64,000 nucleotides of DNA, from contig JBKECA010000285.1 in assembly GCA_047973435.1 (NCBI GenBank), positions 575 through 64,574 of the forward strand. The letters are read 5' to 3'. Both the position numbers and the translations under genes were made by a program. The notes below the pieces were generated by a model. The model did no database searches and was not told the DNA's origin. It saw only the letters and a list, made by a program, of their open reading frames with translations. This document shows, in pieces, positions 1 through 64,000 of the stretch (the first letter of the stretch is position 1; the number at the start of each line of letters is the position of its first letter). The DNA comes from Planctomycetaceae bacterium (lineage in GTDB: Bacteria; Planctomycetota; Planctomycetia; Planctomycetales; Planctomycetaceae).

Positions 1-33
1 GCTGTGCTTATGGTGGCGTCCTGACCTGCCGAG

Positions 34-1635
34 ATGGCGACCCGCCATTGCGTTCAATATGTCGAGGAACAGGAAATGCCGGCTTTGGACTTGAAGGACT
101 TTGAATGGAAGACCGTTGTGCGTCCGCTGACGTTGGACGATTTCGATGCGTTGATTGATATGCAGCAGCAATGCTTTCCCGGGATGAAGACCTGGGGGCG
201 GGATCAGATCGAGAGCCAGATCCGAACCTTCCCCGAAGGTCAGCTGGCGGTCGAGGTCGACGGTCGTCTGGCGGCCTCGTCCAGCAGCCTGGTCCTGGAA
301 TATGACCCCAACATGGCATGGCACGACTGGAAGAAGGTCGCCGACAGCGGGTACATCCGCAATCACACCGCCAAAGGAGATACGCTGTACGGCATCGAGA
401 TTATGGTGCATCCCGAATTTCGGGGCATGAAGCTATCTCGCCGACTGTATGATGCCCGCAAAGTGCTGTGCCGCGAACGGAACCTGGGACGGATTATCAT
501 TGCTGGACGGATTCCCGGTTACGGCGAGCACGCCGACTCAATGACTGCCCGCGAGTACATCGAAGATGTCATGGACAAGACGATGTTCGATCCTGTGCTC
601 ACCGCGCAGCTGTCAAACGGCTTTTCGCTAAAGGGACTGATCCCCAATTACTTTCCTTCAGACGAAGCCAGCCGGGGCTTCGCCACGTTTCTCGAGTGGC
701 CTAACCTGGACTACCGCCGAGGCGCCAAGCGGCGGTATGGACACACCACGGAACCGATTCGCCTCGCCGTGGTGCAGTACCAGATGCGGACCATTACCAG
801 TTTTGATGAGTTTGCCCGGCAATGCGAGTTCTTCATCGACACGGCCAGCGAGTACAAAAGTGATTTTGTGCTGTTTCCCGAACTGTTTACGACGCAGCTG
901 CTGTCCTGTGTCGATCAAACCCGTCCCGGAGAAGCGGCTCGCCGGCTGGCGGACTTCACGCCGCAGTATCTGGACCTGTTCACCGAGCTGGCGGTCAAGT
1001 TCGACGTCAACATCATTGGTGGCTCGCAGTTCGTGATTGAGGATGGCTACCTGTACAATGTGTCGTATCTGTTTCGACGCGATGGCACGCTTGGGAAGCA
1101 GGACAAGATTCACATCACTCCCAGTGAACGCAAGTGGTGGGGGGTGACTCCCGGCCGTCACGTCAACGTGTTCGACACGGACTGCGGCGTCATCTCGATT
1201 CTGATCTGCTATGACATTGAGTTCCCGGAACTCGTCCGCATTGCGGCCCAGAAGGGGGCGCAGATCATCTTCGTTCCATTCAACACTGACACACGATCAG
1301 GCTACCTCCGTGTGCGAAACTGTGCTCTGGCCCGCTGCGTGGAAAACCACGTTTATGTCGCGGTGGCAGGCTGCACGGGGAATCTGCCGTTTGTCGAGAA
1401 TTCGGACATTCACTACGCGCAGTCGGCCATCTTCACGCCAGCGGATGCGGAGTTCGCCCGGGATGCGGTGGCGGCGGAATGTAACGCCAACATCGAGACG
1501 ATGATTATCCACGATGTCGACGTAGAGCAGTTGCGTCGGCACAAGGAGGCAGGCAGCGTCCAGAACTGGAACGATCGCCGTCGCGATCTGTACAAGGTGG
1601 TCTACGTCGAAAATGGCCAGCAGCACGAAGTGTGA
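34..1635 (+). CDS. bifunctional GNAT N-acetyltransferase / carbon-nitrogen hydrolase (nitrilase superfamily) protein
   Basis: 533-aa ORF. The N-terminal ~200 aa is acetyltransferase-like ([19 protein letters not shown]). The C-terminal ~290 aa has a nitrilase fold with the catalytic Cys motif [10 protein letters not shown]. An alternative ATG lies at 76. Confidence 0.85.
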
Positions 1636-1756
1636 TCCGCCCGCACCGGTCGTTCCGTCGACATTGTTCGTGCGGATGCGGTGACTTCGAGGACCAGAGC
1701 ACGCTGGAATCGCCGCCAGCGGGAGTGGCAGATTCGTTCTGGCGTGAACCTGCGGC

Positions 1757-2284
1757 TCACTCCGTTGCCGCCGATCCCGCCCAGATCCGCAACTGCTGAG
1801 TTCGCGCGGCTTTTTCTGCCTGCTGGAACCTCCGCTGCAGATCACTGCGATACGGGAATGACGTCACAGCACGGCTGTAGCCCTCGCGAATCAGGGACTC
1901 GTTCAGCAGTTCGCCTTCAATCCAGACAAACGCCAGCACGCGGCGGTACGGGTCCAGACGTTCCCGATCGTACTGCAGGGTTACTACCCGGCCGTCGACC
2001 CGGCTGTGGGTGTAGGCAGCCGCTTGTGGTCCCCACAGTTCCGGGGGCCGGTCGGGATGCTTCGTTTCGGGGGTATCGACCCCAATCAGCCGTACGCGGG
2101 AACCATCCGCCAGCAGCAGCGTGTCGCCGTCAATTGCCCGAAGCACTTGCACGGGGGTGTCACTCGGCGGCAATCGCAATTCACTGCTGGATCGGCCACG
2201 CAGCAACCGAAGACCGATCAGAGACAGCCCGCACAGCAGCAGCCAGATGGGCCAGGTTGGGAACGGCCGCCGCGGTCGAGCCAT
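1757..2284 (-). CDS. thermonuclease (staphylococcal nuclease-like) family protein with N-terminal membrane anchor/signal
   Basis: 175-aa ORF with a hydrophobic N-terminus, followed by the SNase-type motif DGDTLLL..RVRLIGVDTPE and RVLAFVW...LNESLIREGY. Confidence 0.8.
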   Translation of the reverse strand: MARPRRPFPTWPIWLLLCGLSLIGLRLLRGRSSSELRLPPSDTPVQVLRAIDGDTLLLADGSRVRLIGVDTPETKHPDRPPELWGPQAAAYTHSRVDGRVVTLQYDRERLDPYRRVLAFVWIEGELLNESLIREGYSRAVTSFPYRSDLQRRFQQAEKAARTQQLRIWAGSAATE

Positions 2285-2351
2285 CGATGGTCCCTTTGTC
2301 GATGGCGGCGGTCACCGTTCCTGGCTTCTGCTCCTGGCCTCTGGCTGAACG

Positions 2352-2654
2352 TCAATTCTGGCTGAAGAGCTTGAATCGGCGAAACGACTCTCGCCCCAGC
2401 GGATCCTTGAGAAACCGTTCGAGGCATTGTGAGCAGAGATCAAAGCGGAACTTTTTCGGACCAGTCTCGGCAATCTCGAACTGACTGGTGTCTTCCAGTT
2501 CGTCCAGTTCGTCGGCGATCGATTGTAGATGGTCACCGTCGAGATCTTCGCCGGTAATCTCGTCCGGGTCGAATGCCGCGGCGACTTCGAGCTTGGCCTC
2601 AAAACGTTCCCGCGCGATCATTCGTCCGCACAGGTCGCAGGTAAACTGCATCAT
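2352..2654 (-). CDS. hypothetical small acidic protein with two CxxC pairs (zinc-ribbon-like)
   Basis: 100-aa ORF with CDLC near the N-terminus, CSQC near the C-terminus and an acidic centre. I recognise no family. Confidence 0.5.
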   Translation of the reverse strand: MMQFTCDLCGRMIARERFEAKLEVAAAFDPDEITGEDLDGDHLQSIADELDELEDTSQFEIAETGPKKFRFDLCSQCLERFLKDPLGRESFRRFKLFSQN

Positions 2655-2955
2655 CGGCTTGTATCCCTTCCCCGCCCACCGGGGATGATGTCACTCAACT
2701 TTCATCAGACCCGTCACTCCACAAGTGACATTTCAGATTGGAACACAAACCCGTCACGGTGTGAAGCGCGAATAGTGCGGGCAGAGGACTGAGAAAAACT
2801 TCAGGGTTGACATCATCTTAGAGATTGATCCGTATCGGCCACGCGACAAGCTTGCGTGATGCCATCGGCATGGTCACAGTTCCCCTGGCACGAAGACAAC
2901 GGCATTGCCGTTTAGCGTGCGATGATTATTAGGGCTGCCACTCTGGAACGACATC

Positions 2956-3783
2956 ATGGGATGGATCATTCCGCTGCTGACTCTCACCGCGATGGAGATC
3001 GTGCTGGGAATCGACAATATCGTCTTTATCGCGATTCTCTCTTCACGTCTTCCGGTCGACCAGCAGGCCAAGGCCCGCACGCTGGGGCTGGGTGCCGCAT
3101 TGGTCTCTCGCATTCTTCTGCTCTTCTCACTGAGCTGGCTGCTCAGTCTGACGACGCCGGTTTTTTATCTGACCGATCTCGGCATTCCCGCCGCGTGGGT
3201 CGAAGGCAACGCCACGGTTGGCGCTCATGCGCCAGCCGCGCCTGCTGCCGACGGCGAAGTCAGTCACACGCCGCCAGCGGACCTGCACGATATGAACGGC
3301 GTCTCGTGGCGCGATCTGATTCTGCTGGTGGGTGGACTTTTTCTGATCGGCAAAAGTGTGACCGAGATTCACCACAAGATCGAAGGGGTCGATGGTGAGC
3401 ACAACACCCCCGACCAGGTTTCCATGATGAGTGTCCTGATCCAGATCGCAATTCTGGACATCATCTTCTCGCTCGATTCGGTCATCACAGCGGTTGGCAT
3501 GGCCAAGCAGCTATGGGTAATGGTGACAGCTGTCATCCTCGCCGTCGGCGTCATGCTCTGGGCTGCCGGCCCCATCAGCGGATTTGTAGAGCGCCATCCG
3601 ACGCTTAAAATTCTGGCGCTCAGCTTTCTGATCCTGATCGGCGTGCTCCTCGTGGCGGAAGGGATCGGCAGCCCGGTCAACAAGGGATACATCTATTTTG
3701 CGATGGCGTTTTCGCTGGTTGTGGAAATGATCAATCTCAAGATCCGCAAGCCGGGGGCGTCGCGGATCAACGCGACGCATTAA
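2956..3783 (+). CDS. TerC family integral membrane protein
   Basis: 275-aa multi-pass membrane ORF with the TerC-type motifs EIVLGIDNIVFIAIL and LDIIFSLDSVITAVGM. Confidence 0.85.
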   Translation: MGWIIPLLTLTAMEIVLGIDNIVFIAILSSRLPVDQQAKARTLGLGAALVSRILLLFSLSWLLSLTTPVFYLTDLGIPAAWVEGNATVGAHAPAAPAADGEVSHTPPADLHDMNGVSWRDLILLVGGLFLIGKSVTEIHHKIEGVDGEHNTPDQVSMMSVLIQIAILDIIFSLDSVITAVGMAKQLWVMVTAVILAVGVMLWAAGPISGFVERHPTLKILALSFLILIGVLLVAEGIGSPVNKGYIYFAMAFSLVVEMINLKIRKPGASRINATH

Positions 3784-3856
3784 CGAACCGAACGTAAGTC
3801 GACGTCGTATCGGTCGGCGTCGTCTCGGTCGGCCGTTCGCGGTCAGACGGTCGGTC

Positions 3857-4822
3857 TCACACCGCGCTCCGGGAGGCCACGTCGCCCCGCGCGGCGATGG
3901 CCGTCTCAATTCGGGAGAGTTGATCGGGTGTTAGCGTCCAGCTCTGGGCCCGCGCGGTTTCCTGAATTTGTTCGGGACGCTTTGCACCGCAGAGGGCGGT
4001 CGTGATTCCTGGACGTTGCAGCACCCAGGCCACCGCCAGTTCCGCCAGTGTATGTCCCGACTCGTCTGCGATGGGGCGAATCGCGTCCAGGAAGTTGTGG
4101 TTCTGCGTCCACTGCTCCCCCTGAAAAAGTGGGTATTTCTGGCGGCCATCCTGCGGATGCCACACATGGTCCCGCAGCAGCTTTCCAGCAAGAAACCCCT
4201 TCATCAGCGGCCAGTACACCATCAGCGACACATCGTGGTCCCGGCACCAGGGGACCTGCTCCGCCTCAATTTCCCGTTGCAGCATGTTGTAATGCGGCTG
4301 GCTGGCTGAAATGGGACAGACCGCTTGAAAGGTCTCGAACTGCTCCCGCGTTTGAAAGTTCGACACCCCGATGGCACGCACCTTGCCGGACTCCTGCAGT
4401 TCGCGAAGGGCACCCGCCGAATCCGCCAAGGGTGTCGACGGATCCGGTGCATGCAGGTAGTACAGGTCAATCCGATCGGTCTGCAGTCGCAGTAACGATT
4501 CCTCGCATTCGCGGCGAATCGTCTCCGGACGGGCATCCTTGACTTGCTTGCGGTCTGGCCCCCAGTGCAGTCCGCACTTTGAAGCAAGGATCAGTTCATC
4601 TCGACGATGCCCTAACGCCTTGGCGATCAGTTTCTCGCTTTCCCCGGCGAAGCCATACACATAAGCCGTGTCGAAAAAATTGATTCCCGCGTCGACCGCG
4701 GCCTGCAGCGTCGCCAGCGAATTGGCTTCCGTCACACCGATGCTTGTGACCCCTGCAATCGGCCAGCACCCCATCGCGATGGGGCTGACTTGAATTCCAG
4801 TTCGTCCGATCTCTCGATACAT
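3857..4822 (-). CDS. aldo/keto reductase
   Basis: 321-aa ORF with GINFFDTAYVYG, LYYLHAPD and IGVSNF motifs typical of the AKR superfamily. Confidence 0.9.
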   Translation of the reverse strand: MYREIGRTGIQVSPIAMGCWPIAGVTSIGVTEANSLATLQAAVDAGINFFDTAYVYGFAGESEKLIAKALGHRRDELILASKCGLHWGPDRKQVKDARPETIRRECEESLLRLQTDRIDLYYLHAPDPSTPLADSAGALRELQESGKVRAIGVSNFQTREQFETFQAVCPISASQPHYNMLQREIEAEQVPWCRDHDVSLMVYWPLMKGFLAGKLLRDHVWHPQDGRQKYPLFQGEQWTQNHNFLDAIRPIADESGHTLAELAVAWVLQRPGITTALCGAKRPEQIQETARAQSWTLTPDQLSRIETAIAARGDVASRSAV

Positions 4823-5370
4823 GGTTTGGTTTCCAATTCCGTTGCGGAAGCGAAACGCCTCAGGGAAAGTCCTGGCAATCCGCAGACGAATGTCGATGCG
4901 GAAACGGTTGTCGCGCGCTGGCTCAAGTTGTTGAACTTAAATCGTCAATGAATCGTCAAAGGCCCGGCCGTTACGAAGCCGAGTTCGCAGCAACTCAATA
5001 GACTGCAGAAAGAACATCGCCGAAGCAACTCCAAACACCGGCATGTCAAAGAGTGGTGAAAGAACGATTTCTCAGAGGAAGACGCTGAGGAGTTCCGACC
5101 TCCACAGTCAACCGGCGCGCTGCAGCGTCGGTTGGGGAGCGATTTCAGGGGCGTGTTCCGCTTTCGGTCGTCTCGTGACTCGGGCAGGATTGGTCGAATT
5201 TCCACGCTCTCCCACAACACGCGCCGTCTTCACGATCCGCCTCGTCGTGAGGACCGGGTCTGACTGCAAATCCTGAACGACTGCGGCGTGATTCGGGTGA
5301 CTTTGACAGCCCTGCGCAGGGTCGCCACAATCGCGGCTCACCTTTGTTTCCCTCCTCGTCCAGATCGCAA

Positions 5371-5928
5371 ATGAATCTGTTGCAACGACACGCTGAAGGC
5401 CTCAGCTACTCTGAATTTCTCTCTCGCTACGGCAGTTCCGATCAGAAGCAGCGCTGGGACGATTTCCATACGCATGTCCGGCTGGCGCCGGCGCAAAAGG
5501 AACTATTGGGAGGCTTCCGTCGCCAGATGCCGGTTCTGGTCATCGCCGGAACGTGGTGCGGGGACTGCGTCAATCAGTGTCCCATCTTCGATCACTTTCA
5601 GGCTGCCTGTCCCGTGCTGGACATTCGCTACTTCGACCGGGATGCCAGCCCGGACCTGACCGCGACCTACCCGACCTGCGGCGGTGCCCGTGTCCCGACG
5701 GTTCTGTTTCTGAGTGAAGATGGCCACTTCTGCGGCCGCGCGGGCGACCGGACCCTGTCGAAGTATCGCGATATGATATCGCATCTCGATGGAGCGGCCT
5801 GTCCCACGGGACTGGTAGGCGACGTCAGCCTCACCGAAAAAGTCGTGCAGGATTGGCTCGATGAGTTCGAGCGACTTCAATGGATGTTGCGAACCTCGTC
5901 CCGGCTGCGACAATTGCACGGAGACTGA
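5371..5928 (+). CDS. thioredoxin-like family protein
   Basis: The ORF track starts at TTG 5344 and the first ATG is 5371 (MNLLQRH). It has a WCGDC redox motif within a thioredoxin-fold-length protein. Confidence 0.7.
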   Translation: MNLLQRHAEGLSYSEFLSRYGSSDQKQRWDDFHTHVRLAPAQKELLGGFRRQMPVLVIAGTWCGDCVNQCPIFDHFQAACPVLDIRYFDRDASPDLTATYPTCGGARVPTVLFLSEDGHFCGRAGDRTLSKYRDMISHLDGAACPTGLVGDVSLTEKVVQDWLDEFERLQWMLRTSSRLRQLHGD

Positions 5929-6006
5929 GTGCGGCACCAAACGAAGTTCTCGAAGGCGACCTGACCTCAACTCCATCCGTCCATCATTGACTGAAAGCTC
6001 GTCGCA

Positions 6007-7173
6007 ATGTTCCTCAAACTGACGATCTGCTGCGGCGTTGTCGGGATGCTGGCCCGCGCAGCGGCCGCAGACGAATTGACCATCTCGCAAGGGAAGGCCT
6101 CGGCTGTGATCCGCCTGGGAGACGAAGTCGTCGGTACTTACCGATACGCCCCCGACCTCCAGAAGCCGTATTTGATTGCTGTGTCGGCTCCGGGATCGAT
6201 CGAACAGCTCGTTGCAGAACTGGATCAGTCGCCGGCGGAGGAATTCGCGCCGGGCAATAAAGTCTACGTCGCAGTCGAACAGACGAAGTTGAAATCCGAT
6301 GACAAGAACACGGAGCCCTTGTGGTTTGGCGATGTCGTCAATGTAACGCAGGCGCGGGATGGGTGGTTGCGAATTGCTGATGGTTCAAGGTGGATCGCCG
6401 CCCGCGACGTGGTCCCGCTCAAGACGATGGTGACGCGGTTGGTGAACCTGAATCCCCCCGTGATCAAGGACCGGGCTCATCCCGACTTTTACGACCATCC
6501 GCACCACAAGGGAGTGTGGAATTCCATCGATGAAGTCAATGGCATCAGGTTCTGGGCAGAGCAGGGGAAAATCGCAAACGTCTCGGTCGAGGTCACAAAG
6601 CCGACCGGCAATCCGGTTGAGATGCGGGTTGTCAATCATTGGCTGGACCTCGACGGTCAGCCGCTGCTGGAGGAGCGCACGCTCATCTCGGTTCACGCTA
6701 ATCGGCTGTTCGCGTACGACATTACTTTTCAAGCTCTGGAACGCCCAGTGACATTCGAGGACACCAAGGAAGGAATGTTTGCCATTCGGCTGACAAACTC
6801 CATGCGAGAGCAGTTTGCCAATGGTCCCGTCGTGAACGCCGATGGTGTGCTAGGCTCAAAGGACTGTTGGGGACGCCCTTCCCCGTGGATAGACTACGTG
6901 GGCCCGATCGAACGAAACACTTTCGGGGTCACGATCATGGACGATCAGAAAAATCCTCGCAAGTCACGTTACCACGTTAGTGACTACGGCCTGTTCTCGA
7001 TCAGTCCGTTCGGTCAGGAGTCCTACACCAAAGGGACGGACGATCCTCAGCCGGCGGATCATCTGACGCTCAAGCCGCACGAGAGCACGCGCTACCGATA
7101 CGGGTTGTACATTCATCGCGGAGATGCTGTCGAAGGTCATGTGGCTGAGGCCTACGCGGAGTTCGCCCGATAG
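6007..7173 (+). CDS. PmoA-like (DUF6807) family protein with signal peptide and an SH3-like insert
   Basis: 388-aa ORF with a signal-like N-terminus. The C-terminal half matches the DUF6807/PmoA-like pattern (HPHHKGVW, GVTIMDDQKNPR, SDYGLFSISPFG). Confidence 0.7.
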   Translation: MFLKLTICCGVVGMLARAAAADELTISQGKASAVIRLGDEVVGTYRYAPDLQKPYLIAVSAPGSIEQLVAELDQSPAEEFAPGNKVYVAVEQTKLKSDDKNTEPLWFGDVVNVTQARDGWLRIADGSRWIAARDVVPLKTMVTRLVNLNPPVIKDRAHPDFYDHPHHKGVWNSIDEVNGIRFWAEQGKIANVSVEVTKPTGNPVEMRVVNHWLDLDGQPLLEERTLISVHANRLFAYDITFQALERPVTFEDTKEGMFAIRLTNSMREQFANGPVVNADGVLGSKDCWGRPSPWIDYVGPIERNTFGVTIMDDQKNPRKSRYHVSDYGLFSISPFGQESYTKGTDDPQPADHLTLKPHESTRYRYGLYIHRGDAVEGHVAEAYAEFAR

Positions 7174-7703
7174 CGGTCCCAAAGCCGGAATCGGGAAAAA
7201 CGATGCGGCCATACCGCACGGTGCCACGATCGATCTGGTCTCGCATCGAATCTCAAAACGAACGATGCGCTCCGATCCGCACCGCGCTAATCACGAGGGG
7301 AATCGTCGCGACGTCACTCCGGCGGGTGGTGTCCGCGTCTGCTGCGAAGTCGCCAACTCGAATCCGGCATTGGCGCAAATCTCACCTTGCGCGGAGTTGG
7401 CCAGCGGGACTCGCAGGGGGGTAAGGGCGGCGGTAGACTCAAGGTTTGAGCCAGTTTCAGAACCCGTTGCAGACGCTGTTCGCGTCTGCCGTGGCCTCGG
7501 CAATCCGCCGTGGCGAACGGGTCCGGCAACGTTGTGCGGGCATCATGACGAGGTCTTGAAACGGCTTCTTGGTAACGGTTCCCAACGTCCATTTGCAGCC
7601 GGGTCGGGTGACAGATTGCGGCGCCCCCATTTCAGACAAGTTGCATACGCTGTTGTCTGCCGAGCGGGACAGCGCCGACCCCAGGAATACAAGGTAGAGA
7701 CTC

Positions 7704-8987
7704 ATGAAGGTGCTGGTAATTGGCCAGGGAGGACGCGAGCACGCGCTGGTCTGGAAGCTCGCGCAGTCTCCCAAGGTCACTCAGGTTTATTGTGCCCCGG
7801 GCAACGCCGGGACAGCGCTCGACGGAGAGAACGTCGACATTTCGGCTGTCGATGCGCCACGGCTGGTGAAGTTCGCTCAGCAGGAAGGGATCGGGCTGAC
7901 TGTCGTCGGCCCGGAGGCACCACTGGTGGCGGGGGTGGTCGATGCGTTTGCCGCCGCGGGGCTGAAGGTGTTTGGCCCCACACAGGCCGCGGCGGCACTC
8001 GAGGGGAGCAAGATTTTCTCCAAAGAGGTCATGAAGCAGGCGGGAGTCCCCACGGGGGACTGGCGGTTCTTCGAGGACGCCGACACCGCCATGCAGTATC
8101 TCGACGAGCGCGGGAATGTCCCGCTAGTCGTGAAGGCCGATGGACTCTGCGCGGGAAAGGGAGTCGTCGTCTGTGACAATCAGGATCAGGCGGCGCTGGC
8201 GGTCCACGACATCCTGGTGGAAAACAAGTTTGGCGATGCGGGAAAACGTATCCTGATCGAGGAGCGGCTGGTTGGTCAGGAAGTCAGCATTCTGGCGCTG
8301 GTCGATGGTCGCACGATTGTCCCGCTCGAACCGGCACAGGACCACAAGGCGGCTTACGATGGCGATATCGGGCCGAATACCGGCGGCATGGGGGCTTACT
8401 CCCCTGCCGCATTCGCCACACCGGAACTGATGGATGAGGTCATCCACAAAATTCTGATCCCGACGGTTCACCAGATGCGTAAACGGGGCTGCGAGTTTCG
8501 CGGTGTGCTTTACGCCGGACTGATGCTCACGGCACAGGGGCCGAAAGTGCTGGAGTTCAATGTCCGCCTGGGCGACCCCGAGACACAACCAGTGCTGATG
8601 CGACTGCAGACCGATCTTCTAGATGTTCTTCTGGCGGCGACCGACGGCAAGCTGAAGGACCTGCCGCCCCTCAAGTGGGACCCGCGACCGTCCGTTTGTG
8701 TCGTCATGGCTTCCGAGGGCTATCCCGGTGACTACAAGAAGGGGCACGCCATTCGCGGTCTCGATCAGGCAGCAGCCTTGTCGAATGTCAAAGTTTTCCA
8801 TGCCGGCACCTCCCGAATTGGGACCGATGCTGTTAACGACGGGGGGCGGGTCTTGGGAGTGACGGCCATCGGCGATGACGTCGCAGGTGCCAAGAAGCGA
8901 GCGTACGAAGCCGTCAAGTGCATCCGCTGGTCCGGCGCATGGTGCCGCAAGGACATTTCGGACAAGGCGCGCGAATCCATCGGATGA
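7704..8987 (+). CDS. purD: phosphoribosylamine--glycine ligase
   Basis: 427-aa ORF starting MKVLVIGQGGREHALVWKLAQSP, with an ATP-grasp core and the C-terminal pattern GGRVLGVTA typical of PurD. Confidence 0.95.
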   Translation: MKVLVIGQGGREHALVWKLAQSPKVTQVYCAPGNAGTALDGENVDISAVDAPRLVKFAQQEGIGLTVVGPEAPLVAGVVDAFAAAGLKVFGPTQAAAALEGSKIFSKEVMKQAGVPTGDWRFFEDADTAMQYLDERGNVPLVVKADGLCAGKGVVVCDNQDQAALAVHDILVENKFGDAGKRILIEERLVGQEVSILALVDGRTIVPLEPAQDHKAAYDGDIGPNTGGMGAYSPAAFATPELMDEVIHKILIPTVHQMRKRGCEFRGVLYAGLMLTAQGPKVLEFNVRLGDPETQPVLMRLQTDLLDVLLAATDGKLKDLPPLKWDPRPSVCVVMASEGYPGDYKKGHAIRGLDQAAALSNVKVFHAGTSRIGTDAVNDGGRVLGVTAIGDDVAGAKKRAYEAVKCIRWSGAWCRKDISDKARESIG

Positions 8988-10444
8988 CGAGCATTCGGCA
9001 ACCGTTCGGCCCGCCCGACTCTGGTCCACACGCCCCGGACCCGCCCACGGGTTCAACAGACATCACGGTCAAGTCGTCGGTCATACCGTCGACGTTGTCC
9101 GCGGACATCTCCGTCTGGGCGCGCGTGGCCGCCTTGTCCTTTGGCGGCCCTGCCGGACAGATCGCGGTCATGCACCGCATCATTGTGGACGAGCAGCGAT
9201 GGCTCTCCGAGGATCGGTTTCTCCATGCACTCAACTACTGCATGCTGCTCCCCGGTCCTGAGGCGCAGCAACTGGCGACCTACATTGGCTGGTTGCGCCA
9301 CGGTGTCCGGGGGGGACTGCTGGCCGGCGGACTGTTCATCCTGCCGGGGTTCGTCTCCATCCTCGCACTCAGTGTTGTTTATGCCGAGTACCAGCAGCTG
9401 CCACTGCTGACGGGGCTTTTTCTCGGCCTGAAGGCGGCCGTCATTGCAATCGTCGTCGAAGCGGTCGTGCGGATCGGCAGGCGCGTCCTCAAGAGCCGGC
9501 TGCTCATCCTGCTGGCGGTGGCGTCCTTTATCGCCATCTTTGCTTTTCAGGCCCCCTTCCCGCTGGTGATCGCGAGTGCCGCGCTGATGGGACTGATTGT
9601 CCACCGCTGCTGGCCCGAAATGCTCTCGGCCCCCGCTGGACATGGCCCCCATATCACGCCACAGCCAACGACGACCGACCGTGAAGTGACTAACACTTCC
9701 GTACGTCTCGAAGACGACGGTCGCCCGCGATGGGGGCCCAGTCTGGGAGTTCTGGTGATTGCCGCGGCATTGTGGTTCGGTCCTCTGCTTGTGCTGCGTC
9801 ATTGGTTGGGAGCGAATTCAATCTGGGTGCAGGAGGGAATGTTTTTCAGCCAGGTCGCGGTCGTCACTTTCGGTGGGGCGTATGCCGTCCTGACCTACGT
9901 GGCCCAACAGGCGGTTGATCACTTTGGGTGGCTGCAGCCGGGAGAAATGCTTGATGGCCTTGGTCTGGCCGAGACAACACCCGGCCCGCTCATCATGGTT
10001 GTGCAGTTCGTTGGATTCCTGGCGGCTTATCGTAATCCCGGTCCCCTGTCTCCCTTAACGGCCGGAGTCCTGGGGGCGATGGTCACCGCCTGGGTTACGT
10101 TCGTTCCCTGCTTCTGCTGGATCTTTCTGGGGGCGCCGTTTGTCGAGCGGTTACGCAGCAATCGGGCATTAGCGGTGGCCCTGGCGGCCATTACTGCGGC
10201 CGTTGTGGGAGTCATCCTCAAACTGGCGGTCTGGTTCGCGATTCACACGATGTTTGGACAAGTGGTCACGCAAGACTGGCTGGGCATGTCATTGCCGGTG
10301 CCGGTCTGGGAATCGATCCGGCCAGTCACCGCCGGAATTGCGATTGTGGCGTTCAGTCTCACTTTTATCGGGAAACGCGGGATGGCCGTGACGCTGGCGA
10401 TCTGCGGCTCACTCGGGCTTTTGACCACCTGGCTATGGGGATAG
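8984..10444 (+). CDS. chrA: chromate transporter (CHR family)
   Basis: Duplicated CHR-type membrane domains (FGGPAGQIAVMHRIIVDEQRWL...LLPGPEAQQLATYIG; second half TFGGAYAVLTYV...GLGLAETTPGPLIM). I chose ATG 8984, which overlaps the purD stop as ATGA. The ORF track begins at 8918. Confidence 0.85.
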   Translation: MTSIRQPFGPPDSGPHAPDPPTGSTDITVKSSVIPSTLSADISVWARVAALSFGGPAGQIAVMHRIIVDEQRWLSEDRFLHALNYCMLLPGPEAQQLATYIGWLRHGVRGGLLAGGLFILPGFVSILALSVVYAEYQQLPLLTGLFLGLKAAVIAIVVEAVVRIGRRVLKSRLLILLAVASFIAIFAFQAPFPLVIASAALMGLIVHRCWPEMLSAPAGHGPHITPQPTTTDREVTNTSVRLEDDGRPRWGPSLGVLVIAAALWFGPLLVLRHWLGANSIWVQEGMFFSQVAVVTFGGAYAVLTYVAQQAVDHFGWLQPGEMLDGLGLAETTPGPLIMVVQFVGFLAAYRNPGPLSPLTAGVLGAMVTAWVTFVPCFCWIFLGAPFVERLRSNRALAVALAAITAAVVGVILKLAVWFAIHTMFGQVVTQDWLGMSLPVPVWESIRPVTAGIAIVAFSLTFIGKRGMAVTLAICGSLGLLTTWLWG

Positions 10445-10486
10445 CCGATCGACATACTTTCGCCGGCATCTCTGGCAAGGCGCAGT

Positions 10487-11725
10487 TCAGAGTCGGTCGA
10501 CACGGCCGGATCGAATTTCATCGACGGTCAACACGGTCCAGTCGCCATCAAACTTTGGCGGCGGCGGCGAATCGTCACCGTCTTGGACAAGCACACCTTT
10601 CAGCCGGCAACCCGACTCATAGACGTGCCGTACAAAGTCTGCTCGTGTCTCGTCCCACTCCAGAAAGATGCACACGCAACTGGAAATGGATTCCAGTTCC
10701 TCCGCCACCAGTGGTGAAATCTGGTCGAACGGATTCTGTCGGCAAGGCTGAATTCCCGCCAGGATCTCCAGCACGCTATCGAAGTTCGCCGTTCCGGTGT
10801 TCGTCCGAAACACATACAGCTCGGGACCGGCGGCAAACAGATCGATGATGTGCTCCTGAAAGTTGAGTCGTTCGGCGACCGCTGCCATCAGGCTGATCCC
10901 GGCTTCCAGCCGATCCGTTGCGACAGTCCGCAGCCAGCGTGAGGGCGGCAGGTGCGTATCGAGCACGAGTGCAATGCGGCTGACATACTCCTCGTGAAAC
11001 TCCTTGACCACCGGCTTGCCGATTCGCGCCCAGGCCTTGAAATCAATCCGCCGAACCGACTCCCCTGGCGTGTACTCCCGGTTGCCGATGTACTCGGGCG
11101 ACAGTCCCACCCCTTGCGTGAGTAACGTGCCGCCCGGCTGATATCGGTACGAGACCGGAATATCGAGTTCCCCCAGCGAGTGATATTCCGGCAGCACCAG
11201 AAGAGGCGAACAGTCGCTTTTGGCTCCACTAAATCGCACGAGATTAAAGGGAAACGTCGACACGGCCTGTACGGCAGGCAATGCAAAGACACCACGCCGC
11301 GCCGTCTGCAGCTTCAGTCGCAGTGTTCCCCGTTCTCCCGGCCTCAGATGCGGCAGATAGGCGTCGGAATCCACCGTTTGCACTCCATCGGGCAGGTTGA
11401 ACATCCCGAGCATCAGGTCGAACGCTGCTCTCCAGCGCGACGTATTCTGCAGCGTGAAATCGGCACTCACCGTCTGTCCCGCCACGGAACGCTGCGGCGC
11501 GGCCCCCGTCAACTTGAGCACGGGTCTGAAGAGAAGGGCAGTCGATTCCGAGACCCCCAGCAACGCAAACAGACCACAGAAAATCTGATAGATCGGCAGC
11601 TGTGTTGTCACCGACCCGAGGGCCGTCAGCAGAATGGCCAGCACCAGCATTCGCCCCGTGGGCGTCAACTTAAAGAACCAGACGAAACGGGCTGCACGCA
11701 GCAGATACATCGGTCGGCGACGCAT
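10487..11725 (-). CDS. DUF58 domain-containing protein (MoxR-associated)
   Basis: 412-aa ORF with two N-terminal TM segments and the DUF58 signature REYTPGESVRRIDFKAWARIGKPVVKEF. It lies directly downstream of a MoxR ATPase. Confidence 0.8.
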   Translation of the reverse strand: MRRRPMYLLRAARFVWFFKLTPTGRMLVLAILLTALGSVTTQLPIYQIFCGLFALLGVSESTALLFRPVLKLTGAAPQRSVAGQTVSADFTLQNTSRWRAAFDLMLGMFNLPDGVQTVDSDAYLPHLRPGERGTLRLKLQTARRGVFALPAVQAVSTFPFNLVRFSGAKSDCSPLLVLPEYHSLGELDIPVSYRYQPGGTLLTQGVGLSPEYIGNREYTPGESVRRIDFKAWARIGKPVVKEFHEEYVSRIALVLDTHLPPSRWLRTVATDRLEAGISLMAAVAERLNFQEHIIDLFAAGPELYVFRTNTGTANFDSVLEILAGIQPCRQNPFDQISPLVAEELESISSCVCIFLEWDETRADFVRHVYESGCRLKGVLVQDGDDSPPPPKFDGDWTVLTVDEIRSGRVDRL

Positions 11726-11828
11726 GACAGTTCACTGTCTCGATCGCTTCCACATTGGGACACCGCAGTCCATCCCGCTGTCCTCGTTCCACTATGACGG
11801 ACGCAGTCTCCTTCGCCGAAGAAGCGAT

Positions 11829-12845
11829 CTAAGTTGGTACCGGAATTTTCGACAGCACCTCTTCGATGACCTGCAGCTTGTTGAGGCTGCCGTATTTGGC
11901 TTTGCTGGTCAGGACGGTGCGGTGAGCCAGCACCGGGCCGGCCATTTGTTGAACATCGTCCGGCAGTGCAAAGTCCCGTCCCGCCAGGAAGGCGGCCGCC
12001 TGGACCGCTCGGAAGAACATCAGCGAACCGCGCGGACTGACGCCCAGTTTGAGTTGAGGCTGCTGGCGAGTCGCCTGCACGATGTCCACCAGGTATCGCG
12101 CGAGTGACCGCTCGACCCGTACGCTGCGGACCATCGTCTGCAGACAGAGCACCTCTTCCAGCAACAGGACCGGATGCAGGTTCTCGACCGGGACCGTCTC
12201 CGCCTGAGACAGCAGCATGTCGGCCTCCGTCTCCCGATCGGGATACCCTAGTTGCAGCTGCACCAGGAACCGGTCCAATTGCGCTTCCGGCAAAGGATAT
12301 GTTCCGTGGAAGTCGACGGGGTTCTCAGTCGCCAGAACCAAAAATGGCTGCGGCAAATGGTACCGCACACCTTCGATAGTGGCCTGCCCCTCGCTCATGG
12401 CCTCCAGCAAGGCCGACTGTGTGCGGGGCGAGGCACGATTGATTTCATCCGCCAGCAGCACACTGCAAAACACCGGCCCCTCACGAAACGTGAATGTCCC
12501 TTCTTTGGGATTGAAGACCGATGCACCCAGGATGTCTGACGGCAGCAGATCGGGTGTGAACTGGATCCGCCGGAACTCGACATCCAGCGAGCGTGCCAGG
12601 GATTTCGCCAGAGTCGTCTTGCCGACGCCGGGAACGTCTTCCATCAGCACTGATCCGCCTGCCAACAAGGCGATGATCAGAACGTCGATCTGATCCTCCT
12701 TACCCAGGATGACCGACATCAGGTTGCGCTTTAGCTCTTGCAGTTTGCGTTGCGACTGTGCCGAGACCTCCGCCGACGGACGTCCCGCTGCCGAATCAGC
12801 AGCAGCACCACGAGACGGTTCACGGAGTTGGGTGTCGGTAATCAT
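11829..12845 (-). CDS. MoxR-family AAA+ ATPase
   Basis: Walker A LMEDVPGVGKTTLAK and Walker B/sensor LLADEINRASPRTQSALLEAM. I chose ATG 12845 (MITDTQ). The ORF track extends to 13001, which is probably a spurious extension. Confidence 0.9.
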   Translation of the reverse strand: MITDTQLREPSRGAAADSAAGRPSAEVSAQSQRKLQELKRNLMSVILGKEDQIDVLIIALLAGGSVLMEDVPGVGKTTLAKSLARSLDVEFRRIQFTPDLLPSDILGASVFNPKEGTFTFREGPVFCSVLLADEINRASPRTQSALLEAMSEGQATIEGVRYHLPQPFLVLATENPVDFHGTYPLPEAQLDRFLVQLQLGYPDRETEADMLLSQAETVPVENLHPVLLLEEVLCLQTMVRSVRVERSLARYLVDIVQATRQQPQLKLGVSPRGSLMFFRAVQAAAFLAGRDFALPDDVQQMAGPVLAHRTVLTSKAKYGSLNKLQVIEEVLSKIPVPT

Positions 12846-13208
12846 CCCGGGCCAACAAAGGGATTGAATCGCAGCAGAGTTGGAAACCGCGGACCCCGCG
12901 ATTGAGTTCCGTCGGGTTTGCGAATCGCGACTCGCAGGAGATCGAACTGCAGGATAGGAAAGCGCGAGACGGACAGGAAGCCGGACCGGGCGGTGATCCA
13001 AGAATCTGGCGTGGCGGCAACGGCGGACCTTGTGTCTCTGCTTCCGGCGGCAGTCCGCTCACCGCGCCCTCCAGCGAGAGTCGTCGGGATCCGTCGGGGC
13101 CCAGCAACGGCTCCCCTGGTCATTGTTACGGCGAGGACTTCATTCCCGTTGGAGAATTCGCGACGTCCTGGACAGCCAAGCTCAGATCAGCCGGACTTTG
13201 CCTGCTTC

Positions 13209-14240
13209 TCAGGGAACCGTTGCAGCAGTTTCTTCCGGCGGGGCCGTGGACGCGGCTTCAACCCAGTAATGATCCTCCTCCTGGATGATGTGCCGGTAGG
13301 TCCCGCCGCTCGTCGTGGCGATTTCCTCCAGAAACTTGCCACCCGCATCATCTCCCAACGAAATCGTGTTGATCCTGATCCCCCTGGTATTCGCTTTGGC
13401 CACCTCGCGGACCACGCGGTAGTTGAACTCTCCATCCGTCAGAAAATAGATCACATCCGGCTGCATGCGCATCGCCATCAACATGGCGTCCAGCGGATCA
13501 GTCTTGCCACCGGCTCGCAACTCAGCGGTCCACTTGAACAGGTCGTCCTGATTCTCTGTCCCTCCGGGCCGCAACTCCGTGGCAGGCATCGGAAACGATC
13601 GGGTGTTGAAGAAGATGACAAAGTACTTCTGCTCTGACGACATGCGGTAAATGGTTCGCCACAGCTCGATCTTCAGTCGGCCGAACCGTGAACGGGCCGG
13701 CCCGGGATATCTGAAGTTCATGCTGCGCGAGGCGTCGACCACGAACACATACCGACCCGGTTCGTTGTCGAGCTGAAAGTAGTCGGCTCCTTGTCCGCTG
13801 CCATTGCCGACGCCGTTTCCTGTTCCGGAACCGAGGCCGGTCGAGGCGGACGCGGGAGCGAGTCGAACAGTTTCTCGCAGGTCCACGTTCTCGACCAGTT
13901 CCCCGCTTGTGGCGGCAACGCGGTCGTCGAAGTGCACCTGCGGTTCCGACGTCGGTTTGTCGACCGAGGGTCGCGCGATCACCTGCCGCCCACCCGCCTG
14001 ACTCGACGGCAGCAACGGCAGTTGGAGGATCTCGGGCGGTATCTCGGTCTCTTCGGCCGCGTCGTCAAACTGGGTCTGTACCGCCGGCGGCACCCGCGTT
14101 TCCGTGGCGGGAATCCACACACAGCTCATCGCCGCAATGACGGCCACATGCAGCGATGTCGACGCCAGCAGTCCCCAGGCATCGTCGCGCGGCAGTCCCC
14201 GGGAAATCTCGCTGCTCGGCTTGGCGGATGGGGCGGGCAC
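13209..14240 (-). CDS. von Willebrand factor A (vWA) domain-containing membrane-anchored protein
   Basis: 343-aa ORF with one TM segment (LHVAVIAAMSCVWI), a low-complexity linker and a vWA MIDAS start YVFVVDASRSMN. It sits upstream of MoxR and DUF58 on the same strand. Confidence 0.75.
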   Translation of the reverse strand: MPAPSAKPSSEISRGLPRDDAWGLLASTSLHVAVIAAMSCVWIPATETRVPPAVQTQFDDAAEETEIPPEILQLPLLPSSQAGGRQVIARPSVDKPTSEPQVHFDDRVAATSGELVENVDLRETVRLAPASASTGLGSGTGNGVGNGSGQGADYFQLDNEPGRYVFVVDASRSMNFRYPGPARSRFGRLKIELWRTIYRMSSEQKYFVIFFNTRSFPMPATELRPGGTENQDDLFKWTAELRAGGKTDPLDAMLMAMRMQPDVIYFLTDGEFNYRVVREVAKANTRGIRINTISLGDDAGGKFLEEIATTSGGTYRHIIQEEDHYWVEAASTAPPEETAATVP

Positions 14241-14693
14241 GACGATATCACTGACTCTGTGGATCGGTATGGGCCGCGTTGGGAGGGAAACCGAGCGTCC
14301 AGTTGAGGACGCAGAGCGGGTTTTTCAACCTGTCGCGACTCGATCGCAATCGGGAGTTTCACTCATCTCCTCGGGCAGGTTGGGAAACCTGTCCTGCAAA
14401 CCGGTGGTCTGCACTCCAGATTCATCGGCAGGAGAGGCTCCCGGAACGCTCCTTTTTGCCTGCTCCGAGACTAACACTGCCGTCTGCGAAGTTCAAAAGG
14501 ATTCACCCGAGACGGCAAGCGGTTTGGAGGACGGAAATTGGGGAGTCTGTAACGGTTCTATGGGTCACGATGGCTCGTCCACCCTCTGTGCCCCCTTTCG
14601 TTGCAGCAGCCAGTTCAGGAGACCGACCATCGGCCGGTTGGACCCGAATCGACCCCAGAGTTGGCCCACTTCCAAACGGGCGGAGTTGCTTGC

Positions 14694-16004
14694 CTATGCC
14701 AGTCGCTTCGACTCCGCCGACAGGCCGCTCGGGGCCGAAAGGGAGGTGCGCCGCACCACCAGCCACTCAAATATTGGCGCGGCCGCCAGCGTCGTCACCA
14801 CCGCCATGATGACCAGCGTTGCGAACAGCCCTTCGCTGATGACCCCCCGCTGCAGGCCAATGTTGATGATGATCAGTTCCATCAGTCCCCGAGAATTCAT
14901 CAAGGCACCGATGCCGACCGCTTCGTGATTCGGGAGTCCGCTGGCTCGCGCCGCCAGCCAGCAGGCCACCCCCTTGCCCAGCACCGCCGCCAGCAGTACC
15001 AGGCCACACATCCCCCACAGGAAGGCCGAGTTCAGCAAGGTGATGCGAGTGTTCAGTCCCGAGTAGGTGAAGAACAGCGGCAGCAGCAGAGCCACTGTCA
15101 ACGGTTGAATGCGCGACATGATCGACTGAGACATCACCCCCCGCGGCATCGCGGTCCCCATGATGAACGCGCCAAAGACCGCGTGCAGGCCGACATGATC
15201 GGTGAACCACGCCCCCAGACACATGCAGGCCAGACCAATGACCAAACCTGCTTCGGACAACTCCCCCTCACTCGTTCGCAGCCTCGGCTCGATCCAGCGC
15301 AGCAGCGGTCGCACCACACCGATCGTCACCAGCACATACGCCAGTCCGCCGCCGATATTCCACGTCGCGTGCCAGATTTGCTGATCGAAACTCGCCAGCA
15401 CCACCGCCAGCAGCCCCCAGGCCACGGCGTCGTCGATCGCCCCCGCTCCCAAGGCGACGGTTCCCATTCGCGTTCCCGACAGACCCTTGAAGTGAATGAT
15501 CCGTGCCAGCATCGGGAAGGCGGTGATGCACATCGACGCCCCGAGAAACAACATCGCCTCGGCGCGGCTAGTACGTTCCGGAAACAGGTCTGTGTACTCG
15601 TACAGTCCAATCGCCAGCAGCCCCCCCAGCACAAACGGGGCAATCATCCCCGCCACCGACACCATGAGCGACGCCTTGAAACTCTCGCGGACAATGTCGA
15701 CCCGAAACTCCATCCCCACGATGAACATGTACAACGCCAGCCCCAGTTGTGAGGCGGGAAAGAGATAACACTGCGTATCCCGCGTCTGCTGGGTTGCATC
15801 CCAGGGAAACAGAGTCTGCTGCAGTTCGGGCCACAAGTAGCCAAACAGGGACGGCCCCAGCAGCACGCCGGCAATCATCTCGGCCACCACTTGCGGCTGC
15901 CCAAAGCGGGCCGCAACCGAGCCGACCAGGCGGCAGAACAGCAGGATGACCGCCAGCTGCAGAAAGAACTGCACGGCGAGTTGAACATTCGTCATGGGAG
16001 TCAT
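14694..16004 (-). CDS. cation:proton antiporter (CPA2/Kef-type)
   Basis: 436-aa polytopic membrane ORF with Na+/H+ exchanger family patterns (VVAEMIAGVLLGPS, LFFTYSGLNT). Confidence 0.85.
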   Translation of the reverse strand: MTPMTNVQLAVQFFLQLAVILLFCRLVGSVAARFGQPQVVAEMIAGVLLGPSLFGYLWPELQQTLFPWDATQQTRDTQCYLFPASQLGLALYMFIVGMEFRVDIVRESFKASLMVSVAGMIAPFVLGGLLAIGLYEYTDLFPERTSRAEAMLFLGASMCITAFPMLARIIHFKGLSGTRMGTVALGAGAIDDAVAWGLLAVVLASFDQQIWHATWNIGGGLAYVLVTIGVVRPLLRWIEPRLRTSEGELSEAGLVIGLACMCLGAWFTDHVGLHAVFGAFIMGTAMPRGVMSQSIMSRIQPLTVALLLPLFFTYSGLNTRITLLNSAFLWGMCGLVLLAAVLGKGVACWLAARASGLPNHEAVGIGALMNSRGLMELIIINIGLQRGVISEGLFATLVIMAVVTTLAAAPIFEWLVVRRTSLSAPSGLSAESKRLA

Positions 16005-16062
16005 CTTGATCGAGACCTGTCGCTCACTTCACCATCTGGACGGCCAGCGTTGTGCCCAATTC

Positions 16063-16572
16063 TCACGTTGCCCACGGGCTGTCGTCTGCTTCGTGTGGAC
16101 TGCGGGCCGTCTGCAATAGCGTTCTCAGCTGCTCCAGTTGGGCCTTCGCCATATGCCCCAGCTGCTGGCGGTGGCAGTCCCGCAACGGTTGATCGACCGA
16201 CTGCAGCAACGCTTCTCCGGCCGCCGTGATGGCCACCAGCACCACGCGGCGGTTGGCGGAGTCGCGACGCCGCTCGACGAGTGACCGTTCCTCCAGCCGG
16301 TCAATCATTCGCGTGATGTCGGGCGCCCGTGAAATCAGCCGCTCGGAGACCACCAGTGTTGGCAGTGGCTGCGGAGCCGCGGCCCGCAGAATGCGGAGCA
16401 CGTTGTACTGTTGGGCGGTCAAATCGAAGTGGCTGAAGAGTTCGTCCTCGAGCATCCGCAGCCGATCGTAGGTCCGCCACAGATTGAGGAAGACCTCTTG
16501 CTCGAGCGAGGCAAACCGTCGACGTCGCGCGGGCAGCGTGGGAGTGGATTCCGGCATGCCGCCACAATACAT
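16063..16572 (-). CDS. MarR family transcriptional regulator
   Basis: 169-aa ORF with a winged-helix MarR pattern (LTAQQYNVLRIL...SERLISRAPDITRMIDRLEERSLVERRRDSANRR). It lies 58 bp upstream of the antiporter on the same strand. Confidence 0.85.
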   Translation of the reverse strand: MYCGGMPESTPTLPARRRRFASLEQEVFLNLWRTYDRLRMLEDELFSHFDLTAQQYNVLRILRAAAPQPLPTLVVSERLISRAPDITRMIDRLEERSLVERRRDSANRRVVLVAITAAGEALLQSVDQPLRDCHRQQLGHMAKAQLEQLRTLLQTARSPHEADDSPWAT

Positions 16573-16724
16573 GTCGGAACAATACTTGTCCAGACAGGGG
16601 ATAAACTGCGATTTCCTAAATCAGTCACTGCGATGCCCCCGGACGACGCAGAGGAACAGTCCAGGCGCCGAAGCGGCCGGCTTGGGTCGCCGAGGCGGGA
16701 TGAATCGGTGACGCTCGGCCGCGA

Positions 16725-17774
16725 TCAGCCGGGCGGAATCGTCGGCAAGTCGAGCTTCATCTTGCGGGCCAGCTCCGACAGCCGGGCGAGATCGGCAGCG
16801 TGGACCGGGATGCCGTCACGACGGGACTCCGCCTCCCGTTCCGCTGTCGCTGCGGCGTTTGACTCCGACTGTCCCGGCCATGCCTGCATCGCGGCTCCGA
16901 TCCGCTCCAGGAAGCGACGGCGATCCGTGAAATGGTCGAGATCGATTGCCAGCACCAGATGCTCGGCGCACTCCGAGGCGGGGCTGCGGGTCTTCAGGAT
17001 CGGCGGCTTTCCCCCGGCGAGGCCGCCCGCCAATAGCGACGCAGTGATTGCGACTCCGAGGCCGAACTCACCCGCCAATGGCGACAAGAGTCCCGCAGCG
17101 GCGGCGGACGAGTCTGCCGTCGTGGGGTCCGGCTCGGCCAGGCCCCAGGCTGATCGCAATTCCTGCTCCGCGCGACCGACCGCCGTCGACGGAGTTTCGA
17201 TGACGATCAGTGAGTCGTTGGCGGTCGGAAATCCCCAAGCCCAGCCAGCGTCCGAAGTCGCGCCCGTCGACGTTCCGGGAGCCGCCAAAATCGCACCACC
17301 GTAGTTACTTGTGCATAGGCCGATCAGCCCCTGCTTCGCCGCCAGGGCGACGTACACGGCGGACGACCCGAGATACTGACTATGGTGCACAGCGACGGCG
17401 CCTATGCCGACCTCACGGGCCTTTTGCATGGCCACTTCGGTCGCCTTCGTCGCCGCAACGGGTCCTAACGCCCGGCTGCCGTCCAATGTGGCGACCGCAG
17501 CTGTTTGATTCTCGACCAGTACCCGACCGCGCGGGTCGATGTCTCCCAGGTCCATAATGGCAACATCATCCGGCAATCGTCGTAGTCCATGCTGCGGCTC
17601 GCCGCGCAGGTCGGCCTCGAGCATCCGATCGGCGACAGTCTGGGCATCGAATTGAAAGACACTCTTCTTCTTGAGCACGCCCAGGATGAATTCTCGAGCA
17701 GCTTCGACAGGAAGACGCATCACGACGGACGGATCACAGTTGGCAAACAAGGACGCGGACATGGAAGGATACAA
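16725..17774 (-). CDS. Ldh family (malate/L-lactate dehydrogenase type 2) oxidoreductase
   Basis: 349-aa ORF with an Ldh_2-like pattern (GLRRLP..., VAVHHSQYLGSSAVY, GLIGLCTSN). The real start may be the internal ATG at 17720. Confidence 0.7.
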   Translation of the reverse strand: MYPSMSASLFANCDPSVVMRLPVEAAREFILGVLKKKSVFQFDAQTVADRMLEADLRGEPQHGLRRLPDDVAIMDLGDIDPRGRVLVENQTAAVATLDGSRALGPVAATKATEVAMQKAREVGIGAVAVHHSQYLGSSAVYVALAAKQGLIGLCTSNYGGAILAAPGTSTGATSDAGWAWGFPTANDSLIVIETPSTAVGRAEQELRSAWGLAEPDPTTADSSAAAAGLLSPLAGEFGLGVAITASLLAGGLAGGKPPILKTRSPASECAEHLVLAIDLDHFTDRRRFLERIGAAMQAWPGQSESNAAATAEREAESRRDGIPVHAADLARLSELARKMKLDLPTIPPG

Positions 17775-18226
17775 ACGGGAATTGAACAGCGGCCCACAAG
17801 GAAATCGGTCACACCGGATGGCGCTTCACTCACAGGGACATACCGGAGAGCGGACGCCGCACGCGCAGTAAAGCGGGCATCATCGGCCGACCAGTCGTCG
17901 CAGGTCAACCGTATCGCAACCTTCATTGCAGCAAGAGCATTGCCGGCCGGGCATCCGCGGCGAAACAAAAAACTCGCAATCGGCGCAGGTCTGCCACTCG
18001 CGAGCTCGGTGCAAGTCTCGCAACCTCGCCGATGGTCTGACCGCAGGTCTCCCGCTCCGGTCGCGGCTGCGGGCCCTATCCCCCGCGAACGCACAGGCGC
18101 AGAAACCGACGGTCGGATCATCATGCACAGGCCGGAAGATCAGCAGGTAACGGTGTGGTTGGAAGACCCGCGCGCAGCGGTGGACGACCTGCGCATCGTG
18201 ATGACGGTTTCGTAGATATCCACTCG

Positions 18227-19342
18227 TCAGTAGATATCCACCCGGTGCTGCAAAATGCACTCTCGGCCGTTCAGTTGTTGTGGACTGGTGCGAATCGACC
18301 GCCGAGGCGGCGACATTGGTGAACTCGGTTGAGCGCGGACCACCGATTCCGCCGGACCATGCCGCCAGAGTCCCGATTCCGATGTCGACAGCAACCTGCG
18401 CCAGCCGAGGCTGAGACGGCCCATCGTCCAGCGGGCGTTGATGTCCTGCAGCGGGCGGAGCCGCATTTCTCCCGTGGCCGAGCGGTACCGGCAGACATCG
18501 ATTCCGACCGGACCAAAGTAGCCCGCCGACTGGATCCGCTGGACGGCGGCACGTGTTGGGCCGATTGCGTCGCTCCAGTCGGTCTCGCGCGTCGGATGGA
18601 GCTGGAACCAACTACCGCGATAGTGACCGTTGGGGTCCGTCACCAGTGGCGTGATTCCCAGCAGTTGCGGCTCCCCCGCCATCGGTATGTCCCACTGCAG
18701 ACCCGCTTCGGCAACGATGTCGACCCACGGTTCCCACTGCACGGGGCCGAGCTTGATCCGTTGTTCCAGCCAGGCGATGTCGCGTGACGAGAGCGATGCA
18801 TCGCGTCCCAGCAAACGTTCGCGAGACGAGTTCGACAAGTCGGCCTTGACGACCCAGCGCGCCGCAGGTTCGAGCGCCGGCAGTTCGGAATCAAGTACCT
18901 TTCGTAACTCCGCGACCGTCGCAACCGATTGTGCCCCCGGCAGACCGCAGCCGAGTTCTTGCTCCAGTTGCCACGAATACTCCCTTGAGTTCACCTTTCG
19001 GACGACCGACACCGGCGGGTGTGGCGGCAGTGAACAACCTGCGGGCTGACAGGCCGAGATGACCTGTTCGGTCCAGCCCCACGGTGTGGGAACGGCCTCG
19101 CGCGGAGCAGCAGACAACTTGCAGCAGACCCGTGGCGGTTCCCAAAGAAGTTGCTCCGTCAGCTCAGTCCAGACCGCGATATCAACCGACGCGGGCAGCA
19201 GCAGCCAGTCCTCCGGTTCTGCCACCGCCAACCACGTCCACGCGAGTTCGTGCGACAGCCGCGTGAGAGGTTGGGGAGCTTCCGCGCCAGGATGCCCCAG
19301 GCTCCACTCGAAATCAAAGTTACCGATCAGTAGCCGGCTCAT
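18227..19342 (-). CDS. hypothetical protein, ATP-grasp-like
   Basis: I prefer ATG 19342 (MSRLLIGNFDFEW) over the ORF-track start at 19480. The motifs WVVKADLSNSSRERL, GPVGIDV and LQDINARWTMG resemble ATP-grasp fold strands. This family call is weak. Confidence 0.45.
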   Translation of the reverse strand: MSRLLIGNFDFEWSLGHPGAEAPQPLTRLSHELAWTWLAVAEPEDWLLLPASVDIAVWTELTEQLLWEPPRVCCKLSAAPREAVPTPWGWTEQVISACQPAGCSLPPHPPVSVVRKVNSREYSWQLEQELGCGLPGAQSVATVAELRKVLDSELPALEPAARWVVKADLSNSSRERLLGRDASLSSRDIAWLEQRIKLGPVQWEPWVDIVAEAGLQWDIPMAGEPQLLGITPLVTDPNGHYRGSWFQLHPTRETDWSDAIGPTRAAVQRIQSAGYFGPVGIDVCRYRSATGEMRLRPLQDINARWTMGRLSLGWRRLLSTSESGLWRHGPAESVVRAQPSSPMSPPRRSIRTSPQQLNGRECILQHRVDIY

Positions 19343-21179
19343 TCGCAGGCTCGTTAGCCGTCGCAGTTGTCGCTGGCGATGCCGTCGCGGCGGGGGCGGG
19401 AGAATCGTCAACTGGCTGGGCCGCGGACGATTCAATCGCAGCCGGTCTGGCACCTTCGGGAAGAGTTCGAGAAGCTGCATCGGGAGTTGTCGGCGGCGCG
19501 TCCTCGATCCGCTTGGCCTCGCTCAGTGGAACGTCCATCTCCACTCGCAGACGCCCCGTGGTGGTTTCGATCTCCATCGACCGACGGTCCACCTCCACAA
19601 CGCGCCCGGCGATATCAGCAATCTGGAAGTTATCTCCGACTTTCAACGTCCAGCTTTTGTTGTTCGAGCGGTCATACAGGTAGGCCGTCATTTGGCCCGG
19701 ACTGCCGATGGAACCCGACAGGTAGGTGAATGGACGAGGATCATCCTGCACGTTGAGGTTCAGCACGCTCGTTGCCGAGAGTGGCGGACTTCCCTGGTCG
19801 GCAACCTGCACTGTCACTGAAACAACGCCCGGTTCGGTCGTGTTGGGAACGGTCCATTTGATTTGCCCGCTGCGGGCATCAATGGTCATTCCTTCTGGGA
19901 GCTGCCCTGTCAGGCTATAGGTCAACTGGTCCGGCTGCTCCGCATCGCTGCCTTGAACCGTCGCGGTCCATTCCCGGCCAATCCAGGCCGTCGGCAACTC
20001 CGCGGGGGGTGGCAGTTGGGGAGGGAGGTTGGGATCGCGAAGGTTGATATTGAACTCGGTCGACAACGCGATCTGGTCATTCGTGGTCGAAGTCACCCGC
20101 ACCTGCACCGGATACTCTCCCGACTCGGTGGTGACTGCCGGGTTCCAGGTAATCCGCCCCTCTTTGTCGATCTGCATCGAGGCCGGACTGAAGTCGTCCA
20201 GACCATACTTCGCGGGGCCATTGGCGGGGTCCCACCCGGAGAGTTTGACCTGCAGCGACAGCGGCTGCCCTTTCATCAGCGTCTGGCTAGGAATCGTTGC
20301 GAGCTTCGGCTCATAAACAAACGGGGGACGCGGCTTGGCAAACGGGCCATTCGACAGCAGCCGCTCATACTCATTGACGGATTGCGGTCTCTGCGAATCG
20401 AGATCGCGGTTCAGCGGGGCATATTCCACCAGTGCCCCCGCCTCATGGCCTTCGGGTGTTGTCGCGTCGTCCCCACGTGTGACGCTCCAGCGGCCCCCGT
20501 CACGCTTTGTCGCGGTCAGGAACTCATGACCAATCCGCACGCGGAGCGCTTCATCAGGCGGGAATGACGTCGATGGTTCGACCTCGATTACCCCCGCGTC
20601 CGAATCGACCGGCTGCTTCAGAATTGTTCGCGGGAAGATCCGGGACCGCTGCGGGGCATCTCGCAGAGCAATCCCTTCGGCAACCAGGGTGACCTTAAGC
20701 CGCGGATCTCCTTCCGTCTCAGGCGACGACAGATCGCACTTCGTGATCCGGTGCATCAGGCCCGTACGCTCGAAATGAAAGAGAAAGGTCGCGACCTCGC
20801 GGAGCGTTGCCTCCGCGGACAAGACGACCGGGATCGTCGTGAACACCTGGGCGGACGGGTTGCGGCTCCCCAACTGGGGTTCAATGCGTTGCCAACCAGA
20901 CAATCGCGCCAGTTCGACCAGCCATTCCGAGTACACCCGCTGGGCGTTGAGCGGATCGGGTGGCAGGCTGTCGACCGACCAGAGCATCAGTTCGTGTTCT
21001 TGAGTTGCCAGCGTCTCCGCCTGCTTGGTCTTCGTTTCCACCTGACTCGTCAACTCGTCACGGCGATTGATGCGGGATTGGAACGGCCCCAGCAGGATGC
21101 CTTCCAGCATCGGCAGCACGACCCAGAAGCCGACGGCTCCCAGCAGGATAATCAGAAGTGTTTTCTCGCGCTGCTGCAT
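19320..21179 (-). CDS. GspM/PilO-like bitopic protein with two cadherin/Ig-like repeats and an Ala/Pro/Thr-rich tail
   Basis: 619-aa ORF with an N-terminal TM (TLLIILLGAVGFWVVLPML) followed by a coiled segment, as in GspM/PilO. Two ~90-aa repeats follow (..GRITWNPAVTTESGEYPVQVRV.. and ..GQIKWTVPNTTEPGVVSVTVQV..). It is the last gene of the pseudopilin operon. Confidence 0.55.
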   Translation of the reverse strand: MQQREKTLLIILLGAVGFWVVLPMLEGILLGPFQSRINRRDELTSQVETKTKQAETLATQEHELMLWSVDSLPPDPLNAQRVYSEWLVELARLSGWQRIEPQLGSRNPSAQVFTTIPVVLSAEATLREVATFLFHFERTGLMHRITKCDLSSPETEGDPRLKVTLVAEGIALRDAPQRSRIFPRTILKQPVDSDAGVIEVEPSTSFPPDEALRVRIGHEFLTATKRDGGRWSVTRGDDATTPEGHEAGALVEYAPLNRDLDSQRPQSVNEYERLLSNGPFAKPRPPFVYEPKLATIPSQTLMKGQPLSLQVKLSGWDPANGPAKYGLDDFSPASMQIDKEGRITWNPAVTTESGEYPVQVRVTSTTNDQIALSTEFNINLRDPNLPPQLPPPAELPTAWIGREWTATVQGSDAEQPDQLTYSLTGQLPEGMTIDARSGQIKWTVPNTTEPGVVSVTVQVADQGSPPLSATSVLNLNVQDDPRPFTYLSGSIGSPGQMTAYLYDRSNNKSWTLKVGDNFQIADIAGRVVEVDRRSMEIETTTGRLRVEMDVPLSEAKRIEDAPPTTPDAASRTLPEGARPAAIESSAAQPVDDSPAPAATASPATTATANEPANEPATDR

Positions 21180-21197
21180 GAGAATTCAGAACGAAGT

Positions 21198-22685
21198 CTA
21201 AGTGGCCGGTGTGCTGCGGGATGTTCTCTGAGGCGCAGGCAGCCGACTTGCATCCAGGGTGAACTTGTGAGGATAGTCGGGGTCGAGCTTATAAAAGTCG
21301 CTCACCTGTGGTTGCAGCTTGTAACCCGCTGCCGTCAGGGTATCGAACAGATTGGTAATATCCCGTTCCGTTCGGGCGATGCCGCTGCCCGTGACGCGGG
21401 CCAGCTCTCCCTGGCGACCGGGGAGCACTTGCAGATCGAGCAGTAACAGCCGATCCGTTCCCGGCAGCAGTTTGTTAAGGCGATCAATTTCTTCGAGAGG
21501 ATGAACCTCCGACGCCACCCAGGCCTGAATGCGGCCGTGGGCATCGCGCGTTGGACCTGCCTGTGACAGGGTGTTACCGAGTTCTCCGTCCCTCTTCTCG
21601 AGTACTGCAATCTGCGAACCGAGATGGCTCGCATACCACCACGCCAAAAGACCAATCAGCAGCGCTGCGGCCCCGGCCCGGATGCCGTAATAGATCAGCT
21701 GCTCTTTTCGCAGGTCGCGCGGCACCGGCGGCTTGCGCGGATTGACAAAGTCGACCGACGGGACTGTCCGCTTCAACTCGCCGAGCACAGCCCCCATAGC
21801 CGGCGCCAATCCCGCCAGTCGCACGGACAGCGAGTTCTCCATTGGCAGCAGAGACTGGTCATTGGCCGGATCAATCACATGCAGCTGGCCGCTGAACCGC
21901 TCGGAGAGGGCCTGCTCGAGGGCAGGGTCGACGGCGCCGTCATGGATTAGACAGACTCGGCCAACGTCGACCGTCGAGTGCATCAGCTGGCCGAACGTGA
22001 TGATCGACCGGCTGATCTCCGCCATCGTCCCGCGAACCGCGCGCGGATTACCGGGGTCGACCCGAGTATGGTGGGTGAACACCAACCCAAGATTCTGCAA
22101 GATCGACAGTTCGACCCGGCGCTCGTCCTGGAAAATGACCAGTGTGGCGAGGTTGGGATCGTCTCCCCGTTGCTGCTCACGTCGAATGGCCACTTCCGCA
22201 ACGGCAAACGGGCTGGTCTGAATCGACTTCAGTTCCAGACCGGCGGAGCTGCAGACTTTCTGCAGATGGTCAACTCGCTTGCGGTCAAGCGTCGCCATCA
22301 GGGCTGGTCGCGCCTGTTCGCCTTCGATCGGTGGTAGTGGGACAAAGTCGAGCGTCAGCTGGTCCAGTGGAGTGGCCGATTTGGCGGCCGCCTGAAAACG
22401 GACCAGCTCTGGAAGTTCGTCATCCGGAGCATGGGGCAGTTCCAGTCGTCGCGTCACCACTTCTTCGCGGGGGAGCACGACGATGGTCGTTCGTCCGGAA
22501 ACCCCCGCCTCGTGCAGCTGCTGACGAATCCAGTCCCCCAGCGCCGTCGGTTCCTGCTCCGGATCGATCGCCTTCGGCCATTCCCACTGCAGCGCCCGCA
22601 GGACGCGCACGGCCCCTCCCGCGATCTCGGCTTCGATACAGCCGAGACAATCGGGATTCCAGTCGAGCGATACGAGATGGGACAT
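21198..22685 (-). CDS. GspL/PilM-PilN-like assembly platform protein
   Basis: 495-aa ORF with an N-terminal actin-like PilM/GspL-type domain, a central TM (AAALLIGLLAWWYA) and a periplasmic C-terminal domain. It sits after gspK, as in canonical gsp operons. Confidence 0.6.
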   Translation of the reverse strand: MSHLVSLDWNPDCLGCIEAEIAGGAVRVLRALQWEWPKAIDPEQEPTALGDWIRQQLHEAGVSGRTTIVVLPREEVVTRRLELPHAPDDELPELVRFQAAAKSATPLDQLTLDFVPLPPIEGEQARPALMATLDRKRVDHLQKVCSSAGLELKSIQTSPFAVAEVAIRREQQRGDDPNLATLVIFQDERRVELSILQNLGLVFTHHTRVDPGNPRAVRGTMAEISRSIITFGQLMHSTVDVGRVCLIHDGAVDPALEQALSERFSGQLHVIDPANDQSLLPMENSLSVRLAGLAPAMGAVLGELKRTVPSVDFVNPRKPPVPRDLRKEQLIYYGIRAGAAALLIGLLAWWYASHLGSQIAVLEKRDGELGNTLSQAGPTRDAHGRIQAWVASEVHPLEEIDRLNKLLPGTDRLLLLDLQVLPGRQGELARVTGSGIARTERDITNLFDTLTAAGYKLQPQVSDFYKLDPDYPHKFTLDASRLPAPQRTSRSTPAT

Positions 22686-22965
22686 TCCGGATCAGGTTAA
22701 AATTGTGCCGAGCAGGCCCAACGGGGAACCGCTATGCTGGCACGTCGTACGCGCTTACAGTGCTGCATTGTCTCATCGGCAGGCGATCTCGGGCAATGAG
22801 ACTTCCTTCCAGGAAGAACGGATAAACGGCGCAGAATCGACAGGCGAACAGGTTCTTTCGGATGACGGCGACCCTGGCACCGGGATCGAACCTGACGGTC
22901 GCACCGGCAATGGCAGTCACACCAATTCTAGCAGTTGACCACGCTGAGGCTTCTCGGATCGCCCC

Positions 22966-24657
22966 CTACTGCGAATTGGTGGTTGGTTGCAGCTGATCGA
23001 GGCGATACCCCGATCCCAGTTCGGTCAGATCGCGACGAAAGGTGATTTTGGGCAGATCGTCACTGGCGTCAATTATCGCCTCCACACGACAGCTCGGGCC
23101 GGGGCCGGTAAAACGTCCTACCGCCTGCACCCGGTAAACGTCGCCACCGGTCGTGACGAAGGCATCCAGTTCCCGCATTTTGGTTACATCGGCGAGTCCT
23201 TCCAGCAGAATCCAGCCGGTGTTGGTCCGCTGGGCCATCAGATCGTCAACGGCAATGTCTCCCCCCACCGTTGGCCGCGAAGCGATGATCCCCGCCGCCA
23301 GGTCCGTCGTCATCCACGGAATGGTCAGCAGCGTCGCCTCACGGGCTTCGTTGACATTAATCCGACCGTTAATTGTCGACGAGGAATCCGTCGCAAAGTT
23401 TTCCAGCAGCAGTTTCAGGCTTTCGCTGTCGGCGGATAAGGGACTGCTCAGCGTCGCCGGCTGCCCGTTCACCGTGGCTGCCACTTCCGCGCCCAGCAAC
23501 TCGAACAGCGACTCGATATCCGTCGTCGCCCCTTGAGACAGATCGAGGCCGCCGCGGGTGACGGATCCCTGTTCGGCGCCGCCGGTGATCTGTCGCGCCA
23601 TCGACGTCGCCAGATTCTGCAATGCCGCATCGGTATCGACATCTCCCGTACTGTTGTCCGCCAGGGTTGTCGTCTCCAACGGCTCGACATTGGTGGCACC
23701 AAACAGTCGATAGGCGGTAATAAAGGTCGCGAGGTCTTCGTCGTATTCGTCAGCAATCTGATCGTATAGCTCGGTCAACAGCGATTGATTGACGTCGATC
23801 TTTGCACTTTCATCCGGCCGCAGGTTGCTCTCGCTGCTATTTGTCGTGAGGTAAACACTCCAGCCGACATCCAGCACTCCGTCGGCGTTGTCCAGCGGCA
23901 GCGACGCCTCACCGTCGTTTTCGTTCGGGTCCAGAATGCCGTTTCGGTTGGCGTCTTCCCCGTAAAGCAATGCCGGCGTGACCCCCCGCACCTTCAACAG
24001 ATCATCAATCGATTCCAGTTCCCCATCGGCTGGATCGTACGGAGGTGCCAGACTCTGGTAGTAGTCGAATTCGCATCCAGACTCGCGCGGGTCCGTGTCT
24101 GTGTCAATCCAGTCCAGAATCGCATCGGCGATTTCATCGGTCATATTCGGCAGCGCGGTCAGCATGAACCGCTGCGTCTCGGCGTCGAGTTCATAGTTCA
24201 GAATTGTATTCAGGTTCAGTCTGGCCGATTCATTCATCAGACCAAAGCGAACGGTCTGCGACGAACTGTCGTGCTCCGATGATGCAATAATACTGAACCA
24301 GCCCTGTCCCTCGACCGCGTCCGACGTCACGACATTGATGGCCCCGAACAACGCTGGATTGTGATAGTAGTTGGGCTGATCGCCGATATCGATGACCGGA
24401 TTGCCCAACTGGGCAGCGACGTAATCGATGGCCGAGTTTGCCAGCTCACGGGCCTGTGCATCGCGGGAATACTGCCGCGTCGCTCGCGACTCCACCACCA
24501 TCAGCTCTGAGAATGTGTACGCCGCCAGTGACAGCAGGGTAATCACCACCAGCACGACCAGCAGAGCCGTTCCGCGACGGACACCATGCGGCAATGAACT
24601 CGCCGGTCGCACGCGGATCGGTTGCACACGGATCGGTTGGAAGCGGATCGGTTGCAC
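22966..24657 (-). CDS. gspK: type II secretion minor pseudopilin GspK-like protein
   Basis: 563-aa ORF with the hydrophobic segment GTALLVVLVVITLLSLAAYTF without a conserved Glu5, and large size, both typical of GspK. It follows three small pseudopilin genes. Confidence 0.7.
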   Translation of the reverse strand: MQPIRFQPIRVQPIRVRPASSLPHGVRRGTALLVVLVVITLLSLAAYTFSELMVVESRATRQYSRDAQARELANSAIDYVAAQLGNPVIDIGDQPNYYHNPALFGAINVVTSDAVEGQGWFSIIASSEHDSSSQTVRFGLMNESARLNLNTILNYELDAETQRFMLTALPNMTDEIADAILDWIDTDTDPRESGCEFDYYQSLAPPYDPADGELESIDDLLKVRGVTPALLYGEDANRNGILDPNENDGEASLPLDNADGVLDVGWSVYLTTNSSESNLRPDESAKIDVNQSLLTELYDQIADEYDEDLATFITAYRLFGATNVEPLETTTLADNSTGDVDTDAALQNLATSMARQITGGAEQGSVTRGGLDLSQGATTDIESLFELLGAEVAATVNGQPATLSSPLSADSESLKLLLENFATDSSSTINGRINVNEAREATLLTIPWMTTDLAAGIIASRPTVGGDIAVDDLMAQRTNTGWILLEGLADVTKMRELDAFVTTGGDVYRVQAVGRFTGPGPSCRVEAIIDASDDLPKITFRRDLTELGSGYRLDQLQPTTNSQ

Positions 24658-25625
24658 TAGAGCGCCTCCACATACGGCTCGGCCAGCGGCAGCGCGACGA
24701 CATGCCGTCGAATCTCCAGCACCTCATTCATGGCGGCTCTGGCGGTCGGGTTGAACTGATTCGCCAGACGCTCATCCTCCGAGACGATGCGCTTCATTCC
24801 AATTCTGACCTCCACGGCATTCGGCAACCTCTGTGCCGCGACACTATCCCACTCCGTTTGCCAGTTCAGACCGTCGAAATACCGAAACGACAGCGACACC
24901 ACTTCCGGCGCAAGCACACGCGACGCCTGCGCCAGCGAACTGAGGTCGTTCTCCTGATCCGCCTGGTCAATCGCCATCCGGTCCCCCGCCAGGCGGGCCA
25001 GCCCCTGGGGCCCGCTTTCCGTCAATCCCAGTGCGGCACCGCTCTGCTGCTGAGCCTGCTGACCAACTTCGCCTTCCAGACCACTGCTGCTGGCGTTCGC
25101 CAGAAAATACGTCACTGATTGCAGGTCACTGGTCCGCACATCGAGCGCTGCTCCTGTGGTCACAATGGAATAATTGAGGTCGCGTGCCGGGCGGTTGATG
25201 TGCAGCGTCAGCTTTACGGCATCGCCAATCAGCCCCACGCTGGTGGACTGCACCGCCGATTCCGGATCGACCGCGGTAATGGTTTCCGTCGTTGACGACG
25301 CGTCTGCTGACGAGCCATCTGTGGAATCCGCGGTCGTCGAAGTGCCACTGGTCACCGAAGTTTCACTGCTCTCGTCAGACTCCTCCTCGGACACGCGAAA
25401 GAGCACGGACTGGATGTCGAGCGTCATTTGGCGAAACAGCGCTCGCGCCACACGCGACCGCTCGATGACTGAGGCATCCGCCTGTGAGACGCGAATGTAA
25501 AGGCTGATTGCCGAGTAGATCGCCGTCACGAGCAGCACGCTCATCCCGAGTGCCACCATAACTTCCAGCAGCGTAAAACCGCGACGATTGAGTCCACCGC
25601 GGAATGGATGCGTCGACACGCGCAT
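24657..25625 (-). CDS. prepilin-type N-terminal cleavage/methylation domain protein (GspJ-like pseudopilin)
   Basis: N-terminus RRGFTLLEVMVALGMSVLL. The 322-aa size and operon position match GspJ. Confidence 0.6.
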   Translation of the reverse strand: MRVSTHPFRGGLNRRGFTLLEVMVALGMSVLLVTAIYSAISLYIRVSQADASVIERSRVARALFRQMTLDIQSVLFRVSEEESDESSETSVTSGTSTTADSTDGSSADASSTTETITAVDPESAVQSTSVGLIGDAVKLTLHINRPARDLNYSIVTTGAALDVRTSDLQSVTYFLANASSSGLEGEVGQQAQQQSGAALGLTESGPQGLARLAGDRMAIDQADQENDLSSLAQASRVLAPEVVSLSFRYFDGLNWQTEWDSVAAQRLPNAVEVRIGMKRIVSEDERLANQFNPTARAAMNEVLEIRRHVVALPLAEPYVEAL

Positions 25626-25626
25626 G

Positions 25627-26094
25627 TTATTCCTCCGCCGCGAGTGCGGCCTCGAGGAACAGGTCCGGGCTCCGCGTCAGTCGCGACAGAGTTACCGTGC
25701 CAGTCGGAGATTCGCCCGGCGGCTGATAGTAAGCGGTCACGTCCAGACGCACGAGATCGACATGCGGCCCTTCCGAGACCGTCAGCCCCCATTGCCAGTT
25801 GGGATCGTCGTCAAACGGCAATGCCGCCGCAGTCTGCATCGGATGCACTCCGGCCAGAACTTCACTGAGCGCCGTTTCCGCCCGCAGGACAGCATCTGCT
25901 TCCAGGCGTGCCTCCACAGACGCCCGTGACCCAAGAGTGATCAGCTGGCCAATCGCCGTCATCGCGACCAGAAAGATCCCCAAGGCCAGCATGACCTCCA
26001 GCAGGGTGAGGCCATGACGCTGCGACGTCGTTGTTTGTTGGTCGAGTCCCTGAGCAGCCAGCGCTTGATCGGATCGGAAACAATTCGCAGTCAT
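25627..26094 (-). CDS. prepilin-type pseudopilin (GspI-like)
   Basis: 155-aa ORF with the processing motif HGLTLLEVMLALGIFLVAM. Position is between the H-like and J-like genes. Confidence 0.6.
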   Translation of the reverse strand: MTANCFRSDQALAAQGLDQQTTTSQRHGLTLLEVMLALGIFLVAMTAIGQLITLGSRASVEARLEADAVLRAETALSEVLAGVHPMQTAAALPFDDDPNWQWGLTVSEGPHVDLVRLDVTAYYQPPGESPTGTVTLSRLTRSPDLFLEAALAAEE

Positions 26095-26921
26095 AGCCGC
26101 CGCTCCCGCACCAGCGGTCCCGACTGCACGCTGCCGGTCAGCCCCCGCAGGCTGATCTCGATTCGTCGTTCGCTGTCGTCGATCACGGCCACCGTCGCAT
26201 CATCAGCCGTGCCGTCCGAATAGAAGCGGATCGCGGGAGCCCAGCTCGTCTCCCTAAGCAAGTTCGCATCCGGCAGCATCGTCAGCCACTCGTCCGGAAG
26301 TTTCTCCGTAACCACCGCCTGATCCGCATGGGTGACCGCGTTGCGAACCTGCGGCACGTCGAACTCGCATGGCTCTGCAATAGTCCCCGAAAGTACAGGA
26401 ACGCTGACTGTCAGGGTCGGCGTCGTCACTGTCGACGAACTCGTACTGGTACTGCCGCCACTGCCGGTGTCCGGACGATCGTACGGAAGCACCACAAACT
26501 TGCGGCCGCCGGGCTCGAAGCGGAACTGGTATGTCAGACCCTGGTCAATCGCCTTGATGCGGGCGTTGTTCAACTCGACGCGAATGGTATGCGCCTGCTC
26601 GCGAATGCTCCGCTCGCGGATGTAGCGCAGCAGTGGTGGCCATGTGAGGCTGGCCAGGACAAGCAGGATCGTCAGAACCAGAATTACTTCCAGCAGGGTG
26701 AATCCGTGACACGCGGCTCGACGACGACCTGCAGCCCAACGTTGACCAGAGTTGGAGAGCCAGGCCGATGCCGGGAGAAACGTCCCATCGCCAACGCAGA
26801 CAGCCTCGTTGTCCAACGAAGTCGACGGTTGACTCCGTTCAGGCAAGACCGGCGACCATCGTGCGTGAGACAGGCACGTCACGCCATACGGTCTCGATCC
26901 ACCAGTAAGACGGATTGGCAT
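26091..26921 (-). CDS. prepilin-type pseudopilin (GspH-like), start uncertain
   Basis: The motif HGFTLLEVILVLTILLVLASL lies about 150 codons into the 357-aa ORF (26091-27164). The nearest upstream ATG is 26921 and a TTG lies at 26816. The long N-terminal extension is unlikely to be translated. Confidence 0.55.
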   Translation of the reverse strand: MPIRLTGGSRPYGVTCLSHARWSPVLPERSQPSTSLDNEAVCVGDGTFLPASAWLSNSGQRWAAGRRRAACHGFTLLEVILVLTILLVLASLTWPPLLRYIRERSIREQAHTIRVELNNARIKAIDQGLTYQFRFEPGGRKFVVLPYDRPDTGSGGSTSTSSSTVTTPTLTVSVPVLSGTIAEPCEFDVPQVRNAVTHADQAVVTEKLPDEWLTMLPDANLLRETSWAPAIRFYSDGTADDATVAVIDDSERRIEISLRGLTGSVQSGPLVRERRL

Positions 26922-27223
26922 GGCGACACTCGCGACGCGTGAGAATCTCAAAAGCGATCCGAGAATCTGGTGTGGCTGCGTTGTGTCGGAATGGGGTCGG
27001 CTGCCAGGCGGAACGACGAGGCGACTCCCATGACGAGTCGTCGAGGAGTTCCAACGCCGCAGACGGCCCCATCCCGACGCAACCCGAAGGGACGTCGGCC
27101 CTTGTGGCTCCCGCCCGCGTCGTTCGTTATCAGCCGGCCGATTTTTGACCTGTCTCCTCCTCACTCCGTGGCGGGAACCACAAGGTCCAACGCTGCCGTC
27201 ACGCCAACGTCCCGGATGGTCTC

Positions 27224-27718
27224 TTACTTGGAGTTGTCCACAGTCCAGTTGTTAATGTCATCGCCGCTGCCGCTTTGATTCTCTCCATCCGGCCCCGCCG
27301 ACCAGATCTTCGGTTTGCCCAGGCTGGCAGTGTCGCCCGAGCCGTTCCATTCGTAGTACAACTTGCGACCCCAGCCATCCTTGAACGGCTCATCGGTATA
27401 AGGTTCAACCTGCCGGCCGTCCTTTTGCTCTGGCTGCATCAGCATGTTCCAGACATCTTCGTTTCCGCTGGCTTTGGGGTAGTTGCCGAAATTGTCTTTG
27501 GCGTACAGGTTGAGCGCGCCCTCGGCATTCTTGATGGCGACCTTGCTGGCATCGATGTATGCCTGCCGCTGCTGGCCGAGCAATCGAGGAACAACCATCG
27601 CGGCGATGACGCCGATAATCGCCAGCACGATCAGCACCTCTAGCAGTGTGAAGCCCCGACGACGCCGGGATAGCGAACGCGAGGGAACAACGGAGTTACG
27701 GGAACGCACCTGCATCAT
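27224..27718 (-). CDS. gspG: type II secretion major pseudopilin GspG
   Basis: 164-aa product from ATG 27718 (MMQVRSRNS...RRRRGFTLLEVLIVLAIIGVIAAMVVPRLLGQQ). The C-terminal part (YPKASG...WGRKLYY...GPDG) is typical of GspG. The ORF-track extension to 28510 is rejected. Confidence 0.85.
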   Translation of the reverse strand: MMQVRSRNSVVPSRSLSRRRRGFTLLEVLIVLAIIGVIAAMVVPRLLGQQRQAYIDASKVAIKNAEGALNLYAKDNFGNYPKASGNEDVWNMLMQPEQKDGRQVEPYTDEPFKDGWGRKLYYEWNGSGDTASLGKPKIWSAGPDGENQSGSGDDINNWTVDNSK

Positions 27719-28399
27719 CAAAAGGCTCCTGATTCCTCGACAAACTCGTATCCGGCCACCCACAATCGAGATGGCATAAGAACTCTCGCCGAACTCAAAT
27801 GTTTGTGCCCGCCGTTTCGACTGAGGCCGTTTCGACTGAGATGGCTCAGGCGTCCACCGGCCGCGAGGGAGAACGTATCCTCTTTGGCCGCCTGCGGCAT
27901 GACACCGGCGTGTCTCCACAACCTCACTGGCAGCCGGGAGATACAACCTCATTAGGAAGGTATACGCAGGCTGCAATGCCCTGTCTACAGCGAATTGCAC
28001 GGGGCCGCGTTCTCGCGAGAAGAATGGGGTCGGAGATTCCCGTCGCTCTTGTCGCCGTTCCCGCTGCCAGCGAACGGGTTCAAATCCGAGGTCGAGATCC
28101 TGGCGCCCCGTCGGCCTGGAGTCCTGCCGGCCCGACCCGTCAGCTCCGGGAATCCATCGCGGACGGGCTGGCTCCGTTGCCTGCAAGTCTGCTACAGTTC
28201 GGCACTTGTGAAAGCTTGCACCCGTAGGCGTTCGGTGAGGCCGAAAGTGGTTCGGTGTCGCGCCGACGGGGCGACTGTATTCTCTTTTGATTGTGTCGCC
28301 CGAGAGAGTCTTGCGTCGGTTGGCGGACGAATGAGTCGTCCGTTTCAAACCGCGGCGAACCTCACAGGGCGGGGACAACTTCGGGAACCCCTGACTGCT

Positions 28400-30190
28400 A
28401 TGGTTGACCGTAACCTCATTCGTGAATTTCAAGTAGACGAGGCGTCGCTCGACGCCGCGCTCACCGAGGCCCTCTCGCACATCCCCGAAGCCTCCGGGGA
28501 AATGGATCACATCTACGATCAGACTGCCAGCTCCTTCGATTCGAATCAGATCGTCGAAGGCGAAGTCATTGGCGTCAACGACAACGAGGTGATGCTGGAC
28601 ATCGGCTACAAAAGCGAGGGTATTATCCCCCGCGGCGAGTGGATCGACGAAGAGCCGCTGCCCCAGCTGGGCGACCGCATCGAAGTGCTGCTCGAAGATT
28701 TCGAAGACGAGCAGGGGCTGATTCTCCTGTCCCGCCGCAAGGCTGTTCGCCAGCGGGCGTGGGACAAGCTGATGAACGATGCCGGCGAGGGAAGCATCGT
28801 CGAGGGCGAGGTCATCCGGAAGATCAAAGGGGGTCTGCTGGTCAATCTCGATGGCGGCGGCGATTCAGCCGACGGCGTCAACGTGTTTCTCCCGGCCAGT
28901 CAGGTCGACATTCGCCGTCCGCAGGACATTGGCGAATTCATCGGCAAGACGATTCAATGCGTGATCCTCAAAATCGACGACTCGCGCAAGAACATCGTCG
29001 TCTCTCGCCGCAAACTGATCGAAGATCAGCGGGCCGAGATGAAGCGCAAGCTGATGGCCGAAATCGAAGAAGGTCAAATCCGCAAGGGCGTTGTCAAGAA
29101 CATCGCCGACTTCGGCGCGTTCGTCGACCTGGGCGGTATCGACGGCCTGCTGCACATTACCGACATGAGCTGGGGCCGCATCAATCACCCCAGCGAGATG
29201 GTCAAAATCGACGATCAGATCGAAGTCATGATCCTGAACGTCGACCGGGAAAAGGAAAAGATTGCTCTCGGTCTCAAGCAGAAGGAAGCGAGCCCCTGGG
29301 ACAACATCGACAGCAAGTTCCCGGTCACCAGCCGCGTGAAGGGCGAGGTGGTCAACATCATGACCTATGGTGCCTTCGTCAAGCTGGAGGACGGCATCGA
29401 GGGGCTCGTGCACATCAGCGAGATGTCCTGGACCCGTCGCCTGCAGCATCCGTCGGAGATGGTCAACATCGGCGACGAAGTCGAAGTGGTGGTGCTCGGC
29501 ATCAACACCGACAAGCAGGAGATTTCGCTGGGTATGAAGCAGACCCAGCCGAATCCCTGGGACGATGTCACCGCCAAGTACCCCGTCGGCGCCAAGGTCA
29601 AGGGAACGGTTCGCAACCTCACCAACTACGGCGCTTTCATTGAGCTGGAAGAGGGGGTCGACGGCCTGCTCCACGTCAGCGACATGAGCTGGACCCGCAA
29701 GATCTCGCACGCTTCGGAACTCCTCAAGAAGGGGGACGAGGTCGAGTGCGTGGTCATCTCGGTCGACGAGAACCGCAAGCGTATTGCGCTTGGCCTCAAG
29801 CAGCTGGATGAGGATCCGTGGGAAACGACGATCCCGCAGAAGTATCACCCGGGCGCTGTCGTTACCGGCACCGTCACGAAGATCACCAACTTCGGCGTCT
29901 TTGTGCAGCTGGAGGAGCAGCTCGAAGGTCTCTTGCACATCTCCGAGCTAGCCCAGCACAAGGTCGACAACCCCGAAAGCGAAGTGAAGGTTGGCGAGCA
30001 GCTGGAGGTCCGCGTGCTGCGGGTCGACCCAGTCGATCGCAAGATTGGCCTGTCTCGCAAACTCGACGGCGAGATCGAGCCGGAAGAAACCGGCGAAGCC
30101 GCGGCCGGCTCGAAGGAGCCGCTCAAAGGTGGCATGGGCTCGTCCAGCGGTCCCCTCTTCACCATGGGTGGCGAGAAGACCGAAGAGTAA
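28400..30190 (+). CDS. rpsA: 30S ribosomal protein S1
   Basis: Six consecutive S1/OB repeats (for example [53 protein letters not shown]). I chose ATG 28400 ([10 protein letters not shown]). The upstream ORF extension from 27995 has no S1 similarity. Confidence 0.95.
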
Positions 30191-30224
30191 ACTCGCACGT
30201 TCTGAAGTGAGTGTGTGAACCACG

Positions 30225-30257
30225 AAAGCCCCAGGGTTGCAACCCTGGGGCTTTTTG
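30225..30257 (+). terminator. rho-independent terminator downstream of rpsA
   Basis: Perfect palindrome AAAGCCCCAGGGTT-GC-AACCCTGGGGCTTT followed by a T-run, 35 nt after the rpsA stop. Confidence 0.75.
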
Positions 30258-30290
30258 CATATCGACATGGAACTGGGATAAGCCGTTCCA

Positions 30291-31865
30291 ATGTCTTGCC
30301 AGCGAAATCGAATCATGCCCCATCTGTTTTCGACGAATCGGTCTCGAGCGCGGCTCACCATCGTGGCGGCCCTGGCCGTGTTCGGCTTGTGCGGAGCCCC
30401 CGCTCCTGTCGCCGCCGCCAAGCCCAACGTCATTCTTGTCATGGCCGATGACCTGGGGATTGGAGACATCACCCCCACCAATCCCGACTGCAAGATCAAG
30501 ACACCTCACCTGCAGCAGCTGGCCAACGAAGGTCTGACATTCCTCGACGCCCACACTCCCAGCTCGGTCTGCACACCGACTCGCTATGGTTTGATCACCG
30601 GACGTTACAACTGGCGGTCTCGGTTGGCCAAAGGGGTGCTCTTTGGAGAGAGTGAGCACCTGATTCCCGCCGACCGACCGACGCTCGGCCATCTCATGCA
30701 GGCGGCGGGATATCACACCGCCATGCTCGGCAAGTGGCATCTGGGCTGGGACTTCCACAAGACCGACGGTCAAATCGACTTCACTCAGCCTGTAACCAAT
30801 GGGCCGGACATCAACGGCTTCGACCAGTACTACGGTTTCTGTGGGTCGCTGGATATGCCGCCGTACGTCTGGGTCGACACCGGAAAAATCACAGCTCTGC
30901 CGGATCGGGTCGAGGGCATCACTCGCAAAGAGGACGAGTACGGCTGGTATCGCGAAGGCCCGATCGGCGCGGACTTTCATATTCCCCAAGTTCTGCCGCA
31001 GCTGTTCAATCGGGCGATTGCCCACGTGCACCACCGTGCCGGTGAGGCGAAGAATGAGAAGCCCTTCTTCCTGTACTTTCCGTTGCCCGCACCACATACG
31101 CCAATCGTGCCTGTCTCGCCGTTTACGGGAAAGAGTGAGCTGAACCCGTATGCCGACTTCGTCATGCAGGTAGACGATTCGATCGGGGCGCTGCTCAAAG
31201 CGGTCCAGGAGTCAGGCATCGAACAGAACACGCTGGTCCTCTTCACCAGCGACAACGGTTGCTCCCCGTCGGCGAATTTTCCACTGCTGCAAAGCCACGG
31301 TCATCGGCCCAGCGGTCCTTACCGGGGCCACAAGGCCGACATTTATGAAGGGGGACATCGTGTCCCGCTGATCGCGCGCTGGCCCGGAGTCGTCCAGGCG
31401 GGAACACGAACCAACTCACTTGCTTGCCTGACCGATATTTACGCGACCTTGCGGGAGATCACTGGCCAGCCCGTTCAGTCCGTCGGCGGGGAAGATGGTT
31501 ATAGCCTGCTGCCGGTCTTTCGAGGCGAGGCCTCATCCGGACGTGATACGCTCGTCAGCCACTCCATCGAAGGTGCCTTCGCGATCCGACAAGGGGACTG
31601 GAAGCTGTGCCTGTGCGCCGGGAGCGGCGGCTGGAGCGATCCGAAGGAGCTGGTTGCCCGAAAACGGAATCTGCCCCCCATGCAGTTATTCAATCTGGCC
31701 GACGACATTGGCGAGCAGAAAAATCTTGTGGAGCAGGAACCTCAGCGTGTGCAGGCCCTGCTGGACCTGCTCAAACAGCAGGTGACCAACGGTCGCTGCA
31801 CGCCGGGACAAACGCTGGCCAATGACCGTCAGGTGAACTACCTGCCTGCCTCTGTCGCTCCGTGA
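30291..31865 (+). CDS. sulfatase (arylsulfatase family)
   Basis: 524-aa ORF with a signal peptide, then PNVILVMADDLG and the formylglycine motif CTPTRYGLITGR. Confidence 0.9.
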   Translation: MSCQRNRIMPHLFSTNRSRARLTIVAALAVFGLCGAPAPVAAAKPNVILVMADDLGIGDITPTNPDCKIKTPHLQQLANEGLTFLDAHTPSSVCTPTRYGLITGRYNWRSRLAKGVLFGESEHLIPADRPTLGHLMQAAGYHTAMLGKWHLGWDFHKTDGQIDFTQPVTNGPDINGFDQYYGFCGSLDMPPYVWVDTGKITALPDRVEGITRKEDEYGWYREGPIGADFHIPQVLPQLFNRAIAHVHHRAGEAKNEKPFFLYFPLPAPHTPIVPVSPFTGKSELNPYADFVMQVDDSIGALLKAVQESGIEQNTLVLFTSDNGCSPSANFPLLQSHGHRPSGPYRGHKADIYEGGHRVPLIARWPGVVQAGTRTNSLACLTDIYATLREITGQPVQSVGGEDGYSLLPVFRGEASSGRDTLVSHSIEGAFAIRQGDWKLCLCAGSGGWSDPKELVARKRNLPPMQLFNLADDIGEQKNLVEQEPQRVQALLDLLKQQVTNGRCTPGQTLANDRQVNYLPASVAP

Positions 31866-31907
31866 AAGAGCACGGACGAACTCACAGAGGAGTCTGCAGT
31901 CAATCGT

Positions 31908-34286
31908 ATGCCACACGCCGATGATCCGTTGCATCCTCCCTCGATTCCCGCGCAGCACACCCTGCGGGATCATGGAGGAATTGTCAAAGTCCATCCCACG
32001 GCGGATGCCCGTGGCTTGCTGATTGACTTCGATCCCGAGCAATTGACCGAGGACGATGTCCGGACCCTGGTGCGCGAACACAAGCCGGAGCTGACCACGG
32101 CACTCCGCAAGCTGACGTTGCGACTCGATGGACACGGCAGTGAAGAAAGTGCCCACCGGCTGGGGACCCGGTTCGAGCAGCTCCCCGGCGTGCGCCGCGC
32201 TCGAGCCACTTACATTGGTCGAGTCCTGTCTCTGACATTCGACTCTCAGGCAACCACGGATGCGCAGGTTCTGCAGACCATCCAGCAGACGGGGGCGAAT
32301 GTCGAGCCGATTAAGTCCGCGCTCCAGTCGCAACGCAACGCAACGCTCGCCACAAAACTGGTCACCGGCGAGTTGAATGAAGAGATTTCCTGCACCCTCG
32401 GCCTGATCGCCCTGGTGAGTGCGGCGGCGCTGGAACGGACTTCCGGCATGACGACAGCTGTGCAGGGACTGTACGGTGCCGCCTACCTCTTCAATGGTCA
32501 GCAGGGAGTGCGGTCGGCCATCGGTTCCCTCAGGCAGGGAGTGCTCGACGTCGATGTGCTGATGGTCATGGCTGCTCTTGGAGCCGCCGTCGTCGGTGCG
32601 CCGTTCGAAGGCGCGCTGCTGCTGTTACTGTTCGCGTTTTCCAATGTCCTGCAGCGGTACGCGCTGGCCCGAACTCAACGAGCCATCGAGTCGTTACTGA
32701 CATTGCGGCCGGAAACCGCTCTCCGCAAGACATTGCAAGGGACCGAGATCATCCGCGTCGAAGACCTGCAAGTTGAAGATGTGGTGATCGTCCGCCCCGG
32801 AGAACACATCCCTGTTGACGGTGTTGTCAGCGAAGGTTCGAGCAGCGTCGATGAATCGTCGCTGACCGGCGAGTCGCTCCCCGTCTCCAAGGGGGTCGGG
32901 AGCACCGTCTTTTCCGGAACGCTCAATCACAGTGGCGGCATCGAGGTTCGTGTCACGCGTCGGACAGAAGACTCAACACTGGCCCGCATGGTGGAGCTGG
33001 TTGCCGAAGCGCAAGCGGAAAAGTCCGGCACACAGCGATTCCTCGAGCGGGCCGAGCAGTATTACGCGACCGGTGTCATTGTGCTGACGGCGCTCGTCTG
33101 TGTCATTCCCTGGCTGCTGTGGCGTGAGGACTTCAGCACCGCATTCTACCGGGCCATGACTGTCATGGTCGTCGCTTCGCCGTGCGCATTGGTGATCAGC
33201 ACGCCGGCGACGGTGCTGTCGGCGATCGGCGGAGCCGCGCGCCGCGGCATTCTGATCAAAGGGGGTTCGCATCTCGAACAGGCTGCGGAGATCGAGATCG
33301 TCGCGGTGGACAAGACCGGCACGCTCACTCATGGTCGCCCCGAGCTAACCGAGATGGTCGGGGCCTTCGGTGTTCAGTCCGCAACCGATGCTTCTTCGGA
33401 CGCACTGACGGCGGAGGCAAATTCGTTGCTGCGGGCCGCCGCTTCGCTGGAATCGAAATCCGAGCATCCCCTGGCCGCTGCGATCGTCCGGGCCGCCGAT
33501 GCTCGCAGTCTCCCCCTGTCCTTCGCAGCCGACTTCCAATCGACGACCGGCAAGGGGGCCGCGGCCACCATCGACGGCACACGATACGTTGTCGGCAGCG
33601 AGCGACTGTTTCGGGAATCCCCGGCGGAGGGCATGGACGAACTGTCTCAACACGCAGCACCACTGCAGACGCAAGGCAAGACCTGCGTCTGGCTGGGCGA
33701 GCAAGATGGCGATCGCCTGCGCGCTCGCGCGGTGCTGGTCATGGCCGACACGCTTCGTCCTGAAGCCAGACATCTAACCCGTCAACTCAAGGCCACCGGC
33801 ATCCGTCGCGTCGTCATGTTGACGGGAGACCATCGAACCGTTGCCGAGGCCATTGCGGCCGAGGCGGGAGTGGACGATGTTCGGGCCGAACTGCTGCCAG
33901 CCGACAAGGTGCAGGCCATTCGCGAGCTGCGCCGCGAAGGTCGCGTGATGATGATCGGCGACGGCGTCAATGACGCCCCGGCTCTCGCTGCGGCCGATCT
34001 CGGCGTGGCAATGGGGGCAGCCGGAGCGGACATCGCCATGGAAACCGCCGATGTCGTGCTGATGGGAGATCAGCTGGAAAACATCGTCCTGCTGCAAAGA
34101 CTGGCCCGCAAAGCGCGACGCGTGCTTTGGCAAAACCTGTCCTTCGCGGGCGCCGTGATCGTTGTCCTGATTGCCGCAGCGCTCGGTCTGGCGCTGCCGC
34201 TGCCTGTCGGGGTCGTCGGACACGAAGGTAGCACGGTTCTCGTTTGCCTGAACGGTCTGCGTCTGCTGCTGACTCCCCGCGACTGA
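31908..34286 (+). CDS. heavy-metal translocating P-type ATPase, P1B-4-like
   Basis: DKTGTLT phosphorylation site, the hinge [10 protein letters not shown], a transmembrane SPC motif ([13 protein letters not shown]) and HEGST in the last TM helix. The N-terminal ~170 aa is HMA-fold-like but lacks CxxC. Confidence 0.9.
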
Positions 34287-34313
34287 ATCCGAGTTCGTCG
34301 TACAACCATGTCG

Positions 34314-34341
34314 AAAGCCCCCGGTTGCAATCCTGGGGCTT
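34314..34341 (-). terminator. hairpin between convergent ATPase and helicase genes, a likely terminator and a sequence relative of the rpsA terminator
   Basis: AAAGCCCCCGG-TTGCAAT-CCTGGGGCTT. On the minus strand the stem is followed by TTTCG. It lies 28 nt after the ATPase stop and 41 nt after the helicase stop. Confidence 0.5.
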
Positions 34342-34381
34342 GGGGGTCATCCATCGCGGTCCTGCGCGTGATACTCCGTCA

Positions 34382-35605
34382 TCAGTGCACGTAGAACTCT
34401 TCCGGATCGTCAAACGTGACGACGAGATCGTCAACATGCACTCGGGGCTTCTTCGGCTGGTAGGCCTCAAAGTCGTCCAGCTTGTATTCCTGGATCAGCA
34501 CGTTGATGCGCATCTCGATGCGGGTCAGCTCGTTCCCTTCATCGGTGGCGACGAACGTAAATGCTCGACCGGGGACGCTGGACGAGATTCGCCCCGTCCG
34601 GCCGACGCGGTGAATGTAGTCGTCGCAGTCCTGCGGGATGTCGTAGTTGACAATGTGGGACACACCGCTGATGTCGATGCCTCGGCCGACGACGTCCGTC
34701 GCAATCAGCAGGCGGACCTTTCCTTCGCGAAGGCGCTTCATCACTTTGTCCCGCGTCGACTGGGGTAAGTCGCCGTGCATGGCGGCAATGTGGTGCAGCT
34801 TCGTCGACAGCTTCTGATACAACCGATCCGCTCCGCGCTTGGTCCGGCAAAAGACGATCGCCTGCTGCGGCCGCTCCTTCAGCAGCAGCTTCACCAGCAG
34901 TCCGAACTTCCGCCGCGGATCGACGGTGCAGTAATACTGTGAGACCTGATCGGTCACGACCCGGTCCTGAGAGAGATCGACGCGCTGCGGATCACGCATG
35001 TAACGCTTGGCCAGTCGCTCGACCGGCGGCGGCATCGTCGCCGAGAGCAGCAGCGTCTGTCGGTCGTCCGGACAGCGCCGCAGGATGCGTTCAATGTCCG
35101 GACGGAAGCCGATATCCAGCATCCGGTCGGCCTCATCCAGCACGACCACCTTCAGCCGTGAAAAATCGACTGCCCGGCGGTGCATCAGGTCGATCACTCG
35201 CCCTGGAGTTCCGACGACAATCGTCGGCTTCTTCCGCAGTTGTTCCAGCTGTCCGCCAATCGACTTGCCGCCAACAAGCAGTGCCGGCTGACAATTGTGC
35301 CTGGCCGCCAGTCGGGAACATTCGGCGGAGACCTGTTCGCTCAGCTCGCGTGTGGGGGAGAGGACGAGGGCCTGAATATCCCCGGACTGATGGTCAATTC
35401 GCTCCAGAATCGGGATCACGAAGGCGGCGGTCTTGCCCGTGCCTGTCCGGGCCTGTCCGGTGCAGTCAACGCCAGTCACGGCGATGGGGATAAACGACGC
35501 CTGAATGGGGGTCGCGGTTTCGTAGCGGACATCGGCCAGGGCCTGCAGCATCGGCTGGCTGAGCCCCAGGTCCGCAAAGCGGACGGGAGTTTCGGTCGTA
35601 GACAA
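34382..35605 (-). CDS. DEAD-box ATP-dependent RNA helicase
   Basis: Motifs ARTGTGKTAAF, PTRELS, VLDEADRML (DEAD), SAT and HRVGRTGR. Confidence 0.92.
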   Translation of the reverse strand: MSTTETPVRFADLGLSQPMLQALADVRYETATPIQASFIPIAVTGVDCTGQARTGTGKTAAFVIPILERIDHQSGDIQALVLSPTRELSEQVSAECSRLAARHNCQPALLVGGKSIGGQLEQLRKKPTIVVGTPGRVIDLMHRRAVDFSRLKVVVLDEADRMLDIGFRPDIERILRRCPDDRQTLLLSATMPPPVERLAKRYMRDPQRVDLSQDRVVTDQVSQYYCTVDPRRKFGLLVKLLLKERPQQAIVFCRTKRGADRLYQKLSTKLHHIAAMHGDLPQSTRDKVMKRLREGKVRLLIATDVVGRGIDISGVSHIVNYDIPQDCDDYIHRVGRTGRISSSVPGRAFTFVATDEGNELTRIEMRINVLIQEYKLDDFEAYQPKKPRVHVDDLVVTFDDPEEFYVH

Positions 35606-36042
35606 CCTCGGTTTCCTTCGCTGTATTCAATCCGGCGTGGGCGGCGCTTTTGAGACAGGGCCACCAAGCTGTCGGGCAGACGTCGCGAGTCGGGGATTTC
35701 GCCGCCCCGCAAGTACAATTACAACCCGCGTCTCTCCTCGCTGCGATTCCACCGTAGTAGCGGCCGAGCTGACAGCGCGGGCTGTCGGTGCTGAAGAGCG
35801 CGGCTGTTCCCTGCCGTCATCATTGCCCTTGGGAGGGACACCCCCTCCGGGAAAAACCATTACACCTGCATTAGAACACGATAAGGAGCGCCGCCACGAG
35901 AGTCAACGCGTTCTCACTCCGGGCGATCCGTGGATTCCCATCAACAGGTCCATGATTTACTATTCGGCCCGACGATCGCGCCCGGCCGTTGTCGGTGGTC
36001 GCAGACCCTGTCCTCCCCTGAAAACCCCGGTAGGAAGCGGCC

Positions 36043-37377
36043 ATGTGGAGGAATACCGCAGTGATGCCACAACAGCGACCGGCCAGCGAAGCACCTGCGA
36101 TTGACGTCGTTCAATCGGATCCCTCCCGCCGCAACACGTTTCGGGCCGGTTGCGGTCGATTGCGGGCCCTGGTCCTTTTCGCGGCCATCATGTTTTCCAG
36201 CGGGTCGGTCAATCGCGTGTTCGCACAGCCGGCCACCGAGTCGCCACTTCCATCTCCCACTGACGTGACCGCGGTCGACGCTCCCTGGGATGGCGGAAAC
36301 GCGGTCGTGGTGAGCTTCCGCCCGGCGACCAACAGTCCCGATGTGGAATACTCGATCCGCAGTAGCGGTGAGGCGAACGGCGTGTACACCGAGGTCGCCC
36401 GACTGGCTGACACCGACGTTGATCCCAAGACTGGTCGAATTGCCATGACCGTTCACGATCTGATTCGCGGCGAACCCTACTGGTTTCGCGTTGCAGCCGT
36501 CGGGCCTGACAACACAGAATCCTTGTCGGTGGGACTTCCTGCCGATCGTCCAGTCGTTCCGACCCGTCAGTTGTTCGACGGCAGCCGGATGTGGCTGCTG
36601 CTGATTGGCTCGATTATTTGTGGTTCGGTCGTGCTGTTCATTGGACTGGCCCGGTCGGGGGTCAAGCTTTACATCCGCAAAATCGCGGGTCTGGATGCCG
36701 TGGAGGAAGCGGTCGGCCGCGCCACGGAAATGGGGCGGACATGTCTGTTCGTGCCCGGAGTCCTCGACATCAACGACATCCAGACGGTAGCCGGCCTGAC
36801 GATTCTGTCTCGCGTGGCCGAACGGGCGGCCGAGTATGACGCCCGGCTGGAAGTCCCGACCAGTCGCTCGCTGGTGATGACTGCCGCCCGTGAGACGGTC
36901 CAGTCCGCCTATTTGACCGCCGGCCGGCCCGATGCCTACAACGAAGATGCCATCAGCTATGTTACCGATGAGCAGTTCGGCTATGTCGCCTACCTCACGG
37001 GACAAATGGTTCGCGACAAACCAGCCGCCTGCTTTTATCTGGGGGCCTTCTTTGCGGAATCGTTGATCCTGGCTGAGACCGGTAATGCGATTGGCGCGAT
37101 ACAGGTGGCTGGAACCGCCCAGCCCGCCCAACTGCCATTCTTTGTGGCGGCGTGCGACTACACGCTGATTGGCGAGGAATTCTTCGCGGCTTCAGCCTAT
37201 CTCTCCCATGACCCCGATCAGTTGGGAAGCCTGAAAGGTCAAGACGTTGGCAAACTGATTGTCGCGGGACTGATGATCGTCGGCGTCGGTTTGCTGACGC
37301 TCGCGGCTGTCACCCGGAATCCCGGTTTGGCGCAGGCGGCCGCCTACGTCCGCGACACGATCCTGGCCAGCGGCTGA
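36043..37377 (+). CDS. hypothetical membrane protein with N-terminal fibronectin-III-like domain
   Basis: 444-aa ORF with a signal/TM segment, then an FN3-like segment (TDVTAVDAPWDGGNAVVVSF...EPYWFRVAAVG), then a TM-flanked conserved-looking domain. The family name is not certain. The long antisense ORF 35941-37131 is rejected. Confidence 0.6.
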   Translation: MWRNTAVMPQQRPASEAPAIDVVQSDPSRRNTFRAGCGRLRALVLFAAIMFSSGSVNRVFAQPATESPLPSPTDVTAVDAPWDGGNAVVVSFRPATNSPDVEYSIRSSGEANGVYTEVARLADTDVDPKTGRIAMTVHDLIRGEPYWFRVAAVGPDNTESLSVGLPADRPVVPTRQLFDGSRMWLLLIGSIICGSVVLFIGLARSGVKLYIRKIAGLDAVEEAVGRATEMGRTCLFVPGVLDINDIQTVAGLTILSRVAERAAEYDARLEVPTSRSLVMTAARETVQSAYLTAGRPDAYNEDAISYVTDEQFGYVAYLTGQMVRDKPAACFYLGAFFAESLILAETGNAIGAIQVAGTAQPAQLPFFVAACDYTLIGEEFFAASAYLSHDPDQLGSLKGQDVGKLIVAGLMIVGVGLLTLAAVTRNPGLAQAAAYVRDTILASG

Positions 37378-37414
37378 AGAACTGGCCAGTTGCCGAAGAC
37401 AGCGTCGCTGGCCG

Positions 37415-38242
37415 TCATGGCCAGATCGCGGCATCTTCGCCGTCGAGCCGCAGCGTTAGGCACTTGGCGCTTCCGCCCGCCTTGATGAACTCGTCCAGCG
37501 GCGTCGGGACGACGTGGAACCCCTGCTGCTTTAGTTCCGCCGTCAGCTGCGGACAACCGTTGTTGAGGATCACCGTAGTGCCAATCACGACGGCATTGCA
37601 CGCGAAGCGCGCGGCTTCGCTGTCTGGCACTGCGATCAGATTGGGAATCGCCCCCCGGATAGCCTTCTGACCGTATTCATCGAACGCCGCCGGATACCAC
37701 ATCGCCAGCCCCGGCCGCAGCGGACAGAAGCAGGTGTCGAGGTGATAGTAGCGGTCGTTAACCAGTTGCACCGGCAGAACCCGACAGCCGATCGCTTCCG
37801 CCAGCCACTGCATCGCCCGGGCATCACTGCGAAAGACATATCCGCCGACGAGTGTCTCGCCGCAGAACAGGGCATCCCCGGCTCCTTCGAAATCGAGATC
37901 GTCCGGGAGTTCCCGACAGGCCAGTCCATGCGACTCAAACCATTCCCGGTCAACCGGCGTCTCCGGCTGTCGGGCGGAGTAACGAAATCGGGACAGGTAC
38001 ACCGTCTCCCGATGCACGAGCCCGGCATTTGCCGTGAAGACCAGATCCGGCAGACCCGGTTTGGCCGGCAACAGTTCAATCTGACCACCGCAACTGGAAA
38101 TGGCGGCGCACAGCCCGTTCCATTGCTCGCGTGCGGCCGCCACGTCGGCACCACGCTGCCGATTCATCCACGGATTGATCTCGTACTCGATCCCGTAATG
38201 GTCTGGCGGACACATCAGAATGGTCGGCAGCTGGAACGGCAT
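37415..38242 (-). CDS. amidinotransferase / dimethylarginine dimethylaminohydrolase-like family protein
   Basis: 275-aa ORF starting ILMCPPDHYGIEYEINPWM and ending with the catalytic-Cys context GGSAKCLTLRL, typical of the guanidino-group modifying enzyme fold. Confidence 0.8.
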   Translation of the reverse strand: MPFQLPTILMCPPDHYGIEYEINPWMNRQRGADVAAAREQWNGLCAAISSCGGQIELLPAKPGLPDLVFTANAGLVHRETVYLSRFRYSARQPETPVDREWFESHGLACRELPDDLDFEGAGDALFCGETLVGGYVFRSDARAMQWLAEAIGCRVLPVQLVNDRYYHLDTCFCPLRPGLAMWYPAAFDEYGQKAIRGAIPNLIAVPDSEAARFACNAVVIGTTVILNNGCPQLTAELKQQGFHVVPTPLDEFIKAGGSAKCLTLRLDGEDAAIWP

Positions 38243-38256
38243 ATCTCGTCCGTGCT

Positions 38257-38344
38257 GTTATTCCGCACGCGGTCAAAGACGATACGTTCTGTCGCGTGGG
38301 ACTTGATCGTCCGAATCATCTCACTCGCTGACGCGGGCAATCGA
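38257..38344 (-). repeat. 87-bp inverted-repeat element, copy A (diverged)
   Basis: GTTATTCCGCACGCGGTC...CCGAATCATCTCACTCGCTGACGCGGGCAATCGA. It fills the 104-bp spacer between the gpx stop and the amidinotransferase start. Confidence 0.8.
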
Positions 38345-38346
38345 CG

Positions 38347-38949
38347 TCATGGGGTCGACAACGGCTTGACCAGTTCCGCCTGAACGGCCTTTGCCAGCTC
38401 CGCGTCCGTCGGCTCGGTTCCTGTGCCGAAACGGGCGACGACCTGTCCGTCCCGGCTGATGAGAAACTTCTCAAAGTTCCAGCCGATGTTGCCAGTCCCT
38501 TTGGGCCTGGTCGTCTGACTCGTCAGGTACTTGTAGAACGGTGCCGCCTGCGGGCCGTTGACGTCAATCTTGGCGAACATCGGAAAGGTGACGCTGTATT
38601 CTCGTGTGCAGAACGCCGTGATCTCCTCGGCCGATCCTGGTTCCTGAGCGCCAAACTGGTTGCACGGAAAGCCGAGCACCACGAGGCCGTCCCCCTTGTG
38701 CTCCTGATACAGACGCTGCAGGTCGGCGTATTGCGGAGTCGCTCCGCACTCACTGGCCACATTCACTACCAGCAGGACCTTCCCTTGATAATCCGCGAGA
38801 TTCACGGACTTTCCATCCAGCGACTGGACTTCGTAATTGAGTGCTGCGGGCACGGTCTTGTCCTTCGGTTCAGCAGCCAACACAGAGGCGGTCAGGGTCA
38901 ACACGGTCAGACAGGCGTAGCGAAGCATGCAAATTCTCCCGAGGGTCAT
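38347..38949 (-). CDS. glutathione peroxidase
   Basis: 200-aa ORF with a signal peptide and GPx motifs NVASECGATPQY and LGFPCNQFGAQEPG. Confidence 0.9.
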   Translation of the reverse strand: MTLGRICMLRYACLTVLTLTASVLAAEPKDKTVPAALNYEVQSLDGKSVNLADYQGKVLLVVNVASECGATPQYADLQRLYQEHKGDGLVVLGFPCNQFGAQEPGSAEEITAFCTREYSVTFPMFAKIDVNGPQAAPFYKYLTSQTTRPKGTGNIGWNFEKFLISRDGQVVARFGTGTEPTDAELAKAVQAELVKPLSTP

Positions 38950-38974
38950 GGCACCGTTTATCCGATTCCCATTC

Positions 38975-39060
38975 TATACCGCACGCGGTCAATGTTGATA
39001 CGTTTTGCCTCGCGGGGCTTTAACGTCCGAATCATCTCACTCATTGCCGCGGGCAGTATA
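38975..39060 (-). repeat. 87-bp inverted-repeat element, copy B
   Basis: TATACCGCACGCGGTCAATGTTGATACGTTTTGCCTCGCGGGGCTTTAACGTCCGAATCATCTCACTCATTGCCGCGGGCAGTATA, ending 25 nt upstream of the gpx ATG. Confidence 0.9.
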
Positions 39061-39144
39061 TACCGCACGCGGTCAATGTTGATGCGTTTTGCCTCGCGGG
39101 GTCTTAACGTCCGAATCATCTCACTCGCTACCGCGGGCAGTATA
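39059..39144 (-). repeat. 87-bp inverted-repeat element, copy C (head-to-tail with B, sharing TA)
   Basis: Same unit as B with about 5 substitutions. The junction reads CAGTATATACCGC, so the two copies overlap by the dinucleotide TA. Confidence 0.9.
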
Positions 39145-39169
39145 GACGCTGGCGGGCAATGGCCAGGAG

Positions 39170-40297
39170 TCATTCGTCTCCGAGCAGCATTCTCAGATAT
39201 CCCTGATACCGCAGACTGGCGATCTCACCTCGTTCTACGGCCTGTTTTACAGCACAACTGTGTTCGTGCGAATGGGTGCAGTCCGGAAATCGGCAGTGAG
39301 GAATGTGGGGCAGGAAATCTCGGAAGTAACCCTCAATCTCAAATGGGGCGACGTCCCACAGTTGCATCTGGCGAATTCCCGGTGTGTCCACGATCCAGCC
39401 CCCACTTGCCAGTGGTAGCAGCGCTGCGACTCGGGTGGTGTGTCGCCCCTTGCCGGAATCCTCACTGACGCCCCCTGTCGCCAGTTGCTGTGAGGAGTCG
39501 AGCGCATTGATCAGCGAGGACTTGCCAACCCCGCTTTGGCCGGCCACCACACTCACGCGGTCGTGCAGAATGGATCGCAGCGGCTCAATTCCTTCCCCCG
39601 TCACGATGCTACTGAGCACGACGTCGTAACCGATGCGACGATAGATATCCGCCACGTGCTCCAGGTCCGGGCGGTCGACCAGATCGACCTTACTGATGCA
39701 GACGACAGGCCGAACGCCCCCTTTTTCGGCGCTGACGATGAAACGGTCAACAAGGGCTGGCTTCAGTTGTGGCTCGGCCGCCGAAGTCACGATGACCGCC
39801 TGATCGATATTCGCCGCGATCACGTGCTCGTGCCGATCGCTGCCGCGCGAGATCGTGGTGCGGCGGGTCTCGACACGCACAATCACGCCGTGCCAATCAT
39901 CCTGTGGCTCCACCAGCACCTGGTCCCCCACGACGACGGCATTCCGCACGTCGCGAGACATCGTGCGGACAAGACGCCGCACAGTGCACTCCAGCACGCG
40001 ACCATCGCCCCCTTGCACGGAGCAGTGATTCGCCCCGATGGCTCGCAGCACCCGTCCGGCCATGCAACGTTCAGCGTCGACGGCCAGTTGAGGCAGCGCA
40101 CTACCGACATCGCCATCGGCGAGCACTGTGCGACGACGCGTGATGGCCCCCTTGCCAGTCAGTCGTTCGCTCTGCTGTCGGTCGGCTGCGGCGTCGAGGT
40201 CTTCGAGTGCCTTGTGAGTCAGGTTCTGCTCGCGAGCACGGCCCGCTCGATTCTTCCGAAATTCCACCCGGACCTTCTTGGGGCGTTTACCAGTCAC
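39170..40297 (-). CDS. rsgA: ribosome small subunit-dependent GTPase A
   Basis: Circularly permuted GTPase motifs (NIDQAVIV..., VVAGQSGVGKSSLINAL, DTPG) and the C-terminal zinc knuckle CRFPDCTHSHEHSC. The GTG start at 40297 overlaps the upstream stop. Confidence 0.9.
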   Translation of the reverse strand: MTGKRPKKVRVEFRKNRAGRAREQNLTHKALEDLDAAADRQQSERLTGKGAITRRRTVLADGDVGSALPQLAVDAERCMAGRVLRAIGANHCSVQGGDGRVLECTVRRLVRTMSRDVRNAVVVGDQVLVEPQDDWHGVIVRVETRRTTISRGSDRHEHVIAANIDQAVIVTSAAEPQLKPALVDRFIVSAEKGGVRPVVCISKVDLVDRPDLEHVADIYRRIGYDVVLSSIVTGEGIEPLRSILHDRVSVVAGQSGVGKSSLINALDSSQQLATGGVSEDSGKGRHTTRVAALLPLASGGWIVDTPGIRQMQLWDVAPFEIEGYFRDFLPHIPHCRFPDCTHSHEHSCAVKQAVERGEIASLRYQGYLRMLLGDE

Positions 40298-40818
40298 GGT
40301 TGTTCGTCATCACTCAACCATCGGGCGGCGTCGTTTTCGCTGTCCGTAAACTTGGAATCGTCGCGGGTCACCGGACGACTCGATCGCGCCCGGGGGGGGC
40401 GGGCCTGCTGACGCATCAGGCCCGCCTTTTCCAGCAGACCGATGGCCAGCGGATCCTCCTCCTCCTGTGGCGGCGGCGCATCGGCCGCGGGCTGATATCC
40501 AATCTTGAAGACATGCCGCGCCACTGACAGTTCATCCCCCGGTTGCAGCCAGTGAGAGTCACAGCGTTCGCCGTTGACTTTGATTCCGTTGCGGCTGTTC
40601 AGGTCGCGTACGAACCAGAAACCGTTCGTCAGCTCCAGCTGACAATGCTGGGACGACACATTCGGAAAGTCGAGGACGACGTCGCAATTCGATCGACGAC
40701 CGATAAGCACGCGGGGCTTCAGCAGCGGAATGGGATCGCCGCCTCCGACTGGATTCAGTTCACCGTAGTCCTGCACTGTGGCCATAGTCTCCGCCCGCTG
40801 CCTGAACCCGGCCGCCAT
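40294..40818 (-). CDS. FHA domain-containing protein
   Basis: 174-aa ORF with an FHA core VLIGRRSNCDVVLDFPNVSSQHCQLELTNGFWFVRDLNSRNGIKVNG. Confidence 0.85.
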   Translation of the reverse strand: MAAGFRQRAETMATVQDYGELNPVGGGDPIPLLKPRVLIGRRSNCDVVLDFPNVSSQHCQLELTNGFWFVRDLNSRNGIKVNGERCDSHWLQPGDELSVARHVFKIGYQPAADAPPPQEEEDPLAIGLLEKAGLMRQQARPPRARSSRPVTRDDSKFTDSENDAARWLSDDEQP

Positions 40819-41000
40819 CTGCGACCCTTGGCTATGACACTAACCCCACCAATACGTCAAGTCAATCGGCAAGCGGCCAACCGTTTGCAAGATGATGTTC
40901 GGATTCGACGCGCGTATTGCCGGACAGTGAGAGGCTACCAAGCCTCCATAATGGCGACCAGAGCGGGCAGCGCCGACGATGACAATCGGCCGTGACGGCA

Positions 41001-42587
41001 TCACCGGGGTGGAATCGATGGCTTCTTCAAGACCGCGGGGCGTCCCACCTGCTCGGGATTGTCGATCCCGAACATCGCGCCGTTGGTCAGGTTGGCCTTG
41101 GACGAACCCCCTTTCCACAAGTCCCATTTCGGATCGGCATACTGACCGAAAAAAGCGTGCAGTCGGGACTGTAGTTTGTCACGCAGACGATCCAACTCCG
41201 AGTTGTCGATCAAGTTGTTGTGTTCGTCCGGGTCAGCGGTCAGGTCGTAGAGTTCGTTCGGCTCCTGATGGACGCGTTCAATGTATTTCCATTGCGGCGT
41301 GCGAATGGCCCGGACGTTTTCGAATTCGTAGTAATGGACCTCGTCCCAATCCGTCGGCTGATCGTGCAGCAGTGGACCGAAGTCGCGACCGGGTGAGCGG
41401 GGAGACTGCGGTATCCGATCAGCGAGCCCCAGTTCGGTCAACAAAGTGGGATACAGATCGTAGTTACTGACCATCTGAAGAACGCGGCGGCCTGCCGGCA
41501 CGGTCCCCGGTTGTCGCAGGATAAGCGGGATCGTCATGCCCCAATCAAAGGCCGTCAGGGGGCGGGTATGGTCTCCCATGCCCCAATAGCCAGCGTGGCC
41601 GCCCGAGCATCCCTGGTCGGATGTGAAGACGACCAGAGTGTTCTCGTCCAGTCCATGCTCCTTCAATGCTTCCATTACCCGTCCGACGCCGTCGTCGATG
41701 CCACTGATCTCCGCAGCGTATTTGCGAATGACCTGGAGATCGCCGATCCAGTCGCCGTAGTTGTGATTCCACGGTTGTGGCTTGGTCCGCGGAAAAGAGG
41801 GCAGCGTCCTGTCCGCGTAGAACCCCGCGTGTCGATTGTGGATCGGTTCACGCATTGCCGGAGCAAGGCCATAGGGGCCGTTATAGGGCAAGAACAAAAA
41901 AAACGGCTGGTCCTTGTGATCGGCGATGAACTGAACCGCGTGATCAGTCCACAGGTCGGTCAGATACCGCGGTTCCTTGCGGGTCTCGCCGTTCTCAATC
42001 ACCTCCTGATCGTAAAAGCCCGCGCTACCGCCGTGGGGCTTGGTGATCCAGTGGGAAAAGCCGTCCTGGGGCGTGGCGTTGGCCCCTAGATGCCACTTGC
42101 CGCACATGCCCGCCACGTAACCTGACTCAACCAGAATTTGAGGAAGCGTGTCAAACTCTTCCAGAGTGTAATACGCCTTGGGGCCAGTTTGAGCGCCACC
42201 TCCTGCGAGAAACCGATGGACCCCATGCTGACAGGGCATCAGTCCGGTAAGCAGCGTGGCCCGTGTCGGCGAACAGACGGCGTTATTCGCCAGGGCATGC
42301 TCGAACAGCGTTCCTTCCTTCGCCAGCTGATCGAGATGCGGGGTCCGAATGTCCGGATTACCATAGCAGCCCAATGTCCAGGGGCTGTGGTTATCGGTCA
42401 AAATCAGAACCAGGTTACTCCGCGCGCGGTCAGTATTGATTCGTTCTGCCTTGCCGGATTTTAACGTCCGATCCGTCTCACTCGCTGCCGCGGGCAGACT
42501 CGTCTTCTTCTGGGCACACAAATGACTTGTGCCGCACAGAACAAGCAGAAGCCACTGCAATTGAGAGCTTCGTCGAACTCGCATCAT
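41001..42587 (-). CDS. sulfatase carrying an in-frame copy of the 87-bp element after its signal peptide
   Basis: Formylglycine motif CSPTRATLLTGL and metal-site start NLVLILTDNHS. I chose ATG 42587 (MMRVRRSSQLQWLLLVLCG signal peptide). Confidence 0.9.
   Translation of the reverse strand: MMRVRRSSQLQWLLLVLCGTSHLCAQKKTSLPAAASETDRTLKSGKAERINTDRARSNLVLILTDNHSPWTLGCYGNPDIRTPHLDQLAKEGTLFEHALANNAVCSPTRATLLTGLMPCQHGVHRFLAGGGAQTGPKAYYTLEEFDTLPQILVESGYVAGMCGKWHLGANATPQDGFSHWITKPHGGSAGFYDQEVIENGETRKEPRYLTDLWTDHAVQFIADHKDQPFFLFLPYNGPYGLAPAMREPIHNRHAGFYADRTLPSFPRTKPQPWNHNYGDWIGDLQVIRKYAAEISGIDDGVGRVMEALKEHGLDENTLVVFTSDQGCSGGHAGYWGMGDHTRPLTAFDWGMTIPLILRQPGTVPAGRRVLQMVSNYDLYPTLLTELGLADRIPQSPRSPGRDFGPLLHDQPTDWDEVHYYEFENVRAIRTPQWKYIERVHQEPNELYDLTADPDEHNNLIDNSELDRLRDKLQSRLHAFFGQYADPKWDLWKGGSSKANLTNGAMFGIDNPEQVGRPAVLKKPSIPPR
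42414..42499 (-). repeat. 87-bp inverted-repeat element, copy D (inside the sulfatase ORF)
   Basis: GTTACTCCGCGCGCGGTCAGTATTGATTCGTTCTGCCTTGCCGGATTTTAACGTCCGATCCGTCTCACTCGCTGCCGCGGGCAGACT. It is translated as ..AAASETDRTLKSGKAERINTDRARS.. Confidence 0.8.
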
Positions 42588-42795
42588 GGCATTGCACTCC
42601 AAATCGAGTCGCTCGACTCGTCAGCAACGTGGGTCACAGAAGGGGCGGCCATTCGCCAGTGTGATTGAAGTCAATCACACTGTCTGAGACCATAAGATAG
42701 CAGGGCTCATCAAAAATCCAGTGACGGGGCCTGTTCGCACGAGCCGTCAGCAAGACCGGACGGCTGATCTTGCCAAACGTTTCTTGCCAGACCTG

Positions 42796-42882
42796 ATACT
42801 GCCCGCGGCAGCGAGTGAGACAATTCCGACGTTTAAGCCCCGCGAGGCAAAACGTATCAACATAGACCGCGTGCGGTATAAC
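42796..42882 (+). repeat. 87-bp inverted-repeat element, copy E
   Basis: ATACTGCCCGCGGCAGCGAGTGAGACAATTCCGACGTTTAAGCCCCGCGAGGCAAAACGTATCAACATAGACCGCGTGCGGTATAAC, ending 28 nt upstream of ATG 42911. Confidence 0.9.
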
Positions 42883-42910
42883 AGAGTTCGACGTCTCCGG
42901 GGAGCGCCTC

Positions 42911-43885
42911 ATGTCACGGCAGCATGACAAGTCGACAATCTCCGCTGGTTTGCTCTTCCTGATGATGGTCGCCGTTCTGCCGGCCGAGTCGCCAACAGCA
43001 GACGAGTCGATCCCGAGTGCCCTGCGACGTTTGGGTGCGGAGGACTTTGACATCCGCACGGCTGCCATGCGGACTCTACTGGACGCTGGCGTTGCCGCTG
43101 TTCAGCCTCTCGCTGAAGCGGCCAGCCATGAGCCGGAACGAGCAACGGAGTTCATGGCGCTGCTGGACAAACTGGCACGTAGCCCGGATCAACTCGTGGT
43201 CCAGGCAGCGGACGAAGCCATCCGAGATCTGGCTTACAGCGAGCACGTCACGGTAGCGCAAGCAGCACGCAGTCTGAGAAGACCAGGCGTGCCATACACC
43301 GAGGAGGACCGGCAGCGCCTGGGACTCATTGAAATGCTCCCCGTCATCAGCCGGATCGTCGACAATCGTCGTGAGACCCGCTTCATCGATGATGAACGTC
43401 CGGTCGAGATCATCGAGTTCGCCTCTGGCCGCATCTATGTGAATGTTTCTCAAAGCACCAATGACCAGACAGGCAACGTTGTCGTAACTGCCGACAATGC
43501 GGAGCAATTGCGCGAGAAGAACGCCGGGGCGTTTGAGCTCTATCAACGGCGGGAAAAACGACTTCCTCGGAATTGGCACACTGATCTGTGGGATTTTGTG
43601 CAGAACAAGACACGCTCGCCCCGCAGCACCAGCATCATGCAAAGCTCCAGTCATCGTCGCATTCGCTGCTTTGAAGAGATGCATCAAGTCGATATCGTCG
43701 AGGGGCTCGGTTCTCCCGTCCAGGTTCGGATCATTACGCTCATTAATGGCAACGATGTGGTTCAGGAAATAGAAGGACCTGACTTCGAGTCCATCCGACG
43801 GCAGGCGCCGCAAGTCGCCGAAATCTGCGATCGACTGCGCAAAGAGGCCGATGTCCGCACTCCCTGGTCGCCCATGTTTCCTTAA
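42911..43885 (+). CDS. hypothetical secreted protein
   Basis: 324-aa ORF with a signal/anchor segment (ISAGLLFLMMVAVLPA) and a HEAT-like helical N-terminal part. I recognise no family. Confidence 0.55.
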   Translation: MSRQHDKSTISAGLLFLMMVAVLPAESPTADESIPSALRRLGAEDFDIRTAAMRTLLDAGVAAVQPLAEAASHEPERATEFMALLDKLARSPDQLVVQAADEAIRDLAYSEHVTVAQAARSLRRPGVPYTEEDRQRLGLIEMLPVISRIVDNRRETRFIDDERPVEIIEFASGRIYVNVSQSTNDQTGNVVVTADNAEQLREKNAGAFELYQRREKRLPRNWHTDLWDFVQNKTRSPRSTSIMQSSSHRRIRCFEEMHQVDIVEGLGSPVQVRIITLINGNDVVQEIEGPDFESIRRQAPQVAEICDRLRKEADVRTPWSPMFP

Positions 43886-43915
43886 CTACTCTCCGAGGGA
43901 GAGTGGTGCGTCTGT

Positions 43916-44033
43916 CATTGTGCTCGCGACACGACCTGAGAAGATACGGACGTTGGCCCCCCGCAAGGCAATCCGGATCGCCATTGACCCGGATTGCCAT
44001 TGACCCAGATCGCCATTGACCGCGGGCGGTCTC
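43916..44033 (+). repeat. 87-bp element, copy H (degenerate, with internal 3 x 16-bp tandem amplification)
   Basis: CATTGTGCTCGCGACACGACCTGAGAAGATACGGACGTTGGCCCCCCGCAAGGCAATCC aligns to the left and central parts of the consensus. Three units follow (GGATCGCCATTGACCC / GGATTGCCATTGACCC / AGATCGCCATTGACCG), then CGGGCGGT. Confidence 0.6.
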
Positions 44034-44136
44034 GAGGGCTCGCACCTGGATCGGTCACACGCAGGGCCCTGTCGGCGTCGGCTTGTGGCAGCGATCGACT
44101 CCGTCGTTGCTGAGGGCACTCGATCCCCCCGTTCCT

Positions 44137-46032
44137 TCACCGCTTCGATTTGGCTGAGTCCGGGTCGAGGGACGTGACGATATGCTCAATGAGCCGATCG
44201 CAGTAGTTGGCTGTGCGTCCTGATGCGTTGGGATCCGTCCGGGGGAGCTTGGCAACCTCGTCCTTGATTGAGGCTGCCTTGTCGCCGAGATAGTCGATCG
44301 CGTTCAGCGCCGCGATGGCATTGTAGAGTCCATGCTTTTGAGGGTTGGCGTACTCCAGCAGTACCGGCAGTGCGAGAGCAGCATCGTCCGCATTGCCGTA
44401 CCGGCCGAGAGCCTCGGCGGCAACCACCTTCAATGCGGCAGACTTGTCTTGATTCAGCGCCATCCGCAATGGCTCGCGTGCTGTCGCAACGGCCTCTTTC
44501 CCGTGAACCTCGAGTCCGATGACCTTCCAGAACGCGATCATTGGAGAGTTCTCGATGTCCTGGTCAGACAATGTGTCGGTTGCTGCACCATTGTCTCCCG
44601 TCGATGTCAGACTCATCGCCTTTTCAATCGCGGACGACAGGAAGCCGGCATCCCGTGTCTGCATGTAGTCATAGATCGTCGTCTTTTCATTCCATTCGTT
44701 CCGCATCGACTCCGGGGCGATACCGGCATCTCGCGTTAAAATCATGTGTGCCTTCAACGCCTCGGCCAGTTTGTTGCGAGTTGCGACATGGGCGGAATCA
44801 TCCGCGAGATTCTGTACCTCATCCGGATCACTCTTCAGGTCATACAGTTCTTCAGACGGTTTGGGCTCCCAGAAGTGCGACTGCGCTGCGTTGCACTTCC
44901 CGGCCTTCCACAGGTCGTTCCACACCCGCGTCGTTGGCGTCTGGAACATATAGTCCACATGCTGGCCGCAGGGCAGGTGGGGCATAAAATTGCGAATGTA
45001 AACGTACCGTCCATCGGTGATGCTCCGGATCATGTCGATCCGTTCGTCCATCCGGCCGCGGAAGCCGTAAAGGTAAGCCTGCGGCTCCGTCGCCTGCGCG
45101 CCGAGGAACGCATGTCCCTGCATTGTTTCAGGAATCTGGACGTCGCACAGGCTCAACAGGGTCGGCGCCAGATCCACAAAGCTCACCAGCCGCTTGCTTG
45201 CTCCACCTCCCTGAATACAGTCTGACGTCGCCAGGTCTTTCCACTTCTCCGGGATATACACGATCAGCGGCACATGCAGGCCGGAGTCGTACGGCATCCG
45301 TTTCGACCGCGGCATGCCGCTGCCATGATCGCCGTAATAGAACACGATCGTATCTTCCGCATGTCCTGCCTCTTCCAGTTCCTTCAGGTTCTGACCGACC
45401 AGCTTGTCCATCATGGTGATGCGGTCGTAGTACTGGGCCCAGTCCTTGCGGACCTCGGACGTGTCGGGATGGTATGCCGGCACACGTACCTTGGCTGGGT
45501 CGTGAATCCGATCCCCGGCGTCGATCTTATTCCGGATCTGGCTTTCGTGACTGATGGTGTGGTTGAAAATCGCGAAGAACGGCTCACCAATCGGACAATT
45601 CCTCCAATGGGCTTTGGGACTGGAATCGTCCCACACGGTCCCGTTGGGAATGACGTTGTAATCCGTTTTGGAGTTGTTGGTACAGTAGTAGCCCGAGTCC
45701 CGCAGGTACTGCGGATACAGCCGGATCGTGTCCGGCACCTTCACATCCGACCGCATGTGCTCCGCCCCCAGAGTGGGAGGATACATGCCAGTGATGATCG
45801 TTGTCCGGGCCGGCGCACAGACTGGCGCATTCGACCAGCAATGCAGATACCGGCAGCCCTTGGCCGCCAGGGCATCGATGTTTGGCGAAACGGCGTTCGC
45901 ATCACCGTAACAACCCAGCTGGGGGCCGTTGTCTTCAGAGGTGATCCAGAGGACATTCGGACGATCGCCGGACCAGAGTGGCGAGACCAGAACGGCGAAT
46001 GCCGTGAGTACCTGCCGAAAGGAGAACTGCAT
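44137..46032 (-). CDS. sulfatase with C-terminal HEAT-repeat extension
   Basis: 631-aa ORF with a signal peptide, PNVLWITSEDNG and the motif CAPARTTIITGM. The C-terminal ~150 aa is helical-repeat-like (AAEALGRYGNADDAALALPVLLEYA...). Confidence 0.88.
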   Translation of the reverse strand: MQFSFRQVLTAFAVLVSPLWSGDRPNVLWITSEDNGPQLGCYGDANAVSPNIDALAAKGCRYLHCWSNAPVCAPARTTIITGMYPPTLGAEHMRSDVKVPDTIRLYPQYLRDSGYYCTNNSKTDYNVIPNGTVWDDSSPKAHWRNCPIGEPFFAIFNHTISHESQIRNKIDAGDRIHDPAKVRVPAYHPDTSEVRKDWAQYYDRITMMDKLVGQNLKELEEAGHAEDTIVFYYGDHGSGMPRSKRMPYDSGLHVPLIVYIPEKWKDLATSDCIQGGGASKRLVSFVDLAPTLLSLCDVQIPETMQGHAFLGAQATEPQAYLYGFRGRMDERIDMIRSITDGRYVYIRNFMPHLPCGQHVDYMFQTPTTRVWNDLWKAGKCNAAQSHFWEPKPSEELYDLKSDPDEVQNLADDSAHVATRNKLAEALKAHMILTRDAGIAPESMRNEWNEKTTIYDYMQTRDAGFLSSAIEKAMSLTSTGDNGAATDTLSDQDIENSPMIAFWKVIGLEVHGKEAVATAREPLRMALNQDKSAALKVVAAEALGRYGNADDAALALPVLLEYANPQKHGLYNAIAALNAIDYLGDKAASIKDEVAKLPRTDPNASGRTANYCDRLIEHIVTSLDPDSAKSKR

Positions 46033-46657
46033 GGCGTGGCCTGAATGTTGAAGGTTTCGGTAGGCAAAACGGTGGTGGCGTGACGGTCGAGGCCTCGCGT
46101 CAATTCGCCCTGGAATCGGGGCGAGCCTTGCTGGACCGGTCCTGCATCAGACTTTAGCGTGATGTCGACGGATTTGGGACAGACGGCGCCATCTTGGCGA
46201 GGTGACTGTCTTTTCCTGACGGGGCAGCGCGGGTAGGGGGACCAGCTCACGCCCACGTGGAAAGGGACGCGACGCTTCCCTGCTTGCTTGAACCACACTC
46301 GAGGCCTCGACCTCGCGGACAGCCGCTTCAGAACCTCGCAATGACGCGCGATCAACCTGGCCGGAACGAACAGCCTTGGCAGCGACTCACTCCACGCACT
46401 CTGCTCCTGTAAGTTCTCTTACTGACGAGCTTGACCACCTCGCGAGGTGGCCTGGTCCTGGTTCGCTGACATGACAGTGGCCTGTTGACGTCTCCAAGGC
46501 TCCAGCCCAGAAGCAAGAACAAAGGCCAGTCCCTCTTCGAACAATTGACCACGAGCGAAGCCATTGCCTCGCAGGCCAGTTTCGCTCACGATGCACTCCC
46601 CCCGTCAACCAACTCGAAGCAACCTCGCCGCCTCAACTCTCAACTCTCTACCCTCAA

Positions 46658-47125
46658 ATGACTCACCTCCCGCAAACCGTCTGGCGAGCCATGCGGCAGT
46701 CGCTGCTGTGGGTGTGGGCCAGTCCCAACACGCTACTGGGGCTGCTGGTGGGGGGGATCGGACTGCTGAGCGGCGGGACCGCCCAGCGGATGGGCCGGAC
46801 GATTGAGTTTCAGGGGGGCTTTGTCACCTGGAGTCTGTCCCGTCTCGGTCGTGGTGCCAGCGCCATGACACTGGGCCACGTCATTCTGGGGCAAACGTCG
46901 TGGTTGCTGGAGGCCACACGTCGCCACGAATTGGTGCACGTTCGGCAATACGAATACTGGGGACCAGTGTTCCTGCCAGCTTACGGCCTGTGCGCCCTGT
47001 GGCTGCATCTGCGCGGGCGGAACGGCTACTGGGACAACCCCTTTGAACGCCAGGCCTATGCCGAAGCCGCCTGCGGTGAAGAGCCCCGGACTTGCGACGA
47101 TCCGACCCGAGAGGATCGTCGCTGA
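46658..47125 (+). CDS. hypothetical small membrane protein with HExxH motif
   Basis: 155-aa ORF with two hydrophobic segments flanking ATRRHELVHVRQYEYWG. The family is unknown. Confidence 0.45.
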   Translation: MTHLPQTVWRAMRQSLLWVWASPNTLLGLLVGGIGLLSGGTAQRMGRTIEFQGGFVTWSLSRLGRGASAMTLGHVILGQTSWLLEATRRHELVHVRQYEYWGPVFLPAYGLCALWLHLRGRNGYWDNPFERQAYAEAACGEEPRTCDDPTREDRR

Positions 47126-47318
47126 TCCCCGGGGGAGTGGCCCCGGTCGGCGACTGAGGCGAAAGAGTCCGACCGAGAAATGCGGTTCCGATAGGTATCC
47201 TGCAGCGCCCCCGATGGGGATGGGAGGGAAACAGCAGACTGGGTCGGCGCTCGGCTCTCCAAGACGAATCAAACGCGACTGTCAAAAGTCGGTGAATACG
47301 ATCCCCAGAACGGCAGGT

Positions 47319-49943
47319 TCACGTAGTCCGCTCCGACTGAAACGGCCAGTGCAGGCTGAAGTCGATCCGCCGCAGCGCCACGTCCAGCACCAGTAGCAGG
47401 AAGGCCGCGGACAACAGCCACGGCCAAAGCTGCGTCGGACGGGTCGTTGTCCGACCGTCCGCTGCGAACATCGTCTTCGGATCAGGTCGGCAGCGGCCTC
47501 CCGACAGTTCTGCCACGCGCTGGAGCAGTTCGTCGTTGGTCGGGCGAATTCGCAGTTCGTCGCTGTAGCCCACCGTCAAACCCCGCGACTGCCGGTAAAC
47601 CGATTGTCCCTGCTGTTTGACCTCCAATTCGAGGTGGTACGCGCCGGGATGATCGGCGGTAAAGTCGATGCCGTACTGACCGGGAGCAGCCTGGACCAGT
47701 GGAGAGCGTGTCCGTTTGAGACGCGGGTCGATCAGTGTCAGTTCGACGTCGGCACCGTTCATGAACCGGCCCAGGTCGTCGACCGCATCGAGATCGAGAT
47801 GCACGTTCCGACCATTGCGTGTGGTTTTCACCGCAATTCCGCGCGCATCACTTTTTCGCATCGTCTGCCGGATCACCTGCGTCCAGAATTTGCCGAAGCC
47901 GGGCCACGTCATCCATTCGGCCGCCCAGCGACTCTTGGCGTCGGAGGTAAATGCGGACGTCATGCCCAGGCCATATCGCCACCAGGCCAGCAAGGGGTCG
48001 CCGCTCTCCGTGGCCAGAATCACTTCGCACGTTGGCTTGGGGCGTGTAATGACATACCCCAGCAGGAATGGAGCTGAGTCGAGGTCGATCTCCTTGAGGG
48101 CGTGCGTCGCCCGCACCACTTGCGGAATGAACGGCTGCTCGTCGATGGCCGACTTACTGGCGGTGACCGTTTCTTTGGCGAAAATCTGCGGGACCTGCGC
48201 GGGATCGGTTGTGAGGTAGTAGCGTCCCTTCCCGACTCGCGCGATGTTTTCCAGCAGGTCGGAGTCGCAGCCTTCTCCAACGGCCACGGTTGAGACGGTC
48301 ATCTTGCCCGATGACATTGTCTGGGCCATCCCTTCGAAGTCCCCCGGCGAGGAAACGCCGTCGGTCAGCATGATTACATGCTTGAGTTTGGCATTCGCAC
48401 TGGAAAGCAGTTCGTAGGCCATCTCCATGGCGGGGTACATATTGGTCCCCCCACCGGCGTCAATGCGGCCAATATCGTCGTCGATAGCGGCCTTGTTCGT
48501 CGCCCGCTGCATCTCGCTGATGAGGAAGGTCTCCCCATCGAACGCCACCACAGCCACCTGATCACGCTGGCCAAGCAACTCCACCGCGCTGCGGGCGGCG
48601 GACTTGGCCATCTCAATTTTGTCGCCATCCATCGAGCCGGACTTGTCGATCACCAGCACCATCGCCAGAGACGGCTTCTCTTTCTCCTTCTCGAAGTCGG
48701 ATCGGACTGGCAGAATCTCCTCCAGCGTACTCTTGTAGTATCCCCCCAGGCCAAATGACTGTTCGCCTCCCAGCATAATCATCCCGCCCCCCAGCTCCTG
48801 CACGTACGTCCGGGCCATCTCCATCTGCTTTTGCGTCAGCGACGTGGCGGGGACGTTCGATAGAACCAGACACTCGTAATTCTGAAGGTCGGCGAGAGAC
48901 TCGGGCATCCCCTGTGGCGGACGGATATCCGCTTGAATGCCTTCGTCCTCCAGGGCATACGCCAGCTCACGAATCAGATTCGGGTCACTCTCGACGATGA
49001 GCACGCGCGGCTTGCCGGCGGCAAAGACCAGCCCCGAGTCGCTGTTGTTGTCAAGCAGAGAATCCTGCTGCAGCCCAGAGACTCGGACTGCAAACGCCGC
49101 CAGCCGCTCTCGCTCGATCGACTGCTGAAAGCGAAATCGATTCTCTCCCGCCTTGAGTGGCCGCCGCTCGCCCACCACTTTGTGATCGCCGCGATAGACC
49201 TCGATCAACCCTTCATCGTCGTGGTTGGAATGAATCAACACTTCGACGAAAAACGGCTCACCCTCGCGTACTTCCGCCGGAACATTGACTTCGGAAATCT
49301 GCACTTCCGGATCTGTGCGCGTCGGCAGAGGAACGGTGTCGACCGGGATGCCTGATCGCAATGCGGCAGCGGCAGCGTCGCCCAAGGTCTCGTTCCCGTC
49401 GCTCAGCAAGACGATGCGCGGCACGTACCCCGGGGGAATCGACCCTGCTGCCGCCTCCAACGCGGCGGCGATGTCCGTTCCCGCGTCGGCGGAATCAACG
49501 GTCGGTAGCGCTGCGATGGGAGTCGCGGGCTCGGCAGGGGCGCCGTCGTCCATGGAAGACTGATCGACGGGCTTGTCCGACTCGGGACGTGAGTCCAGCA
49601 CCGCGCCCGGTTCGCGTGCGAACGGCAGAAACGCTACCCGATTGGGCCCGGTCTGCCGAAGCGCCGCGTCCAGGGTCTCCCGCACGTGCGCACGGCCCTC
49701 GTCTCCCACACTTAGGCTGTCGTCAATGGCGAACAGGACAAACTGCTCGTCGGTGTCGTGCAGCCACGTCAGTCCCGCCAGAGACAGGACGATCAGGGTC
49801 ACCATGAGTGCCCGCGTTGCCAGCGAAACCAGTCGCTGTCGATGTGGGAAGTCACTGAGACTGCGAACAAAGAAGTACACCAGCCAAGGCAGCGCAAGCG
49901 CCAGCAGCGTCAGCATCCATGGTCTGGTGAATTCAAACGGCAT
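47319..49943 (-). CDS. vWA domain-containing protein with N-terminal double-TM region and GATase1-like middle domain (BatB/BatA-associated large protein)
   Basis: 874-aa ORF with an N-terminal TM pair, the vWA MIDAS LAMVLVIDKSGSMDGDKIEMAKSAA and a C-terminal TM. It is the last gene of the MoxR-DUF58-BatA string. Confidence 0.8.
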   Translation of the reverse strand: MPFEFTRPWMLTLLALALPWLVYFFVRSLSDFPHRQRLVSLATRALMVTLIVLSLAGLTWLHDTDEQFVLFAIDDSLSVGDEGRAHVRETLDAALRQTGPNRVAFLPFAREPGAVLDSRPESDKPVDQSSMDDGAPAEPATPIAALPTVDSADAGTDIAAALEAAAGSIPPGYVPRIVLLSDGNETLGDAAAAALRSGIPVDTVPLPTRTDPEVQISEVNVPAEVREGEPFFVEVLIHSNHDDEGLIEVYRGDHKVVGERRPLKAGENRFRFQQSIERERLAAFAVRVSGLQQDSLLDNNSDSGLVFAAGKPRVLIVESDPNLIRELAYALEDEGIQADIRPPQGMPESLADLQNYECLVLSNVPATSLTQKQMEMARTYVQELGGGMIMLGGEQSFGLGGYYKSTLEEILPVRSDFEKEKEKPSLAMVLVIDKSGSMDGDKIEMAKSAARSAVELLGQRDQVAVVAFDGETFLISEMQRATNKAAIDDDIGRIDAGGGTNMYPAMEMAYELLSSANAKLKHVIMLTDGVSSPGDFEGMAQTMSSGKMTVSTVAVGEGCDSDLLENIARVGKGRYYLTTDPAQVPQIFAKETVTASKSAIDEQPFIPQVVRATHALKEIDLDSAPFLLGYVITRPKPTCEVILATESGDPLLAWWRYGLGMTSAFTSDAKSRWAAEWMTWPGFGKFWTQVIRQTMRKSDARGIAVKTTRNGRNVHLDLDAVDDLGRFMNGADVELTLIDPRLKRTRSPLVQAAPGQYGIDFTADHPGAYHLELEVKQQGQSVYRQSRGLTVGYSDELRIRPTNDELLQRVAELSGGRCRPDPKTMFAADGRTTTRPTQLWPWLLSAAFLLLVLDVALRRIDFSLHWPFQSERTT

Positions 49944-49961
49944 TGGGCTTCCGTCAAAAAG

Positions 49962-52070
49962 TTAGTCGACGAACCGACGCTGATACAGGAACCACTCCAG
50001 CACGGCCACCAGTCCGGCAGCCGCGGCGAGGTAGAACCAGAATGGCCGGGTAAACCACCCCGCGACGAGTGCCGCGTCGGGCCGGCTGGCATCCAGGTGC
50101 TCTGGTGGTCGTAAATCGCTCTCGTCCGCATTCGCCAGGTTGACCGCCAACGACGCCAGGGGAGAACTCTCGGTCTCCGGTTCCTCTGATGGGGCTGCGG
50201 TCCTGCCTGCGACGCCTGCCAGAACTTCGTAAATGCCGACTCGCTCCAACGGGCCCACTGTCAGCGGAAGCGACTCGCGCAGCACGGTTCCGGCATCGTC
50301 ATCGGCTGCCGGAGGCGACAGGTTCTGTAGCCGTCCGGCGGGATCGCGCAGCTGATAAGTCGGTTCACGTCCCACGGTCGTGCTGGGAACGGTGAGCGTC
50401 GCAATGTCCCCAGTCGAAACGGCGCGATTCAACTCTCCACTGGTTCCGGCGAACCAGCCAAGCGCATTGGAAACCAGGATCGGAAACGCAGTCCGAAACG
50501 CGAGGTCCCCCTCCTCCAGATTGACCGTCAGCACGAGACATCGGCCTGCTTCTCGCGGCAGCTCAGCATAGATTGGCTCGCCCGAAACGCTGCCCGCAAG
50601 CACATGCGGTTTCACACTGAACTTGAGCTGGCGGGCCGCAGGCATCAGCACATTGTCCAACCGAACATGCGTCATTAAAGGCGAGTTCTGGTCCTGCTCG
50701 GTGATAATGGGATTCGCCAGCGGCTCTCCCAGAGTCCACAGGTCTGAACTCTCCGTGGGATCGATGACGAGAACTTGCCCTGCCGGCAACTGCGGCGGAA
50801 CAAGCCGATGCAGCACCACCAGCGTTTCCGCCGGCCATTGTTCCGGCAGTTCCTCAACGACTTCAACCGCCACAAGGGGATTGGCCTCGAACACCTTTTC
50901 GAGAAACCAGTTGCCGGGAGAAACAATCAGCACCGTCTGAACCTTCCGCGCCGGCAGAATGGCCGCGGCAATGTCATCCGTTGCTAGCCAGTTCGCGGAC
51001 GATTTGCCGGCGGGGGCGTCGGTGAGTTTCGCGTCCGCGTGCTCCGATTGATTTCCGCCCTCTGCCGCTGGGCCGTCATTACCGGCCGACTGCAGGCGGA
51101 CGTCCACCAGGGTGGCTGTCAATCGTCCCCCCTCCAGCGAGGTCTTCTCGATAGACCGTGTCCAGACTTCGTCTGCAGTCAGTTTCAGCGGCAGAATGTC
51201 AACCGGCAAGCCATCCAGTTCCAACTCGAGCCGACACTCCACGGGCTTGTTCCCTGCGTTTTTGACGACCGTAAGGACCTCGTAGCCAAGCGGATCCAAC
51301 AGGCTGCGCCGCACCTGAAACTGCGTGATTCCGACATTGGCTGCCGGCGTTGCAAAGTAGCGATGCTCAATCGTGATTGCCGATTCCGCAGCGGTCTCGG
51401 AGTCTTCGCCGACACCCGCAGCTGGCTTGTCCAATCCCGTTGAGGCGTCCGGTGACGAACCGGCAATCTCCTCGACCGACTCTCTTTGGCAGCCATCCGT
51501 GAGAACCACAATTTCCCCCTGGGGATGATCTCCAATCAGCCGGCGTCCCAGCTCAATCGCCGGAGTGAGTGCCGTCGGTCCATCGCTCGCCTGTAATTCA
51601 TCTAGCACTCGCCGCAGTGTCGGCAAATGTCCATTCATGCCAACCGCGACTTGTGGTGGGTCCCCCGCCAGGACAATCGCCAATTCGTCCCGGGCGCGTA
51701 GACCCTCCACCTGATCTCGCGCGGCTGCAATGGCCGCGTCAAATCGCGTTGGTTCGATATCCGCCGCCTGCATGCTCGCGGAGCGGTCGATAACCAGAAC
51801 GACGCGTCGCGCCTGCTTGGCCTGCCAGGCAAAGAACGGGTCTGCCACCGCCGAGACCAGCAGGGCCAAAAGCCCCAACTGCAGCAGCAGCGACAGCAGA
51901 TGCCGCAGGTACTGCCAAATCGACCGCGGCGGCTTCTCTTCGTACAGCTGCTTCCAGAAGAGATTTGTCGACACCGGCACCCGCCGTAACCGCACCTTGA
52001 GGATGTATAGCCCTACAATTGGCACAGCAAGTGCCAACCAGAACAGAGCAGATGGTGCGGCGAAGGACAT
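49962..52070 (-). CDS. BatA domain / vWA domain-containing membrane protein
   Basis: 702-aa ORF whose N-terminus MSFAAPSALFWLALAVPIVGLYILKVRLRRVPVSTNLFW matches the BatA N-terminal double-TM pattern, followed by the vWA start VVLVIDRSASMQA. Confidence 0.8.
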   Translation of the reverse strand: MSFAAPSALFWLALAVPIVGLYILKVRLRRVPVSTNLFWKQLYEEKPPRSIWQYLRHLLSLLLQLGLLALLVSAVADPFFAWQAKQARRVVLVIDRSASMQAADIEPTRFDAAIAAARDQVEGLRARDELAIVLAGDPPQVAVGMNGHLPTLRRVLDELQASDGPTALTPAIELGRRLIGDHPQGEIVVLTDGCQRESVEEIAGSSPDASTGLDKPAAGVGEDSETAAESAITIEHRYFATPAANVGITQFQVRRSLLDPLGYEVLTVVKNAGNKPVECRLELELDGLPVDILPLKLTADEVWTRSIEKTSLEGGRLTATLVDVRLQSAGNDGPAAEGGNQSEHADAKLTDAPAGKSSANWLATDDIAAAILPARKVQTVLIVSPGNWFLEKVFEANPLVAVEVVEELPEQWPAETLVVLHRLVPPQLPAGQVLVIDPTESSDLWTLGEPLANPIITEQDQNSPLMTHVRLDNVLMPAARQLKFSVKPHVLAGSVSGEPIYAELPREAGRCLVLTVNLEEGDLAFRTAFPILVSNALGWFAGTSGELNRAVSTGDIATLTVPSTTVGREPTYQLRDPAGRLQNLSPPAADDDAGTVLRESLPLTVGPLERVGIYEVLAGVAGRTAAPSEEPETESSPLASLAVNLANADESDLRPPEHLDASRPDAALVAGWFTRPFWFYLAAAAGLVAVLEWFLYQRRFVD

Positions 52071-52128
52071 GAGATCGGAATTGAGTTTTCAGTAAACAGT
52101 TTTCAACGCTCAGTTTTCAACGCTCAAC

Positions 52129-53034
52129 TCACGCTGCTCGTCCGGATTCACGCATCATCCGGAGGATCAGCTCGTCGAACTTGATCGTCGCCGGACTCTG
52201 CGTGCAGCCCAGACCATAGTTGCGGCAGTAGTCCCGAACCGACTGCTGATGATTCTGGAACAGTTGCCGATACGCGCGGGCATTGCGCTCCGTCACCGTC
52301 ACCTTGCGCAGCGAACCTGTCTCGATGTCTTCCAATTCCACATCCCCCAGGAGCGCCGGGTTCGCCTCTTTGGGATCGTGCAGCTGGACGACATGTCCGT
52401 CGAACCGCCGGTAACGCAGTTGATCCAGCCCGGACTGAAAGCCCCGTTCGTCGTACAAGTCGCTGACCAAAACGGTCATGCCACTACGACGGGACCGATG
52501 CAGCAGCCCTTGAACCGAGCGGGACAGCATGGTGTCGGTTCCGGTAATCCGCTGGGCTTCCAGGAACCGCATCAGCGGCACGATGCGGGCTTTGCCCCGC
52601 GTCAAAGGGAACTCGTCCACCACTTCGTCATTGAAGGACAACACCGTCACGCGGTCCAGATCAGCGAGTGCGATATACGCCAGCGCGGCCACCAGCTGTC
52701 GCGCCAAATCGAACTTCGCCGGTTGACCAAACCCCATGCTGCGGGAACAGTCCAGCATAAAATAGACATGCAGGTCCTGCTCTTCCTGAAATCGCTTGAG
52801 CAGCAGATCTCCATGCCGGGCGTAAACGTTCCAATCCAGATACCGAAAGTCATCTCCCGGGGTATATTCGCGATGGTCTGAAAACTCGATTCCCGATCCC
52901 AGCTGCATCGTTCGACGTTGTGCCAGCAACGACCCCCGGAACACCCGCTTCGAAATGATTGACAGGTACTCGAGTCGAGTCAGGAAATCGGGAGGGAAGA
53001 GCATGCGGGCTGTCGCGATAAGAAGTCGGACCAA
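52129..53034 (-). CDS. DUF58 domain-containing protein
   Basis: Signature HREYTPGDDFRYLDWNVYARHGDLLLKRFQEE and a vWA-like start VYFMLDCSRSMGFG. An alternative ATG lies at 53004. Confidence 0.85.
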   Translation of the reverse strand: MVRLLIATARMLFPPDFLTRLEYLSIISKRVFRGSLLAQRRTMQLGSGIEFSDHREYTPGDDFRYLDWNVYARHGDLLLKRFQEEQDLHVYFMLDCSRSMGFGQPAKFDLARQLVAALAYIALADLDRVTVLSFNDEVVDEFPLTRGKARIVPLMRFLEAQRITGTDTMLSRSVQGLLHRSRRSGMTVLVSDLYDERGFQSGLDQLRYRRFDGHVVQLHDPKEANPALLGDVELEDIETGSLRKVTVTERNARAYRQLFQNHQQSVRDYCRNYGLGCTQSPATIKFDELILRMMRESGRAA

Positions 53035-53111
53035 TTCGAACAGGAATTGAGGACGGAATCGACTCGAACTCTAGACTTGCTGTCAGCGCGGTCTGGCCGC
53101 CGATCACGACG

Positions 53112-54119
53112 CTATGCTGCCAGTGCGTCCTCAGTCAGTCCGGAAATGATCTTCTCAATCACATCGTCGGTGCTGACTCCTTCAGCCTGTCCTTCGAAAT
53201 TCAGAATCATCCGATGCCGCAGGCAGGGGGCCGACATCGCTCGCAGATCGTCTCGGGCGACGTGATAGCGCTCGTCCAGAATGGCCTTGATCTTGGCCCC
53301 CAGGATGAGCGCCTGCAGGCCGCGTGGACTGCTGCCATAGCGAACGAACTGCTTGGTTGGCTGCGGAGCGAGCTCATGTTCGGGATGCGTGGCCAGCACC
53401 AGGGCAATGCCATAGCGCCGAACCTCGTCCGCGATGGGAATCTGCCGCGCCAACGCCGACATCTCCAGAATTCGTTCCCCTGTCAGAACCGCGTCCGCTT
53501 TCTGCGTCGACGTCTCCGTGGTTCGGTCGAGAATCGTTTCCAGATCGCGGGCCGAAGGATATTTGACCAGCAGCTTGCAAAAAAAACGGTCCAGCTGCGC
53601 TTCGGGAAGAGGATAGGTTCCTTCCATCTCCAGCGGATTTTGCGTTGCCATGACGAAGAACGGCTCGCTCAGCCGATGGGATGTTCCCGCCACGGTTATC
53701 GAATGCTCCTGCATCGCCTCCAGCAGCGCCGACTGGGTCTTAGGGGTGGCCCGATTGATTTCGTCGGCGAGCAGCACGTTCGCGAATAGCGGGCCCTCTT
53801 GGAACTGAAACGCCTTGCCACCGTCTGGCGTATCTACCACCACATTCGTTCCGATCAGGTCCGCCGGCATCAAATCAGGTGTGAATTGAATCCGTCGAAA
53901 ACGCAAATGCAGGGCATCGGCCAGTGTGCGAACCGTCAGTGTCTTGCCCAGCCCCGGAACTCCCTCCAGCAAGACATGTCCACCCGCAATCAGGGAAATC
54001 AGCGTGTCGTCAAGAATCTCCTGTTGGCCTACGATAACCTTCGCAATCTCCGCTCGCAGCCGGTTGAAGTCGGCTCGAAACTGATCTAGCTGTTGCTTCA
54101 GCTGGTCGCTCACACTCAT
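53112..54119 (-). CDS. MoxR-family AAA+ ATPase
   Basis: 335-aa ORF with Walker A LLEGVPGLGKTLTVR and Walker B LLADEINRATPKTQSALLEAM. Confidence 0.92.
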   Translation of the reverse strand: MSVSDQLKQQLDQFRADFNRLRAEIAKVIVGQQEILDDTLISLIAGGHVLLEGVPGLGKTLTVRTLADALHLRFRRIQFTPDLMPADLIGTNVVVDTPDGGKAFQFQEGPLFANVLLADEINRATPKTQSALLEAMQEHSITVAGTSHRLSEPFFVMATQNPLEMEGTYPLPEAQLDRFFCKLLVKYPSARDLETILDRTTETSTQKADAVLTGERILEMSALARQIPIADEVRRYGIALVLATHPEHELAPQPTKQFVRYGSSPRGLQALILGAKIKAILDERYHVARDDLRAMSAPCLRHRMILNFEGQAEGVSTDDVIEKIISGLTEDALAA

Positions 54120-54617
54120 GAGATAACTCCGGAGACGGTATGACGGGTTGGTACGAGTTTGCCCGGAGATAGGTCAATTGTCCAGCCTGCAGGTACCGAG
54201 CCCGCTCGCCGTCCGTGTTTGCGGTGTAGGACCGCCGCGACGATGCGGTATTCAACAGTGCCTGAACCCCTCGCATCCCTGCGGCATTCAGACAGCCTCT
54301 CACTGTCGAAGGAAACAATCTTTGCTGTCGCGGCCTGCGCCGTCCGAACAGCCGTTGATCCCTCTGGCAGCCGTGATGCCGGCGCTCATGGCTGACATGG
54401 CTCGCGTCTGTTGTCGACGCGGATCGCGCCGGGCACAGGCCCAAGCTATCTTGTTCGCGTCCGCGTGGAACAATCTCGCCCTGATCGAATCCGGGAGTAT
54501 CGCCCGGGCACGCACTCGAGACGTTGTTCAATTAGCTCAATCGTGGCTGCGCGGGTTGCAGGTTGGGCCGCCGCGATTCACCGGTTGTGCGCAGCAGACG
54601 GAGACTCCGAATGGGCA

Positions 54618-56204
54618 TTACGGTTTCAGCAGCTCGGTAAAGTGGAACCCGTCCACCCGCAGCAGCGTTGCACTGGAGACGATCATTTGCAGGACGAGAA
54701 ACGCCAGCCACAACCGTCGACTGGCCGGCGGCGCAGTCGGTTGGCCTGTTGAATTCGCTGCGGCAAACGCATTGATTGCCGCAGCGACGAGCCAGGGGAG
54801 AATGAGGATCCACAGCCGCGATGCCTCACCCATGTTCTTGCCCGACAGCCACAGCAGCATCCAGACAACGGTAAACGGCACCACCGGCGACGACAGGTAG
54901 TCACGCCAGTTCCGCAGCTGCCGCCAGGCTCCCCATTTGACCAGCGCAACAATGGGCGTACCGGCCGCTAGCGTGATCTCAAGGGGATTTATCAGCAGCC
55001 ACTTCCAGTAGGTCCGTGCATTGTGCTCGTAGAACAGCGCATGGTTGCTCAGGTTCCATTGCCAGACATTCAACAAATTGAGTTCACGGTACCCGAACGC
55101 CGTCATTACCCCCCCCAGTGCGATCAGAAAGCAGCCCAGCAGACAGGCGGCAATGGTCAGCTCATGAGCCACCCGTTCTGTTCGCTGTCGATCGTCGCGC
55201 CGCTCCGCCAGCACATCGCACAGCCACTGCATGCCGATCAGCGCCAGCACGCTCAGAAACGCCAGCGACAACACCATTCCGCCGACAACCACCAGCCCTC
55301 CCAGCACGGCGCACACAACCGTCATCAGGGTGAGTCGCTCGCGGCTGCGGTACCACGCGGCACGAAACATCCATCCGGCCGTCAGTCCAAGGACCGGATA
55401 AAGAACGTCCGACTTCGGCAGAAAGATGGCGACAGAGGGAACGAGCGGCCACAGCACGACCGTCCTCCAGACGGCAGCACGCTCGCTGGACAGTCGCAGA
55501 TAGCGATACATCGGAATCACTACGAGTGCTGCGGCCAGTTGTGTTGCCAGAGTGGCCAGCCACAAACAGGCGGAATCACGTTGGGTGAATTCGGTGCCTC
55601 CCGACTGAACCTGCTGTTCCATCATCTCCAACGTCTGCCGCATGTCTGCCGGCATCGTCGTCTCGGCCAGACGCACCAATCCGGGCCAGCGTTCGCAGGA
55701 GTTGATCAGACCGCAGTACAGCAGTGTCAGCCCTGGGGGGTGCGTTCCGATGTGCAAGTAGTCTCGTTCGGCCAGAAGCTGTTCGTAACCGACCAGAAAC
55801 TCCGCCACGGAGGTCACATCGTACCGGGCCTGCCAGTAGTAGCCCTCGGTTCGACGGTAGTAGAGGACATAAGGGGATTTGCTCAGTCCAACCCCTTCGA
55901 TCGACGCCGACTGCACAGCCCATAGCCAGCTGAACCCGGCTGCCACGAGCGCCAAAAGCCACAACATGGCCTCACCACGCGAAGCGGTGGCCATCCGCCG
56001 GTCGCCCAGCCACGCGAACGTTCCGTAGGCCGCAGCCGCTGCGGTGCAGATCAATCCGCTCCACAGCAGACCCGGCGTCGAATACGACAGCCGCGCCCAG
56101 GTCCATTCACCGGGAACGCCCAGCGGCAGCCAGTCGGTCCACAGCAAGAGGAGACTGGCAACGCTCGTCAACAGCGTCAGGACAATCAGGACCCGGCGGC
56201 TCAC
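54618..56204 (-). CDS. hypothetical polytopic membrane protein
   Basis: 528-aa ORF with at least 10 hydrophobic segments. It resembles glycosyltransferase-C-type or mannosyltransferase-like membrane proteins only in architecture. No motif is secured. Confidence 0.55.
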   Translation of the reverse strand: MSRRVLIVLTLLTSVASLLLLWTDWLPLGVPGEWTWARLSYSTPGLLWSGLICTAAAAAYGTFAWLGDRRMATASRGEAMLWLLALVAAGFSWLWAVQSASIEGVGLSKSPYVLYYRRTEGYYWQARYDVTSVAEFLVGYEQLLAERDYLHIGTHPPGLTLLYCGLINSCERWPGLVRLAETTMPADMRQTLEMMEQQVQSGGTEFTQRDSACLWLATLATQLAAALVVIPMYRYLRLSSERAAVWRTVVLWPLVPSVAIFLPKSDVLYPVLGLTAGWMFRAAWYRSRERLTLMTVVCAVLGGLVVVGGMVLSLAFLSVLALIGMQWLCDVLAERRDDRQRTERVAHELTIAACLLGCFLIALGGVMTAFGYRELNLLNVWQWNLSNHALFYEHNARTYWKWLLINPLEITLAAGTPIVALVKWGAWRQLRNWRDYLSSPVVPFTVVWMLLWLSGKNMGEASRLWILILPWLVAAAINAFAAANSTGQPTAPPASRRLWLAFLVLQMIVSSATLLRVDGFHFTELLKP

Positions 56205-56301
56205 GCGGTGTCTCCCGAGTGGACGCTGTCTATGGCGAGGCCGGAAGCGTCACGGACGCAGGTCTCGGACCATCCCCCCAGACTCGGAAATTCCTTGTCG
56301 G

Positions 56302-56820
56302 TCATGGCTCCTGCTCCACCGGGCCGACGACCTGCACGCGATCGCCAATGCGGATCTCACCCGCTTCGACCACGCGTGCGGTCAGCCCGCCGTGGCCCCG
56401 CATGGCCTGATAACCACCAGGGCCAAGGTTCTCCTCCATTCGCGAGCAGGGATCGCACGATCCGGTTCCCTCCAGCAACACCCCGCCGATCTGAAATCGC
56501 AGGCCCTTCAAGCTCAGGAGATTGATGCCCTCAACGACGATGTTGCGTCGCAACAGTTCGAGGGGAATGGCGTTTTCTCCCACCAGTGCCGCGACCACGG
56601 GGAGATGCTCCGCTTGAAAGAGCGTAACCTGTCGCTTTCCTCCGGGACGGCGTTTGGAGTGATGGTCTCCCTCCAGTCCCGTTCCAGCTTCGGCAGCCAC
56701 CCGGGAGACGGCAGAAATGTTCGAGCGAGACCTGGACGACAGCCCGATCCACTCGACGCGACCAATTTGCGGCACGGAGTGCACCAGCTGCGACAGGAAG
56801 CCTTCGTTGTCGTCCTTCAT
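56302..56820 (-). CDS. MOSC domain-containing protein
   Basis: 172-aa ORF with the MOSC beta-barrel pattern (GDHHS...RQVTLFQAEHL...GSCDPCSRME...GGLTARVVEAGEIRIGD). It overlaps the murD stop by 4 nt. Confidence 0.85.
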   Translation of the reverse strand: MKDDNEGFLSQLVHSVPQIGRVEWIGLSSRSRSNISAVSRVAAEAGTGLEGDHHSKRRPGGKRQVTLFQAEHLPVVAALVGENAIPLELLRRNIVVEGINLLSLKGLRFQIGGVLLEGTGSCDPCSRMEENLGPGGYQAMRGHGGLTARVVEAGEIRIGDRVQVVGPVEQEP

Positions 56821-58163
56821 CGCGGCAGTTCCTCAAACAACTGACGAAACTGATCTCCCCGGTCAGCATAATCACGGAACCAGCCAAAGCTGGCGCAACC
56901 GGGCGAGAGCAGGATAACATCGCCCAGCGACGACTGCGCGGCTGCCCAGTGGAACGCCTCACGAAGACTGGTCGTCACGCGTCGCGCCGGCGCGGACCCA
57001 CTTCGACCGTCGTCCAGAAGGCGATCGAGAATTCCCGCCGTGGCCCCCATCAAGGCAATGCTCTTGGCACGACGCTCCAGCTCCGACGCCAGCGGCTGCA
57101 GGTCGACCTGTTTGTCCGATCCCCCGGCGAGAACCACAACCGGTGACTCGAATGCGCTCAGTGCTGCGATGGCCGCTTCCGGCGTGGTGGCCTTGGAGTC
57201 GTTGTAAAACCGCCGCCCCTGACGTTCCCCCAAAAACTCCAGTCGATGCGGCAGGCCGCGGAAAGTCGTCACGTCGGACAGATTGGGAGCAAGAGCGGAT
57301 CCCGCAGACTTAACCGCCGCCCAGGCGAGCGCCAGATTGCGCCGATTGTGCCGTCCCGGGAGCGAGGGGAGTTCGAGCGATTCCAATTGCGGATCGTCGG
57401 AGACGCGCACGATCTGTCCCGGTCCACGCCAGTCAGTCAGAGATTCGCTCCACTGCGGCAGAATGGCAACATTCGTCAACGTCTGATGTCGCAGCAGCGT
57501 CTGCTTCGCGTGCCGGTATTCTTCGTACGAGCGATGCCAGTCGAGATGATTGGGCCACAGATTAGTTACCACCGCAATCGCTGGCGAACGGCCCTCGCGA
57601 TCGAGATACATCAGCTGGAAGCTACTCAGCTCCAGCACCACCGTGTCACCCGGTTGGATGCTCGTCAGCTGCGTCAGCAGACTGCCGCCGATGTTGCCCC
57701 CCAGCCACGATGGGCTTCCGCTGGCCGCAACCAAGTGATGAATCAATGCCGAAGTCGTCGACTTCCCGACCGTTCCCGTGACGCCAATGATGGATGCCGG
57801 GCAATGCTTCCAGAAGAGTCCAATCTCTGTCGTTACCGGGATCCCAGCACGCCGGGCCCGTTCGAGAAGCGGATGATCCGGACGAATTGCCGGGGAGGCG
57901 ACTATCAGGTCCGCCTGATCGAAGTCGGCTTCGCAATGCGGGCCGAACGCGATGCGCTCAATCGGCCAGCCTTGAAGTTCCCGCAGCGGAGCCTGCAACT
58001 GGTCCGCGCGCTTCTGGTCCGTCACGGTCACGCGGGCCCCATGCTCCGCCAGAAACCGCGCCGCCCCCACGCCTCCGCCAAAGTGCCCCAAACCCATGAC
58101 CGTAGCACGGCGACCGGTATAAGCCGCGCGCAGCGATTCCAATGTTTCCGCCTCAGCCGACAT
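56817..58163 (-). CDS. murD: UDP-N-acetylmuramoyl-L-alanine--D-glutamate ligase
   Basis: 448-aa ORF with the N-terminal Rossmann motif VMGLGHFGGGVG, the P-loop GVTGTVGKSTTS and a Mur ligase C-terminal domain. Confidence 0.92.
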   Translation of the reverse strand: MSAEAETLESLRAAYTGRRATVMGLGHFGGGVGAARFLAEHGARVTVTDQKRADQLQAPLRELQGWPIERIAFGPHCEADFDQADLIVASPAIRPDHPLLERARRAGIPVTTEIGLFWKHCPASIIGVTGTVGKSTTSALIHHLVAASGSPSWLGGNIGGSLLTQLTSIQPGDTVVLELSSFQLMYLDREGRSPAIAVVTNLWPNHLDWHRSYEEYRHAKQTLLRHQTLTNVAILPQWSESLTDWRGPGQIVRVSDDPQLESLELPSLPGRHNRRNLALAWAAVKSAGSALAPNLSDVTTFRGLPHRLEFLGERQGRRFYNDSKATTPEAAIAALSAFESPVVVLAGGSDKQVDLQPLASELERRAKSIALMGATAGILDRLLDDGRSGSAPARRVTTSLREAFHWAAAQSSLGDVILLSPGCASFGWFRDYADRGDQFRQLFEELPR

Positions 58164-58364
58164 GATGACGATTGCACCTCAACCCAACTGCCCCCCCACT
58201 TCCGCCACAAGGCATCGTAATTCGCGGCTCTCGGAAGCGAAACGGCAGCCGGTCGGCCGACGTGCGCGAGATCACTCGCGCGGCGACACCTCGGCAGCCA
58301 TGAGCGATTTGTTCGTTTCCAACGCTGCCAGCGTCGGAAACGAAGTCCCGGGCAGATCATCTGT

Positions 58365-58382
58365 GACTGCGTGCGGTATAAT
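58365..58382 (+). repeat. solo right end of the 87-bp element (fragment G) carrying a perfect TATAAT
   Basis: GACTGCGTGCGGTATAAT compared with consensus GACCGCGTGCGGTATAAC. It lies 113 nt upstream of ATG 58496 on the same strand. Confidence 0.55.
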
Positions 58383-58495
58383 GCCCAGTCTGACGATGGC
58401 TGTCGTCTTGCCACTGTTGCTGCAGCCGTCAGCGACCAACCGGCGCGGCTGGACGTGAACTCGCCTTCCGTCCGCGACCGTATTGATTCAACCTC

Positions 58496-59389
58496 ATGAC
58501 ACACTCTGCAATGGAACCCCCTATGCGTATCGCTGGCGTTCAAATGGATATTCAGCTCGGAGACATCGCGGGGAACATTGAGCGGATGGCGGCTCATCTC
58601 CGGGAAACAACAGCGGCTGGGGCGCGACTGACGATCTTTCCCGAGTGCTCCGCAACGGGGTATTGCTTCACCACGTTCGAGGAATGTCGCCAATTCGCGC
58701 AGCCGGTGCCCGGGCCAGTTACAGACGCCTTACAAGCCGCATGTCGAGCGGTCGACGGCTATGCGGTCTTCGGCATGATCGAAGCTGATGGCGAGCGGCT
58801 GTTCAATGTTGCTCTCCTCGTAGGGCCCGATGGGATCATCGATTGCTACCGCAAAGTGCATCTGCCGTATCTCGGCCTCGACATGCACACCACGCCGGGG
58901 GATCGACCATTCGCGGTTTGTGAGGTTGAGGGGGTCCGGATCGGTCTGAACATCTGCTACGACTCGTCATTTCCCGAGGCCGCCCGCTGTCTGGCCATTC
59001 TGGGAGCGGACCTGATTGTTCTGCCGACCAACTGGCCACCTGGCGCGGAGTCTCTGGCCTGCACCGGCATCGCGACGCGAGCGATGGAGAACGCGGTTTA
59101 CTACGCAGCGATCAATCGTGTCGGTACCGAACGAGGCTTTTCGTTCATTGGTCGGAGCAGCATCTGCGCCCCGGATGGGACCCAGCTGGCGTTTGCTGAC
59201 GGGACGACCGCCCAGACTCTATACGCCGAAATCGATGTCACCCAGGCGCGACGCAAGCGGCTGGTTCGGGTTCCAGGCAAGCATGAAATCGATCGATTGG
59301 CCGATCGCCGTCCGGAGATGTATGGACCTTTATCCCAACCCCATCACCTGCCAACGCCGCGGACAGACCATCAAGCGGCGGGACACTGA
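58496..59389 (+). CDS. carbon-nitrogen hydrolase family protein
   Basis: 297-aa ORF with a nitrilase-superfamily Glu-Lys-Cys pattern (IFPECSATGY, YRKVHLP, NICYDSSFPE). A possible later start lies at 58523 (MRIAGVQMD). Confidence 0.88.
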   Translation: MTHSAMEPPMRIAGVQMDIQLGDIAGNIERMAAHLRETTAAGARLTIFPECSATGYCFTTFEECRQFAQPVPGPVTDALQAACRAVDGYAVFGMIEADGERLFNVALLVGPDGIIDCYRKVHLPYLGLDMHTTPGDRPFAVCEVEGVRIGLNICYDSSFPEAARCLAILGADLIVLPTNWPPGAESLACTGIATRAMENAVYYAAINRVGTERGFSFIGRSSICAPDGTQLAFADGTTAQTLYAEIDVTQARRKRLVRVPGKHEIDRLADRRPEMYGPLSQPHHLPTPRTDHQAAGH

Positions 59390-59615
59390 TCCACCGACGA
59401 TCTGACTGAGCGTCAGCCCTTGAAGAAAGTGTAACAGGCCAGAAAAGACCGGCGTGCGGTTGCCCAGCGTGCAACGCGGCCGCAGGTCCGGCGACTTCTG
59501 TCCGCCCCGCCGAGGCCCCGGCTGCTTGATCTTGAGAGCTGGCTTCTCATAGGGCGGCACCGCCCCCGAAGGGGCGGTCGGCCCAGCGGCAGGTTTGGCT
59601 TAACCGAGCCGAGAC

Positions 59616-59835
59616 GGAATGGCCAGCAGCGTGAAGGCAATCACCTCGACCGGTTGCCGGGCAAAGGCTGCGGGCGGGGTGGCCGGGTCTGACAAACGGG
59701 AAGGCCCGGAGGAAGTGCCCCCAGGGCCATTCGCTTCGCTTCTGACCCTGCCATCCGTCCGCCCGACAGTCGCAGCTGCGCCATCCATGATGCCCGTAGT
59801 ACGGAACTTCCCCCCATCATTGCCAAGGCCAATCC
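59616..59835. repeat. long imperfect inverted repeat (about 220 nt hairpin), candidate structured RNA, strand undetermined
   Basis: Outer arms: GGAATGGCC (59616-59624) / GGCCAATCC (59827-59835) and GGCAATCA (59636-59643) / TCATTGCC (59817-59824). Inner arms: GCTGC-GGGCGG-GGTGGCCGGGTC (59667-59689) against GACCCTGCCATCC..CCGCCC..GCAGC (59744-59776). Confidence 0.45.
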
Positions 59836-59905
59836 CCAGACGGCTGATGGGTTGCCTACCACACGCCCACACCGCATATTGCCGTCAATGCCGTACAATA
59901 GACAG

Positions 59906-60967
59906 CTACTTCGCCACCGTTAGTTCCGTCGTGGACAGCTCGGCAAGTCGCAACTGCCCGCACGCCGCGTCGATGTCGGCTCCTTTCCGTTTGCGGACGG
60001 TCACGTTGACGCCGTCTGCACGCAGGGTCTCTACAAATGTCGATGTTCGGGGCGCATCTGGAGCATGCAGGGCGACGGTCGTAACTGGATTCATCGGAAT
60101 CACGTTGACGTGCGCATTACGGTGTCGCAGCAGCGACGCCAGCTGGCGAGCGTGCTCTGGAGCGTCGTTGATGCCCCCCAGCAAGCAGTACTCGTAGGTC
60201 ACTCGACGCCCCGTCTGATCGAAGTATTCATCCGCCGCGGCGAGGATCTCCCCGATACCGATCGACTTGTTCACTGGCACGATCCGTGTGCGCAGCTCGT
60301 CGTTGGGAGCATGGAGCGAAACCGCCAGATTGTAAGGCGTGCCGTGACCGGCGAGCTGTCGCATGCGATCCGGCAGGCCGACGGTGGAAACCGTAATGCG
60401 GCGGGCTCCGAGCCCTAGCCCCCCCTTTTCATTCAGCGTGTCCAGCGCCGGCAGCAGCTGCGCAAGATTGGCGAGCGGCTCGCCCATACCCATCACAACC
60501 ACGTTGGAAATTCGCTCCTCCGTTCCCAGCAGGCGGTCCAGCCGCAGGATCTGATCGAGAATCTCGCCGGTCGACAAATTGCGCTTCACGCCGAACAGGC
60601 CAGATGCACAAAAGACACAGCCCATTGCACAGCCAACTTGCGTGGAAATGCAGACTGTCCGGCGGTCCTCTTCCCGCATCAGTACACACTCGACCTGTTC
60701 CTTGTCGTGCAAAGAGAGCAACAGCTTCTCGGTCCCGTCGCTCGAAACCTGATGCCGCTGGATGCTCGAAGCAAACAGACGAAACTCGTTATTCAGCGCC
60801 GTCCGCGCCGCGAGTGGAACGTCATGCATATCGACGCAGGTCTCGACCCGCTTGCCGAAAATCCACTTCCGAACCTGATCGGCGCGAAACGCCTGGTCTC
60901 CGCGACTGCGGAACCAGTCGACGAGTTGCTCGCGGGAAAGATCGGTGAGGAGCGGAAGAACGGTCAT
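59906..60967 (-). CDS. rlmN: 23S rRNA/tRNA (adenine-C2)-methyltransferase RlmN (radical SAM)
   Basis: 353-aa ORF with the radical-SAM cluster motif VGCAMGCVFCASG and RlmN-type motifs NVVVMGMGEPLAN and DIDAACGQL. Confidence 0.93.
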   Translation of the reverse strand: MTVLPLLTDLSREQLVDWFRSRGDQAFRADQVRKWIFGKRVETCVDMHDVPLAARTALNNEFRLFASSIQRHQVSSDGTEKLLLSLHDKEQVECVLMREEDRRTVCISTQVGCAMGCVFCASGLFGVKRNLSTGEILDQILRLDRLLGTEERISNVVVMGMGEPLANLAQLLPALDTLNEKGGLGLGARRITVSTVGLPDRMRQLAGHGTPYNLAVSLHAPNDELRTRIVPVNKSIGIGEILAAADEYFDQTGRRVTYEYCLLGGINDAPEHARQLASLLRHRNAHVNVIPMNPVTTVALHAPDAPRTSTFVETLRADGVNVTVRKRKGADIDAACGQLRLAELSTTELTVAK

Positions 60968-61112
60968 GGGACGCGATTGTAGAGTAACCGCCCGGCCTCT
61001 GTTACCGGATGCCAGCAGGCACGGACGTGATTCTTGATCTCACAATGTCGGCACCAGACGACGCAAACATTGTTCCCGGGTAAAGCCGCCGAACGGCGGG
61101 GCGTTCCATCCA

Positions 61113-61200
61113 TATACTGCCCGCGGCAACGAGTGAGATGATTCGGACGTTAAAGCCCCGCGAGGCAAAACGTATCAACTTTGACCGCGTGCGGTATAAC
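61113..61200 (+). repeat. 87-bp inverted-repeat element, copy F
   Basis: TATACTGCCCGCGGCAACGAGTGAGATGATTCGGACGTTAAAGCCCCGCGAGGCAAAACGTATCAACTTTGACCGCGTGCGGTATAAC. It is almost identical to the reverse complement of copy B, 22 kb away. Confidence 0.9.
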
Positions 61201-61481
61201 GCCTTTCCCCGGGGGGGCTCTCCAACGCGGCGCGGGAAGACGAAGCTCAACACGAATCCCCAAGACCAGGCGACGGCGGATCATGGCGACCGTTTCCCGC
61301 CGGGACCGACAAATGTCGCAGCATCGCCAGCTTCTCGGATCGCCTTAAGCCGTGTTGGCTCCCACTTCACCGTCAATGAGTGACAGCGACATGCGACGCA
61401 ATTGGGCATGCGCGGCAACTCTCCGCGCCCCTCGAGGCACTCGTGCTGGAACGTCCAGGATCCCAGAACACGGATCGCCTC

Positions 61482-62930
61482 TCAGGCCATCAGTTCGGGA
61501 ATCGGACTGGCTGGCAGCACGCCCGTCAGTTTTTGGTCCAGACCCTGATACTTGTAGGTGAAGCGTTCGTGATCGAAGCCGAGGAGTTGCAGAACCGTGG
61601 CGTGGAAGTCCCGGATGTGGATCGGGTCTTTGACGATGTTGTACGAGAAGTCGTCCGTCTCGCCGTAGATTGTTCCACCCTTGGCACCGCCGCCGGCCAT
61701 CCACATGCTGAAGCAGCGGGGGTGATGGTCGCGGCCATAGTTTTCGCGGGAGAGTTTGCCCTGCGTGTAGATCGTCCGGCCGAACTCGCCCCCCCAGATG
61801 ACGAGCGTGTCGTCGAGCATGCCCCGCAGCTGCAGGTCCTCCAGCAATGCATAGCAAGGCTGGTCGACGTCTTTACACTGGCTGGGCATTCGCACGGCGA
61901 TGTTCGCGTGGTGGTCCCAGTTGTTGTGGTAAATCTGCACGAACCTGACGCCCCGCTCAACCAGACGGCGCGCCATCAAAACCGAATTGGCGAAGCTGCC
62001 CGGCTTTTTGGCGTCCTCCCCGTACAGCTCGAAGGTGCTGGCCGACTCCTGAGTGAGGTCCGTCAACTCGGGAACGCTGGCCTGCATCCGAAAGGCCATT
62101 TCATACTGCCGGATGCGTGTGTGCGTTTCCGGATCGCCCACGGCGGCGTAATTGAGTTCGTTAAGCTTATTCAGGCCCTCGATGGACTGACCCCGAATTG
62201 CGGGGGGGACACCGGGCGGGTTATTGATGAACAGAATCGGATCGCCACTGCTGCGGAACGAGACCCCGGCATGCTCGCCCGGGAGATATCCCGCACCCCA
62301 CAGTCGCGCGGAAATTGCCTGCTCCTGATCGCGATTGCTGGGAACCGCCACCAGCACGACAAAGGCTGGCAGGTTCTCGTTCATCGATCCCAGACCATAA
62401 CTGGCCCACGCCCCCAGACAGGGGCGGCCCGTCACCTGATTGCCGGTCTGCATTGCGGCAATGGCCGGTTCATGATTAATGGCCTCCGTGTGCAGCGAGC
62501 GCATCCAGCAGATGTCGTCCGCCTTCTTTGCGAGCCACGGAAGCATCTCCGTATTCATCCACAGCCCACACTCGCCGGCGGGGGAGAACTTGTACCTCGA
62601 CGGCGCGACCGGAAAACGGGCCTGACCGCTAGTCATCGTCGTCAGCCGTTGCCCCATCCGGATCGACTCAGGCAGTTCCTTGTCGAACCAGTCCTGCATC
62701 ACCGGCTTGTAGTCGAACAAATCAATCTGCGAAGGGCCCCCGACCATGTGCAGGTAGATCACGCGCTTTGCTTTGGGGGCAAAGTGGGGTTCCTGCACAT
62801 GGGTGCTCGTGCCGGCCGTCGCTGTCTGCCCGAGCAGCGACGCCAAGGCTGCCCCACCCAGGAGATTACGTCCGTTGGCAAAAAAGTGCCGCCGGGTCTG
62901 GTTGAGCAGAAACTCGTCGAACAGACGCAT
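61482..62930 (-). CDS. DUF1501 domain-containing (sulfatase-like) protein with Tat signal
   Basis: 482-aa ORF with the twin-arginine N-terminus TRRHFFANGRNLLGGAALASLLG, and the DUF1501 pattern (HMVGGPSQIDLFDYKP ... WDHH ... GGEFGRT). Confidence 0.88.
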   Translation of the reverse strand: MRLFDEFLLNQTRRHFFANGRNLLGGAALASLLGQTATAGTSTHVQEPHFAPKAKRVIYLHMVGGPSQIDLFDYKPVMQDWFDKELPESIRMGQRLTTMTSGQARFPVAPSRYKFSPAGECGLWMNTEMLPWLAKKADDICWMRSLHTEAINHEPAIAAMQTGNQVTGRPCLGAWASYGLGSMNENLPAFVVLVAVPSNRDQEQAISARLWGAGYLPGEHAGVSFRSSGDPILFINNPPGVPPAIRGQSIEGLNKLNELNYAAVGDPETHTRIRQYEMAFRMQASVPELTDLTQESASTFELYGEDAKKPGSFANSVLMARRLVERGVRFVQIYHNNWDHHANIAVRMPSQCKDVDQPCYALLEDLQLRGMLDDTLVIWGGEFGRTIYTQGKLSRENYGRDHHPRCFSMWMAGGGAKGGTIYGETDDFSYNIVKDPIHIRDFHATVLQLLGFDHERFTYKYQGLDQKLTGVLPASPIPELMA

Positions 62931-63115
62931 GGGTTCTCCTCGTGTTCTGCAGACGGTTCACGGCCACCTGACTCCGGGCAACGACGGAATCATTACCTGC
63001 GACAACTCATGATCGTGTCACTCGTCCACATATCCATGATAACCGATCCCAGTGTCGGCAGACGAGCTTTCTCATTCAGAACGAGACCATCGCAAGAATG
63101 GAATCCCGGTCGCGG

Positions 63116-63583
63116 CTACTTCTCGTCAGCCGCACCCAGCCAATCGGCCAGCGTCAGACTGTAGTTGAACAGCTCTTCAGCTCGGAAATAGAGCGCGATT
63201 TCGCGGCTGGCGGCGTCGGGGCCGTCGCTGCCATGAATCAGATTCATCTGACGAGACGAGCTGAAGTCCCCGCGAATCGTCCCCGGTGCAGCTTCCCGAC
63301 CATTGGTCTTGCCCATCAGCCCGCGCATCACCGAAATGACTTCCGGCCCCTCGACGCACAACGCCACGATCGGTCCTGCGGTAATGAACGACTCGAGCTG
63401 CGGGTAGAACGGCTTGCTGACGTGTTCGGCATAGTGTTGCTGCGAAAGCGCCTTCGTCACCTGCAGCATTTTCAGGCCGACAATTTTGAAGCCCTTGTTC
63501 TCGATGCGGGAGATAATCTCACCACACAGCCGCCGCTGGACGGCATCAGGCTTCAGCAGAATCAGGGTACGTTCCAGCGCCAT
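63116..63583 (-). CDS. ndk: nucleoside-diphosphate kinase
   Basis: 155-aa product from ATG 63583 (MALERTLILLKPDAVQRRL) with the active-site context NLIHGSD. The ORF-track extension to 63667 is rejected. Confidence 0.93.
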   Translation of the reverse strand: MALERTLILLKPDAVQRRLCGEIISRIENKGFKIVGLKMLQVTKALSQQHYAEHVSKPFYPQLESFITAGPIVALCVEGPEVISVMRGLMGKTNGREAAPGTIRGDFSSSRQMNLIHGSDGPDAASREIALYFRAEELFNYSLTLADWLGAADEK

Positions 63584-64000
63584 GGTCTCGTCTCTCTGAA
63601 CTTGAGTTGTACGGAGGTTCCAGCCGGCCATTTTGGCGCGGTGCAGGGATTTGATTAGAACCCGCAACCCCGGTCAATGGACATCACACCCCAGTGCTAC
63701 GAACGCGATTGCCACCACGTTGCCGAAGCGGCCAACTTTGGCTGCCAATTCGTCGTCTCAATCTGCTTCTGATCTCAACTGGCTCCGGATGAGGGCTGCC
63801 CCCAAGCCACACGGCACTCGTCTCCGGTGGCAAGACCCGCTGTCAGCCCGCACCGATGCAGGTCCATTGACGGCAACACTGACTCTGACATCCGACCAGA
63901 TCGCCAAGCCGACAAGATCAGACTGTCGGCGCGGCGTGTTCAACGGCGTGCTCCGTGAACTCGATCGGCTGATGTGAATCCGATACCACGCGGGCCGCTT

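Follow-up and report, generated by a model that had tools for sequence, protein, structure and literature searches.

A dispersed TA-flanked inverted-repeat family with MITE-like behaviour in an uncultured Planctomycetaceae genome

Introduction

Several families of small bacterial repeats resemble the element described here. The Correia (NEMIS) elements of Neisseria are non-coding sequences of about 100–155 bp with TA-flanked inverted repeats of 26 bp; they occur in many copies, mostly upstream of genes or within operons, are co-transcribed as hairpins, and have no identified transposase of their own; promoters, an IHF site and processing by RNase III are documented for them (reviewed in PMC10969869, with established knowledge). 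Rickettsia palindromic elements (RPEs) measure about 100–150 bp and are unusually frequent inside ORFs, where in-frame insertion adds a peptide without destroying the protein; 44 insertions are known in genes of R. conorii (PMC10969869). ERIC sequences, imperfect palindromes of about 127 bp in transcribed intergenic regions, are conserved across many enterobacterial genera and have documented orientation-dependent effects on mRNA (PMC10969869). MITEs derived from IS630/Tc1-mariner transposons, such as Nezha in cyanobacteria and RUP in Streptococcus pneumoniae, are shorter than 150 bp, target TA with apparent TA duplication, have short terminal inverted repeats that begin just within the TA, and spread in bursts within one lineage; both have a known parent insertion sequence whose ends match. 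Records of MITEs from Planctomycetota are scarce: the phylum goes unmentioned in a 2024 review of prokaryotic MITEs (PMC10969869), and our full-text literature search turned up no description of one from this phylum.

We analysed a 64,000-nucleotide stretch of DNA from a Planctomycetaceae bacterium, hereafter the window, and our results support the view that its 86-bp repeats are a non-autonomous, TA-flanked inverted-repeat family that behaves like a MITE. The general features of MITEs are present, namely small size, with 86 bp falling in the range of about 50–500 bp usual for the class, lack of coding function, terminal inverted repeats, multiple dispersed copies of high identity and insertion relative to relatives. 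With Correia elements the family shares its small size, non-coding nature, TA-flanked inverted repeats, copy number, position mostly upstream of genes or within operons, very probable co-transcription as hairpins and the lack of an identified transposase of its own, but it is shorter, at 82–86 bp, as are its inverted repeats, at about 14 bp; no promoter signal stands out from shuffled sequences, and the family comes from a different phylum with no evident sequence relationship; the resemblance is presumably limited to the first residues, TATA(G/C)TG. Like RPEs, it is palindromic, lineage-restricted and capable of adding a peptide in frame (here 28 residues in a sulfatase linker), although just one of the nine window copies lies in an ORF and TA-flanked inverted repeats, characteristic here, are no defining feature of RPEs. 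It recalls ERIC as an imperfect palindrome in transcribed intergenic regions, but is confined to one metagenome-assembled genome (MAG) in the databases searched. The likeness to Nezha and RUP extends to position of the terminal repeats, length and, presumably, TA target and lineage-bound bursts, whereas the superfamily assignment is made here from the target dinucleotide alone.

Results

Copies of the repeat in the window

The repeat family is real and was confirmed in the window with an nhmmer profile built from six copies (A–F) and run on all 64 kb. The resulting inventory comprises six full 86-bp copies (A–F), one diverged copy (I), one degenerate copy (H) and one 3' fragment (G). The initial annotation had counted seven full copies, including H, which is degenerate with an internal triplication, and had overlooked copy I; two sites that it offered as possible remnants, at 7211–7220 and 59447–59460, are just 10–14-nt matches without profile support. 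The 16-nt ends were seen 6 and 9 times in the window, compared with 0.3 and 0.5 expected from shuffles.

The young copies share 93–98% mutual identity. Copy B (38975–39060, − strand, E = 1.5e-28) is the downstream partner, and copy C (39059–39144, − strand, E = 7e-28) the upstream partner, of a head-to-tail tandem inside the 220-nt spacer that leads from RsgA to Gpx. Copy F (profile match 61113–61200, element 61113..61198, + strand, E = 1.6e-29), also young, is the nearest of all copies to the consensus and lies between the stop of a DUF1501 gene (61482, −) and the start of rlmN (60967, −); it is the sole copy antisense to its neighbour genes. B and F had been described as differing at two to three positions, and we count 2 differences over 86 bp (97.7% identity).

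Other full copies have diverged further. Copy A (profile match 38257–38344, element 38259..38344, − strand, E = 5.6e-26) is older, at 77–83% identity with B, C, E and F. It occupies most of the 104-nt spacer between the stop of the glutathione peroxidase gene (38347) and the start of a DDAH-like gene (38242), is sense to both of them, has its 3' end 16 nt from the ATG, and is also contained in the Logan contigs L006 and L007. Copy D (profile match 42414–42501, element 42416..42501, − strand, E = 3.9e-24), at 72–79% identity with the other copies, is likewise older. It forms an inverted, head-to-head pair with copy E (profile match 42795–42882, element 42795..42880, + strand, E = 1.5e-27), 293 bp away. 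Copy E lies 30 nt upstream of ORF 42911–43885 (+) and represents a subfamily with 'IPTFKPREA...' in frame 1 that is common to proteins P0002 and P0003; diagnostic subfamily changes, MIRTLKPREAKRINID versus IPTFKPREAERINIG, are common to groups of copies.

Copy H (43916–44033, + strand, E = 1.8e-7 plus a second fragment) has about 61% identity, and its 3' part (ATCGCCATTGACCC) is triplicated internally as a unit of about 16 nt; it sits in a convergent spacer downstream of ORF 42911–43885. Copy I (27812–27903, + strand, E = 2.7e-8) is old, at about 60% identity, with 15 nt duplicated in tandem within its 5' part, and occupies the spacer from which a pseudopilin gene (−) and rpsA (+) diverge. Fragment G (58343–58382, + strand, E = 1.3e-3) keeps the 3' terminal part alone (GACTGCGTGCGGTATA plus about 20 nt upstream), and its 16-nt end has a single mismatch; it sits in the spacer from which a murD-like gene (−) and a CN-hydrolase gene (+) diverge. 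Six copies are packed into 5.8 kb.

Element ends and coding capacity

The element ends in TATAC...GTATA. Its unit proper is 82 bp long, 5'-TACTGCCCGCGG...CCGCGTGCGGTA-3', and has imperfect inverted repeats of about 14 bp if the flanking TA is counted. We reproduced the reported match of 12 of 14 positions between the terminal inverted repeats (TATACTGCCCGCGG versus TATACCGCACGCGG); in the computed fold the two ends form a helix of 16 bp, and folding also returned the second, central hairpin that had been proposed. The best-conserved blocks include the cores of the terminal repeats (TGCCCGCG, GACCGCG and GCGG) and an internal block, GAGTGAGA. An earlier consensus running to ...TATAAC holds as far as ...GGTATA, where we place the end because the 'AC' that follows varies among copies elsewhere in the genome and is thus flank. 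This 'AC' directly follows the element at four of the five independent full-copy loci (A, D, E and F; not B/C), as well as at the diverged copy I. The MITE reading leaves it unexplained; the insertion target might favour it, or it might be an extension of one subfamily.

One reading frame stays open in every copy. Substitutions at positions 1, 2 and 3 of its codons number 14, 13 and 9, which shows no codon-position bias, and two open frames out of six are what chance would give at 60% G+C. ORFs reading out of the element contained no Pfam domain. A search for outward promoters gave two matches against 1.9 expected in shuffles, solely at the B and C junctions (TCAACA–16 nt–TAGAAT or TATACT), and the hairpin is not followed by the T run of a terminator.

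Insertion geometry and a probable TA target

Copies B and C share a TA at 39059–39060, with the junction GCGG-TA/TA/TA-CTGCC and a period of 84 bp, consistent with an element of 82 bp and one duplicated TA. Copies B, C and F have TA on either side, and in the older A, D and E the outer TA has mutated. TA is probably the target dinucleotide of the family. The tandem junction, together with the sulfatase coding sequence reconstructed below, suggests that this TA is duplicated on insertion; each insertion would therefore add 84 bp.

In the nearest relative, the Gpx–DDAH synteny is kept with a spacer of 169 nt, and the element is absent. Our search of Logan assemblies for empty alleles returned filled sites only, or contigs that stop inside the element. 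Contigs from the source runs end in this way 26 nt into copy B (L006) and 30 nt into copy F (L009), and these breaks indicate that the element is multi-copy in the reads.

An in-frame copy in a sulfatase gene

Copy D lies within a gene for a 528-aa sulfatase (41001..42587, − strand; Pfam Sulfatase, 9e-48). The protein is a 100% match to P0016, and the annotation of the source MAG includes the insertion. The copy is in frame; its product, SLPAAASETDRTLKSGKAERINTDRARS, separates the signal peptide from the NLVLILTDNHS core of the catalytic domain. This segment is absent from all 21 of the 21 closest sulfatase homologues (61–70% identical in alignment), which shows the in-ORF copy to be a true insertion. 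Deleting 84 bp yields AAG AAG AC-TA-AC CTG, that is KKTNLV (KKT-NLVLI), matching the PTNLVLI of the homologues. A 4-bp TATA duplication, with a net gain of 82 bp, would leave the sulfatase frame unrestored. One copy has been absorbed in frame as a 28-residue linker of a secreted sulfatase, a natural experiment in which a MITE is tolerated in such a linker.

Distribution across one genome

We queried 5.8 and 1.84 billion proteins with artificial dimers of the element peptides from the window. The translated element matched 17 proteins. Every one of them belongs to a single NCBI genome, a MAG with locus tag ACK5Q5 whose proteins include MFV0444475 and MFV0445371, and at least 14 contigs are involved. 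Beyond the nine copies or fragments of the window, translated ORFs reveal at least 17 more on 13 other contigs. One protein (P0136) is a fragment of an IS66-family transposase interrupted by one reverse and one forward copy. The proposal of a dispersed family is thereby borne out, and a purely local duplication, the outcome that would have counted against it, is ruled out by the spread over at least 14 contigs.

Rfam contained no match, either for the whole window at the gathering score or for 38200–44100 at E ≤ 1, in agreement with the initial annotation, which had recognised no described family. In JGI metagenome contigs, a pattern with 23 specified bases gave a lone chance match at 46% G+C; in genome contigs, a gapped pattern gave one chance match (Rathayibacter) among the matches listed; and there was no match in viral contigs and plasmids. 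The element was not found in 56 kb of DNA from relatives. We found no transposase domain in the approximately 50 major window ORFs that we scanned, as expected of the non-autonomous unit suggested earlier. The family is new and lineage-specific, being so far restricted to one uncultured Planctomycetaceae genome in the databases searched; the class to which it belongs, selfish MITE DNA, is well known.

Discussion

Taken together, the observations are best explained, and we consider this likely, by an 82-bp non-coding MITE with a TA target that was mobilised in trans and amplified in a single lineage of Planctomycetaceae. The mobilising enzyme would be a DDE transposase with its gene elsewhere in the genome, inserting the element at TA dinucleotides with TA duplication. 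From the target site alone, we guess at an IS630/Tc1-mariner-type partner. Amplification may have come in at least two or three waves in the one lineage: A, D, H and I would belong to an old class, B, C and F to a young and nearly identical one, and E to a second subfamily. The element may also be active at present. Copies in short co-directional spacers are very probably co-transcribed, and in sense orientation would add a stable terminal hairpin (−32 kcal/mol) to the transcript.

That hairpin raises the question of function. The copies might be structured cis-acting RNAs, 5'-UTR or intercistronic hairpins kept for the stability, processing or translation of what lies downstream, with mobility serving only as their route of arrival. 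Eight of the nine copies are sense relative to an adjacent gene, and A, B and E end 16–46 nt ahead of a start codon. The sense RNA folds at −32 kcal/mol with z = −3.4, against z = −1.4 for the antisense strand, a difference due to G–U pairs, and seven copies retain 86% of pair cells. Against selection on the fold, the covariation term of RNAalifold is positive (+0.9 kcal/mol), and just 5 of 203 pair cells are changed on both sides, mostly in poorly aligned old copies. These values do not support the earlier suggestion that the fold is maintained as well as the sequence; the GACGAT/ATCGTC stem of copy A, cited then as a stem using different bases, is a shift in register and no compensatory change. 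The downstream genes (DDAH-like, Gpx, rpsA, sulfatase and a hypothetical protein) are unrelated, the orthologous Gpx–DDAH spacer of the nearest relative does without the element, one copy lies within coding sequence and two within a transposase gene, and Rfam returned nothing even at the relaxed threshold. In a genome of 61% G+C, TA-rich targets concentrate near gene starts, which could yield the positional bias without function. We thus consider a cis-acting RNA role unlikely. A broader version, in which copies are retained as RNA hairpin modules for the stability or processing of polycistronic mRNA and the 84-bp (3n) open-frame insert also supplies linker peptides to secreted enzymes in the manner of RPEs, strikes us as doubtful.

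Movement by other means can also be weighed. A single-strand hairpin element moved by a tyrosine (HUH) transposase, either a REPIN/RAYT or an IS200/IS605-derived palindrome-associated element, would replace the DDE-type MITE. REPs are palindromic units of 20–40 bp with an unpaired GTAG or CGTC tag, often arranged as inverted doublets and associated with a RAYT gene. The long imperfect hairpin seen here, at 86 nt, is of a size found among REP doublets, and its central stem adjoins an invariant GACG, which reads CGTC on the opposite strand. CGTC- and GTAG-tagged REPs have been reported from Planctomycetes (PMC3733652), and elements transferred as single strands typically show a strand-asymmetric orientation. 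Yet a duplicated TA target agrees with the symmetric TATA ends and with the tandem junction that shares a TA, and HUH elements make no duplication; they insert 3' of a specific tetranucleotide, whereas the 5' flanks here have no conserved motif. The inverted repeats are limited to the outer 14–17 nt and the interior is not a doublet of inverted REP units, GTAG is present in one copy only, and the window contains no RAYT-like ORF or TnpA gene, so we do not place the family with REP/RAYT elements and rate an HUH origin as very improbable. We give almost no credence to the idea that the repeat is not mobile at all. The six copies within 5.8 kb would suit a local segmental duplication, but the copies on at least 14 contigs refute it. 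A repeated coding module would account for the frame that is open in all copies; it is rejected by the lack of both a third-position substitution excess and a Pfam match. Integron attC sites have RYYYAAC and GTTRRRY cores at their two ends, border promoterless cassettes of uniform orientation and lie near intI. Some copies end in GTATAAC and so resemble the RYYYAAC core, but the AAC is variable flank and no complementary GTTRRRY stands at the other end; moreover, the neighbours are housekeeping genes in conserved synteny, one copy lies within an ORF, and the window contains no integrase.

For the MITE reading, the practical consequences are mainly descriptive. A defined consensus is useful when genomes are annotated: the public MAG lists at least 17 'hypothetical proteins' and an extended sulfatase that are artefacts or products of the element, which also accounts for assembly break points in the source organism. 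The general understanding of MITEs is unchanged, and the value of the family stays descriptive unless its orientation bias is functional or an active partner transposase exists. With B and C taken as one locus, seven of eight loci are sense (p of about 0.035 one-sided and 0.07 two-sided); a bias towards the sense orientation is not predicted for a freely inserting MITE.

Copies and anatomy of the element

The six clear copies of the element (A–F) were used to build an nhmmer profile, which was run over the whole window. It placed F at 61113–61200 (+; E = 1.6e-29), B at 38975–39060 (−; E = 1.5e-28), C at 39059–39144 (−; E = 7e-28), E at 42795–42882 (+; E = 1.5e-27), A at 38257–38344 (−; E = 5.6e-26) and D at 42414–42501 (−; E = 3.9e-24). 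Weaker matches were a copy missed by the initial annotation, I (27812–27903, +; E = 2.7e-8), the degenerate copy H (43916–44033, +; E = 1.8e-7) and a 3′ fragment, G (58343–58382, +; E = 1.3e-3). Direct reading and the profile bore out the units that the initial annotation had located within 38100–44200; its possible remnants at 7211–7220 and 59447–59460 proved to be similarities of 10–14 nt without profile support. The two 16-nt ends were counted 6 and 9 times, whereas shuffles predict 0.3 and 0.5. Copies B, C, E and F form a young group of 88–98% mutual identity (two mismatches over 86 positions between B and F); A and D are 72–83% identical to the other copies, and I about 60%. The old copies H and I contain short tandem duplications, about three repeats of a 16–17-nt unit (GATCGCCATTGACCCR) at 43970–44030 in H and the 15-nt CCGTTTCGACTGAGG twice at 27810–27839 in I, which suggest slippage in decaying copies.

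Alignment of the copies gave the consensus TATACTGCCCGCGGCAGCGAGTGAGATGATTCGGACGTTAAAGCCCCGCGAGGCAAAACGTATCAACATTGACCGCGTGCGGTATA. Its termini are inverted repeats matching at 12 of 14 positions. Few alignment columns are better conserved than those of the repeat cores, as fits a protein-binding role or simply the youth of the copies. The 3′ boundary lies immediately past GGTATA: 13 copies elsewhere in the genome, known to us as read-out ORFs starting at the internal ATG of the element, all share MIRTLKPREAKRINIDRVRY and diverge from the next codon. AC follows directly at four of the five independent full-copy loci (A, D, E and F; not B/C), and also at the diverged copy I. Copies B and C stand head to tail with one TA in common (junction GCGG-TATATA-CTGCC; period 84 bp), an arrangement that fits insertion of an 82-bp element (TAC...GTA) into the TA flanking another copy, with duplication of that TA. 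As a single strand the element folds into a 16-pair terminal helix and two small internal hairpins. The E/F strand reaches −32 kcal/mol (z = −3.4); its complement folds less well (z = −1.4) because a U-G pair turns into an A-C mismatch.

Evidence of insertion

Copy D lies in frame within a sulfatase gene (41001–42587, −), with the signal peptide MMRVRRSSQLQWLLLVLCGTSHLCAQ on one side and the conserved NLVLILTDNHS on the other, and the publicly annotated protein of the source genome (P0016, 100% identical) retains the insert. The inserted segment is absent from all 21 of the closest sulfatase homologues (61–70% identical in the alignment; about 485–523 amino acids long versus 528), in which the signal peptide is followed by about five residues and then (P/T)N(L/V)V. 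Taking out 84 bp leaves AAG AAG AC-TA-AC CTG, or KKTNLV, matching the PTNLVLI of several homologues; a 4-bp TATA duplication would instead call for the removal of 82 bp, which is predicted to destroy the frame. Copy D behaves in this like a Rickettsia palindromic element. Copies D (−) and E (+) are head to head, 293 bp apart (42416–42880; inverted pair I6 of our repeat scan, 78% complementary), and bracket the signal-peptide coding region of the sulfatase and a divergent promoter region; the enclosed segment could in principle move as a composite unit.

Two further sites point the same way. Copy A covers 86 of the 104 nt that separate a glutathione peroxidase gene from a DDAH-like gene, and a contig from the nearest relative found (JGI 3300037310; identities of 80% for DDAH and 71% for Gpx) has retained the two neighbours with a 169-nt spacer that lacks the element. 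That spacer (369–537) has short tandem repeats of its own, CAAGGTT three times and GGTGTCT twice. On a 65,547-bp contig of the same MAG, an IS66-family transposase fragment (MFV0445371.1; Pfam DDE_Tnp_IS66, model positions 34–167 of 284) runs into a reverse and then a forward copy, which truncate it, and ends without a stop codon. IS66 elements are therefore also present in this genome.

Distribution

Because one frame of the element is open, protein databases could be searched with it. A profile of seven window peptides matched 15 entries among 5.8 billion protein clusters, and word-free phmmer with the 71-amino-acid B/C read-through ORF matched four among 1.84 billion representatives, two of them new. 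The 17 proteins, each a singleton, come without exception from at least 14 contigs of a single NCBI MAG, 'Planctomycetaceae bacterium' (locus tag ACK5Q5; accessions MFV044xxxx–MFV0445xxx); this spread rules out local duplication, the alternative raised by the initial annotation. Including the window, at least 26 copies were seen. Such an ORF arises at only two of six window loci, so that, as a rough inference, the true copy number is probably several times higher. The peptides reveal subfamilies: most copies encode MIRTLKPREAKRINID, while IPTFKPREAERINIG occurs in E and in the MAG proteins P0002 and P0003; A, D, I and protein P0137 have older forms. At least 16 'hypothetical proteins' of the MAG (P0001–P0015 and P0137; ACK5Q5_..., 41–99 amino acids) are read-outs of the element, most starting at its internal ATG (MIRTLKPREAKRINIDRVRY...), and are almost certainly annotation artefacts. 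Logan assemblies of the source reads (SRR30067259 and SRR30067261) hold the same loci, with contigs stopping 26 and 30 nt inside B and F, respectively, as expected of a multi-copy repeat.

No curated Rfam family matched at gathering score or E ≤ 1, in agreement with the initial annotation; JGI metagenome contigs gave a chance match only, and IMG/VR viral contigs and PLSDB plasmids gave none. Four relatives, among them Maioricimonas sp. JC845, also lacked the element in the 56 kb searched around their orthologous genes. The nearest sequenced relatives share only 70–80% protein identity, so that sparse sampling of the lineage accounts in part for the apparent restriction to one genome.

Nature of the element

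Small size, inverted repeats, lack of coding capacity, dispersal, and presence or absence relative to related sequences are among the generic traits of MITEs, and the element has these. It is probably a DNA transposon of the non-autonomous kind, for which a transposase encoded elsewhere would bind the terminal repeats (about 14 bp), insert the element at TA and duplicate the TA. A TA target is a trait of the IS630/Tc1-mariner superfamily and, by analogy, suggests an enzyme of that type. As the initial annotation had noted, the window is free of transposases, with no such domain in the approximately 50 major ORFs scanned. In its small size, TA-flanked inverted repeats and intergenic and operon-internal sites the element resembles Correia/NEMIS elements and two MITEs derived from IS630, Nezha and RUP; by sequence it belongs, as far as we checked, to no named family. 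It is neither an attC site, as the AAC after it is variable flank and has no GTTRRRY partner, nor a REP/RAYT element, as only its outer 14–17 nt are inverted repeats and the window has no RAYT-like ORF. At the genomic G+C content of 61%, TA-bearing targets concentrate in intergenic DNA, which could be why copies occur in short spacers and before start codons (A lies 16 nt away, B 25 or 46 nt by the start chosen, and E 30 nt). To judge by a full-text literature search and a review of prokaryotic MITEs (PMC10969869), MITEs are hardly documented in Planctomycetota; the element is useful for annotating this lineage, and its general interest is modest.

Other functions were weighed against this reading. 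Two of six frames are open, the chance level at 60% G+C, and substitutions fall 14, 13 and 9 times on codon positions 1, 2 and 3 of the open frame; the element is not a coding module. As for a selected RNA fold, 86% of pair cells are kept in seven copies, but both sides changed in only 5 of 203 cells, mostly in poorly aligned old copies, and RNAalifold covariation was +0.9 kcal/mol; present evidence does not support such a fold. The GACGAT/ATCGTC stem of copy A, previously taken as a hint of a maintained fold, lies in another register, represents no compensatory change and is missing from the minimum-energy fold. Promoter-like matches are no commoner than in shuffles, and the hairpin lacks the downstream T run of a terminator. 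Eight of nine copies are in sense orientation to an adjacent gene, the exception being F, antisense between a DUF1501 gene and rlmN. With B/C taken as one locus (7/8; p ~0.035 one-sided, 0.07 two-sided) the bias is suggestive, without significance, and could reflect chance, insertion in a strand-specific manner, or selection against antisense copies in transcripts. The co-directional FHA–rsgA–gpx–DDAH gene string contains copies A, B and C, and their transcription together with these genes is very probable. The sense bias keeps the functional RNA reading alive at low probability, and we regard a hidden role as a functional RNA or as a peptide donor as improbable.

Neighbouring genes

The ORF between copies E (upstream) and H (downstream), at 42911–43885 (+, 324 amino acids), has a signal-peptide-like N terminus; neither it nor the ORF at 54618–56204 (−, 528 amino acids) matched Pfam at E ≤ 0.01 or 0.001. 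A type II secretion or type IV pilus-like cluster (21198–27700, −) encodes PilM-like, T2SS-K-like and T2SS-J-like proteins and four pseudopilins with N-terminal methylation motifs. The four 53-nt direct repeats of family D3 are coding sequence for this motif and no mobile repeat. Three tandem 15-nt units (CGGATCGGTTGCACR) mark the T2SS-K-like/T2SS-J-like gene boundary (24604–24657). Two separate gene sets for a MoxR AAA+ ATPase, DUF58 and VWA (BatA-like) proteins (10487–14240 and 47319–54119, −) are paralogous aerotolerance-type operons within one 64-kb window.

Follow-up and report, generated by a model that had tools for sequence, protein, structure and literature searches.

A MITE-like palindromic repeat probably inserted in frame between the signal peptide and the catalytic domain of a Planctomycetaceae sulfatase

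In-frame insertion of a mobile repeat into a gene is a kind of event already known in other bacteria. The 2024 review PMC10969869 describes in-frame MITE fusions as 'not unusual' and lists BOX, ERIC, QMITE1 and Anabaena MITEs, and further in-frame cases are given in the Delihas review (PMC3184786). RPEs (Ogata et al. 2000, as summarized in PMC10969869 and PMC3733652) are short palindromic mobile repeats with a stop-free frame, found in frame inside functional-looking protein genes where the added peptide lies outside the core fold. According to these summaries, they measure ~100-150 bp, reside in obligate intracellular Alphaproteobacteria and are intragenic in a large fraction. ERIC/Correia-type MITEs (PMC3184786) are ~85-150 bp long, carry terminal inverted repeats with 5'-TA-3' at both termini, fold into a whole-element hairpin and lie mostly between co-directional genes. 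In Coxiella burnetii, QMITE1/2 insertions that overlap ORFs donate amino acids as in-frame or C-terminal extensions, in most cases at gene ends or in hypothetical proteins (PMC5896051). Finally, REP/REPIN sequences, which RAYT transposases mobilize, are abundant extragenic palindromic repeats forming hairpins, in which REPs, 20-40-nt palindromes with a terminal GTAG or CGTC tag, are paired as doublets; both the GTAG and the CGTC families have been reported in Planctomycetes (PMC3733652).

Here we describe an 86-nt element with terminal inverted repeats in a 64,000-nt stretch of DNA (the window) from a Planctomycetaceae bacterium (GCA_047973435.1, contig JBKECA010000285.1, positions 575 to 64,574 of the forward strand). 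One of its copies, copy D, lies in frame inside a sulfatase gene. The element resembles RPEs in behavior, and sequence kinship with RPE families is neither expected nor claimed: copy D sits in an intact host ORF, has a stop-free frame and a length divisible by three (84 nt), and is missing from homologues of its host. Unlike RPEs, the element is only 86 nt long and belongs to a free-living member of Planctomycetaceae, and copy D is the only one of nine window copies located within an intact gene. Like MITEs, which span about 70-300 bp, it is short, lacks transposase coding and is dispersed in copies of graded divergence, and it shares with the ERIC/Correia type the size range, the terminal inverted repeats and TA termini, the hairpin and the mostly intergenic location between co-directional genes; it differs from them in consensus and host phylum, and its target duplication is putative. 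The likeness to QMITEs extends both to the sulfatase and to an IS66 transposase fragment discussed below, although the sulfatase insertion is internal to a well-conserved enzyme. In contrast to REP doublets, the element is a single 86-nt unit with TA-flanked terminal inverted repeats. Since its consensus ends (TATAC.. and ..GTATA) carry neither a GTAG nor a CGTC tag, we rejected a REP/REPIN assignment. The original prediction made from this DNA had pointed to Rickettsia as the known setting of in-frame colonization by palindromic elements, which holds, but the phenomenon is not special to Rickettsia given the other cases listed in PMC10969869 and PMC3184786.

A repeat search, MAFFT alignment and an nhmmer profile yielded six full and three decayed copies in the window, which are given below together with the features of the sulfatase gene.

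27832..27900, plus strand: copy G, decayed; intergenic, upstream of a pseudopilin gene (nhmmer E=1e-7)
38259..38344, minus strand: copy A; intergenic, between glutathione peroxidase and DDAH-like genes; 16/84 differences, equal to copy D
38975..39144, minus strand: copies B and C (38975-39060 and 39059-39144), head to tail; they fill the spacer between RsgA and glutathione peroxidase
41001..42587, minus strand: sulfatase ORF, S1-family (formylglycine-type), 528 aa, intact, with a CSPTR motif
42395..42416, minus strand: first beta-strand NLVLILTD, with metal-binding Asp and Asn; abuts the element directly
42416..42501, minus strand: copy D; its 84-nt unit (42417-42500) corresponds to residues 30-57, SLPAAASETDRTLKSGKAERINTDRARS
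42501..42587, minus strand: signal-peptide-like N-terminus, codons 1-29, judged from sequence
42795..42880, plus strand: copy E; intergenic, inverted relative to copy D
43919..44030, plus strand: copy H, decayed; intergenic between convergent genes (nhmmer E=4.5e-7 and 0.35)
58344..58380, plus strand: truncated copy, right arm only; intergenic, between MurD-like and CN-hydrolase genes (nhmmer E=0.009)
61113..61198, plus strand: copy F; intergenic, between RlmN and DUF1501 genes and in opposite orientation to both

At least 20 more copies are present on more than 10 other contigs, all from one Planctomycetaceae MAG, and subfamilies exist among the copies. Copy D belongs to the family (E=1e-22 against the nhmmer profile) and is 81% identical to the consensus, with 16 differences over 84 nt. 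Copy E is ~94% identical and lies upstream of two ATGs, that of the sulfatase at a distance of 208 nt and that of an ORF at 42911..43885 at 30 nt. Copies B and C form a tandem with a period of 84 nt and have a TA in common at their junction, while copy H contains a short tandem triplication. Copy G was considered as a second coding copy and rejected, the covering ORF being an over-extended pseudopilin gene whose domains begin ~140 nt past the copy. We also dropped the idea that all copies are oriented with local transcription, because the annotation shows copy F antisense to both neighbors. A second gene of the MAG, the IS66 transposase fragment (P0250), is traversed by element copies, and therefore the element does enter genes. 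The element targeted this fragment, which is no evident parent of it; the fragment was the sole transposase seen, and no cognate IS or transposase with matching terminal repeats was found in the window.

The element spans 86 nt between TATA ends, with terminal inverted repeats of 13-14 nt and a net gain of 84 nt (28 codons) per insertion. For the 14-nt terminal repeat TATACYGCMCGCGG, 12 occurrences in the window compare with 1.2 expected by chance, and the element ends TATACTGCCCGCGG and CCGCGTGCGGTATA, identical at 12/14 positions as inverted repeats, form the closing stem of the predicted hairpin. There is no transposase coding capacity, and the sole ORFs are read-throughs with variable ends. 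Two of six frames are free of stops, one per orientation, and copy D uses the forward one. Predicted RNA folds of young copies reach -27 to -31 kcal/mol (z from -1.7 to -3.2), whereas copy D has lost most of the excess hairpin stability (z=-0.6). TA or TATA is kept at both ends in young copies, and in copies on other contigs the codon following ..RVRY nearly always starts with A. The ends of copy D itself read GAGT..AGTA, unlike the consensus TATA ends; with AGT..AGT taken as a direct repeat, the insertion could alternatively be read as 81 nt long.

Rfam returned nothing in the window at gathering thresholds, and a permissive Rfam search of 38200-39200 gave no match on the elements. The latter search produced a weak Hammerhead_II match inside the peroxidase gene (E=0.28), which we judged to be due to chance. 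Four scans of GTDB species representatives and JGI metagenome contigs with exact or IUPAC element patterns gave none among the matches listed; the longest fully specified run in the pattern of the first GTDB scan was only 8 nt. Copies B and C had no match in PLSDB by blastn, and nhmmer found the element absent from ~95 kb of homologue and relative loci. The element represents a MITE-like repeat family that is new and apparently restricted to one lineage.

The sulfatase ORF was originally read as a signal peptide, an element-derived middle segment of ~28 residues and the metal-site strand, and its translation, MMRVRRSSQLQWLLLVLCGTSHLCAQKKTS-LPAAASETDRTLKSGKAERINTDRARS-NLVLILTDNHS, bears this out. 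The length of 86 nt given for copy D was also right, and only its coordinates (42414-42499) were ~2 nt off. The putative signal peptide comprises an n-region MMRVRR, an h-region LQWLLLVLCG and a c-region HLCA/QKKT, as judged from the residues themselves. Pfam Sulfatase (PF00884) matches residues 58-386 with E=9e-48, and the assignment to S1 agrees with the C-x-P-x-R motif and the N-terminal metal-binding Asp residues. In an alignment of homologues, the query keeps 77/77 invariant columns; C105-S-P-T-R109, I62, D65 and N66 are invariant in the family. The ORF begins ATG ATG, with a TTG upstream at 42602 and an in-frame stop at 42623. In-frame ATG, GTG or TTG codons are found at 42602, 42587, 42584, 42560 and 42521 and then only at 42401, a TTG within the LILTDNH strand. 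The in-frame scan found none inside the element or between it and the metal-binding strand, and so the earlier claim that no downstream start would preserve the strand stands. The two paralogous sulfatases put forward for comparison are present as well, at 30291..31865 on the plus strand (..VAAAKPNVILVMADD) and 44137..46032 on the minus strand (..WSGDRPNVLWITSED), both with short linkers. The peptides TSLPAAASETDR and AERINTDR are pieces of the predicted product through the element.

We compared the sulfatase with 119 homologues sharing 57-70% identity across the full alignment. As anticipated, the segment (residues 30-57) is absent from 119/119 of them, the best non-self phmmer match having E=2.6. 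The distance from the signal-peptide core to the first strand is 36 residues here, whereas 106 homologues have a median of 7-8, and only two Luteitalea proteins, unrelated in sequence, come near this value. Similarly, 57 residues precede the strand as opposed to a median of 32. Homologues carry equivalent signal peptides immediately ahead of the strand, and excision of the 84 nt gives ..CAQKKT-NLVLILTDNHS, which matches ..PTNLVLILTDNHS in the three closest homologues; cutting out 28 codons regains the usual sulfatase architecture. Elsewhere, the element peptide turned up solely in one MAG, where it is encoded by short ORFs that cover other element copies and by a single truncated IS66 transposase ORF. 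The best homologue by BLASTP (72-74% identity) lies in a different gene neighborhood. A search for a syntenic empty site through sulfatase homologues P0007, P0002 and P0005 (loci L001-L005) found none, as the neighbors differ, nor did a search of the nearest relatives by RsgA (81% identity, loci L006-L008), where only the FHA-RsgA pair is kept.

The expectation that the segment would lie outside the fold was likewise borne out by the AlphaFold2 prediction, in which residues 1-57 form a low-confidence coil (pLDDT below ~52) and the fold opens with strand E58-64. PDB S1 sulfatases match with E down to 1e-45 in alignments that open at query residue ~53-58. Pfam, PDB homologues and AlphaFold2 thus agree on a predicted fold start at about residue 58.

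Copy D contains 3 hydrophobic residues versus 9 in the consensus, 8-10 in the other full copies and 8 in copy A, which is intergenic and just as diverged, nearly all having been replaced with Ser, Thr, Asp or Ala. Over 20 aligned positions, it has 2 hydrophobic residues versus 6-10 in 26 other copies. Also, the internal in-frame ATG of the element reads ACG in copy D. Among 20,000 simulated copies with 16 substitutions, 37% gained a stop and 3 or fewer hydrophobic residues arose with P=0.00015, a statistic that was chosen after the data were seen and that takes as ancestor the family consensus, which may not be the true ancestor of copy D given the subfamilies. From the loss of hydrophobic residues we infer that copy D is probably translated, and the extended sulfatase is presumably exported. 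The predicted mature N-terminus, that is, the linker after the signal peptide, is net positive. In model bacteria, a net positive charge at this end of the mature protein can interfere with Sec export.

In our judgment, a MITE-like element probably inserted in frame between the sulfatase signal peptide and the catalytic domain and then diverged under protein-level selection. That the extra linker is an in-frame insertion of the element, as the original prediction proposed, is supported by the homologues, the distribution of the element peptide, AlphaFold2 and the start codons. A non-autonomous palindromic element would have transposed into the gene at a TA across the codon boundary ..AAG AC[T A]AC CTG.. 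(K-T|N-L), a site directly after the signal-peptidase region and directly ahead of the first beta-strand, where it would have hit the sole stop-free forward frame. Because the unit amounts to 28 codons and was inserted in that frame, the ORF would have stayed open, and ~28 disordered residues outside the fold would have been added to the N-terminus of the mature exported enzyme. Thereafter, copy D would have diverged under selection on the protein, with hydrophobic residues replaced, ATG turned into ACG and the hairpin weakened. Transposition is the likely mechanism and TA the likely target, with the mobility of the element and a putative duplication of TA indicated indirectly.

Had the insertion instead killed the gene or its export, the ORF would be a young pseudogene or a non-exported remnant whose frame is open by luck. 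Such luck is not far-fetched at the moment of insertion, with a prior of about one third since each orientation has one open frame out of three; the net-positive linker directly after the signal peptide points the same way, and redundancy is plausible because the window has two other sulfatases. However, despite 16/84 substitutions in copy D, the 1.5-kb catalytic part keeps 77/77 invariants with no frameshift or stop, while 37% of equally mutated simulated copies gain a stop. The directional loss of hydrophobic residues (P ~1.5e-4; 2 versus 6-10 in 26 copies) is also unexpected for untranslated DNA and is not seen in the equally old intergenic copy A, leaving this account unlikely. The 5' UTR, start codon and signal peptide are exactly what lies between copies D and E, an inverted pair with 78% complementarity over 91 nt and a spacing of 301 nt. 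These two copies might have moved as one composite that brought a new promoter, start codon and signal peptide to a sulfatase whose own had been lost or were absent. We regard this as highly improbable: the two copies differ greatly in age (81% versus ~94% identity to the consensus), all homologues have their own signal peptide there and excision of copy D alone regains the standard architecture, copy E fits an ordinary intergenic insertion equally well, and a second copy of the 301-nt segment was not seen in the window.

Dispersed repeats are classic mis-join points and the window apparently comes from a metagenome-assembled genome, so that an assembler could have joined unrelated contigs at a repeat copy, creating a chimeric 5' end. 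Copy D nevertheless differs from all other copies along its full length, and its longest exact match to another window copy is 23 nt (11-12 nt for 4/5 of them), well under the k-mers with which assemblers usually end; moreover, frame, plausible signal peptide and domain start fit on both sides, which makes an artefact extremely improbable. The reverse direction, with a linker ancestral to the sulfatase lineage from which the dispersed repeat derived, is a formal possibility with a next to negligible probability: the segment is missing in 119/119 homologues, and copy D ranks with the most diverged members of the family, while it is the young, nearly identical copies that show the complete hairpin and terminal repeats.

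If the in-frame insertion of the element is accepted, one may ask whether the segment is more than tolerated junk. The loss of six hydrophobic residues and of the internal ATG, along with the weakened hairpin, tentatively suggests a hydrophilic, disordered N-terminal tether reshaped by selection, a possibility that we hold with considerable doubt. If true, it would be the first documented case from Planctomycetota in which a selfish palindromic repeat has been domesticated to serve as a protein linker, and the family, whose unit has two stop-free frames and a length of exactly 28 codons, would be pre-adapted for in-frame survival like RPEs. In its one-sided loss of hydrophobic residues, copy D provides a small case, open to testing, of a selfish insert that improved after insertion. 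The sulfatase case leaves the understanding of such elements unchanged. It provides a clean example of a mobile repeat surviving in a conserved enzyme gene, none having been found for this free-living phylum in the literature searched. It also shows where proteins can absorb insertions, namely in the unstructured region that separates the signal peptide from the first strand. On a practical note, the internal ATG of the element misleads gene annotation in the MAG, where gene callers have produced at least 20 spurious 'hypothetical proteins' because of it.

Copies of the 86-nt palindromic element were located in the window by repeat search, MAFFT alignment and an nhmmer profile, as follows.

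38259-38344, minus strand: copy A, full
38975-39060, minus strand: copy B, full
39059-39144, minus strand: copy C, full
42416-42501, minus strand: copy D, full
42795-42880, plus strand: copy E, full
61113-61198, plus strand: copy F, full
27832-27900: copy G, decayed
43919-44030: copy H, decayed
58344-58380: right-arm fragment of the element, decayed

The consensus, TATACTGCCCGCGGCAGCGAGTGAGATGATTCGGACGTTAAAGCCCCGCGAGGCAAAACGTATCAACATTGACCGCGTGCGGTATA, carries a 14-nt terminal inverted repeat (TATACYGCMCGCGG) occurring 12 times against 1.2 expected, and no Rfam family matches it. Young copies are predicted to form a whole-element RNA hairpin (-27 to -31 kcal/mol, z -1.7 to -3.2). Copies B and C lie head to tail with a period of 84 nt and a TA at the junction common to both, and each insertion therefore adds 84 nt, or 28 codons. 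All window copies are intergenic except D, which, as originally predicted, was found in frame between the signal peptide and the catalytic domain of a sulfatase.

41001-42587, minus strand: sulfatase ORF of 528 aa, from tandem ATG codons (42587/42584) to the stop at 41001

A TTG lies upstream at 42602 and an upstream in-frame stop at 42623. The N-terminus reads MMRVRRSSQLQWLLLVLCGTSHLCAQKKTS, then LPAAASETDRTLKSGKAERINTDRARS, then NLVLILTDNHS, and the 84-nt unit of copy D corresponds to residues 30-57. The Pfam sulfatase domain spans residues 58-386 (E=9e-48) and is followed by an SGSH_C domain; alignment to solved S1 sulfatases likewise starts at residue ~53-58. The catalytic part keeps 77/77 family-invariant alignment columns, including C105-S-P-T-R109, and the metal ligands D65 and N66, likewise invariant, sit within the LILTDNH strand. 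Two of the six consensus frames are free of stops, one forward (ILPAAASEMIRTLKPREAKRINIDRVRY) and one on the reverse strand, and copy D occupies the forward one. No in-frame ATG, GTG or TTG is present inside copy D or between it and the strand, and the in-frame ATG of the consensus (GAG ATG ATT) is ACG in copy D. The next in-frame start codon, TTG 42401, cuts into the LILTDNH strand, so that a complete catalytic domain requires translation from the upstream ATG through the element, which bears out the expectation that no usable start lies downstream.

We compared the sulfatase with its 119 best homologues, most of them Planctomycetaceae proteins, with Maioricimonas and Gimesia among the sources. 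These are not close orthologues (57-70% identical over the full alignment; best 72-74% by BLASTP). In all 119 the (R)P(T/P)N-[LV]-V-L-I-[LM]-T-D-N-H strand follows the signal peptide within a few residues. The window protein has 57 residues ahead of the strand against a median of 32. Its strand is separated by 36 residues from the signal peptide's hydrophobic core, the median being 7-8 among the 106 homologues that could be scored. A core-to-strand gap of 33 is reached by just two homologues, both from Luteitalea, with linkers unrelated in sequence. The D peptide matched none of the 119 (best non-self E=2.6). Removing the 84-nt unit in silico yields ..LCAQKKT-NLVLILTDNHS, with the usual spacing and the T-N junction of the three closest homologues (..PTNLVLILTDNHS), and the site as reconstructed before insertion, ..AC[TA]AC.., would contain the TA seen flanking other copies. 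Judging from the sequence, excision of 81 nt between two AGT codons, giving ..KKTSNLV.., is also possible. The proposal that the linker is an in-frame element insertion is thus supported. An AlphaFold2 model built with a 120-sequence alignment (mean pLDDT 88, pTM 0.87) placed residues 1-57 outside the fold as coil with pLDDT <= ~52, the first strand being E58-64. This prediction fits a signal peptide and disordered linker, yet the coil alone is weak evidence because the alignment is empty across the insert.

Copies A and D are equally far from the consensus (16 differences in 84 nt each), but differ in hydrophobic content.

Hydrophobic residues (ILVMFWYC) encoded by the element
Copy A (intergenic, equally diverged): 8
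Element consensus: 9
Copy D (in the sulfatase): 3

The changes in copy D relative to the consensus, which only approximates its ancestor since subfamilies exist (e.g. ..EAERINIGRVRY), are I>S, M>T, I>D, I>T, V>A and Y>S. Three or fewer hydrophobic residues arose in 0.015% of 20,000 simulated stop-free copies carrying 16 random substitutions, a statistic chosen post hoc; 37% of all simulated copies gained a stop. Over 20 aligned positions copy D has 2 hydrophobic residues, against 6-10 in 26 other copies taken from the window and from the MAG described below, and its hairpin has lost the excess stability (z=-0.6). These features suggest that the insert has been translated. It was apparently reshaped after insertion into a hydrophilic linker, the sole part of our reading that goes slightly beyond precedent.

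The intact domain and the directional amino-acid changes in D make it unlikely that the sulfatase is a pseudogene or a gene dead for export. D and E are inverted relative to each other (301 nt apart, with 78% complementarity across 91 nt) and flank the part of the sulfatase gene that holds its 5' UTR, start codon and signal peptide, and this geometry is suggestive of a composite unit that delivered the signal peptide; however, the two copies differ in age and removal of D alone restores the normal architecture, which renders such an origin highly improbable. An assembly chimera at copy D is scarcely credible given that D is diverged over its full length, with a longest exact match of 23 nt to another window copy. 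Least probable of all is derivation of the repeat from the sulfatase gene, as the segment is missing in all homologues. The end of copy E lies 30 nt ahead of the ATG of a divergent ORF (42911..43885), and the D-E pair might form a long-range structure in RNA or DNA or exert a regulatory effect.

We infer that the element transposed into the sulfatase gene with duplication of TA, and that the extended sulfatase is translated and exported. A non-autonomous MITE-class element with a TA target would have inserted at a T|N codon boundary, where the protein is naturally unstructured after the signal-peptidase site and before strand 1. With 28 codons and a stop-free frame, it would have left the gene open, and later selection may have turned the segment hydrophilic and removed the ATG. 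In-frame insertion of this kind is already known from other bacteria. The likeness in behaviour to the RPEs of Rickettsia, drawn in the original prediction, holds, but is not specific to Rickettsia, as it extends to intragenic ERIC, BOX, QMITE and Anabaena MITE cases. A 2024 review calls it 'not unusual' for intragenic MITEs to create in-frame fusions (PMC10969869), QMITE2 insertions can be internal and in frame or can extend the C-terminus (PMC5896051), and Delihas lists more examples and describes ERIC-type elements as bounded by terminal inverted repeats, with 5'-TA-3' at either terminus (PMC3184786). Planctomycetes are reported to contain REP families (PMC3733652); unlike REP, the window element has no GTAG or CGTC tag, and a full-text literature search for Planctomycetes and MITE found no such element described.

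Exact pattern scans found no element among the matches listed for GTDB species representatives and JGI metagenome contigs. Its translated stop-free frames, searched against 5.8 billion proteins and, exhaustively, 1.84 billion cluster representatives, hit nothing but short ORFs and a single transposase fragment, every one from one NCBI MAG, 'Planctomycetaceae bacterium' (ACK5Q5_*), where element-bearing ORFs are spread over >10 contigs. The window most probably derives from this MAG. The window holds about one copy per 7-10 kb, whereas none occurs in ~52 kb of the nearest relatives (RsgA 81% identical) or in ~43 kb around sulfatase homologues, and the family therefore looks restricted to one lineage. 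At the three loci from these nearest relatives (L006-L008), gene conservation with the window is limited to the FHA-RsgA pair, with no adjacent sulfatase, peroxidase or DDAH-like genes, so gene order near the element-rich region has been reshuffled. The transposase fragment (P0250, MFV0445371.1, on another contig of the MAG; 173 aa) is an IS66-family DDE fragment covering Pfam positions 34-167 of 284, and its ORF reads on into a nested pair of element copies, the one reverse and the other forward; this is a second case of insertion within a gene, disruptive in contrast to copy D. From the internal ATG (GAG ATG ATT), gene callers have produced at least 20 short 'hypothetical proteins' (P0122-P0129, P0251-P0264; window 38975-39144, 61113-61198), which start MIRTLKPREAKRINIDRVRY and then extend into unrelated flanks, and are thus annotation artefacts.

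Copies A, B and C occupy nearly the entire spacers (38243-38346; 38950-39169) between co-directional minus-strand genes for RsgA, glutathione peroxidase and a DDAH-like protein, and are probably co-transcribed with them, as ERIC and REP elements are. The right arm contains outward-facing -35-like hexamers, TCAACA and TTGACC (38971-38998, 39055-39082, minus). Together with the TA end and flank they account for the only two sigma-70-like matches in 38100-44200, a count not above shuffle expectation. A Hammerhead_II Rfam match within the glutathione peroxidase gene (38424-38472, plus; 20 bits against a gathering threshold of 37, E=0.28) is probably due to chance. In copy H, part of the right arm is triplicated as a short internal tandem repeat (~17 nt, GATCGCCATTGACCC). 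Elsewhere in the window, repeat family D3 corresponds to the conserved motif region of a pseudopilin-like gene cluster with an N-terminal methylation motif (25533-27690), and the cluster's last gene is over-extended in the long ORF 27224..28510.
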